DNA of 64,000 nucleotides, taken from Macrostomum lignano. Lineage: Eukaryota. Location: positions 62,001-126,000 of the forward strand of contig NIVC01002245.1 in NCBI GenBank assembly GCA_002269645.1, read 5' to 3'. Position numbers and translations under genes: made by a program. The notes under the pieces are model-generated. The model was not told where the DNA came from, did not search any database, and saw only the letters and a list, made by a program, of their open reading frames with translations. Within the stretch, counting starts at the first letter, position 1; the number at the start of each line of letters is the position of its first letter. Positions 1 to 64,000 of the stretch are shown here, in pieces.

Positions 1-2582
<2,582 letters not shown>

Positions 2583-3020
2583 ATATATACAATCTGTCAT
2601 AATCTACTATAATATAATATAATATAATTTGTATATAAGTTTTATATTATGTTATTGAATAAATTTTTCAACACAATAATTGCATGCTGTTGCCAACTGC
2701 TTAAAGGTTTACCAGATGTGTCCACTTAGCAGTTTTCCTCAGCGCAACCTCTTCATCATTCTCACAAAGAATCAGAGAAGTGCAGGTCACAGCCAAAGTT
2801 TTCCAAGTGCTCACAGATATTCCATGCATCTTGAAAGTTGACAGAGTTTATTTTTGAATAGTATGAAGCGCCATGCAAAGATCGGCAAAGTCTTCAGTCT
2901 CATTGGCATGCAGTGTCAACGAGCTGCCGATAATTACATGTATAAAATGTCTTCATCTTTTATAGGCAGCTGTATGAAGGACAACCCGCAGTCGGCAGAG
3001 CCTCTGAGCCCCGCCGCCGG

Positions 3021-3839
3021 TCACGGCGCCACAGCGCACGACACGCCGATGCTGCCGAGGCTCTGCTGCAGCTGCTGGCCGTCTTCGCCCGTCCGCCTGA
3101 GCTCCAAGAATGGCAGCTCCACCCTGGCCTGTCCCGGACACGGGCACCGGACATCCGGCAGCAGCCTGGGCAGCCTGGCGGCGTCAGCATTGATGAAGAA
3201 CTGAGGCTGCGGCTGAGCTCGGGCCAACTGGCAGCTGACGGGCCGGTAGAGCGCGCCGTGGCGGCCCAGCATGGCGTTGAGGCGGCGCAGGTCGGCGCCA
3301 GTCAGCGGCTCCGGCCGCGGCGGCCTCAGCGGCGGGTGCAGCGCGGCGCAGCCGGTTCCGTGCAGGCGGGTCACCAGACGGAGGCGCTGGACGCCGGCGC
3401 CGCCGCCGCTATCCAGCGGCTCCAGAGACGCCACGGGCAGGCGGGCGTTGCGGCAGCGGAGGTCGGGCCTGAGCTGCTCCTGTTTTGGGCCTGCTGTAAC
3501 TGGGCCTGACAGGCTGCTGGCGCACTGGCAACGCGCCTCGTAGCGCAGTGCCGGCAGCGACTTGCCCGAAGCTCCGAGGCTCTCCCAGGTCGGCGGTGCG
3601 AGCTGCTCCGGGCAGAGGCTCCGCAGGTTCTCCGCAAGCTGGTATTTGCTCTGATCCTCCACGCTGAACCTGCAGCCGGGCGGTCCGTTCATCTCCGAGC
3701 TGCTGTAGTCCACATAGCTCAGTCCGGAGCTCCCGGCGCCCCAGCCGCACGCGGCATTGGACAAGGCGGCGGCGATGGCGGATAGCTCTGCTGCCAGAAG
3801 CAACGCCAGCAGCAATGACAGAATCAGCGGCGGATGCAT
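3021..3839 (-). CDS. Secreted protein with two tandem IL-17/PTTH-trunk-like cystine-knot domains, copy 1 (272 aa, intronless)
   Basis: ATG at 3839 opens a signal peptide (MHPPLILSLLLALLLAAELSAIAAA). Domain 1: RSLCP..SLPALRYEARCQC..RCRNARLPV..RLVTRLHGTGC. Domain 2: VSC..FFINADAARLPRLLPDVRCPC..LPFLELRR..IGVSC. Both resemble the IL-17 RSL(S/C)PW..N.DPNR.P..L.EA.C.C..L..LRR..VGC pattern, but each has only one C-terminal Cys. Confidence 0.65.
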   Translation of the reverse strand: MHPPLILSLLLALLLAAELSAIAAALSNAACGWGAGSSGLSYVDYSSSEMNGPPGCRFSVEDQSKYQLAENLRSLCPEQLAPPTWESLGASGKSLPALRYEARCQCASSLSGPVTAGPKQEQLRPDLRCRNARLPVASLEPLDSGGGAGVQRLRLVTRLHGTGCAALHPPLRPPRPEPLTGADLRRLNAMLGRHGALYRPVSCQLARAQPQPQFFINADAARLPRLLPDVRCPCPGQARVELPFLELRRTGEDGQQLQQSLGSIGVSCAVAP

Positions 3840-4115
3840 CGAGGGTCGACTGTTGCACTTTGAATGATCAACTTTGCCAGAACTGCTGGACTTTTTATTT
3901 GGCTTCCAAGCTGGGCGATTGGACCGGCTGCAGGTGTCGCTATTAATATAAGCTCTGTGCCGCCCCCGGCCCAAAAAAAGTGTGCCGCCTCTGCTTTTGC
4001 TGCCCAACAACAGATTCATTCGTATTCAGAAAAGGAACCGGAATTACTAATTAATGTTAATTTTGATGCTATTTTTAGCTCCTTCGTGGCTTTTGTTTCA
4101 ATTTGCAGCTTCTGT

Positions 4116-5520
4116 TTACAGAATTTCTGATAGCAGCTCGTAGAGGCTTGCTTGCACGTCCCCCCCCCCGAGCTTCTTCACTGGCCAGCATTGGCAAATA
4201 TGCGCTGAAGGGAATTGTAGCATTGTAGCATCGCTGATAATGGGCATGCGGATGCAATGTGCCCTTGCTTTCCGCACTTGTTGCAGACTGCCTGTCTGAA
4301 TCTGCAAGCAGATCTCAGATGCGGCAGATGTATAGTGGCGATGGTTTTCTGAGGATCGGTAGTAACGTGCACGGATTCTGATGCTTCTTGAACGGGAGCC
4401 TTTTGGCTTGAGTTGCTCCAGGATCTTGGCCTTCATTGCTTCGTAGGTGCAGTCATTCGCGCTGATGTCATTAGGCTTCATCAGAGACTCAACTAGTGTA
4501 AGCACGGCAGATCCGCAGGTAGTGAGGAAGACGTCCTTTGTCTGCTCACCTCTGTGTGTCAGGTAGCTTTGAGGTAGAAGGAGAATCCCCTCCGGATATG
4601 CAGTAGCCATGTCTATGAGTTTGAACTCCAACGAAGACCCCATTTGGGAAGCAGGGCTGGCACTCGGGTCAGGAGCTAGCACGCCGGATTCGAGACTGTC
4701 CTCTGATTCTGAAGCCAGACGCTTGGAGGTAAGCATGTGACTGCTGCTGGAGCTGATTAGCTGATCTGATTGATCCTATGAAAACTATTGTCGAGATCGA
4801 ATTGCAGACACTTCCGGGCGCAGGAATCATTTATCCTGTACAAAATCCGATAATTTCATGCCCAATCGTGCCAGTGCTGAAGCCCGAAGGATCTGAAAGG
4901 CCAGTGCGAATATGCAGAGACTACTTAGTGACACTAAATAGACTCATCGATGCAAACTTCCAAACCTAGAGACGCATACCCACGAGCTACAGATAGCACT
5001 GACAGAGCAAGAAGTGATGGATAAGCTTCTTCGTGATATTCCGAATGTCGCTTCGTACCAGGACGATATTATGATCGGAACACCAGGTCTAAAAGAGCAT
5101 CATCGAGTTCTGTCACTGGTAAAGAGCCGATTGGCACAGTACGGCTTCCGAATCAACACCCGTAAATCGCTAAAGTGCAGAGAAAGTGTCAAGTTCCTCG
5201 GATTCATACTTCAAGAAGGTCAACTGTACCCGGATACTGCTAGGATAAAGGCTCTGACTGAGTACCGGAGCCAACGGACAGTGCTAGCTCGTACTTTCCA
5301 AGATCTGTCTTTCTCGCTGGATTGACGTGCAAATTCTCAGCACGCTCGCATCTTCTGTCTTCAAGGCTTGCAGAAAGGCCTTCAAATATGCTGGCTTGCC
5401 GAAGTTTAGTCTCAGACAGCGGAACCAATATGCGATCTGAAATTTTCTACTTTCTTCTTCTGTAACAGAGTTTCACCCACCGACAGAATCTCGACTCAAT
5501 CCTACTGGTTTCACTGAGGC
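4116..5520. mobile_element. Degenerate, rearranged Ty3/Gypsy relic (gag on -, RT and integrase fragments on +)
   Basis: Minus strand: gag-like [35 protein letters not shown] and CCHC knuckle [14 protein letters not shown]. Plus strand: RT PIVPVLKP..VRICRDY and YQDD (5014-5325); integrase GLP..VSDSGTNMRSEIF near 5390-5445. Stops and frameshifts present. Confidence 0.85.
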
Positions 5521-5929
5521 TGAATGCAAAGTCTTCAATGCAGTCATTTGTACAGCCGACTGAAACAAGATGTCAATCCAAGTTCAGAACTCAGTAGAAG
5601 CACCAGAATTCGAAAACCACCCGAGAGATCGATCGTATAGTCTCCTGGTGCATTCGAACTTTGTGAGCTTTTTGTGCTTCTGCGCACTGGTTGGTGTGTT
5701 ATGTACTGCCCATGGCTACTGTTTCCTGAGCAACGAAGACCCCGCTATCGTTGCTAGAACGATCTCGCACATCTCAAGACTTCGACTTCTTAAACTTATA
5801 ACAACAGCTTACTGTAAGTAGCACAATATCTCTACTTACTATAGTAGTGTGATGCGAATCTTAAAGCTATCTGTATAGCACAAACTCATGCTAGCATTCT
5901 TGTTATCACTCTGGTTTTCACTCCTATTG

Positions 5930-6075
5930 TCACTCCTGCTATCACTCCTGTTGTCACTCTTGTCACTCTTGTCACTCCTGTTGTCACTCTTGTCACTCTT
6001 GTCACTCCTGTTGTCACTCTTGTTGTCACTCCCGTTGTCACTCCTGTTGTCACTCCTGTGGTCACTACAGTTAGC
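5930..6075. repeat. Low-complexity 9/12-bp tandem repeat (CTCCTGTTGTCA / CTCTTGTCA)
   Basis: Direct reading. Confidence 0.85.
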
Positions 6076-6553
6076 AGTCCTAGTATCTCTCCCGCTGTCA
6101 CTCGCATTAGCATTCCAATCACCGGTAGCACTCTTATTGTCTAATTGTCGCTCTGTGTGGGCACTCCTGCAGGCTATTGATACTGATGTCACTCCAATTA
6201 GCACTCGGGGGTTGGTACTCATTGAAAAAGTATCTGAATGAACTATAAAATTAACCCCCTTTCTATGAGAAGTAAGGACGGATGCAACCAGCTAGTTCCA
6301 GAATCCAGAGTCCATATATTGTGTGTCAGAGCTCAGTGAATGTCAGTTTCCCCCAGAATCTCCGTTTAGAACTCCCTGCCCAAGAGATCGCAGGCTCTGG
6401 GCGGCATGTGTTGTCTGCATTTCCCGCAGCCAATGACAGGCTGACATTGCCAGCTGGGGCTGTTCAGCCGAGCCAGATATAAATGGCAGAAATTGTTGGG
6501 AACTGCTCGCGCGGATTCAATTCAATTCACTTCGATTCTGAGTTCTGAAAGAC

Positions 6554-14901
<8,348 letters not shown>

Positions 14902-15204
14902 TGTACATACGCTCGTAGAAGCATGAAAGTGGCTACATGGGAAATTCCATGGAACCCTCAATATCCGCACCTAAGGACACTACCAGTGTTTTTATTGATA
15001 TTGTTTTCCAAAAGCAAAAGTCTTGTTCTAAAAATATATCGAGGTGAAAAATTTGTTATTCAGCTTTATTTATGAGCAAAAATCAAATTAAAACGGCATT
15101 CAACAAGCTTTAGTCTCAGCTGCCCTGTTAAACAATGCATCAGGTTTGTTTGTCAGGACAACGGAAAATGGAAAGGAGGGGTCACAGAGCGAGAGGGCAG
15201 GGAG

Positions 15205-15636
15205 AGGGGAGAGTAGGGAGAGAGTAGGGAGAGAGTAGGGAGAGGTGAGAGTAGGGAGAGAGTAGGGAGAGAGTAGGGAGAGAGTAGGGAGAGGTGAGAG
15301 TAGGGAGAGAGTAGGGAGAGAGTAGGGAGAGAGTAGGGAGAGAGTAGGGAGAGAGTAGGGAGAGAGTAGGGAGAGAGTAGGGAGAGAGTAGGGAGAGAGT
15401 AGGAGAGAGTAGGGAGAGAGTAGGCAGAGAGTAGGGAGAGAGTAGGGAGAGAGTAGGCAGAGAGTAGGCAGAGAGTAGGGAGAGAGTAGGGAGAGAGTAG
15501 GGAGAGAGTAGGGAGAGAGTAGGGAGAGAGTAGGGAGAGAGTAGGGAGAGAGTAGGGAGAGAGTAGGGAGAGAGTAGGGAGAGAGTAGGGAGAGAGTAGG
15601 CAGAGAGTAGGGAGAGAGTAGGGAGAGAGTAGGGAG
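15205..15636. repeat. 11-bp tandem repeat (GAGAGTAGGGA)n
   Basis: Direct reading. Confidence 0.93.
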
Positions 15637-15783
15637 TAGAAGGGAGAGCAGGGGAGAGTGGGAAATGAAGGAAAGCACCGTGAATAATAAATAGATGAAG
15701 AGTTGGGAGATGCTGGGGTGCTGACTGCTGAGCGGTCTACAGGACAGCCCACAGTCGGCAGAGCCTCTGAGCCCCGCCGCCGG

Positions 15784-16557
15784 TCACGGCGCCACAGCGC
15801 ACGACACGCCGATGCTGCCGAGGCTCTGCTGCAGCTGCTGGCCGTCTTCGCCCGTCCGCCTGAGCTCCAAGAATGGCAGCTCCACCCTGGCCTGTCCCGG
15901 ACACGGGCACCGGACATCCGGCAGCAGTCTGGGCAGCCTGGCGGCGTCAGCATTGATGAAGAACTGAGGCTGCGGCTGAGCTCGGGCCAACTGGCAGCTG
16001 ACGGGCCGGTAGAGCGCGCCGTGGCGGCCCAGCATGGCGTTGAGGCGGCGCAGGTCGGCGCCAGTCAGCGGCTCCGGCCGCGGCGGCCTCAGCGGCGGGT
16101 GCAGCGCGGCGCAGCCGGTTCCGTGCAGGCGGGTCACCAGACGGAGGCGCTGACCGCCCGCGCCGCCATCCAGCGGCTCCAGAGACGCCACGGGCAGGCG
16201 GGCGGGACGGCAGCGGGTGCTTGGCCGGCTGCCCCTCCAGCTTAGAGCAGTCGGACAGTGGCAGGTGGATTTGTAGCGCCGGGTTGGCAGCGAGTTGGCC
16301 GGCAGCTGAGTCGTGAGCTCGAATTTGTCGATGCAGACCCGATCGGCATTCTCCGCCAGATTCGGAGAATTTCGCACTCTTTGGCTAAGGTTGCAGTAAA
16401 ATGTAATTGTTAATGTTGTAGTCTTGTAGTTGTCAAATCTCAGGTTCGCGCTCCCGGCGCCCCAGCCGCAGGCAACGTGCTCAGTCTCGGATCTGAGCTG
16501 CTCTGCCTCTAGTAGCAGCAGAAACGACAAAATCGAAGCCAAGCAACTTGGCGACAT
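15784..16557 (-). CDS. Secreted tandem IL-17/PTTH-like cystine-knot protein, copy 2 (257 aa, intronless)
   Basis: ATG at 16557 opens a signal peptide (MSPSCLASILSFLLLLEA). Shares ACGWGAGS and Cys positions with copy 1 (RVCI, SLPTRRYKSTCHC, RCRP). From ARLPVASL onward it is near-identical to copy 1. Confidence 0.65.
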   Translation of the reverse strand: MSPSCLASILSFLLLLEAEQLRSETEHVACGWGAGSANLRFDNYKTTTLTITFYCNLSQRVRNSPNLAENADRVCIDKFELTTQLPANSLPTRRYKSTCHCPTALSWRGSRPSTRCRPARLPVASLEPLDGGAGGQRLRLVTRLHGTGCAALHPPLRPPRPEPLTGADLRRLNAMLGRHGALYRPVSCQLARAQPQPQFFINADAARLPRLLPDVRCPCPGQARVELPFLELRRTGEDGQQLQQSLGSIGVSCAVAP

Positions 16558-17087
16558 TATCAAGCGGCGGTTGATATTTCCAAGGAAGATTGAGGTCTCC
16601 TGCTTGCTGGAGGTGCAGAACTGCGCGAGCTAAATAGTCTAATCTGCTTCCTGCTTCCTCGCAGCAACCAAAGCCCGTGGTAGTTTTGCAAATTCGGCAA
16701 GCGGGGCAGGCTAAATTCGGCTGCCATTCGCTGCGATCGGATGCCAAAATTAATCCTGCAGTCCCGACTTGGTGCTCCGCCAAGTGATCGGCAAATGTTC
16801 CAGGGGCCCTATCAGGGTAGCAACCGCATCGATTTAAGTTCCGCCTGTTATATTTTCGGATGCAGAGTGATCTAAATCGCTTGGCTGGAACAGGGCAGGG
16901 GCGGATCCGGGAGGGGGTCTTTGGGGACTGAAATCCCAATACTCACACAGAGTTCCATCCATTCACACAGCGCCTGCCTATTCCACACAGTACCCTCTTT
17001 ATTAAATCAGCATGCCCTTCGATTCACACAGCCAGCCTCTCAATTTACACAGCTTTTCCATCAATTCACTCAGCCTGCTACTTGATT

Positions 17088-17262
17088 AGACATTAGCCAT
17101 AGACATTAGCCATAGACATTAGCCATAGACATTAGCCATAGACATTAGCCATAGACATTAGCCATAGACATTAGCCATAGACATTAGCCATAGACAGTGG
17201 CAATAGACAGTGACTGGCCATAGACAGTGACTGGCCATAGACAGTGACTGGCCATAGACAAT
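17088..17262. repeat. 13-bp (GACATTAGCCATA) then 17-bp tandem repeats
   Basis: Direct reading. Confidence 0.88.
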
Positions 17263-17752
17263 TAATTAACACCTGAAGGTCATTCAGAGGCTCACATCTT
17301 TGCTTCCTGTGAATGTCTGTGAATGCCAATTCCTGTGAAAAGAGCCAAGCGCCTAACTCGCTACAATTACTCCCTCAGTTAAGTCGCAAAAATTTGATTC
17401 AAATTCAAAATTGCTGCAAAGCCTGTACTGCTGCAAGGTCAACGGCAATCGGCCCCATTAATACGTAGAAATTCGAATTTAAGCTGCCATCCCCCGCGGC
17501 GAATTCCCGGCCAGAGAGCGGGAAGTCCTCAATTTAGAATTTTGTCATCGAAAATTCTTCACCGCAGGACTCGCTCCTGATTTCTCGATGATTTCTGGAG
17601 AGCCTGCAGATCCCCGCTGAGCCCCCGGGGCCCAAGCCGAGTGGAGTATTTAAGGTGAGCCGCCAGCTGCCGCCTGCATTGCCAGCAGCTGACATCGAAT
17701 TTCTAAGAATTTCTAAGAATTTCTAAGAATTCTCGTTTCAGGATAAACAAAC

Positions 17753-18142
17753 ATGAGCTTCTCCTCCCTGCTCTGGATTCTCCTAGCCGTCTCCGTTGCG
17801 GCAGCAACTGCCTTCGGGCCGGCAGCGCAGCAGCAGCGGGATGAGCAGCAGCAGCAGCAGCAGGACGAGCTCATGCCCGCCGATTTGCTGCCGCTGATGA
17901 AGCCGTGGCAGCGGTGCCTGTATTTCTGCAACCACTGCTTCAAGACACCTGAACAGGTCTCTGCCAGTCTATTAGAGTTAGTTTGATTAACACCTGCCAT
18001 TAACACCTGCATCCCATCCTTCTTGCAGACTTCCGAGCTGCTGCACTGCGCGAACAGCTGGTGCCTCACCGACTTGGTGAAGTCGGGCGCCCCATCGAAG
18101 GAGGCGGTCAGGGCCTGTCCCATGATGCAGCTGCTGCAGTGA
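17753..18142 (+). CDS. Eclosion-hormone-like neuropeptide precursor (105 aa)
   Basis: Exons 17753-17956 and 18029-18142 (72-nt GT-AG intron, phase 0). Signal peptide, Gln-rich spacer, then C-x3-C-x2-C-x12-C-x4-C-x17-C (CLYFCNHCFKTPEQTSELLHCANSWC..C), versus insect EH C-x3-C-x2-C-x12-C-x3-C-x10-C. Confidence 0.65.
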
Positions 18143-18369
18143 CCGGCTGAGCTCAATATCGCTACTAATTATTACTGATAACTGATAAAAGGAATGCAAA
18201 ACAGCCTTTGAGTTCGAGTCAAAATACACCCTGACCTCTCTGAACTTTCAACTTTGAACTTGGCCTTGTGTCTTCTGTCTTTATAAATCATGAAGCAAAG
18301 CCGGAAGCATAGTGTAGGGAATGCTGAAGCGTCAAATTCAGAGGTTTAAAAGAAGCCTGTTGAAGTTTC

Positions 18370-18800
18370 GGGAGCTGGGTAAAGTTTCAGGAGCTGTTTG
18401 AAGTGTCAGAAACTGTTTAAAGTGTCAGGAGCTGTTTAAAGTGTCAGGAGCTGTTTGAATTGTCAGGAGCTGTTTGAATTGTCAGGAGCTGTTTGAATTG
18501 TCAGGAGCTGTTTGAAGTGTCAGGAGCTGTTTAAAGTGTCAGGAGCTGTTTAAAGTGTCAGGAGCTGTTTAAAGTGTCAGGAGCTGTTTGAAGTGTCAGG
18601 AGCTGTTTGAATTGTCAGGAGCTGTTTGAATTGTCAGGAGCTGTTTGAAGTGTCAGGAGCTGTTTAAAGTGTCAGGAGCTGTTTGATTTGTCAGGAGCTG
18701 TTTAAAGTGTCAGGAACTGTTTGAAGTGTCAGGAGCTGTTTGAAGTGTAAGGAGCTGTTTAAAGTGTCAGGAGCTGTTTGAGGTGTCAGGAGCTGTTTAG
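18370..18800. repeat. 19-bp tandem repeat (GGAGCTGTTTAAAGTGTCA)n
   Basis: Direct reading. Confidence 0.92.
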
Positions 18801-19524
18801 TGTCAAAAATAGTGCTAGAAACTAGTGTTAGTATCAAAAACAGGTGAAGTAGTCAGGAACAAACAGCCCTAAACCCAACCAGCTGAAATAATTATACACT
18901 GGAAGCAATAAATCATTTCATTAGCGGAATATAGTTTAGCAGACTAATGCTAAGGAGTCAATCAGCCAGAGAGGGCTTTGCATCAAACTGTGGATGACAA
19001 TATTTACTAACGAAAAGGGCTAATTGTTGCTAAAAATAGCATTTTGCACAATTTCTCCTGCAATGTTTTCAATACCCTACTGAATAAGTAGGCTACTAAG
19101 GAATGCGAATGAAAGATTTGACAACGCTAAAAGACATAAAAAGCAGAAATTATATCGAGAAATAAGGCCGAATCGCTGAATCGCTGAAAAGTGTCGGTGG
19201 CACTTTTTATAAATATAAGGCTATCAATTTCCTCTGAAGGCAGCCCATAGGTGCGAAATACATGTTATAAACTTATAGGATAAAACCGCATAGTAGATAG
19301 AAAAACACAGAAGATGCAGAAAACCTTTCTATAAAATCTAAGAAAATAGATTTAAATTTTAATATTAACAAAAGGAATAACGCCGCACAGACAGCTGTCA
19401 CATTGCTTTTGTACAGAAATTCGCTAATTTACAACGGAAATGTCAAAATCGAAACGCCAATGTGAATTTTAGATTATAGTTCTAAAAACGTATGGTATCT
19501 TCTGTTCAACCCTTGTTTAATACT

Positions 19525-19812
19525 TGTTGATTCCCTGTTAACTCCCTGTTGATTTCCTGTTGATTTCCTGTTGACTCCCTGTTGATTCCCTGTTAACTCC
19601 CTGTTGATTTCCTGTTGATTTCCTGTTGACTCCCTGTTGATTCCCTGTTAACTCCCTGTTAACTCCCTGTTGACTCCCTGTTGATTTCCTGTTGACTACC
19701 TGTTCAGTCCCTGCTCATTCTCTGTTGATTCCCTGTTGATTCTCTGTTGATTCTCTGTTGATTCCCTGTTGATTCTCTGTTGATTCCCTGTTGACTCCCT
19801 GTTGATTCCCTG
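19525..19812. repeat. 11-bp tandem repeat (TTGATTCCCTG)n, interrupted
   Basis: Direct reading. Confidence 0.88.
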
Positions 19813-20005
19813 TTCCGTATCTGATAAATCAGTAGTTGCATTAATAAGCAGTTTGCAATGCATTTGCAGAGAATGAAATATGCACAATATTGCCCAGAAA
19901 AGAAGGCACAACAGCAAAATAAACTCAACAAGTTTTTATGCACGGCGAATATAAAAATGAAGTAGCAAAAAAACTGATTCCTACGATTGCAGCTTCTCCA
20001 GGGCT

Positions 20006-23405
<3,400 letters not shown>

Positions 23406-23991
23406 TCTGAAAGGGTCGAGTCTAGATCAGACGCTACTTTAAATTTTAAAGAAAAATCTATTGTCTTTTATTACTGCATCATTGTTCAACAGTTTCACTG
23501 CGAATCTGCTGCGTCAAGTTAAAAATGCTAGATTAGATTATTCGATGTTTATAATTATAAAACATTAAAAAGGGCCGTTAAAATACAAGTCAAATATAAA
23601 GAACCAAACTAAACATAAATGATTTATTTTAGCTTTCAGCTTACTAGCTTGTAAAAAAACTACATCGAAATAAAACCAGTGGTACATACATTTTAATATT
23701 TTGTTAATGATAGTGTTTGGCTATTAAATATTGTTTTAATGCATCCAAACACTGACAAACCCTTTACTTTACACGGCGCCGTCATGCCCTGTAATCGTGA
23801 AGTTCATCAATCTGACCGTCTTCCTATTCTCTCTATAATATTAACATACATGTACGTAAACGTGCACATGTAAATGAAATGTTATTTAATAAATTTTGTA
23901 AACGTTACTTAATATTTAAATTTTCAGGCACTCAAAGAATCTATAGGGCTCGGAAATTTGCCAGTAATAGCTAGATAGGTTATCCACGAGG

Positions 23992-24150
23992 CAGTGGCGT
24001 AGCCAGGGGGCCGCGGCCCTCCCAATCGCCTGGGGGGGGGTGGGGTTGGGCGCGGCGGGTACCCAAAACCATGAGGCAATTGGGAGTGCCTGCGGCGCCA
24101 AAATGAGTGCCTGCGGCACGTACTCAAAGCTCTCTTTGAGTACGCCACTG
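23992..24150. mobile_element. hAT-type MITE, 159 bp
   Basis: TIR CAGTGGCGTA / TACGCCACTG; 8-bp TSD CCACGAGG at 23984-23991 and 24151-24158. Confidence 0.9.
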
Positions 24151-24275
24151 CCACGAGGCGCACTCAATGAGAGCTTGGGCGAGGCAGAGCCAAACTAGCA
24201 GTTAGGCACACAGAAGGCTGAGACAATTAAGACAATAGACGAAAGCAAGTACTGTATGCACGTATACATGTACTA

Positions 24276-25618
24276 CGAGGGGCATTCAAAAAGTTTTGGC
24301 AACTGACCTAATATCTCCAAAAGTACACCATATACCACAAAGCGTTGAAATTTTTTTTACGAAATCGCAGACATATATTGGTTTTAACCATAGAGTATGA
24401 CTTTTTCCCCCTCGAATGTGTTATACTTGCGCGTGGCCAACGCAATTGGTGGTGTTTTACACTCTGCCAAAAATGGAGCCAGTGCAACCAGACCAGTGGC
24501 GATTCTACGTTTTCATGCACTCACGACTCGGAGAAAGCGCGGTCAAAATCCATGCAAACCTTGGTCCAGGTAGTCGGGGACCAAGCCCCTTCCTATCGCA
24601 CGGTCGCCAGGTGGATAGAGTTTATCAACGCCGGACGGGCCTCCTTGAACGACGACCCCCGGTCTGGAAGACCCAGCACAGCTGTGACCGAAGCCAACAT
24701 CGCTGCTGTCAGGGCTCTGGTGGACGAGGATCCAAACATTACCGTCGCTGTGATTAGCGAGACTATCGGTATTTCCGATGGCAGTGCGCACACCATCCTG
24801 CACAGCCACCTGGGCCTCCGCAAGGTCGCCCGCTGGGTGCCTCACCTCCTGACAGAAGAGCAGAAGAGGGAGAGGGTGCGGTGCAGCCAGGAATTGCTGC
24901 GCAACTTCGGTCCAAGAGGCAGCCAGAGGCTTTCCGACGTCGTTACATGTGATGAGAAATGGTTTTTTTATTTTCAAGTGCCCCAGAAGATGCAGAACAA
25001 GGCCTGGGTGGGCTCTGGAGACGCGAGGCCGACTGTCCTGCGGTCCAGCTTTCGGTCCCGGAAGGAGATGTTCGTCATCTTCATCAGCACATCTGGGCCC
25101 GTGGCCGTCATCATGGTGCCTAATGGACAGAATGTGAACGCCAGCTTCTACTCCGGTACGGTTCTGCCACAAGTCATGGCGTCACTTCACGCAACTCAGC
25201 CCTCACGGCTTCAAGCTGGTGGGCGAGTTCACCTGCACCATGACAATGCGTCCAGTCACACAGCGGCCCTGACGACCAACTTTCTGGCAGTTAAAAACAT
25301 CAAGACTATCCGCCACCCACCCTACAGTCCTGACTTGGCTCCCTGCGACTTCTGGGTGTTCGCCAAGCTGACTGAACGGCTGGCAGGACGGAATTTTCAC
25401 CGATGCCAGGACCTGGCTAAGTGCATCAATTCAGAGCTGAAGGCCATACCTGCTTCTGAGTACCATGGCGCATTCGAAGCATGGATTCGGCAGCACCAAA
25501 AGTGCATTGAGAGAGGGGGAGACTACATTGAAGGATTGTAACATGTTCAGTTGTTCTTTGCAGTTACTGTTTTTTGATAGTTGACCATGAGTTGCCAAAA
25601 CTTTTTGGGTGCCCCTCG
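24276..25618 (+). mobile_element. Full-length mariner DNA transposon (DD34D), 1343 bp
   Basis: TA TSD on both sides; about 29-bp TIRs CGAGGGGCA(TT/CC)CAAAAAGTTTTGGCAACT; WVPHLL, TCDEKW, HHDNA and YSPDLAPCD with 34 residues between the second and third Asp. Confidence 0.95.
24473..25541 (+). pseudogene. Mariner transposase with one +1 frameshift near 24560
   Basis: The ATG at 24473 (MEPVQPDQWRFYVFMHSRLGESAVKIHANL) is out of frame with LVQVVGDQAPSYRTVARW..YIEGL; one extra base in GCAAACCTTGGTC. Confidence 0.75.
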
Positions 25619-26778
25619 TACAATAGAGGCCAACAAGTGGATCAATGCAGCAAACGAAGAATTACATATGCACATGTAAGAAAGATTGTACATGTAAGTT
25701 CGCCCAGCTCCCCCTCCCCATGTATAGCCAGGTAAATTCAACTATAATTTAACTTACGTACATATACTACTGTACGTACATATACATAACCTTTATGTAA
25801 CGGCAGCTAGCTATTTTTTATGTGTATACATGTACCTGTATAGTATTATTACAACACACTTAACATTGCTCGAATATCGAAACCATCCATTATTGAATTA
25901 TAGCCTCTTGGAGTATGCAGGTGCATGTAAATTCTGCCGCTAAACTCACACACGTATACTGATCCAAACGAAGCTATGTGCAGAACTGAGAGTTCAAAAT
26001 GTTTTGAACCTTAATGTACACAAAACAGCGATAAAGTACGTATGCGTGTGAGATATGCAGCGCAGCCCAAGTTCTGGTTCGCATGAAATGTAAAGTCTGA
26101 AATGAAATGCAAAGACTTACATGTAAATGTACGCTCGTATGCCTCCACACGAGCAAAAGTGTCCAGCAAAATTGGATTGGATATTGGTCTATTGACCAAT
26201 AATTGACCATGTTATTGACCACATATATGTATATAGTACATGTAATTATTACACCAATTCTGATAGATGACTTCGATCTACATGTACATAAAGACCTGCG
26301 CGCTCCTTCACCACGCGTCACTCGACACCTGCATGTATAGCACCTATTTTATAAGAGTTAGATTGCTCACTGTACATGTACATGTCTTTCAAGAGTACCA
26401 AGAGTACTACCCCCTTACATCCTCTAAGAAAATAAAGAAACAATTAGCAAGAAAAATTTGCACAAAGAGGAAAATTAATTGATTTCGATCGTAATTAGCT
26501 TAATAGCTTAATCTGTTCGTTGTTTTTCGACAACGGAGTATATAACTTATGAACAATTGGTACCTTGAATTGTGTGCATAAATTAGCTGATTCATTAATA
26601 GACCAGCAATTCAGCGCACTTAGAAAGTTTTAGATAACGAGTACTTGCATGCACTAATTTCTAGTAAAGCAAGCTTGAGTTCAAAAAGTTTCAGAGTTCA
26701 AAGTTCGTCCTACGTGTAGAACTGACAGTAAATAAATATTCTTTCTATTACACTTTTTAACTTTAAAGATGACGTTTT

Positions 26779-27892
26779 TTAGACCACCTGCAGCATCATC
26801 CGCATCGCACGGAAGGCCTTGTAGCTTCCAATGCAATACGAGGCCATGTAGGAGGAACCGGGTTGAGTACACACCGTTCGGGTTGATCCTCAAGCAGCTG
26901 CTCCACCAGAAGCCGCCGCACCCATATTTGGTGCTGCAGCTGTAAGAATAAGCGTCGTTGTCCCTGTCGAAGGTGGAGAACTGACTGCCTCGATGGTGAG
27001 ACAAAAAGTCGCAGTTGATGGTGGAGTTGGCGCTGAGAAAGCTGCCGTAGTTCATCCTGTAGTTCGTACTGGAATTCCCAACGGTGAAGCCGAGCCACTC
27101 GAACGTGTAAAACTCTCCGTCGAAAGTCAGGATCTCGATTCGCAGGTTTCTGGGGCTGGTCATGGTCATATTGTGGATGCTTTCGAGGCCTGAAATGAAG
27201 GAACAACGATTGACTTGAGCCGCTTTCTTGCCAGCAGTAATACAAGATATACAAAAAGCAAAAACATTACAAATGCTCGTGTGTTTCATCAGGGCTTGAA
27301 CTCTCTCGAGTCCAATTTGAACTCACCAATCCAAAACTCGGTGGCAGTTCCAAACCCGCTGGCAAAGTCACCCCAGGTCCTATTGAAGGTAACTTCTCCA
27401 GACTGTCGCTGCTGGAACACCCAGAATGTCCGGCTATCAATCTGCTGCTGGTATCCGGGACTTTTGACCGGAAAGACTGGAGTTGGTAAGACGCACGGCA
27501 TTATGGAGGGCATGCGTGCTGTTTAATGGTATTTGATTTTACGCTTAAATGCATGAAGATAATTGAAAAGGTAATCAATGGACATGTAACTATAGCTAGC
27601 TGGAAGATCACCAACTGGTTTAATATTAATATAATGTTAATTGTAGTACTAATGAAATAAATGAACATGAGCGGAAACTTACAAACAACCTCTCGCTTCC
27701 GGTATATAAAACCACACCTCCGGATCCGGCACAATCGGCTTTGCTGGACAGAACGCAGACTCCGTTGATGAAGCTGAACGACAGCCAGCCGATGGCCAGA
27801 GCGCATTTCATTGCGCATTCGATTTCACCTCGAGCGCTCACCAGGACAGTACGTGGAGCTAGCAGTACAGGTGGACGTCCCGACAACAGCAT
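26779..27892 (-). CDS. Fibrinogen-related domain (FReD) protein with N-terminal PAN/apple-like segment; frameshift near the C-terminus; 5' end unresolved
   Basis: PAN-like GEIECAMKC..SFSFINGVCVL (27892-about 27685). Exon 27518-27327 VFQQRQSGEVTFNRTWGDFASGFG..EFWIG. Exon 27189-26779 GLESIHNMT..LRIE..FSTFDRDND..C..GGFWWSSC..NPNG. A 1-nt shift near 26860 restores YKAFRAMRMMLQVV*. The PAN-exon junction phase is not resolved. Confidence 0.8.
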
Positions 27893-28469
27893 CGAACTCG
27901 GATGCTGTGATCGAAGGTAAAAGTTAACATGGCAGTCCCAGAATTACAGCAAAGTACATAAATGTATGTGTAGTATAGTAGAAAAATACTTGGCTTGTTC
28001 TCCAAAGAAATCCAAAGAAATTCTCCCCTAGCAATGAAGATTCAAACTGCTTGGCTGACCCTGAGACCCTCAGGACAATTTCTGAATTTAGTCCTGTCTT
28101 ACAACACTCTCATCGTCTTAGTGTTTGTATTGGCCGCCTGCGATGCGAGACGCTCTACAGCAGTCATTGATTGATGTACATGTATCTTGATTATTGATTC
28201 CTCTCTGGTCTATTGGTCCTTGAGGCCTCACGTCAATCGCGTGAGCACTCTTGCAGATCCAGCAAGGCAGGGGTGTAGGGAGGGGGATGGGGGATAGATC
28301 TCCCGACACCCATGTCGCATTTCTTTATGGCTTAGATAGCCAAGAAATGCACAGAAAAAACGGCTTAGAAAGCCAAATCGAGCAGCTCGGCTGCACTAAA
28401 TGCATGCTTTTTTTGGCTTCACATCACATCACATTTAAAATACATCGGATGAAACGCTTATCATCCTTA

Positions 28470-29146
28470 CATTAACCGTCGCAACGACGAGTGCGTATTG
28501 GCGCTTCGTCGCTGCTGGGGCTTTTCGCCGATACAGAGTCCAGCTGAGAGGAGCAGCTGCCGCTGGTGGTCCTATCCTACAGCTCCAGGGGTCCACCCAG
28601 CTCAACCAAGGTGGCACCGCCGACGATGATGACCGGCCGCGACCCGCAGCTCCCGCCGCAGTTCCAGAGCAGCGAGCGGCAGTTCGGCATCAGCATACAT
28701 GCACATGTACTCAGCACTGCTGGAGCGGCGGTTGGCCCATTATTTGCGAGTTCGTCAAAGAGGAACCTGGTAGCCGCCGGGCCGCAGCAGCAGCAAAAGG
28801 CGGCTCACGACAAGAAGGCGGCGGACCTGCCGCAGTTCCCGCAAAACGCCGAGGTGCTGCTCAGCATCGAGATGCGGCGCTCGAAGCTGGCGCCTACTGC
28901 ATAGGAGCCGGGCTGGACGGTGCTTGAGCAGCGCGGCCACTCAGTGTGCATCCGCCGCGCCTTCGGCAGCCGGTCGGTCCGCTGCATGGGTGCATGTGAA
29001 CCGGCTGCACAGGCGGTTAGCAGCTCAGCCCGACACCGAGCAGCTCCGACAGCCGCCCGGTGGCCCACGAGGTCGCGCCGGAGCCCCGCCAGGCCGAGCG
29101 GTGGTACCCGAAGTGGGAGCGACGTCCTCCGGACTTCTTTCAGTGT
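28470..29146 (+). mobile_element. Older degenerate Gypsy integrase C-terminal relic (host of the nested insertion)
   Basis: LPLVVLSYS..ST..TGRDPQLP..QQKAAHDKK..EVLL..KLAP..WTV..WVHVNRL..ERRPPDFF match integrase C-terminal/GPY-F region motifs; stops and frameshifts present. Confidence 0.6.
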
Positions 29147-29389
29147 TGTGGCGGCCAGACTGGTGCACGGTTGAGAGCGGGGCCCGCCTGTGCACAGGCC
29201 CCTGCACGCCTGGCTGCTGGGGAGTTTTGCACAGCCAGCCAGTTCGCTCTGACTCTCACCTCCCTATTCTCTCAAGTATAAAGACTATGCTTAAACAAAT
29301 ATACACAAGATCTTTTGCTCGCTTGCTGCTTTTCAAGCTTCCACTCGCAAGCCGCTTCATTGGTGAGCCCTACGCAGCCATTTCGTGCA

Positions 29390-30100
29390 ATGGCCCAACA
29401 AACCGACTCTGCTGTGTCCCTGAAGCTGCCCACGTTTTGGGCGGCCCAGCCTCGAGCCTGGTTCATCCAGGCCGAAGCTCAGTTTACCCTGAGAGGCATC
29501 ACTCAGGACGAGACCAAGTACGCCCATCTGGTCGCAGCTCTTGACCAGCAGACAGCAGAGCGCCTGCTCGATGTGCTCGAGGCTCCTCCGGAGGCGAACA
29601 AGTACTCTCAGCTAAAGGAGCGCCTCAACAGCACTTTCGATTTGACTCCTCAGCAGCGGGCCAGTCGCCTGCTCAGCATGTCCGGCCTCGGCGAACGGCG
29701 GCCTTCCGAGCTGATGGACGAGATGCTCGCCCTGCTGGGGAACCACCGCCCCTGCCTGCTGTTCGATGAGCTGTTCCGCCAGCAGCTGCCACCGGAAGTA
29801 CGCATGGCCATGACAACCGTCAGTTTCGCGGACCCCCGGGCAGCAGCGCAGGAGGCAGACAAGCTCTGGGCCAGCCGGCCGCAGCTGGTGGCGGCTTCCG
29901 TCCAGCAGCCGGCGGCAGACCCAGCCCAGCAAGCCCAGCCGGCAGTCTTTGCGGCCAGCAAGGGCGCCAGACAGAGACGGCCCCAGCAGCACCGCCAGGA
30001 CGACGGCCTGTGTTTCTTTCACCGTCGTTTCGGTGCGAAAGCCCGCCGCTGTGAACTCCCGTGCAGCTTCCAGGGAAACGGGCAGGCCGGCCGTCAGTGA
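29390..30100 (+). CDS. gag: Gypsy gag
   Basis: [51 protein letters not shown]; C-terminal [18 protein letters not shown]. Confidence 0.9.
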
Positions 30101-30117
30101 ACAGCTCGACGGCCGGC
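30073..30117 (+). promoter_or_regulatory. -1 programmed ribosomal frameshift signal
   Basis: Slippery G GGA AAC (30073-30079) in gag frame; 6-nt spacer; perfect 10-bp stem GCCGGCCGTC (30086-30095) / GACGGCCGGC (30108-30117); pol is in the -1 frame. Confidence 0.85.
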
Positions 30118-33100
30118 AACACCAGCAGCCTGCTCCTCATCCCGGATGTGCAGACGGGCCGGCGTTTCCTGGTCGACACCGGCGCCGAGGTCAGCATTTT
30201 CCCCGTCGCCGGTTCCGACGCCCGCCTGCACTCGCCAGGCCCGCCGCTTTTCGCAGCCAACGGCAGCCTCATCCGAACCCTCGGCACCCGCCAGCTCACG
30301 TTGGACCTCGGCATCCGGCGCTGCTCCTGGCCGTTCCTTCTGGCCGAGGTCTCCCACCCGCTGATCGGCGCCGACTTTCTGCGGCACCACGGCCTGCTGG
30401 TGGACCTGCCGCACCGGCGCCTCCTGGACGCCCGCTCGCTCGCCAGCGTGCACCTGCTGGACGGCGCGGGGCCCGGACTGCAACTCGCCCAGCCGCCGCT
30501 GCGGACCCGTACAGCCAGCTGTTGGCCGAGCTCCCCGCCCTCACCGAGCCCAGTTTCCAGCGGGCTGAGCCACGACACGGGGTGGAGCACCCCGTCCCGA
30601 CGCAGGGCCCGCCGGTCCATGCCCGCCCTCGCCGCCTGCCGCCGGACAAGCTGGCGGTGGCCAAGGAGGAGTTCCGGCTCCTGGAGCAACTCGGCATCGT
30701 TCGCCGGTCCAACAGCCCTTGGTCCTCGCCGTTGCATATGGTCCCAAAAGCCTCCGGTGGCTGGCGGCCCTGCGGCGATTTCAGGCGGCTAAACGACGCC
30801 ACGGTGCCCGACCGCTACCCGGTGCCGCACATCCAGGACTTCTCAGTGCGCCTAGCCGGCTGCTCGGTTTTCTCCAAGATCGACCTGGTTCGTGGCTACC
30901 ACCAGGTGCCCGTGGCCGCAGCCGACGTGCCCAAGACCGCCGTTACCACCCCGTTCGGCCTCTTCGAGTTCTTGCGAATGCCATTCGGTCTCAAGAATGC
31001 CGCCCAGGCCTTCCAGCGGTTGGTGGACTCCGTCTGCCAAGACCTGGACTTTGTCTTCGCCTACATAGACGACTTCCTGGTCGCTAGCCGCAGCCCGCAG
31101 CAGCACCTGGAGCACTTGCGGACGCTTTTCCAGCGCCTGATGGACAACGGCCTTATCGTCAACCCGGCCAAGTGCGAGTTCGGCCGCAGCGAGATCGACT
31201 TCCTCGGCCACCGGAACAGCGCCCAGGGAGCCGTGCCGCTGCCCGCCAAAGTCGACGCCATCGCCAGATTCGCACCGCCAGCCACCGTCAAGGGCCTGCA
31301 GGAGTTCGCCGGCATGGTGAATTTCTACCACCGCTTCGTGCCGCGCGCCGCCCAGCTGCTGCGCCCCATCCATGCGGCCATGGCCGGCAAGGAGAAGTTC
31401 GTCCGGTGGACGCCCGAGCTGACCGCCGCTTTCGATGGAGCGAAGCGGGCGCTGGCCTCCGCCGCCATGCTGGCGCACCCGCGGCCAGACGCGCCCATCG
31501 CCCTCACCGTCGACGCCTCCGATACCGCGGTCGGGGCAGCGCTCGAGCAGCGGGTTGGCAGCGCCTGGCAGCCGCTCGCCTTCTTCAGCCGGCAGCTGCG
31601 CCCGCCCGAGCAGAAGTACAGCGCGTTCGACCGCGAGCTGCTCGCCCTGTACCTGGCGGTGCGGCACTTCCGCTATTTCCTGGAGGGCCGCGCGTTCACC
31701 GCTTTCACGGACCACAAGCCGCTGGTCGCCGCCATGTCCAAGATGTCGGACCCGTGGTCCGCCCGACAGCAGCGCCACCTGGCCTACGTGTCCGAGTTCA
31801 CCACGGACATCCAGCACGTGCGGGCAAGGACAACTCGGTCGCAGACGCGCTGTCCCGCTGCACGGTCTCTTCCGTGCAGCCCCGGCTGCTCCCTGGCGTG
31901 GATTTCGCGTCCATGGCCCAGGCGCAGGCGGCCGATACGGCCAGTCAGGCGGACGCCAGCCTCCAACTTGAGCCGCTGCAGCTCAGCCCCGGTGTCGCCC
32001 TGCTCTGCGACATCTCCACAGGCCGGCCGCGCCCGTTGGTGCCGCCGAATTTCAGACGCCCCGTCTTCGACACCATCCACGGCCTCGCCCACCCGTCCGT
32101 CCGCAGCACGCGGCGCCTCGTGGCCGCCAAGTTCGTGTGGGCCGGCATGAACAAGGACGTTAGCCGGTGGGCCCGGTCCTGTGTCGCCTGCCAGACGGCC
32201 AAGGTGCACCGGCACGTCGCCGCCCCGGTTGGCAATATCCGCGTCTCGGACCAGCGCTTCGCCCACGTGCACGTCGACCTGGTGGGGCCGCTTCCGCCTT
32301 CGCAAGGTTTCACGCACTTGCTGACCATCTTGGACCGTTTCACCCGGTGGCCGGAGGCGATCCCGATGACCGACACCTCCGCGGCCGCGTGCGCCTCCGC
32401 CTTCATCGCCCACTGGATCGCCAGGTTTGGAGTGCCAAGCGACAGCACCTCGGACCGCGGCTCGCAGTTCACGTCGCTGCTGTGGTCCAACGTCTCATGG
32501 CTCCTCGGAATGCAGCTCCACCGGACAACGGCTTTCCATCCGCAGGCGAACAGGCTGGTCGAGCGTTTCCACCGGCAGCTGAAGTCCTCCCTCATGACGC
32601 GACTGGCCGGACCAGCCTGGGTTAGCGAGCTACCCTGGGTGCTGCTCGGCATCCGGACGGCCCCCAAGGAGGACCTGCCGGCATCGTCGGCCGAGCTGGT
32701 CTACGGAGCGCCCCTCTGCGTGCCTGGCGAGTGCCTGCAGTTCAGCCCGCCGGCCGGCGACTACGAACAGTTCCTCGCCCGGCTCCGCGGCGCCGTCCAG
32801 GCATTCCGGCCGACGCCGACGTCCCGTCACGGCAGCCGCCCCACAGCTTGGCCGGCCGCCCTCGACGCCTGCCAGTTCGTTTTCGTCCGGCGCGACGGCC
32901 ACCGCCCTCCGCTGCAGCGACCTTACGACGGCCCGTTCAAGGTCCTCGAGCGGGACGCCAAAGCTTTCCTGCTGGACCTGGGCACTCGACGCGACCGAGT
33001 GTCAGTGGAGAGACTGAAGCCAGCCGTCATCGACGCGGTCGACCCGTTCCCGACGCCGGCCCTGCGACCGAGAGGCCGCCCGCCGCGGCTGCCCGCTGAG

Positions 33101-33200
33101 CCGCCCAGCGCACTCTGCCGCCGACCCCGCCTCTTCAGCTGGCGACTTTCCGCCGGCGGCCCAACGCACTGCTGCTTTCCCCAGCCGCCAATTGCCACCC
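30073..33200 (+). CDS. pol: Gypsy pol (PR-RT-RH-IN), reached by -1 frameshift, with two further 1-nt frameshifts (about 30485 and 31822); 3' end approximate
   Basis: LVDTGAEVS protease; RT YIDD; RNase [16 protein letters not shown]; integrase HHCC (HGLAH..CVAC) and VHVDL/SDRG/VERF; GPFKV. Confidence 0.9.
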
Positions 33201-33955
33201 CGCCGGTGCTGTCCGAGCCCGGCGGCCTTGGCCGAATAGCTCGGTGCTGGGGGGAGCTCTGTGGCGGCCAGACTGGTGCACGGTTGAGAGCGGGGCCCGC
33301 CTGTGCACAGGCCCCTGCACGCCTGGCTGCTGGGGAGTTTTGCCCAGCCAGCCAGTTCGCTCTGACTCACACCTCCCTATTCTCTCAAGTATAAAGACTA
33401 TGCTTAAACAAATATACACAAGATCTTTTGCTCGCTTGCTGCTTTTCAAGCTTCCACTCGCAAGCCGCTTCAGTGTGAGCACTGAGTGAGCTGAGAGTGA
33501 AGGACTGTCAGAGACCGTGAATGCATGCTTTTTAAAAGGTTCTGTGTTTCAATTTTACAATTCATATTGATGACGTGTTTATGTTTTTAATTCCCTCCGT
33601 TATTTTACCTGTTTCGCGGGTGGGGCGAGGTAGAAATGTACTGGTTTTATTCCATGCCTTATTGGCAGTTACTGAACTTGTATCATTGAACTATGACAAA
33701 TACTTTGCTGAATAATTGTACCGCTTTTAATGTACGATTGTACGTTCGCTCTCTATGTACATCGTTGACTCGCATATAGCCAGCACGCCTCACAGGGCCT
33801 TCGAATTGATTTTTGCACTGCCAAATACCGCGCGTTACAAAATGACAAACAATAATACTAATAGCATACTAGGCCTAAATACTATTAAAATTCACAATAT
33901 CACAAAATCACAATATCCAGTTAGACAAATTGCCCCAGTCACAATATCCAACTAA

Positions 33956-34217
33956 GGGCCTTTTCATATTGCTTGTTCTGGTTCCAGAACCAGAACCAAT
34001 TTGTGAAGTATAACTTTTTGTCTCCATAACTAGAGGGAGATACATGCTATAAAGTTTTTATTATTGAATGACAATCGCCAAGAAGAAAGTGAAAAATTGT
34101 GCTAAGTGAGGCTGTTAAGGCAGTCAAAAATTTAACAGAATTAAGTAGTTATACTGCTGTTTTTCTTGGAAGATCCGAACCGATTCTGATTCTGGAATTG
34201 GTAATATGAAAAGCCTC
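33956..34217. mobile_element. PIF/Harbinger (Tourist-like) MITE
   Basis: TAA TSD (33953-33955, 34218-34220); imperfect TIR GGGCCTTTTCATATT / AATATGAAAAGCCTC. Confidence 0.7.
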
Positions 34218-34224
34218 TAACACT

Positions 34225-34946
34225 CAAGGACCACTAGAAGAAGGACGGGACACTTCGTTTCTTTGAAAATTTACTAAAGACTGATTTTCATGGAAAAATG
34301 CACTAGCGAGATAGGAACGTTTCACTTTTTTCACTTTAAAATGGTAATAGCTTTTTATTGGAAGTAGATACAAAGCTCTTCTTTTGATTTAACTTACAAA
34401 ACATGTTGCTTCAACGGATTTTATAAAGATTTTTTACAATTAATTGATCTTCATATCATTTTAGTTAGGCCCTACTAGCTATATCATGCAGCAATTATAG
34501 TTTAAAGCAACTAGTGACTAACTTGAAAATTACAATATCTTTTTAATCGAATGCATATATTTATTAGCAATATATCATTAAAAAACAGTTGGCTATAATT
34601 ATATGCCCGATTCACTGCTTGTTCATTTTAGTTTTATACTTTTCATATAAAATAAGTATTTTATGTAGCTGTACCTTAGCTACACTAGCTATGCATATAA
34701 TTATAGCCAATTATGAATATCAATTAATTGTAAAAAAATCTTTATAAAATCCGTTGAAGCAACATGTTTTGTAAGTTATATCTAAAGAAGAGCTTTGTAT
34801 CTGCTTCCAATAAAAAGCTATTACCATTTTAAAGTGAAAAAAAGTAAAAAGTTCCTATCTCGCTAGTGCATTTTTCCATGAAAATCAGCCTTTAAAAAAT
34901 TTCCAAGAAACAAAGTGTCCCGTCCTTCTTCTTCTAGTGGTCCTTG
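34225..34946. mobile_element. hAT-type MITE with about 230-bp terminal inverted repeats
   Basis: CAAGGACCACTAGAAG..CTTCTAGTGGTCCTTG; 8-bp TSD CTAACACT (34217-34224, 34947-34954). Confidence 0.88.
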
Positions 34947-35635
34947 CTAACACTAACAGTGTTTTTGGTAGATTGGTATTGGTAATGGTAGATCGACTTG
35001 ATAGGCCTATATTAGGCCTATTGTATGTAATAATTGTTGGTTGTTGGATATATTATATTAGGTCTAGGCCTAATCAGATCTTTTCAAGATGTTATTGAAA
35101 ATATAACTATAGATCAGCTAGGCTTAAGAAATGTTCAATATATCCTATAGATTATAGCTAGGCCTTATTATATCATAGTACATAGTCTATATATCAGTTT
35201 TGACTATGCCCTATCCTATTGTAGGTGTCCTTTGCCTAGTTTACAAAAATAAATTTCTTTGCTATAGACATAGGCCTAGCTAGGCCTAGATATTTGTCAA
35301 ACATATAGGTATTATAGCAAATAATTTTTCTAAATTATATTTTTCTAAAGCAAAGAATACTAGGGCCTAACAATATAGGCATAGGTCTACAAAAGTAATT
35401 ATTATCTTTATAGGCAAACATATTATTTATTCTTTTTTAATAATTATTATTATAAATAGAAAAAAGCTAGACAAAAAAGTCTCAATAAAAATCCAACTAG
35501 TTTAAGTATCCTAATATTTGCAATAAAAGCTTGTTTATGTTATGTCACATTATGTTATAACATGTTATGACATGTTATCAAATAACAAGGCAACATTTTT
35601 CTACAATTTTATGTTATCTAGATTAAATTTAGATT

Positions 35636-35800
35636 ATCTCTCTACATATAAAAATCAAAACTCTGTGTGTGTGTCTGTGGACAATTTTGTTTGCTATGGA
35701 CTCCCAAACCGCCTGACCAAATGCCACCAAATTTTGCACCCGCCCTAAACTCATTATGGATAATGTCTTAGGCTACCTTAAAATTTCCTAAATTTGAGTC
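35636..35800 (+). mobile_element. Possible Helitron/Helentron-associated (HINE-like) 5' end
   Basis: ATCTCTCTACATATAAAAAT..GTGTGTGTGTCTGT..CAAACCGCCTGACCAAATGCCACCAAATTTTG resembles the typical 5' layout; 3' end not found. Confidence 0.35.
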
Positions 35801-36839
35801 TTCCCACCTAAAAGTGCAAAAAACTGCTCAAAACGCGCGATTTTTTCACTAAATCCTCCATAGCGCTGTTCCACTTCTACCGATCTTCTTTAAATTTGAC
35901 ACAGACAATTTTCAATTATTTTGACACAATTGTGTAAAATTTCGAGTCTCAAAGTTAATCCTGAAAGGCACCATGCACTTTTAAAGTTTGGCTGTTTTTT
36001 TCAGCGGGGCAGCCACCCACACCTCCGCCCGCCTGCCTCTCCTGATCTGGGCAAAGGGTGTGAGTAGGTTTTAAAATGCCTAACTTTCGGCTGCCATAAC
36101 TTTGCTCCACGTGAGGCGATTGGCTTCAAACTTGACACAATTCTTCATTGACTCATTCTCTGTCTAAATGTAAAGTCTCAACTCTGTATCTTAATCAGGA
36201 CAGAAACTATAAGCATGTGAAGTTTGTCTGCTTTTTCTGTTGTTTGTGCCGCTCACTTACTCATTCCCCCAGCCCAGACGAAGATTCAGGCGATAGGGCT
36301 CAATGTACAGTGTTTTGGAATCAACTTTTTAATAGCCTTCTCTGCACCCCCGCGAGTGGAGAGGCATGGAGAAGAGAGAGTTTAGCGAGAGATTCAAACC
36401 ACTGTCCTCTGAATAGACAAGTCTGCAGCAGTTAAACAAGGATGGCAAATCAAGGCAATGTGGGATGGTTTGTAAAAATAGCGAAAAATTAATGAATAAC
36501 TGATTACAATGCAATCCTACTAAATTAGTTACACCATGAAAATTTTAACATTAAGATTCGCATAAGGTAACTTTAAAATTTAAATGGCCTTCTAAGAAAT
36601 GCGTATTTCCTTGGTTGTTAGACTGCTGCAGACTGTGGTGGTGGAGCTGGAGAATGGAGATACACAAATTCCTCTCAGGGCTGCTAATTGGCCAGAAAGA
36701 TGACGTGATTAAAGCATGAGAAATGATAACAACCATGATGGTACTGCGTCCCATGATAGTAATTTTGAAGCAGGGATTGGCAGATTTTTATCTCAAAGGC
36801 CAGATAAAGAATCCAGCTCATGGCTGCGGGCCAGATGAG

Positions 36840-37603
36840 AGTGAAAAGGAAAAGTGGTGAGGAGAGAGCAGAGAAGAAGGGAGGAAGAAGCGAGAGGAGG
36901 GGAGAAAGGAAGGAGAGGAAAGAGTAAATTTGAGAAGAGGGGAGAGATGAGACTGAGGATCGATGAGAAAGGAGAGTAGAGAAGATTGAGAAGAGAGTAG
37001 AGATGAGAGAGCAGAAAGAAGATGACAGAGGGTCAAGAGGAGAGGAGAGATTAGAGAGGAGAGAGTAGAAAGGATAGAGAAGAGAGGAGATAAGAGGGGA
37101 AGAGAGGAGTGAGAAGAGAAGAGATAGAGATAAGAGAGTGGTGAAAGAAGAGGGGAGAAAGGAGAGATGAGAGAGTAAAGGGAAGAGGAGGAGAGAGGAA
37201 AGAGATGAGATTGTAGAGTTGAGACAGATGAAAGAAGAGATGAGAGATGAAAAAGGTGAGAGGAGAGTGCAGAGAGACGAGAGAAGATAATAGAGGAGAG
37301 AGAGTATAGAAGAGGGAAGAGAAAAGAAGATAGGAGTAAGGAAAGAGAGGAGTCAGAAGAGGTGAAAGAGAAGAGTACAGAGGAGATAAGTGAGAGAACG
37401 TATAAGAGAGTAAAGATGACAGATGAGAGAGCAGATGAACAGACGAGAGATGGGAGAGTAGAGAGAACAGAGGAGAGATAAGAGAGAAGAGATTACAGAG
37501 ACTAGAGGAGAGAGGAGAGACAGGGAGAGAGAAGAGGAAGTAGGAGAATGAAGAGGGGAGAGAGTAGAGAGGAGAAGAGAGATGGGAGAGGAGAGAGAGT
37601 GTG

Positions 37604-37665
<62 letters not shown>

Positions 37666-38110
37666 GGCGCCTCCAATCTCAGGCACGGACGCGGTACATG
37701 TAAAAAGGACAAACAAGTCAAGTTGATTAAAGTTGCTGATATTTCGAATTAGGTAAATTCTTCGTCAGGGCAAGTGAAAAGAGAAAAGAGAGAGAGAGAG
37801 AGAGAGGAGAGGAGAGAGAAAAGAAGAGGGAAGAGATGAGATAAGAGATATGAAAGAGAAGAAAGATGAGGGAATATACGAAAGAAGATGGGAGAGAGGA
37901 GAGAGGAGAGGAGAGAGAAAACGAAAAAGTAGAGAGGAGAGAGGAGAGCAGAGAGAAAACGAAAAGTAGAAAGGAGAGAGGAGAGGAGAGAGAAAAGAAT
38001 AGGGAAGAGATGAGATAAGAGAGATGAGGGAAGATACGAGAGAAGAGAGGAGAGAAGAGAGAGGAGAGACGAGAGACGAGGGATGAGAGAGAAGAAAGGA
38101 AACAGAGAGA
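36840..38110. repeat. Polypurine (AG-rich) low-complexity tract including (GA)n
   Basis: Direct reading. Confidence 0.9.
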
Positions 38111-38519
38111 CGATAGAAATTTTAAAGGATCCAAGGGACATAGGGATAGTCAGGGAGAGGCCAGAGTTTGCCAATACATGTTTTAGAGTCAGACAGACAT
38201 TGCCTGGCATTCTGTGGAGTACCCCAGCAAACAATATCAACGTTTACACGTTTACTCTAATTTTACACGAATGTGCTCCATTTTATGTCTACCTCTATCC
38301 TACTAACTATTAACAAGTTTTTGTTTGTGTATGGCCTTAGATTTCAGAATACATGCAAAAGTAGTTCCGGGGATTGGAATTCCCCGGGTTCAAAATCCGC
38401 GGGTTTCAACAGCTTGTGTATCTATATTTGCCTCTTATTGTTTTATATATTTGTAGGATCATTAGATACTATTAATACTTAATCATTAGATACAAATTTC
38501 TATAGTCATAATATATAGC

Positions 38520-39490
38520 TTGACAAATTGCCTTAATTATAATATCTAGCTAAACAAATTGCCCCAATCAGAATATCCAGCTAGAAATTGCCCCAGTCAC
38601 AATATCTAATTAGAAATTGCCCCAATCAGAATATCCAGCTAGAAATTGCCCCAGTCACAATATCTAATTAGAAATTGCCCCAATCAGAATATCCAGCTAG
38701 AAATTGCCCCAGTCACAATATCTAATTAGAAATTGCCCCAGTCACAATATCTAATTAGAAATTGCCCCAATCAGAATATCCAGCTAGAAATTGCCCCAGT
38801 CACAATATCTAATTAGAAATTGCCCCAGTCACAATATCTAATTAGAAATTGCCCCAATCAGAATATCCAGCTAGAAATTGCCCCAGTCACAATATCTAAT
38901 TAAAAATTGCCCCAATCAGAATATCCAGCTAGAAATTGCCCCAGTCACAATATCTAATTAGAAATTGCCCCAATCAGAATATCCAGCTAGAAATTGCCCC
39001 AGTCACAATATCTAATTAGAAATTGCCCCAGTCACAATATCTAATTAGAAATTGCCCCAATCAGAATATCCAGCTAGAAATTGCCCCAGTCACAATATCT
39101 AATTAAAAATTGCCCCAATCAGAATATCCAGCTAGAAATTGCCCCAGTCACAATATCTAATTAGAAATTGCCCCAATCAGAATATCCAGCTAGAAATTGC
39201 CCCAGTCACAATATCTAATTAGAAATTGCCCCAATCAGAATATCCAGCTAGAAATTGCCCCAGTCACAATATCCAATTAGACCAATTGCCCCAGTCACAG
39301 TATCCAGCTAAACAAATTGCCCTCGTCACAATATCCAGCTAAACAAATTGCCCTCGTCACAATATCCAGCTAAACAAATTGCCCTTGTCACAATATCTAG
39401 TTAGACAAATTGCCCAGTCACAATATCCAGTTAGACAAATTGCCCAGTCACAATATCCAGCTAGACAAATCACTCAGTCAGAATATCCAA
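38520..39490. repeat. 29-bp minisatellite with two mostly alternating variants
   Basis: AATTGCCCCAGTCACAATATCTAATTAGA and AATTGCCCCAATCAGAATATCCAGCTAGA. Confidence 0.93.
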
Positions 39491-39657
39491 TTAGAAAAAT
39501 TCAAATTTCAATTTGTAAACATGGAGTCTGCAGACTTCTGCAACTTCTGTGGTTCAGAGAGGCTTTCAATTTGGTATCTTAAGTTTGAACTCAAGACACA
39601 GATAGCCTTATTGCAATTACAATTGTCTCAGTTTTTCCATTTGATTCAGAGTCTGCT

Positions 39658-42650
39658 ATGTCTGCTGCCAAGTCAGAGGCGCAGGCAACCAGTGGTGATT
39701 CACCTGCACCTGTGGTGATCTGTGGCGCTGGCATCATCGGGTGCTCGGTGGCCTACTACCTGGCCAAGCGGGGAGTGCGCAGCATCCTGCTGGAGCGAGT
39801 ATCCGTTGCTAGCGCCGCCTCTGGCAAGGCTGGCGGCTTCCTCGCCCTGGACTGGTGCAGTGGAGCGCTGAACAGCCTGGCCCGGGAGAGCTTCCGGTTG
39901 CATGAGGAACTGGCCAGCGAGCTGGGGGCCGATGTCATTGACTACCGGTGCGCTGGTGGGGCTGTGGTGCATTGCCATGGAAACTGCAGTGTGGGTGGAG
40001 TGCGTGGATAGAATGGATTGCTAATCTAGCCTATGATGGATGTAGGAATAGAATGGATTGCTAATCTAGCCTATCATGGATGCAGGAATAGAATGGATTG
40101 CTAACCTAGCCAACATCTATGAAGGAATAGAATGGATTGCTAATCTAGCCTATCATGGATGCAGGAATACAATGGATTGTTAATCTAGCCTATCATGAGT
40201 GCAGGAACAAAATGGATTGCTAATCTAGCCAACATCAATGAAGGAATAGAATGGATTGCTAATCTAGCCAACATCAATGAAGGAATAGAATGGATTGCTA
40301 ATCTAGCCAACATCAATGAAGGAATAGAATGGATTGCTAATCTAGCCAACATCTATGAAGGAATAGAATGGATTGCTAATCTAGTTAACATCCAAGAATT
40401 CCGCCTCACCCTCCTGTGCAGCCGTCTCGACACACTTTCTGTCGTGTTCGGCAACTCCAGCCAATCGCACAGCGGCGCCTCCGACCTGCCCGACTGGGTG
40501 ACCGGCCGGGTGACCGAGTGCGGCCTGCTGGGCAGTCAGAGCAGCACCGCGCAGGTGCACCCGGGCAAGCTGACAGCCGCCCTCGCACGCAAAACTGCCG
40601 AGCTGGTTGGCTCGGAGGTAAGAGAAGAACTAGCTTTATTTCGGGATAAGGTTGTGGCGCCATTCTTTTATTAAATTGTGGCGCCATTCTTTCATTGAAT
40701 TGTGGCGCCATTCTTTCATTAAATTGTGGCGCCATTCTTTCATTGAATTGTGGCGCCATTCTTTCATTAAATTGCGGCGCTTTTCTTTGATTGAATTGTG
40801 GCGCCATTCTTTCATTAAATTGCGGCGCTTTTCTTTGATTGAATTGTGGCGCCATTCTTTCATTAAATCGCGGCGCTTTTCTTTGATTGAATTGTGGCGC
40901 CATTCTTTCATTAAATCGCGGCGCTTTTCTTTCATTGAATTGTGGCGCCATTCTTTGATTGGATTGTGGCGCCATTCTTTCATTAAATTTTAGCGCCATT
41001 TTTCATTATTTGTGGCGCTTTTTTAGTTACTTGTGGCGCAATCCTATAATTGAATTGTGGCGCCATTCACTCAGGTTCGCATTGCCACTGTGACGGGCCT
41101 GCAGTGGTCCTCGGAGCCGGACCCGGCCACCGGCCAGTTCCGCGTCAGTCACGTGCTCGTGTCCGGCGGCCAGCCGCCCATCGCCTGCTCGACCGTGGTG
41201 CTGGCCATGGGCCCGTGGACGGACGCCGGGCTCGCGTGGCTCAGCCAGCCAACCGGGCAGGTGCGCGGCTACCGGGCCCACTCGCTGGTGGTGCAGCCGG
41301 CAGAGCCGGTCTCGCCGCACGCCCTGTTCACCCAGATGGACGCCGGCCGGGCGTCGCCGGAGTTCTATCCGAGGCCGGACGGCACCGTCTACGTCTGCGG
41401 CTTGGGCGACGACCCGCCGCTGCCCGACTCCTCCGATTTGGTACGTGTGTGGCACCAGTTGCAGTTTAATCAGGAATTATTAGAATGATTAGATTGAAAT
41501 TCTTCAACGTTAAACTTCTACTTAAAGTAGATATTCTGAAAATTGATAGTTTTTCAAAGTTTTTTGCTAACTAATTTTAACTGGCTGTAGTTTAAGTTTT
41601 AAGGCTCTTAACGACAACTGTCTGTGACCTGGAACTCACCTGAATTTCAACTATCAGACGCCTAAAATATAGCTATCAAAAACACCTGATGCCTAGCTGT
41701 CAGACACCTGACGCCTAGCTGTCAAAAACACCTGACGCCTAGCTGTCAAAAACACCTGACACCTAGCTGTCAAAGACACCTGACGCCTAGCTGTCAAAGA
41801 CACCTGACACCTAGCTGTCAAAGACACCTGACACCTAGCTGTCAAAGACACCTAACGCCTAGCTGTCAAAGACACCTGACGCCTAGCTGTCAAAGACACC
41901 TGACACCTAGCTGTCAAAGACACCTGACGCCTAGCTGTCAAAGACACCTGACGCCTAGCTGTCAAAGACACCTGACGCCTAGCTGTCAAAGACACCTGAC
42001 GCCTAGCTATCAAAAACACCTGACGCCTAGCTGTCAGATACCTGACGCCTAGCTATCAAAAACACCTGACGCCTAGCTATCAAAAACACCTGACGCCTAG
42101 CTGTCAAAGACACCTGACACGTAGCTGTCAAAGACACCTGAGACCTAGCTGCCAAAGACACCTGACACTTAGCTGTCAGACACCTGACAACTAGCTGTCA
42201 AAGACACCTGACACGTAGCTGTCAAAGACACCCGAGACCTAGCTGTCAAAGACACCTGACAACTAGCTGTCAAAGACACCTGACACGTAGCTGTCAAAGA
42301 CACCCGAGACCTAGCTGTCAAAGACACCTGACACGTAGCTTTCGAAATTCCCGATGTTCCCGCAGGTGAAGCCAGACGAGAAGCGCAGCGACCGCCTGTG
42401 GCGCCTGGCAGCCGCCTGCTCAGACCGGCTGGGTCGCGGGCGCCTCCTGGCCCGCCAGGCCTGCTACCTGCCTCTGGCCGAGCGCGGCCTGCCACTGATC
42501 GGCCGGGCGCCCGGCAAGCACAACGCTTTTGTAGCGGCCGGACACAGCTGTTGGGGCATTCTGAACGGCCCGGCCACTGGCCGAATGCTGGCCGACCTTA
42601 TTTTGGACGGTCGGTGCGGTTTTATAGACCACCGGCCGTTCGCCTTCTGA
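39658..42650 (+). CDS. FAD-dependent oxidoreductase, DAO family (yeast TDA3-like), 378 aa
   Basis: Exons 39658-39947, 40422-40617, 41075-41440 and 42366-42650, phase-consistent. VVICGAGIIG Rossmann motif; AASGKAGGFLALDWC; AQVHP; YPRPDGTVYVCG; PLIG..AAGHSCWGILNGPATG. Confidence 0.9.
40008..40395. repeat. About 39-bp intronic tandem repeat
   Basis: AATAGAATGGATTGCTAATCTAGCCAACATCAATGAAGG. Confidence 0.88.
40650..41070. repeat. 25-bp intronic tandem repeat
   Basis: ATTGTGGCGCCATTCTTTCATTGAA-type units. Confidence 0.9.
41670..42340. repeat. 24-bp intronic tandem repeat
   Basis: GACACCTGACGCCTAGCTGTCAAA. Confidence 0.92.
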
Positions 42651-42814
42651 GCATGCCGGTTTTATGTTTTTAAAGTATTTTATCGAGTTCTTCATGTACT
42701 TTTAAGCCTTAGTAGATTTTTCAGGTTAGAAATTATTTTTTTGTAATTGTCTCTAATGCGATTATTGCCTCTGCTTTGTGCCATTATGATATTTCTGCTT
42801 GATGTCTGCAAATA

Positions 42815-43722
42815 AGGGGACAAACAGTCCCAGAGATAAGAGGACAAACAGTCCCAGAGATAAGGGGATAAACAGTCCCAGAGATAAGGGGACAAACAGT
42901 CCCAGAGATAAGGGGACAAACAGTCCCAGAGATAAGGGGACAAACAGTCCCAGAGATAAGGGGACAAACAGTCCCAGAGATAAGGGGACAAACAGTCCCA
43001 GAGATAAGGGGATAAACAGTCCCAGAGATAAGGGGACAAACAGTCCCAGAGATAAGGGGACAAACAGTCCCAGAGATAAGGGGACAAACAGTCCCAGAGA
43101 TAAGGGGATAAACAGTCCCAGAGATAAGGGGACAAACAGTCCCAGAGATAAGGGGACAAACAGTCCCAGAGATAAGGGGATAAACAGTCCCAGAGATAAG
43201 GGGACAAACAGTCCCAGAGATAAGGGGACAAACAGTCCCAGAGATAAGGGGACAAACAGTCCCAGAGATAAGGGGACAAGAGTCCCAGAGATAAAGGGAC
43301 AAACAGTTCCAGAGATAAGGGGATAAACAGTGCCAGAGATAAGGGGACAAACAGTGCCAGAGATAAGGGGACAAACAGTCCCAGAGATAAGGGGACAAAC
43401 AGTCCCAGAGATAAGGGGACAAACAGTCCCAGAGATAAGGGGACAAACAGTCCCAGAGATAAGGGGATAAACAGTCCCAGAGATAAGGGGACAAACAGTC
43501 CCAGAGATAAGGGGACAAACAGTCCCAGAGATAAGGGGACAAACAGTCCCAGAGATAAGGGGACAAACAGTCCCAGAGATAAGGGGACAAACAGTCCCAG
43601 AGATAAGGGGACAAACAGTCCCAGAGATAAGGGGACAAACAGTCCCAGAGATAAGGGGACAAACAGTCCCAGAGATAAGGGGACAAACAGTCCCAGAGAT
43701 AAGGGGACAAACAGTCCCAGAG
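42815..43722. repeat. 24-bp tandem repeat with an internal palindrome, about 38 units
   Basis: GGGACAAACAGTCCCAGAGATAAG. Confidence 0.95.
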
Positions 43723-44446
43723 ATTAAGTAATAAGCAGTGCAGTAGTTGCGGCCAAGTATCCTGATTACTGATGCGACATCGCATTAATTTATATAATCT
43801 TTGCAGGCTCCTTTTGTTCATGTACTTTTTCTAAAAACACGAGAATAGCGTGAACTGCTGATTAATTACGTCACCGATAAGAAGTTAAACTACTGCCAGT
43901 ACTGTGTGCGGATATCTAATTAAATTTAGAATCCAACAATTATATACTATGCAGTGCAACATAATTTTGATTTCCTACGACAAGCATTTGTGTTGTTTAT
44001 TGCTTGATTATCGAGTTTCGCCGACCAACCCGAATATAGATTTATTAATATTTTGTGGCACCTTACTGTTCCAAGTGCCTGGCGTACAGTGAAGTACACG
44101 GGCATTACAGCGGCGCTGTGCATACAAATTGCCGAGCAAAGGGCTTTGCCCGCCCTCTGGCCAAATCACGCAGCCGCAGGCGGTTTGCAGCAGCTGCTGA
44201 TTTTATTTTATTCTGTTTAAACTACAAATATTATAGAATGAGAAGTGGAGGGAATGTGTGGGAGGGTGGCGGCTGAGTAAGCGGTTGCCATGCTCCAGTG
44301 AGCACTGTTTGTTTACTCTGGCCGACAAGTCAACGGTTTTGGCAAACACGCTGACGCAGCAGGTGGGGGGCTTTTATATTGGGCTGAGCCGCGGCGAGAG
44401 CTGGGCAGCTGCTCATCTGTGCTGGCTGAGAAACTGCCATCAAAGC

Positions 44447-44680
44447 ATGTGCCGCAACCGGTCCGACTGCCTGTCCTGCCTGTGGACCTTCCTGTGGCTG
44501 CTGGTGCTGATCCTGCTGGCCTGGCCGGTGGCATTCCTGCTGTTCCCCATCTTCCTGCTGCTGCTGCCCACCAAAGCCTGCTGCGGGCCCTGCGCCGCCT
44601 TTGTTGACCTGCTGCACCAGGGCGTGCTGCTGCCGCTGTTCTGCGCTGTCAACGCCATGGACGGCACGCCGATGTGCTGA
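44447..44680 (+). CDS. Small Cys-rich membrane protein (77 aa), function unknown
   Basis: MCRNRSDCLSCLWTFLWLLVLILLAWPVAFLLFPIFLLLLPTKACCGPCAAFVDLLHQGVLLPLFCAVNAMDGTPMC*; GC-rich, CTG-biased codons within AT-rich flanks. Confidence 0.7.
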   Translation: MCRNRSDCLSCLWTFLWLLVLILLAWPVAFLLFPIFLLLLPTKACCGPCAAFVDLLHQGVLLPLFCAVNAMDGTPMC

Positions 44681-45414
44681 ACGGCCTAGCAACAGCCTAG
44701 CAACGAGTGCTGTTACTTCAAATTAATAGACTGAACTAAGAACGGCTCGTTACAGTATGATTTTTAGCGTCTAATTTGTAGACTGACTAACTTTATATGC
44801 TTGTAATATTTGTATATTGTATAAATAATCACCGCCACTGGACTTGAACAATATAAAATTGAACAATAATTATTACAATTATAAATATATATGTATGCAT
44901 AAGTTCGAGGGCGGGCCGGGCTTTTATTGCACAAGCTGTACTACATATATTAACATGTTTTTTCGCCATTTCTCGGCCATGAAAACGCAAACAAATCGAT
45001 AGAAAAAGGCCGTCTGCAATAAAGAGGAAAAAAGCAGCTTATTAATCGTAAAACAGACCAGAGATTTCAATAGCTTCCACTTCGCAACTGGGCAACAAAA
45101 AGAAGCGACAGCAAAAAAAGCCAAACGAATATTGCGAGACCCAGACTTGCACTGCTAGCTACTGTTAGTAGAGCGGCGCAGACATGGCGGCTGCGGGCTG
45201 AAATATAAACATTGCTACGCTTTGCCGACCTCGCTGGCTTCGCAGCGCGGAGACTAGACTCTAACTTCTAGGAGCAAAAAATTTAATGACTTGAATCGAA
45301 TAATAGGCTGAATTGAACGCGGAACCACAAAGCGGTGCTGCTGGGGGAAAACGTGGGGGGGGGGTATCAAAAATATCAACATCGAAGCTGATGGACACGA
45401 CATAAAAATTGATT

Positions 45415-45745
45415 CGTGAATGATCTAGTTTTGAATCGGTCATTGCCCTCTAAAAATATAGCTTTGAATCTGTCATTGCCCTCTAAAAATCTAGTTTTGA
45501 ATCGGTCATTGCCCTCTAAAAATTTAGTTTTGAGTCGGTCATTGCCCTCTGAAAATATAGCTTTGAATCGGTCATTGCCCTCTAAAAATTTAGTTTTGAA
45601 TCGGTCATTGCCCTCTAAAATTTAGTTTTGAATCGGTCATTACCCTCTAAAATTTAGTTTTGAATCGGTCATTGCCCTCCAGTAATTTAGCTTTGAATCG
45701 GTCATTGCCCTCTAAAATTTAGTTTTGAATCGGTCATTGCCCTCT
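45415..45745. repeat. About 32-bp tandem repeat
   Basis: TAGTTTTGAATCGGTCATTGCCCTCTAAAAAT. Confidence 0.9.
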
Positions 45746-45984
45746 AATAGTCTAGAGTTCGCATTTCAATGCGGCACAAAAACATGGCGGTCCGACTACT
45801 GAGCTATAGCTACAGGTGCACACCATAGAAACGCGGACACAAAGGCTGGTAGCGGCAACAACAGCTAACAATAGTATTTGATTTAACAATAATTATTACA
45901 ACGATTAAGAGAATCATTGATCAATAAAATCACTGCGTACATATGCCAGTGAGTGTAAAACAATAAGCTAGACATCCATTGAGA

Positions 45985-48900
45985 TCAATAGAGACCGCAG
46001 CCGCGCAGGTTATTAGCGATGATGACGTCAGTGACGGCGTCGAACACGAACTGGATGTTGTTGGTGTCGGTGGCGCAGGTCTGGTGACAGTAAATCTCCT
46101 TGTTCGGCGACTTGTTCTTGGCCTCGAATTGGGCCTGAATGTAGGCGGCGGCCTCTTCGTACGTCTGCTTGCCTGCAGAGCGGTTGATTTAGGTAAATAG
46201 ATTTTCGATACATATCGGGTAAATAGATTTTCGATACATATCGGTTAAAACGATTTTCGATACATATCGGTTAAAACGATTTTTGATACATATCGGTTAA
46301 AACGATTTTTGATACACATCGGTTAAAACGATTTTTGATACATATCGGTTAAAACGATTTTTGATACACATCGGTTAAAACGATTTTTAATACATATCGG
46401 TTAAAACGATTTTTGATACATATCGGTTAAAACGATTTTTGATACACATCGGTTAAAACGATTTTTGATACATATCGGTTAAAACGATTTTTGATACACA
46501 TCGGTTAAAACGATTTTTGATACACATCGGTTAAAACGATTTTTAATACATATCGGTTAAAACGATTTTTGATACATATCGGAGAAAAGATTTTTGATAC
46601 ATATCGGTTAAAACGATTTTTGATACACATCGGTTAAAACGATTTTTGATACATATCGGTTAAAACGATTTTTGATACATATCGGAGAAAAGATTTTTGA
46701 TACATATCGGTTAAAACGATTTTTGATACACATCGGTTAAAACGATTTTTAATACATATCGGTTAAAACGATTTTTGATACATATCGGAGAAAAGATTTT
46801 TGATACATATCGGTTAAAACGATTTTTGATACACATCGGTTAAAACGATTTTTGATACATATCGGTTAAAACGATTTTTGATACATATCGGAGAAAAGAT
46901 TTTTGATACATATCGGTTAAAACGATTTTTGATACACATCGGTTAAAACGATTTTTGATACATATCGGGCAAACAGATTTTCGATACATATCGGGTTAAA
47001 TTTATTTTCGATACATATCGGGTAAAATGATTTTTGATACATAGCGGGTAAATAGATTTTCGATACATATCGGGTTAAATCGATTTTCGATACATATCGG
47101 GTAAATCGATATTCGATACATATCGGAGAAAAGATTTTTGATACACATCGGTTAAAACGATTTTTGATACATATCGGGCAAACAGATTTTCGATACATAT
47201 CGGGTTAAATCAATTTTCGATACATATCGGGTAAACTTAGCTTTAATGTATTGGCTAAAGTGAACTATATTACACTTACACCCTGTCAGAGCTGAGCTGA
47301 GTATTCAGCCAAGTCGATATTATATTATTTTGTTTAGTACCACGTAAAGCCAAAATCATAAACAGCGACTTACCGCAATATTCTGGGAAGCAAGTAGTCA
47401 ATGGCGATCGTTTAATTTTCTCTTCGAACAGATCTTTTTTGTTGAGAAACAAAATAATAGAAGTCTCCGTGAACCATTTGTTGTTGCAGATGCTGTCAAA
47501 TAGTTTTAATGACTCCTGCATGCGGTTCTAAAATTGTAGGGGAAATACAAGCTTAGCTTAACTGCATAAATTTATATTATAGCCTACCTATAGTAGTATC
47601 GACTACTTATATCAGACTTACAGTGGTCTCGTCCTCGTGCAGTACCTGGTCGTACTCGCTCATAGCCACACAGAAGATAATAGCGGTGACATCCTCGAAA
47701 CAGTGGATCCACTTCTTCCGCTCGGATCGCTGGCCGCCAACATCGAAGAGCCTGTTGGGGAGCACAAATGATGAAGGAAGAGGCTGAGACTAGGACCCTC
47801 TTTTCGTGCCCTTTGAGAAAATCTTGGAGATGAAGATGAGGGGACTATTCTAATCAACTTTTGTTGCAATGGAATCGGAATGTGAATGGTTGGGATTGGG
47901 ATGTGAATGGTTGGGATTGGGATGTGAATGGTTGAGATTGGAATGTGAATGGTTGGGATTGGAATGTGAATAGTTGAGATTGGAATGTGAATGGTTGGGA
48001 TTGGAATGTGAATGGTTGGGATTGGGATGTGAATGGTTGAGATTGGAATGTGAATGGTTGGGATTGGGATGTGAATGGTTGAGATTAGGATGTGAATGGT
48101 TGGGATTGGGATGTGAATGGTTAAGATTAGGATATAAATGGTTGGGATTGGGATGTGAATTGTTGGGATTGGGATGTGAATGGTTGGGATTGGGATGTGA
48201 ATGGTTGAGATTAGGATGTGAATGGTTGGGATTGGGATGTGAATGGTTAAGATTAGGATATAAATGGTTGGGATTGGGATGTGAATGGTTGGGATTGGAA
48301 TGTGAATGGTTGAGATTGGAATGTGAATGGTTGGATTGGGATGTGAATGGTTGGGATTGGGATGTGAATGGTTGAGATTAGGATGTGAATGGTTGGGATT
48401 GGGATGTGAATGGTTGGGATTGGGATGTGAATGGTTGGGATTGGATTGTGAATAGTTGGGATTGGGATGTGAATAGTTGGGATTGGGATGTGAATGGTTG
48501 GGATTGGAATGTGAATAGTTGAGATTGGAATGTGAATGGTTGGGATTGGATTGTGAATAGTTGGGATTGGGATGTGAATGGTTGGGATTGGATTGTGAAT
48601 AGTTGGGATTGGGATGTGAATAGTTGAGATTGGACTGTGAATTGTTGGGATTGGGATGTGAATAGTTGGGAATGGAATGTGAATTGTTGGGATTGAAATG
48701 TGAATAGTTGAGATTGGACTGTGAATGGTTGTGATTGTAAAAAGGATGAAACGGTATTCGAATAATGGATTAAAATGGCATTTAAACGATAATCATCTAG
48801 CAGTAGCTAGAAGCACCGAGTGCTCACTTGAAATTGAGATTCTTAAAGACGAAGTGCACTTCAACGATGCCGGTGGTTTTGACTCGAGTCCGCAGGATGT

Positions 48901-51900
48901 CCTGCTCAGTGGGCATGTAGGCCTTGGCGCCAAGCCGGTCCAAGTCGTCTAAGAAGTACTTGGCCGAGTCGTTGAGCTGGTACTCGTTGGAACGGCCGAA
49001 GCACTGCTGGACGCCGGAGTCCGCCCACAGGCGCTTCATCGCGGCCAGCAGCTCGTCTGAGAAGGGCTCCGTGTCTTCCATGCGGCCGATGACGTCGAAT
49101 ACAAGGCGAGAGTCCGCCTGGAAACAACAGGTCTTATTTATCAGAAGTCTAACGGGTCTATTCTTACAAGAAGTCTAACAGATCTATGGGAATGTCTAAA
49201 AGATCTATGGGATGTCTAACAGATCTAGGGAAATGTCTAACAGATCTAGGGAAATGTCTAACAGATCTATGGGATGTCTAACAGATCTAGGGAAATGTCT
49301 AACAGGATCTAGGGAAATGTCTAACAGATCTATGGGATGTCTAACAGATCTAGTGAAATGTCTAACAGGATCTAGGGAAATGTCTAACAGGATCTAGGGA
49401 AATGTCTAACAGATCTATGGGATGTCTAACAGATCTAGGGAAATGTCTAACAGGATCTAGGGAAATGTCTAACAGGATCTAGGGAAATGTCTAACAGGAT
49501 CTAGGGAAATGTCTAACAGGATCTAGGGAAATGTCTAACAGGATCTAGGGAAATGTCTAACAGATCTATGGGATGTCTAACAGATCTAGGGAAATGTCTA
49601 ACAGATCTATGGGGATATATGTCTAACAGATCTATGGGGATATCTAACAGATCTAGGGAGATGTCTAACAGATCTATGGGGATGTCTAACAGATCTATGG
49701 GGATGTCTAACAGATCTATGGGGATATCTAACAGATTTATGAGAATGTCTAACAGATTTATGAGAATGTCTAACAGATCTATGGGAATATCTAACAGATG
49801 TCACAAAGATCTATGGGGATATCCAAAAGATATATGAATTCAATCTAAGTAGATCTAGCAAGCTTATATGATCTCAAAGAAGCAGCATCTGAAATGTAGA
49901 CGAGTTTCACACCTGCCGCTCCGAGTCGCCATAAGAGATGCCCAGAGTGGTCATAGCGCGCAGTATGGCCACCAGAGACTGGATGGTGTTGCTGTACACC
50001 ACGGGCTTGTACTGCTTGTTGTCCTCCTGGGTGAAGCCGCCCTCGTGAATAATTCTGCGATGGTTGGATAAAAGAGGGCAATTAGTTTGAAAAAGGACAG
50101 AGTCGAAACAAGCCGGAAAATTTGTGTCGACATTTAAACATGCTTACTTCATCTGCTTGACAATTGTACTTTTGCCTGACTCTCCAGCGCCTGAAAGGGT
50201 TGGTAAGGTTGGCCAGTTATGAATATAATTCGCAGGAACAACGCCTTCAGCGAGATCATGGGCAATTCTGTCCAACTTAAAATCGAATTGGATTCTGTGA
50301 AATTTCGAGCTTGAGAAAGCGACTCAGCAGAGCCACTCCGCCTCAAGATTGTAGGATAGATTTGGGATTTCAGCTTCATAGTGCATTTCAAGCGTGCGTA
50401 ATTTCCTTTGTGGATTTCTAGGAAACGCTTCTGTGGGCCAATATGTATCGAAAGTATGAAGTAACTAAATAATATTGCTGTGTAACAGGCAACGCTCTGG
50501 CAGTGTGAAGAAGCCCCTAGAAGCAACAAGCCTAGCAAAGGAAGCTGGAATGAGAAGGAAGTCGAGAGAGAAAGGCAGTGGCGGATGGCAGCGTAGAATT
50601 CCCAATTCTAATTTTCCTATCCCGCCTTGGGCTGCGGAAATTGGCGCCAGGGGAAGGGCGGGTTAAGGAAGCGGCCGAAGAAGCCAAGGGCGCCACGCCC
50701 AGCATTAGTTGAGTAATATGCAAATATATTATAGACACCCACATACTCAGCATGTTGAATAGTGGCGATAAGCGCAATTAGCAGCGGAACTCGGAGTGCA
50801 GAAACGTGCACTGCAGATGCCATTGCCGATAGTAGGGGTTAAGGATACATTAGGCATGTAAGCTGCTGTAATGTAATGTATACAAGACATGTAAGCTGCT
50901 GTAATGTAATGTATACAAGACATGTAAGCTGCTGTAATGTAATGGAGACAAGGCATGTAAGCTGCTGTAATGTAATGTATACAAGACATGTAAGCTGCTG
51001 TAATGTAATGGAGACAAGGCATGTAAGCTGCTGTAATGTAATGTATACAAGACATGTAAGCTGCTGTAATGTAATGTATACAAGACATGTAAGCTGCTGT
51101 AATGTAATGTATACAAGACATGTAAGCTGCTGTAATGTAATGTATACAAGGCATGTAAGCTGCTGTAATGTAATGTATACAAGACATGTAAGCTGCTGTA
51201 ATGTAATGTATACAAGACATGTAAGCTGCTGTAATGTAATGGAGACAAGGCATGTAAGCTACTGTAATGTAATGGAGACAAGGCATGTAAGCTACTGTAA
51301 TGTAATGTAGACAAGGCATGTAAGCTGCTGTAATGTAATGTAGACAAGGCATGTAAGCTACTGTAATGTAATGTAGACAAGGCATGTAAGCTACTGTAAT
51401 GTAATGTATACAAGGCATGTAAGCTGCTGTAATGTAATGTATACAAGGCATGTAAGCTACTGTAATGTAATGTAGACAAGGCATGTAAGCTGCTGTAATG
51501 TAATGTAGACAAGACATGTAAGCTACTGTAATGTAATGTAGACAAGGCATGTAAGCTACTGTAATGTAATTTAGACAAGGCATGGAAGCTACTGTAATGT
51601 AATGGAGACAAGGCATGTAAGCTGCTGTAATGTAATGGAGACAAGGCATGTAAGCTACTGTAATGTAATTTAGACAAGGCATGGAAGCTACTGTAATGTA
51701 ATGTAGACAAGGCATGTAAGCTACTGTAATGTAATGTATACAAGACATGTAAGCTGCTGTAATGTAATGTATACAAGACATGTAAGCTGCTGTAATGTAA
51801 TGGAGACAAGGCATGTAAGCTGCTGTAATGTAATGGAGACAAGGCATGTAAGCTACTGTAATGTAATGTAGACAAGGCATGTAAGCTGCTGTAATGTAAT

Positions 51901-53095
51901 GTAGACAAGGCATGTAAGCTACTGTAATGTAATGTAGACAAGGCATGTAAGCTACTGTAATGTAATGTATACAAGGCATGTAAGCTGCTGTAATGTAATG
52001 TATACAAGGCATGTAAGCTACTGTAATGTAATGTAGACAAGGCATGTAAGCTGCTGTAATGTAATGTAGACAAGACATGTAAGCTACTGTAATGTAATGT
52101 AGACAAGGCATGTAAGCTACTGTAATGTAATTTAGACAAGGCATGGAAGCTACTGTAATGTAATGGAGACAAGGCATGTAAGCTGCTGTAATGTAATGGA
52201 GACAAGGCATGTAAGCTACTGTAATGTAATTTAGACAAGGCATGGAAGCTACTGTAATGTAATGTAGACAAGGCATGTAAGCTACTGTAATGTAATGTAT
52301 ACAAGACATGTAAGCTGCTGTAATGTAATGTATACAAGGCATGTAAGCTGCTGTAATGTAATGTAGACAAGGCATGTAAGCTGCTGTAATGTAATGTAGA
52401 CAAGGCATGTAAGCTACTGTAATGTAATGTAGACAAGGCATGTAAGCTGCTGTAATGTAATGTAGACAAGGCATGGAAGCTACTGTAATGTAATATAGAC
52501 AAGGCATGTAAGCTGCTGTAATGTAATGTAGACAAGGCATGTAAGCTACTGTAATGTAATGTAGACAAGGCATGTAAGCTACTGTAATGCAATGTATGCA
52601 GGGTGTGCTAACTAACTGAAATACATGTAAATGTGACAGCCATGCTAGCTATGTAAGCTAGACAGCCAAGACCAGCATATTACAAAGAAGGCGAGAAGAG
52701 AAAGTGGAAAGCAGAGCAGGCAGCACCAAAAGATATTAGGCTGTCACAAGCACGCTAAAAACTTTGCGCGGGAAGTGGGGCACTGGAGTGTGTAGGGCAG
52801 AGTGAGCGAGTGAATGATGAGAGAAGACAGCCGACTGCGGGAGAGACAAGTCTAATTCCGCTAATTCCCCCATGAGCAAAGGGGATAAGGAGCCCGACAG
52901 CTGAGTAGTGCTAACACAGCTGCGCCGGAGTTGAGCAGAGAGCCGGTATTGTAATGAAATTTATGGGCGAGACTCACCAAGTAGCAGCAGCTTGATGTCC
53001 TTGGCGGCCTGGACCCCGTCCTCTTTCAAGAGGCGATCGATGGTCTTGGATTGCTCCTGCGCCTGCCGCTCCTCCGCGCTCAGCGTGCAGCCCAT
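45985..53095 (-). CDS. GNAO1: Heterotrimeric G protein alpha-o subunit (354 aa)
   Basis: Exons 53095-52978 (118), 50190-50148 (43), 50054-49913 (142), 49117-48828 (290), 47751-47622 (130), 47527-47374 (154) and 46172-45985 (188) total 1065 nt. [33 protein letters not shown]; C-terminus NNLRGCGLY. Confidence 0.96.
46190..47235. repeat. 26-bp intronic minisatellite
   Basis: GATACATATCGGTTAAAACGATTTTT. Confidence 0.93.
47880..48730. repeat. 21-bp intronic minisatellite
   Basis: GGGATTGGGATGTGAATGGTT. Confidence 0.93.
49145..49830. repeat. About 21-bp intronic minisatellite
   Basis: TGTCTAACAGATCTAGGGAAA. Confidence 0.92.
50850..52595. repeat. 33-bp intronic minisatellite
   Basis: GTAATGTAATGTAGACAAGGCATGTAAGCTGCT. 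Confidence 0.95.
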
Positions 53096-53379
53096 GACGG
53101 CGGCGCTTGGGTGTGAACTCCGGTGTGACAGGAAATCAAAATAAGTATTTAAACTGCTGCTGAGCCAACACCTCGGGAATGAGTTTATAGAAATTGGGCT
53201 GCTCAAGTTGGTCTGTAAATGGTGTTTGCTGGCATGAAATCGTAAACAATATGGCAGCTGTGACTATGGAAATATGGAGTAGTTTGTAGCTTTTGATGTA
53301 GATTTCCATACTTTTTGGTTTTGAATAATTAGAACAATGTAAAAAAACTTGTATACAATCTAGCACATGCTGTGAGTCA

Positions 53380-53665
53380 GAGGAGAGGAGAGAGGGGAGA
53401 GAGATGGAAAAGATGAGGGAAGAGCAGGGGATAGAGGAGAGAGGGGAGAGGGGAAATGAGAGGGGAGATGAGAGGAGAGGGGAGAGAAATGGAGAAAATG
53501 AGGGAAGAGCAGGGGAGAGAGGAGAGAGGGGAGAGGGGAAATGAGAGGGGAGATGAGAGGAGAGAGGGGAGAGAAATGGAGAAAATGAGGGAAGAGCAGG
53601 GGAGAGAGGAGAGAGGGGAGATAAGATAGGTGAGGAGAGAGGAGAGGGAATAGGAAGAGAGGGGA
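53380..53665. repeat. AG-rich tract with internal duplication, upstream of G-alpha-o
   Basis: Direct reading. Confidence 0.85.
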
Positions 53666-55427
53666 CACAAACCTTGAGCAGGCAAAATTTAGGTAGGGGG
53701 TTATATAATGTGCAAGTTACAAAGCAAGAGTGTCTTACAAGGCTGCTTTTAAATTTCAGCCAAAATTTTACAGGTTTAACAAGCTTGTACCATTTCACTT
53801 TAAGATCTATCCCATATCCCTAAGAAGACAGAGTTTCAAAATTCTCGCATGATGCCAAATAAATAGTTTGACCAAATCAATGCCAATAAGAAGATAGGAG
53901 CAAGTGATAGAAAGAACAAGCAACTAACCAAAGTGGACAATATGGTTCAAAACATCATTGACAAGCAGTTGCTCTTGTCTCATGCAGACATATGCTTGTT
54001 CTACTATAAGCAAGCTTTTTGCTATTTTCATAAATTTTCAGACTGCTATTATACATTATATTATTCTTTTGCACTTAGTCCACATTTAATTTAAGTCGAA
54101 ATGGCATAATATAATCCAGGGGTCCCCAACCTGTGGCCTGCAGGCCAATTCTGTGGCCCACAGCCCTCTTTTCCAATTTTGCATTTGATGCAGCCCACTG
54201 AGTAAAATAGATAGAAAATTTGTAGGGAAAGGTGTCATTTTGTAGGGAAAGGTGTCATTTTGTAGGGAAAGGTGTCATTTTGTAGTAGACTGATACTATA
54301 TATTGACTTTGATCTAATTTTTCCTAATTTTTGTGCACTTTTTGCAGCCCACATATCTTGCTTTTAGGCTCAAGAATATCTATTAGCTCATTTGCTACCT
54401 AAGGGCTAGCCTATTGGGTAAGCAACCATTCATCTCCTAGATTTTATACAAGGAGACCACACTATGGACATTAGTACTACTAGATTTATGCGACACTGTG
54501 CTAGCATTAGCTGCCTATATTCATTAGAGATTAACAGAATCATTGGCAAAATCTCTTACTATAGTTGGATACTTGGAAGTGGCATACCTAGGAATTTATG
54601 AAGGGGGAACAGATTTTAAAAAGTAAAAAGGAAGAAGGCAAAAGGGTTGCTTAATATTTTGGCAAAAATGTTAGGGTCCCTCTTTTGGATTATTTTTCAG
54701 TCTATCTAAAGGAAGCAATTGCCTTTCTTCCCCAACCCCCAATAGCTAAGTAAAACAACTAATGTATATAAATTATTATATTATTAAAAGCCTATATAAT
54801 ATTAAAAATCCCTATGCTAATGGCTATGCCTATGGCAATTTTCTAAATAAATGGCCAAACAAATCTAAATATTTATTGTATAAGCCTTAGTAAAAATATA
54901 TGCATAAAATTTAACATTTAAAAGTTCATATCTTTTATGTCTTGCTAGTTTTAAATGATAATTAAGCCTAAACTTTCCTTGTTATGTTGTAATTTATTTT
55001 CATAGGGGCCTATTTAATAGCCTGAGAATCAATCAAAAGGGCAATAGATCAAAGGTGATAGTCAAAAGGGCATTAGTTATAGCATTTATATTTATTAGAT
55101 GAATAAACAATTAGACCATTCAACAATGTACATTATTTTGATAAATAAGGAGAATGAGGTAGATATACAATAATACAAATATAGTATGCTGTAAGATTTA
55201 TAGTTTGTCAATTTCATTAAAGCAAGTATAATTTGGTAGGAGGTATTGACTAATTATAAAAAGTTGACAAGGATGTAAAGGCATATAAAATACCAATTAT
55301 AAGTCCTACTAGCTCATTTGTAAATTTAAAAAATACATTTTAACAAATACAAGTCTAATACAATTGAACTACTTGTACATATTTTGCTATCACATTTAAA
55401 GATATAGCAACCCTGTCTATGGTTCTA

Positions 55428-56466
55428 GGACATTTTGTCAAATACCATTTCATCAAAAGCCTTTTTGCCAAACAATAATTTGGTCATTTTGTCAAATGGC
55501 AAATAAAATAGAGCCTACTAAAATTTAAATTAAATAGTTAAAATAGTTTTCTAAGTAATTAGTTTATTGTCCTGCTAAGTTAAGATAAAATTATATCTAA
55601 GGGACGTTATTACCTTTTGTTCAAGAAAAAGGTTTCTAAGAAAAAAAACATGAAAAAAGAATTTAATCCTAATCCTAACTTTTAATTTTTCCCTAACTGT
55701 ATATTATACATGCGCAACCTCCAAAATTCAGTCAGCCATGCCACTTAATTTTAACAAAAATGTGACTTACATGTAAAAGAAACCCTAACACAAAATTAAT
55801 GCAACTTTGGGTGAATGGCAGGAGTAGCTATGACTTTCTTATTAAAGCAAAATGCCTCATCATCTACTTAGTACTACTTGGGTATTTATTTAGATGGGCA
55901 TTTTTGCAACTTACCTTGGTTGGCTGCCAAATTGGTCAGCCAGATCAGCTGACTTGGCCAACTGTTGCACATGTATGCTGTATATCTTAGCTTTGTGAAT
56001 AGACACAGTATTTTACTTTGTTAAATTATACTCTTATTATATTATTATTGTATCATTAATATTAATACTAACTATATAATTGCATAGTTTCAATATTTTA
56101 CCATGCAATGATAAATATATTGACTACAATTGAGAATATTAATGGCAATAATACACATCAAATTGAATTGCCAATCAATTATCACTTTTGACAAAATAAG
56201 AAAGTATAAAAGTTAATTGCATCTTTTTTTGAGTGAAAAGAGTGTTAAAAATTTAAATATATATTTAGGCCTTTTCTTAGAAACATGTCTTTTTAAATAA
56301 GCAGTATACTTCCTTTTCAATGCTGACCTCTTTAAGCATTCATGAAACTGATCTAAAGTATTAAATTTAATTTAAATTTATAATTATGCATACACTATTT
56401 GACAAACTGACCAAATGACTATTTGACAAAAAGGCTTTTAATGAAAAGGTTTTTGATGAAATATCC
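55428..56466. mobile_element. Putative MITE with about 70-bp degenerate inverted ends
   Basis: GGACATTTTGTCAAA..CATCAAAAGCCTTTTTG..TTTGGTCATTTTGTCAAAT is inverted at about 56395-56466; no TSD seen. Confidence 0.5.
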
Positions 56467-56865
56467 AGTCACTGGCCTATCAGTCACAGTCTAGTTATCA
56501 CCACCTTGTCTATAACTATAATCCAAAAAACTATAGAAATAGCAGCCATGTCTCTAATACTGATTATGCTCATACTTATAAACATGGCTAAGTTACTATG
56601 TCTATAATATTAGAACTTATTGACACAATGTCCAACTTTTTACAATATAGAATGCATCTTATATTAGATACAATAGCCATGTCAATAAGTCTACATAGTG
56701 CTAGTAGCCATGTCATTAACAGTTCATACTTAAAGACATAAAGGATACCATAGTCTGGATCATGCTGGGTACATACCCAAATAATTACAAATGATATATC
56801 TCTTGGTTCTAGATGGAGCCATCTCTGACATGCCAAAAAATGACTTTTTATATTGCATAATGGAC

Positions 56866-57225
56866 AGGGGGGCCATAGCTCAGCAGTAGCACAGCTGCTC
56901 TGGTATGCCAGTGACCTAGGCTTGATTCCAAGTGCAGTCACATTAATTTGGGGCTGAATTGGAATCTCGGCTTGGCTCTGCTTGTGCAATTAATGGCCTT
57001 GAGAGCCAACCCCCAAGGCACAGTGAAGTGTACATGCCTAACGATAATATAAAGTTAGGGCCGCTGTACACTCCTGTGTGAGTGTGTGCCTGCATACATA
57101 TCCGTGCGCTTTTATGCCTGCTCAGGGGAGTCAGCGGAATGGGCAGCAATGCCTCTCGCCAGTTATGTGCCTATATTGCTTAAAGTGCGCCAGGGTGCAC
57201 ACAACCCCCCTGCCTTTAATAAAAA
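56866..57225 (+). mobile_element. tRNA-derived SINE, 360 bp, with 14-bp TSD
   Basis: GGGGGCCATAGCTCAGCAGTAGC A-box-like head; GGCTTGATTCC B-box-like; A-rich tail TTTAATAAAAA; TSD ATTGCATAATGGAC at 56852-56865 and 57226-57239. Confidence 0.85.
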
Positions 57226-59459
57226 ATTGCATAATGGACTCTTTTTGGCAAATAATTTGGTTCATTTGTATACTATTTTGATGATATTATACATAGTGAA
57301 AAATTAATACATACAAAAATTTGTTTAAATACTTTATTATAAGCTTTAAAAACTGAAAAAAACTTAAAATTTACATTTCAAAATGAACTTTTTTTAACTT
57401 TTTTCTAATTCATAATAACTTTTTTTGCATGATTCTATGAAATGCATACCAAGTATACATGTGCACATGCACACACTATTTTCTTAGGAATAATATATGC
57501 CAACTATGCATGCCTACTTTTGGCATGCAAGGCCAATGCACACTGGAATTTTTGGGCATATACTATATGATCTGGAGTGTAGAGAGGGTAGCCATCCATG
57601 TCCTTAAAATATAGTCTATTTGACACTAGCTAAAGATAGCAATGGTCTTTTATTGCCAAAGTTTAAAGCAATAATACTATATATACTTATATGGCAAATG
57701 TACCTATAAGCTCAAACATTATAGACATGGCTACCATTTCAATAAGTACTTCATGTTAATAAATACAAGTCTAATATGAATTTGTAATTGCAATAAATAT
57801 ATAAATATTTTGTGACTATCACCCTTTTGATTATTGCCTTTTTGATCTATCACCTTTTTTACCTATAACTTAAATAGGCCTTGGCTAGGGCCTAAATATT
57901 AAGGCTAGGGGCCTATGCCCTATGGTTGTAGCCAAAGTCATAATATTTGAGATTGTCTTATGCAGCTTATGAGAAAACAACTAAATTATTTAAATGATCA
58001 AATTAAATATGACCTAAATAGGTCAAAATACTATTTATTTTGTTAGGCTAGTGTTTTTTAATTTATGATGCTGGATCTATACAAAAAGCCAAAGTTAGTA
58101 AAATTGATTTTTACCAATATTTAGATTAGAACAAGTTAGTAACTAACTAGTAAGCAGTAGCAATATGAACAGGCCTTAACTTGAGCCAAGGCAACAAGCA
58201 AAATACACTCCACTTTAAAAATAGACAAATAATGACCTGTTGACTACTAGAATCTTCATATTACTCGGTCCAAATCGATAATTTTCAAAGGCCTATATAA
58301 TTCTCATAATTTAATTTATGTTTAATAACCGCACTCTTGCCTCATAAATTGTCACGTTTCCTGGAAAGCCCTAAACATTTGTAAAAAACTTAATTCTCAA
58401 AGCTATTCGTTTTAACCAATTCTGATTCTTGAATATAAATATTACGAATTACTTCAGGTCTGGATGCGATTATTGTAAAAAGGGTAACTGATTACTTATC
58501 TAAGGTTAACCAATTTTAACATTCATTTAGTTCGGTTAACATCTGTTACGACAGATTGTTTTGTTAGTATAGTTTTTAGATTGTGCAGATAATGCCAATG
58601 GATATATGCTTGTCTGTTACCAAATAAAATAACATTTTTTAGTTTTGAAAAATAAGCCTAAAGGATTAATTTTATTAGAATTAGTTTAAACTAGTTGCGC
58701 ATTGCATAATAATTTGCAAACAAACTGTCGTCCGATATTTAGGCCTATCCATCTGCTGACACGCGGCTAGCCTAGCCTAGGATAGTACGATTTAATAATC
58801 TCCCTCCGTCCTCCTAGTCCTCGTCTTATTTCTAGTTTCGCGCGAAAAAAATCGAATTTAGAAGTAAGGTCTTTTCATTTTTGGTAGGGCCTATAGCTAT
58901 TTTTGAAGTTAGGCATTGAATCTTTAAGTCAGGCCCTAGGCCTATCTATGACTGTATGAGTTGCATTGCATGTTTTGCTGCTAAGTTTCAATTCAATTTC
59001 TACTCCAGACTAGGCTAGACAATTCTAGTATACAGTGTAGGTGTAGCCGTGTAGGCCCTACACTGCCCTAGTAAGTGTAAAGCCAAACCAACCAAAAACA
59101 AGTCTTTGTTTGTTAATTAATAAAATTCAAAACATAATATTCAATTATTCAAAAAATTCATAGAAAAATATTCTATTTTTCCATTTTTGTAGGCCTAGCT
59201 GCCTAGGAGCTTATTAAATATGTCTTAAGCTAAAGCAGGGATTGGCAACCTTTTTCCACTTGAGGGCCAGATGAGGTTTTCAGTTCAAGACAGACCATAG
59301 GCCTATGCCATAGGTTGCCTTCCTTCCCTGGGTCTTTACCCTCCAGAATTCACTACCTGGGTCTGTACCCTCTAGAATTTGCCCCCTGAGGTTTTACTTT
59401 CTAGAATCCACCCTTGGGTCTTAACTAGGCTTATATTATTACATTTATAGGCATGCTTG

Positions 59460-59625
59460 GGCACAACCTTGGGATTCACTTGGCCAACAGCCATTTCTAT
59501 TGGCAATACACACATGTAAGTCGCTATTGGACAGAATAGTAGTCACGTGACTGCTCTCAGCCAATAGCGACTTACATGTATGTGTTGCCAATAGAAACGG
59601 CCAGGTGATTCCCAAAGTTGCACAT
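59460..59625. other. About 165-bp imperfect palindrome centred on AGTCACGTGACT
   Basis: Arms TTTCTATTGGCAA..ACATGTAAGTCGCTATTGG / CCAATAGCGACTTACATGT..TTGCCAATAGAAA; centre TCACGTGA at 59543-59550. Confidence 0.85.
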
Positions 59626-61200
59626 ATATGTTTGTAGGCCAACAATTCAATGACAATTCTCATTGTTGGCCTAATATTACCTCACTTTCCTTTGTTGCTA
59701 ATTACCCTATTTCTATTCTATTTGAAAGTTTTGAATGATGTGCTATCTGTCTAAAGTTAATAAATAGCCACTTATACAATTTTATTAAATTCCCTATTTT
59801 AGTGCACAAAACTTTTGTAAGAGAAACAACAAATTTACAATAAAATTGCAGGCTAAATTATTATAATTAAGATTAAAGATATTTGCCGGCTATAAAAAAA
59901 GTCTTTGCAGGCTAGGCTAAATCTGGCTTGCAAGCTGAAGGCTGCTAAAACCTAAGCAAAAAGTTATTATAAAGTAAACAGTAAATAAAATGGATTTTAT
60001 TTGTTTGTTTTTAATGATAACCTTAACATTAAGAAAATAATATTTAGCCCTAAATAATAATTGTCTATTATAGGCCTATAGAGTTCCACTATAACCAAAT
60101 TTTTCCTATATCTATATCTATGCATGATAGGCCTATCTTGAAGTTTTTCCTATAACCTAGCTAGGCCCTATCCATATCTATCTGTAGCTAATAAACTTTC
60201 TATAACTATTATACAATGCTAAGACCTAGAGCCTAATAGATGCCTTGGAGAGACAATTGGATCTTGCATATATAGCCATGTTGCATTCAAAATAATTGTG
60301 TGTCTAATATAATAGCTTTTTAACCTGTTGCTTAAATGATAACTTTGACTAGTTGGCTATATCTATTATCCAGTTAGAGGCCTACTGCCTTGATTTATTA
60401 TACAAAGTGCTTCTGTTCAAGCTGTAAGGACTACACAAACAAGGCCAAGGGCAAATAGCAAGATACCTTGATTAGCTTTTGACTGAATGCTAGTGCTTAG
60501 ACCAAATAGAGGGTGTGACTTTAGGTCTATGGCCCGGAGACACATTTAGTCTTTTCTTCCTTTTCTAGCCATTCTAGGGCTGGTGGGAGAAGTATTTTGT
60601 TATTGTTAACTCTTTCTCTCTCTCTTTTTTCCTCTGTTGTCTCTCCTTTCTTCTCTTCTTTCCCTTCTCTTCTCTTTCCCTTCTTTCCTTCTCTGCCCTC
60701 ACAACTTTTCCTTTTCTGGCAATCTTCTAGTTTTGCACATAGGCTAACACTAGACACAGGCTGCATATAGCTCTCTCTTCTCATTCTCTCCTCTCCCTTT
60801 TCTCCCCTCTCTCCTGACATATCTGTTCTCATTGTTGAAGTAACTAAAGTAACAAAATCTCCTATTCTTACCAAGATCTTCTGTGAGGGCAATGGCCTAT
60901 TTATCAGTTATTTTCCAAGAAGCTTCCTTTGCAATCTAGCCTTCTTTGATAGTGGCAAATGCTGGGTAGCTTTCCCATTATACTCGTAGTTTCATTCATC
61001 TTAACTTAAGCCCCTACCATCCCAACCACAACATGCATGTGGTGTCAAAAATTAGTTTGAGTCCCTGACCCTTAGGACTTAAGAGCTCCCTTTGTATTGA
61101 AAATGAAAACCTTAACTCTAACCCCCTGTTGCCTCACTTACTACTGACAGTGTAAGTAGACAATAGCAAATTTATAACAAAACTTGATGCCTTAGCAGCC

Positions 61201-62915
61201 ATGACGCGCTACGCCAGGGGCGGCCAGGCCAACAAGAAAAAGCCAAACGAGGCCAGCAGCTGGGCTCAGATGAAAGCCGATTTGCTCACAGCCAAGTCCA
61301 AGTCTAAATCTTCTCCAGCTGCTGCAGGCGGCCGGGTGATCACCCGATTGAAAAATGGTCACTACGTGGTCCGCATCGGCTCGTACGAGCGCGTACTCCG
61401 CTCCGAGGCCGAGCTGCGCCAGTGGAAACGGGCCGGGTCTGAGCGGCGCCGGCAGCAGCGGAAACGGCACCGGGAGGCGGACAGAGTCTGCTTTCACTGC
61501 CGGCAGCCGGGCCACCTGGTCAGCGACTGTCCCGAAGTGAGCGGCGCCGCCAGTGCCAGCGGCGCGGCTGCGTAAGTGCCAAGGCTGTGCCAAGTGCCAA
61601 GGCAGGCACTGATCCCTGCGGTTTCTGCGTATCTCAGGCCCGAACATTCACAAGAGTTGCCTTTGAATTTCCCGTTTGCATTAAATACCCAAGGCATTAG
61701 AATCCCTTATTAGTATCCAAGCCATTAGATTCCCCTATTAGTATCCAAGCCATTAGAATCCCCTATTAGTATCCAAGCCATTAGATTCCCCTATTAGTTT
61801 CCAAGCCATTAGATTCCCCTATTAGTTTCCAAGCCATTAGATTCCCCTATTAGTTTCCAAGCCATTAGATTCCCCTATTAGTTTCCAAGCCATTAGATTC
61901 CCCTATTAGTTTCCAAGCCATTAGATTCCCCTATTAGTATCCAAGCCATTAGAATCCCCTATTAGTATCCAAGCCATTAGAATCCCCTATTAGTATCCAA
62001 GCCATTAGATTCCCCTATTAGTATCCAAGCCATTAGAATCCCTTATTAGTATCCAAGCCATTAGAATCCCTTATTAGTATCCAAGCCATTAGAATCCCTT
62101 ATTAGTATCCAAGCCATTAGATTCCCCTATTAGTATCCAAGCCATTAGATTCCCCTATTAGTATCCAAGCCATTAGATTCCCCTATTAGTATCCAAGCCA
62201 TTAGAATCCCTTATTAGTATCCAAGCTATTAGAATCCCTTATTAGTATCCAAGCCATTAGATTCCCCTATTAGTATCCAAGCCATTAGAATTCCCTATTA
62301 GTATCCAAGCCATTAGAATCCCCTATTAGTATCCAAGCCATTAGAATCCCCTATTAGTATCCAAACCATTAGAATCCCCTATTAGTATCCAAGCCATTAG
62401 AATCCCCTATTAGTATCCAAGCCATTAGAATCACTGCAGACCAACAGAAAGCAACTCTGACCGCCGTTCTCTTTAGCATTTGCTTTCGCTGCGGCTCCAG
62501 CGAACACGCGCTCTCTGCCTGTCCGAAGATGCCCCGGCCGGGCAGCAGTTCGGACACGTCGGCCGGCCAGCAGCAGCAGCCGGACCTGCCGTTCGCGAGC
62601 TGCTTCGTGTGCGGCCGCAGCGGCCACCTGTCCCGGTCGTGCCCCGACAATCCTCGCGGCCTCTACCCCAAGGGCGGCGGCTGCCTGCTGTGCTCCAGCG
62701 TCGAGCACTTCAAGCGCGACTGCCCGCTGATGCAGCGCCGTCGAGCGGCGGAGGTGTCGGCCGCCGAAGTCGCCCTGCCGTTGTCGTCCGGTAGAGGCGG
62801 CGCCGATGACGAGGTTCCTCTGTTGCCATCGATTCTGGAGACCCGCCCGGATGGCGACGGGGCTGCAAATCAGCCGAAGGCCAAGAAGAAGAAGGTCAAG
62901 GTTGTCGTGCTCTAG
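61201..62915 (+). CDS. ZCCHC9: Zinc finger CCHC domain-containing protein 9 (269 aa)
   Basis: Exons 61201-61571 and 62477-62915 (phase 2). MTRYARG..ASSWAQMK; four CCHC knuckles (CFHCRQPGHLVSDC, CFRCGSSEHALSAC, CFVCGRSGHLSRSC, CLLCSSVEHFKRDC); PDNPRGLYPKGGGC; ends KVVVL. Confidence 0.92.
61695..62432. repeat. 28-bp intronic minisatellite
   Basis: AGTATCCAAGCCATTAGATTCCCCTATT. Confidence 0.93.
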
Positions 62916-62937
62916 CGGCATCTGCTCATTTATGTGA

Positions 62938-63725
62938 AGATTTGGGATTCTGATCCCATTGAGATTGGGATTCTGATCCCATTGAGATTGGGATTCTAAT
63001 CCCATTGAGATTGAAATTCTGATCCCATTGAGATTGAAATTCTGATCCCATTGAGATTGAAATTCTAATCCCATTGAGATTGTTATTCTAATCCCATTGA
63101 GATTGTTATTCTAATCCCATTGAGATTGAAATTCTAATCCCATTGAGATTGAAATTCTAATCCCATTGAGATTGAAATTCTGATCCCATTGAGATTGAAA
63201 TTCTAATCCCATTGAGATTGAAATTCTAATCCCATTGAGATTGAAATTCTGATCCCATTGAGATTGTTATTCTAATCCCATTGAGATTGAAATTCTAATC
63301 CCATTGAGATTGAAATTCTGATCCCATTGAGATTGAAATTCTAATCCCATTGAGATTGAAATTCTAATCCCATTGAGATTGAAATTCTGATCCCATTGAG
63401 ATTGTTATTCTAATCCCATTGAGATTGAAATTCTAATCCCATTGAGATTGAAATTCTGATCCCATTGAGATTGTTATTCTAATCCCATTGAGATTGAAAT
63501 TCTGATCCCATTGAGATTGTTATTCTAATCCCATTGAGATTGAAATTCTAATCCCATTGAGATTGAAATTCTGATCCCATTGAGATTGTTATTCTAATCC
63601 CATTGAGATTGAAATTCTAATCCCATTGAGATTGAAATTCTAATCCCATTGAGATTGTTATTCTAATCCCATTGAGATTGTTATTCTGATCCCATTGCGA
63701 TTGGGATTCTGATTCCATTGAGATT
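62938..63725. repeat. 23-bp minisatellite immediately 3' of ZCCHC9
   Basis: ATTCTAATCCCATTGAGATTGAA. Confidence 0.94.
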
Positions 63726-64000
63726 GCAGGTGACAGTGCTGAGATATGGATTGAGAGTAAATCAGTACCCAAGTAATTCGGGTTAGCTGGTCAGTAGTCT
63801 GTTACGGTTACTAATTCTAATTTATAATTGTAAACCTGTAATCGTTTTGCCTTCATCAAAGGGCAGACAAATACAATATTTTTTAATCCTCTATCTCTGC
63901 ATTTCTAATGCGCTCATTTGACTTAATTATCTCATTTCATTTTTGTTGCTTCAATAAACTGATAGGCTTTAAATATCAATTATCTATAAGTTTTCCAGTG

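What the first reader, a model, noticed from the sequence alone, without database searches (positions are those of the whole stretch)
3021..3839. Single-chain ligand with two tandem cystine-knot-like domains and an atypical Cys pattern
Seen: both ligands carry two IL-17/PTTH-like repeats (SLP..RYEARCQC..C..LPV..TGC and INADAARLPRLLPDVRCPC..LELRR..VSC) joined by a Pro-rich linker (PPLRPPRPEP). Each repeat ends in one Cys rather than the IL-17 CxC. Established: IL-17s act as dimers. Inference: this may be a covalently fused pseudo-heterodimer or a divergent IL-17/PTTH/trunk-like family.
Basis: partly seen in the sequence, partly recalled or inferred. Interest (0 to 1): 0.7.

Follow-up and report, generated by a model that had tools for sequence, protein, structure and literature searches.

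The report
Flatworm gene pair encoding tandem IL-17-like domains
Two neighbouring, unannotated, intronless genes in the flatworm Macrostomum lignano each encode a secreted protein made of two very divergent interleukin-17-like domains in one chain, which may be a naturally fused version of a cytokine that normally works as a two-chain dimer.

Summary
Window 3021-3839 (-) is a 272-aa ORF with a signal-peptide-like start and 11 Cys. A paralog lies at 15784-16557 (-). The window is Macrostomum lignano contig NIVC01002245.1:62001-126000.

Standard searches find almost nothing. Pfam gives IL17 only at E=0.1-0.2, below threshold. A search of 1.84 billion representative proteins found no real relative.

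A purpose-built IL-17 profile from 60 published sequences hits both halves separately:
- Each half scores 11-15 bits, and 0-2 of 20,000 shuffles reach that.
- hhalign gives 89% probability for half 2 and 80% for half 1 of gene 1, the latter over the full domain.
- Among 810 six-frame ORFs of the window, only these two score.

The "atypical" Cys pattern (CxC, no GC, one terminal Cys) is not unique. It matches 6 of the 60 family members, including C. elegans F25D1.3 and two Lottia proteins.

No PTTH, trunk, noggin or spaetzle profile matched.

The fused pseudo-dimer idea remains untested: AlphaFold2 gave pLDDT 32 and 53, and Foldseek found nothing significant.

Verdict: probably a real, fast-evolving, single-chain tandem IL-17-like ligand. 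That would be a new variant of a known family. Expression and fold are unproven.

The parts
3021..3839 (-). Gene 1 coding sequence, intronless, 272 aa plus stop; 11 Cys at residues 31, 56, 76, 104, 106, 129, 164, 203, 232, 234, 268
   Evidence: ORF list and translation. GC by codon position is 0.70/0.56/0.84, the same ordering as known host exons in the window.
3759..3839 (-). Signal-peptide-like N-terminus (MHPPLILSLLLALLLAAELSAIAAALS), residues 1 to about 27
   Evidence: By inspection of the sequence. It was predicted as a helix in the AlphaFold2 model. No dedicated signal-peptide predictor was available.
3330..3626 (-). IL-17-like domain 1 of gene 1, residues 72-170: RSLCPE..LPALRYEARCQC..C129..LPVASLEPL..GTGC164
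   Evidence: hhalign against 24 IL-17 domains gives probability 80.2%, P=1.4e-5, covering columns 1-85 of 86. The HMM scores 11.7 bits and 0 of 20,000 shuffles reach it. The Pfam IL17 sub-threshold hit falls at residues 93-111.
3249..3329 (-). Linker, residues 171-197: a Pro-rich stretch (LRPPRPEP) followed by a predicted helix (GADLRRLNAML). The PEP..DL..L..ML part resembles the C-x-EP..[DE]L..L motif at the N-terminus of many invertebrate IL-17 precursors.
   Evidence: Sequence. A helix at residues 181-191 has pLDDT of about 58-71 in the second AlphaFold2 model. The motif comparison was made by eye with the sequences and is inference only.
3024..3248 (-). IL-17-like domain 2 of gene 1, residues 198-272: VSC203..FFINADAARLPRLLPDVRC232PC234..VELPFLELRR..IGVSC268AVAP. 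The loop between the CxC and the next strand is short.
   Evidence: hhalign probability 88.9%, P=2.4e-6. The HMM scores 14.5 bits and 0 of 20,000 shuffles reach it. MAFFT placed all 18 PF06083 proteins on this half in the expected register.
15784..16557 (-). Gene 2 coding sequence, a 257-aa paralog with the same two-domain layout. Domain 1 is about 16087-16347 and domain 2 is 15787-16011.
   Evidence: tblastn gives 65% identity over the full length. The HMM scores 19.9 bits for the whole protein. Its domain 1 alone is weaker: hhalign 14%, P=0.0019.
2978..3459 (.). Recently homogenised block covering codons 127-272 plus 43 nt of 3' flank, 97% identical to 15741-16216. Upstream of it the two genes no longer align as DNA.
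   Evidence: blastn. In the coding part of the block, 3 codons differ synonymously, 2 non-synonymously, and there is one in-frame 6-nt indel.
1402..2591 (.). Second duplicated block downstream of gene 1, 96.7% identical to 13506-14694 downstream of gene 2. It is part of the same duplication or conversion unit. It is GC-rich, runs into a (GTCT)n array, and has no Pfam match.
   Evidence: blastn, the repeat finder D8, Pfam.
3941..3950 (-). TATA-like TATATTAATA, 102-111 nt upstream of the ATG of gene 1
   Evidence: Read directly from the sequence. This is a consensus match only.
2847..2852 (-). AATAAA polyadenylation-signal-like hexamer, about 170 nt downstream of the stop codon of gene 1
   Evidence: Read directly from the sequence. 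This is a consensus match only.

Best explanation
The window carries two tandemly arranged, intronless paralogous genes of Macrostomum lignano. Each encodes a secreted protein of about 250 aa after signal-peptide removal. Each protein has two highly divergent IL-17-type cystine-knot-like domains in a single chain. Domain 1 is preceded by an N-terminal region with two Cys. Domain 2 is preceded by a Pro-rich segment and a short helix.

**Shown here**
- The ORFs, their paralogy and their coding-like evolution.
- A separate IL-17 profile match for each half.
- A Cys pattern in which each domain keeps one of the two strand-2/strand-4 disulfides of IL-17. The pairings are from my recollection of the IL-17F crystal structure. 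Both Cys of the other disulfide are lost together, as in nematode and limpet IL-17s.

**Inferred**
- The gene arose by in-frame fusion of two neighbouring IL-17 genes, with the second losing its leader.
- The two domains pack against each other as the two protomers of an IL-17 dimer do. This would give an obligate asymmetric single-chain ligand.
- That ligand would engage IL-17-receptor-type (SEFIR) receptors.
- The 3' half of the two genes was recently homogenised by gene conversion or unequal crossing-over, while the 5' halves have diverged to 31% identity.
For: **Source.**: the window is 100% identical to NIVC01002245.1 of assembly GCA_002269645.1.

**Gene reality**
- The N-terminal halves are 31% identical (E=5e-17) with all six Cys kept, while the DNA is unalignable.
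- Identity by codon position is 0.48/0.56/0.40.
- GC3 > GC1 > GC2, as in host exons.
- dN/dS is about 0.4-0.5.
- The only indel in the conserved block is in frame.
- TATA-like and AATAAA motifs flank gene 1.

**IL-17 homology**
- IL17 is the only Pfam family hit.
- My own 60-sequence IL-17 HMM scores 20.3 and 19.9 bits for the two proteins (P about 4e-8). The halves score 11.4-14.5 bits.
- 0 of 20,000 shuffles reach the observed score for four of the five queries, and 2 of 20,000 for gene 2 domain 1.
- Among 810 window ORFs only these two score, at E=5e-5. The next best is E=0.28.
- hhalign gives 89% and 80%.
- MAFFT places 18 PF06083 proteins on domain 2 in register.

**Cys pattern.** The CC-C- pattern is shared with 6 of the 60 family members.
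Against: - The Pfam IL17 score (12-13 bits) is well below the gathering score of 24.
- No relative was found among 5.8 billion clustered or 1.84 billion representative proteins.
- The exact products are not on record as called genes, even though a neighbouring gene of the same contig is. There is therefore no annotation or transcript support here.
- AlphaFold2 models are low confidence: pLDDT 32 and 53. Foldseek gave no significant match.
- Domain 1 of gene 2 matches weakly: 14%, P=0.0019.
- Direct half-versus-half similarity is marginal.
- Domain 2 lacks the usual loop and the partner Cys for C203.
- The mature chain has an odd number of Cys (11).
- Whether M. lignano has an IL-17 receptor was not tested.
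- The junction between the domains lies in the recently homogenised block, so the fused layout is in effect seen once, not twice independently.
Confidence: 0.62

Rival explanations
1. The gene is real, but only the C-terminal domain is IL-17-like. The N-terminal half is an unrelated Cys-rich pro-region, as many IL-17 precursors have long variable N-terminal parts.
For: Domain 1 evidence is weaker than domain 2 evidence. hhalign gives 80% for gene 1 but only 14% for gene 2. Direct half-versus-half similarity is marginal: E=0.19 and P=0.044.
Against: Half 1 aligns to the IL-17 profile over the whole domain, columns 1-85, with RSLCP, LP....EARCxC, the mid-domain Cys and the terminal GC all in register. 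The Pfam sub-threshold hit is in half 1. Its HMM scores are 11.7 and 11.4 bits, reached by 0 and 2 of 20,000 shuffles.
Confidence: 0.12
2. The ORFs are not functional genes. They would be decaying or never-expressed relics, or chance ORFs, in GC-rich duplicated DNA of a very repeat-rich genome.
For: They are not in the gene set on record for this contig. No relatives exist in the large protein libraries. The GC-rich region has long ORFs in several frames. dN/dS of 0.4-0.5 indicates only mild constraint.
Against: Two copies whose 5' halves diverged beyond DNA alignment both keep an open frame, a hydrophobic leader and all six Cys. The codon-position GC matches host exons. No other ORF of the window matches the IL-17 profile.
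Confidence: 0.12
3. It is a lineage-specific secreted Cys-rich protein unrelated to IL-17, for example a rapidly evolving reproductive or adhesive secretion. Its IL-17-like motifs would then be convergent or coincidental.
For: All sequence scores are below curated thresholds. The structure prediction is inconclusive. The IL-17 hypothesis was suggested by the same sequence that was then tested.
Against: Two separate segments hit the same profile in the same order of motifs. The Cys positions coincide with a known family sub-pattern. Analytic P is about 4e-8 for the whole protein, which still gives about 1e-3 after correction for about 25,000 families.
Confidence: 0.08
4. It is a polyprotein precursor. 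The chain would be cut in the linker and release two separate IL-17-like monomers that then associate as a conventional two-chain heterodimer.
For: The linker holds a minimal R-x-x-R motif (RPPR, residues 172-175) and a dibasic RR (185-186).
Against: There is no full R-x-[KR]-R site. The residue after RPPR is Pro, which is unfavourable for furin-type cleavage (my own knowledge). Nothing was tested here.
Confidence: 0.06

Closest known systems
IL-17 family (Pfam PF06083), specifically the members with one strand-2/strand-4 disulfide: C. elegans F25D1.3 (ILC-17.1), T22H6.1 and C44B12.6, C. briggsae CBG09631, and Lottia gigantea 169526 and 159302
   Same: It has a signal peptide. It has the motif R/L-P-x4-[ED]-[AV]-[RK]-C-x-C. 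The GC Cys and the second Cys of the terminal CxC are absent (pattern CC-C-). Domain 1 has a mid-domain Cys before strand 3. It has the VLRR-like strand and the terminal G-x-C.
   Different: There are two such domains in one chain. Domain 2 has a much shorter loop after the CxC and no mid-domain Cys. The CPW motif is degenerate (CPE in domain 1, SCQ in domain 2). Scores are below the Pfam threshold.
Sea-urchin gene models with several IL-17 domains (S. purpuratus SPU_019350.1 with three and SPU_022838.1 with two; PMC4517768)
   Same: More than one IL-17 domain in one predicted protein.
   Different: In those models each unit starts with its own hydrophobic leader-like segment, and the inner units lack the terminal Cys motif (sequences). 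They therefore look like merged neighbouring genes. Here a single uninterrupted ORF carries two complete domains and only one leader.
Vertebrate IL-17A/IL-17F heterodimer
   Same: One ligand built from two different IL-17 protomers. This is what a fused two-domain chain would mimic (inference).
   Different: The vertebrate protomers are products of separate genes, joined after translation. Each protomer keeps both knot disulfides.
PTTH / Trunk, Noggin, Spaetzle / NGF-type cystine-knot ligands
   Same: Secreted Cys-rich ligands with long beta-hairpins.
   Different: None of these families matched either half in Pfam, even at E<=10.

Membership tests
IL-17 (Pfam PF06083) | Score at or above the curated Pfam gathering threshold (24 bits) | tested here: not met
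   12.4 bits (E=0.22) for the 272-aa protein and 13.4 bits (E=0.1) for the longer ORF. The halves alone gave no hit.
IL-17 (Pfam PF06083) | Profile similarity over the whole domain for each half | tested here: met
   hhalign against 24 IL-17 domains: domain 2 gives 88.9% (P=2.4e-6) and gene 1 domain 1 gives 80.2% (P=1.4e-5, columns 1-85 of 86). Gene 2 domain 1 gives only 14%. My own HMM scores 11.4-14.5 bits per half, and 0-2 of 20,000 shuffles reach that.
IL-17 (Pfam PF06083) | Motif 1 of PMC4517768: DPNR[IYF]Pxx[IL]xEA[RK]C | tested here: met
   Domain 1 has SLPALRYEARC. Domain 2 has INADAARLPRLLPDVRC (I, N, D, R, P, L, R and C in register).
IL-17 (Pfam PF06083) | Four Cys forming two disulfides between strands 2 and 4 (C-x4-C ... 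C-x-C) | tested here: not met
   Each domain has only the first Cys of each pair (pattern CC-C-). The same reduced pattern occurs in 6 of the 60 accepted family members, and C--C- occurs in 2 more. The feature is therefore not universal in the family.
IL-17 (Pfam PF06083) | Invertebrate-type third disulfide (the Cys of CPW plus a Cys before strand 3) | tested here: inconclusive
   Domain 1 has both positions, C76 in RSLCPE and C129. Domain 2 has C203 but no partner in the expected place. The pairing itself is not testable here.
IL-17 (Pfam PF06083) | Secreted: N-terminal signal peptide | tested here: met
   Both paralogs have hydrophobic leaders, judged by inspection. No predictor was available.
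IL-17 (Pfam PF06083) | IL-17 fold (two long beta-hairpins tied at one end) | tested here: inconclusive
   AlphaFold2 gave pLDDT 32 with 2 sequences and 53 with 20 sequences. Only the last hairpin of domain 2 reaches 78-87. The best Foldseek E-value is 3.2. IL-17A and IL-17F appear only for a 33-residue hairpin.
IL-17 (Pfam PF06083) | Dimeric ligand that signals through SEFIR-domain IL-17 receptors | not testable with these tools
   There is no receptor gene in the window.
PTTH/Trunk, Noggin, Spaetzle/NGF cystine-knot families | A match to the family profile | tested here: not met
   Pfam at E<=10 returned only IL17 for the whole proteins and nothing for the halves.

The most novel reading that the evidence does not exclude
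This would be a natural single-chain IL-17. Two different IL-17 domains would be hard-wired by gene fusion into one obligate asymmetric pseudo-heterodimer. It would occur in a phylum (Platyhelminthes) for which the literature I could search reports no IL-17 ligand. The domain that stays identical between the two paralogs could provide a constant receptor-binding face, and the fast-diverging domain a variable one.
Probability: 0.3. Interest if true: 0.7.

Novelty: new variant of a known kind. Interest (0 to 1): 0.5.

Why it matters
**If the reading is right**
- It places IL-17-type ligands in free-living flatworms. The two surveys of invertebrate IL-17 that I read do not cover this group, and my literature searches found nothing.
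- It gives a natural example of a dimeric cystine-knot cytokine converted into a single chain. That is useful for understanding how asymmetric IL-17 ligands engage two receptor chains. It is also a template for engineered single-chain IL-17s.
- It shows that such genes escape both genome annotation and standard domain searches. IL-17 repertoires in divergent phyla may therefore be underestimated.

**If the reading is wrong**
It is one more lineage-specific secreted Cys-rich ORF of unknown role.

Tried and rejected
1. The word-indexed protein search with the 272-aa protein gave no hit at E<=0.01.
2. Exhaustive HMMER of the two-paralog profile against 1.84 billion representatives gave one hit, P0001 at E=3.5e-4. 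P0001 is a 1934-aa highly repetitive protein. It also collects sub-threshold hits to a dozen unrelated Pfam families. I rejected the hit as inflated by repeats.
3. A PDB sequence search returned only an irrelevant transcription regulator at E=0.45.
4. Pfam on the separate halves gave nothing.
5. BLASTP of half 1 against half 2 gave only an 8-residue match, E=0.19.
6. AlphaFold2 with the two paralogs only gave pLDDT 32. With 18 added PF06083 proteins it gave pLDDT 53, with no confident domain packing. Foldseek against the PDB was not significant. In any case the IL-17 hits on the hairpin are not independent of the alignment that was supplied.
7. Exact-sequence look-ups of both products in public assemblies found nothing on record.
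8. The cluster look-up for P0001 timed out.
9. The IL-17F crystal-structure paper I wanted to cite for the disulfide pairing is not held. The pairing is quoted from memory.
10. The last word-indexed search with an IL-17 alignment returned only 18 proteins, none from a flatworm.
11. The longer 332-aa reading from the ATG at 4019 was rejected. The extension has no counterpart in the paralog, and the TATA-like motif lies inside it.

Full report
**What is in the sequence**

Window 3021-3839 on the minus strand is an uninterrupted ORF of 272 codons plus stop. It starts with a hydrophobic leader, MHPPLILSLLLALLLAAELSAIAAALS. It has 11 Cys, at residues 31, 56, 76, 104, 106, 129, 164, 203, 232, 234 and 268.

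This includes the Pro-rich PPLRPPRPEP between the two repeats.

tblastn of the protein against the window finds one paralog. It is an ORF at 15784-16557 (-), 257 aa from its ATG.

**Where it comes from**

A neighbouring multi-exon gene, an FAD-dependent oxidoreductase at 39.6-42.7 kb, is 99% identical to BOX15_Mlig003772g1 of Macrostomum lignano. The contig that carries that gene is NIVC01002245.1 of assembly GCA_002269645.1. It is 100% identical to window 29652-52650. The window is therefore positions 62001-126000 of that contig, from a free-living flatworm.

The rest of the window fits an animal genome that is very rich in repeats:
- a forkhead gene;
- a G-alpha gene;
- a fibrinogen-related ORF;
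- a Tc1/mariner-type transposase;
- an LTR-retrotransposon pol;
- many micro- and minisatellite arrays.

**Is it a gene?**

Evidence for:
- The two copies share near-identical DNA only for 2978-3459 versus 15741-16216 (97%). That covers codons 127-272 and 43 nt beyond the stop. A second block downstream, 1402-2591 versus 13506-14694, is 96.7% identical.
- Upstream of codon 127 the DNA no longer aligns. The proteins are still 31% identical (BLASTP E=5e-17), with all six Cys, GWGAG, LAEN and SLP..RY..C.C conserved.
- Identity by codon position there is 0.48/0.56/0.40.
- GC by codon position in gene 1 is 0.70/0.56/0.84, the same ordering as host exons in the window.
- dN/dS is about 0.4-0.5 in both parts.
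- The only indel in the near-identical block is 6 nt and in frame.
- A TATA-like TATATTAATA lies about 105 nt upstream of the ATG of gene 1. An AATAAA lies about 170 nt downstream of its stop.

Evidence against:
- The exact products are not on record as called genes, although the neighbouring oxidoreductase of the same contig is.
- No protein in the large libraries resembles them.

I conclude that these are most likely real, fast-evolving, unannotated genes. Transcription has not been shown.

**Are the halves IL-17-like?**

Standard tools say almost nothing:
- Pfam gives IL17 (PF06083) as the only family, at 12-13 bits (E=0.1-0.2) against a threshold of 24. The hit is in the first half.
- The halves alone give nothing.
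- The PDB sequence search gives nothing relevant.

I therefore took the IL-17 protein sequences published in the S1 Dataset of PMC4517768. I aligned the domain of 60 of them and built an HMM. Results:

| Test | Query | Result |
|---|---|---|
| HMM | gene 1 protein | 20.3 bits, P=3.9e-8 for one comparison |
| HMM | gene 2 protein | 19.9 bits |
| HMM | gene 1 half 1 (residues 61-172) | 11.7 bits |
| HMM | half 2 (residues 191-272) | 14.5 bits |
| HMM | gene 2 half 1 | 11.4 bits |
| 20,000 shuffles of each query | all but gene 2 half 1 | 0 reach the observed score |
| 20,000 shuffles | gene 2 half 1 | 2 reach the observed score |
| Reversed sequences | all | about 0 bits |
| HMM against all 810 six-frame ORFs (>=35 aa) of the window | the two ORFs | E=5e-5; next best E=0.28 |
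| hhalign against 24 diverse IL-17 domains | half 2 | 88.9%, P=2.4e-6 |
| hhalign | gene 1 half 1 | 80.2%, P=1.4e-5, columns 1-85 of 86 |
| hhalign | gene 2 half 1 | 14%, P=0.0019 |

The window-ORF scan is a control with the same genome composition.

MAFFT, given 18 PF06083 proteins from the last library search, placed all of them on half 2 in the expected register. R, P and the first knot Cys were invariant.

By BLASTP they are not significantly similar. Their relatedness is best seen through the family profile.

**Motifs and cysteines**

Against the three motifs that PMC4517768 defines for the family:
- It reads VELPFLELRR, compared with VP[IV]YQxILVLR[RK].
- It reads IGVSCAV, compared with [VI][APT]V[GA]CTC[VA].
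- Domain 1 reads RSLCPE (family: RSxCPW), LPALRYEARCQC, a Cys (C129) just before LPVASLEPL, and GTGCAAL.

In both domains, two Cys are missing together: the GC Cys and the second Cys of the terminal CxC. In the IL-17F crystal structure, as I recall it, these two Cys form one of the two disulfides between strands 2 and 4. I could not check this because the paper is not held. The loss is therefore a coordinated loss of one disulfide.

This pattern is not new for the family. In the 60-sequence alignment, 6 members have it: C. briggsae CBG09631, C. elegans F25D1.3, T22H6.1 and C44B12.6, and Lottia 169526 and 159302. Two more have C--C-. The "atypical Cys pattern" is a known minority pattern.

The mature chain has 11 Cys, an odd number. 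One Cys is therefore free or makes an inter-chain bond. This is unresolved.

**Architecture and history**

- Half 1 looks like a complete precursor: leader, an N-terminal region with two Cys, then the domain.
- Half 2 is a domain preceded by LRPPRPEP and a predicted helix, GADLRRLNAML.
- By eye, the PEP..DL..L..ML stretch resembles the C-x-EP..[DE]L..L motif that begins many invertebrate IL-17 precursors. That suggests the second unit kept its pro-region but lost its leader. This is inference.
- IL-17 genes commonly sit in tandem arrays in invertebrates (PMC8353272). In-frame fusion of two neighbours is therefore a simple origin.
- The two present genes are old paralogs, with 5' halves at 31% identity. 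Their 3' 145 codons and about 2 kb downstream were recently homogenised to about 97% identity.
- A consequence is that the junction of the two domains is in effect observed once, not twice independently.

**Structure**

AlphaFold2 with only the two paralogs failed (pLDDT 32). With the 18 family members added it reached pLDDT 53. Only the last hairpin of domain 2 was confident (78-87). There was no confident packing of the domains. Foldseek against the PDB gave no significant match (best E=3.2). IL-17A and IL-17F appeared only for that 33-residue hairpin, and this is not independent of the supplied alignment. The pseudo-dimer idea is therefore neither supported nor refuted.

**Most likely mechanism**

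After leader removal, the cell would secrete one chain with two different IL-17-type domains. IL-17 cytokines act as dimers, which is established knowledge. The simplest reading is that the two domains pair within the chain as two protomers do. The linker of about 27 residues (171-197) would bridge the end of domain 1 and the start of domain 2. The result would be an obligate asymmetric ligand for IL-17-receptor-type receptors. All of this is inferred.

Alternatives:
- The chain is cut in the linker (minimal RPPR motif) to give two chains.
- Only domain 2 is a true IL-17 domain.
- The ORFs are not expressed.
- The resemblance is coincidental.

My confidence figures for these are given with the rival explanations.

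**Comparison with what is known, and novelty**

The closest known proteins are the one-disulfide IL-17s of nematodes and limpets. Predicted proteins with two or three IL-17 domains have been listed for the sea urchin (SPU_022838.1, SPU_019350.1). Their sequences show a leader-like segment at the start of each unit and truncated inner units. They look like merged neighbouring genes.

The two invertebrate IL-17 surveys I read do not mention flatworms as carriers of IL-17. Four literature searches found no flatworm IL-17.

I rate this as a new variant of a known kind: a divergent member of the IL-17 family with a single-chain two-domain layout. It fails the curated Pfam threshold and the canonical four-Cys criterion. 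Formal membership therefore rests on profile-profile evidence and on the existence of accepted members with the same Cys pattern.

Noticed in passing
window 231-1300, 1897-2600, 13600-15000, 20900-22200: Very long (GTCT)n/(CAGA)n-type microsatellite arrays recur across the window. They create long spurious ORFs (CLSV.../TDRQ... repeats) in several frames.
   Followed up: partly
window 6520-8900, 9018-9800, 11834-13300, 15100-15680, 18275-18894, 42787-43830: Minisatellite arrays with periods of 14, 16, 9, about 21, 19 and about 21-24 nt. Together with the microsatellites they occupy a large share of the first 20 kb.
   Followed up: no
window 1402-2591 and 13506-14694: A duplicated GC-rich block lies downstream of both IL-17-like genes (96.7% identical). 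It has ORFs of 200 aa or more on both strands and no Pfam match. It is unclear whether it is a gene, a UTR or a repeat.
   Followed up: partly
window 39589-42700 (+): An FAD-dependent oxidoreductase (DAO family, TDA3-like; BOX15_Mlig003772g1). In the search, its closest relatives outside M. lignano are mostly green algae, plants and metagenome proteins (about 46% identity). Only one animal, the copepod Tigriopus, is named among the listed hits.
   Followed up: no
window 29282-33391 (+): A GC-rich (about 69%) LTR-retrotransposon-type gag/pol region with RT, RNase H and integrase domains. The pol reading frame is split between two overlapping frames. It was not analysed further.
   Followed up: no
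window 24312-25538 (+): A Tc1/mariner-type transposase ORF of about 400 aa with HTH and DDE_3 domains. It appears intact.
   Followed up: no
window 26684-27322 (-): An ORF with a fibrinogen C-terminal domain (E=1.5e-22), that is, a fibrinogen-related protein exon. It lies about 10 kb from the second IL-17-like gene.
   Followed up: no
window 20873-23426 (-): A forkhead-domain gene whose domain is split by an intron. By eye it looks FoxJ2/3-like. It has a long poly-Gln tract and a microsatellite inside the large downstream ORF.
   Followed up: no
window 4116-5325: Fragments of a retroelement sit immediately upstream of gene 1: a zinc-knuckle gag-like ORF on the minus strand and RT-like ORFs on the plus strand.
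   Followed up: no
protein P0001 (library hit, not in the window): A 1934-aa repeat protein whose unit PEPLSVTDLARVRDRLGRWGALGEELSSC resembles the linker PEPLTGADLRRLNAMLGRHGALYRPVSC of the IL-17-like genes. I judged this a repeat-inflated chance hit, but its origin could not be looked up because the query timed out.
   Followed up: partly
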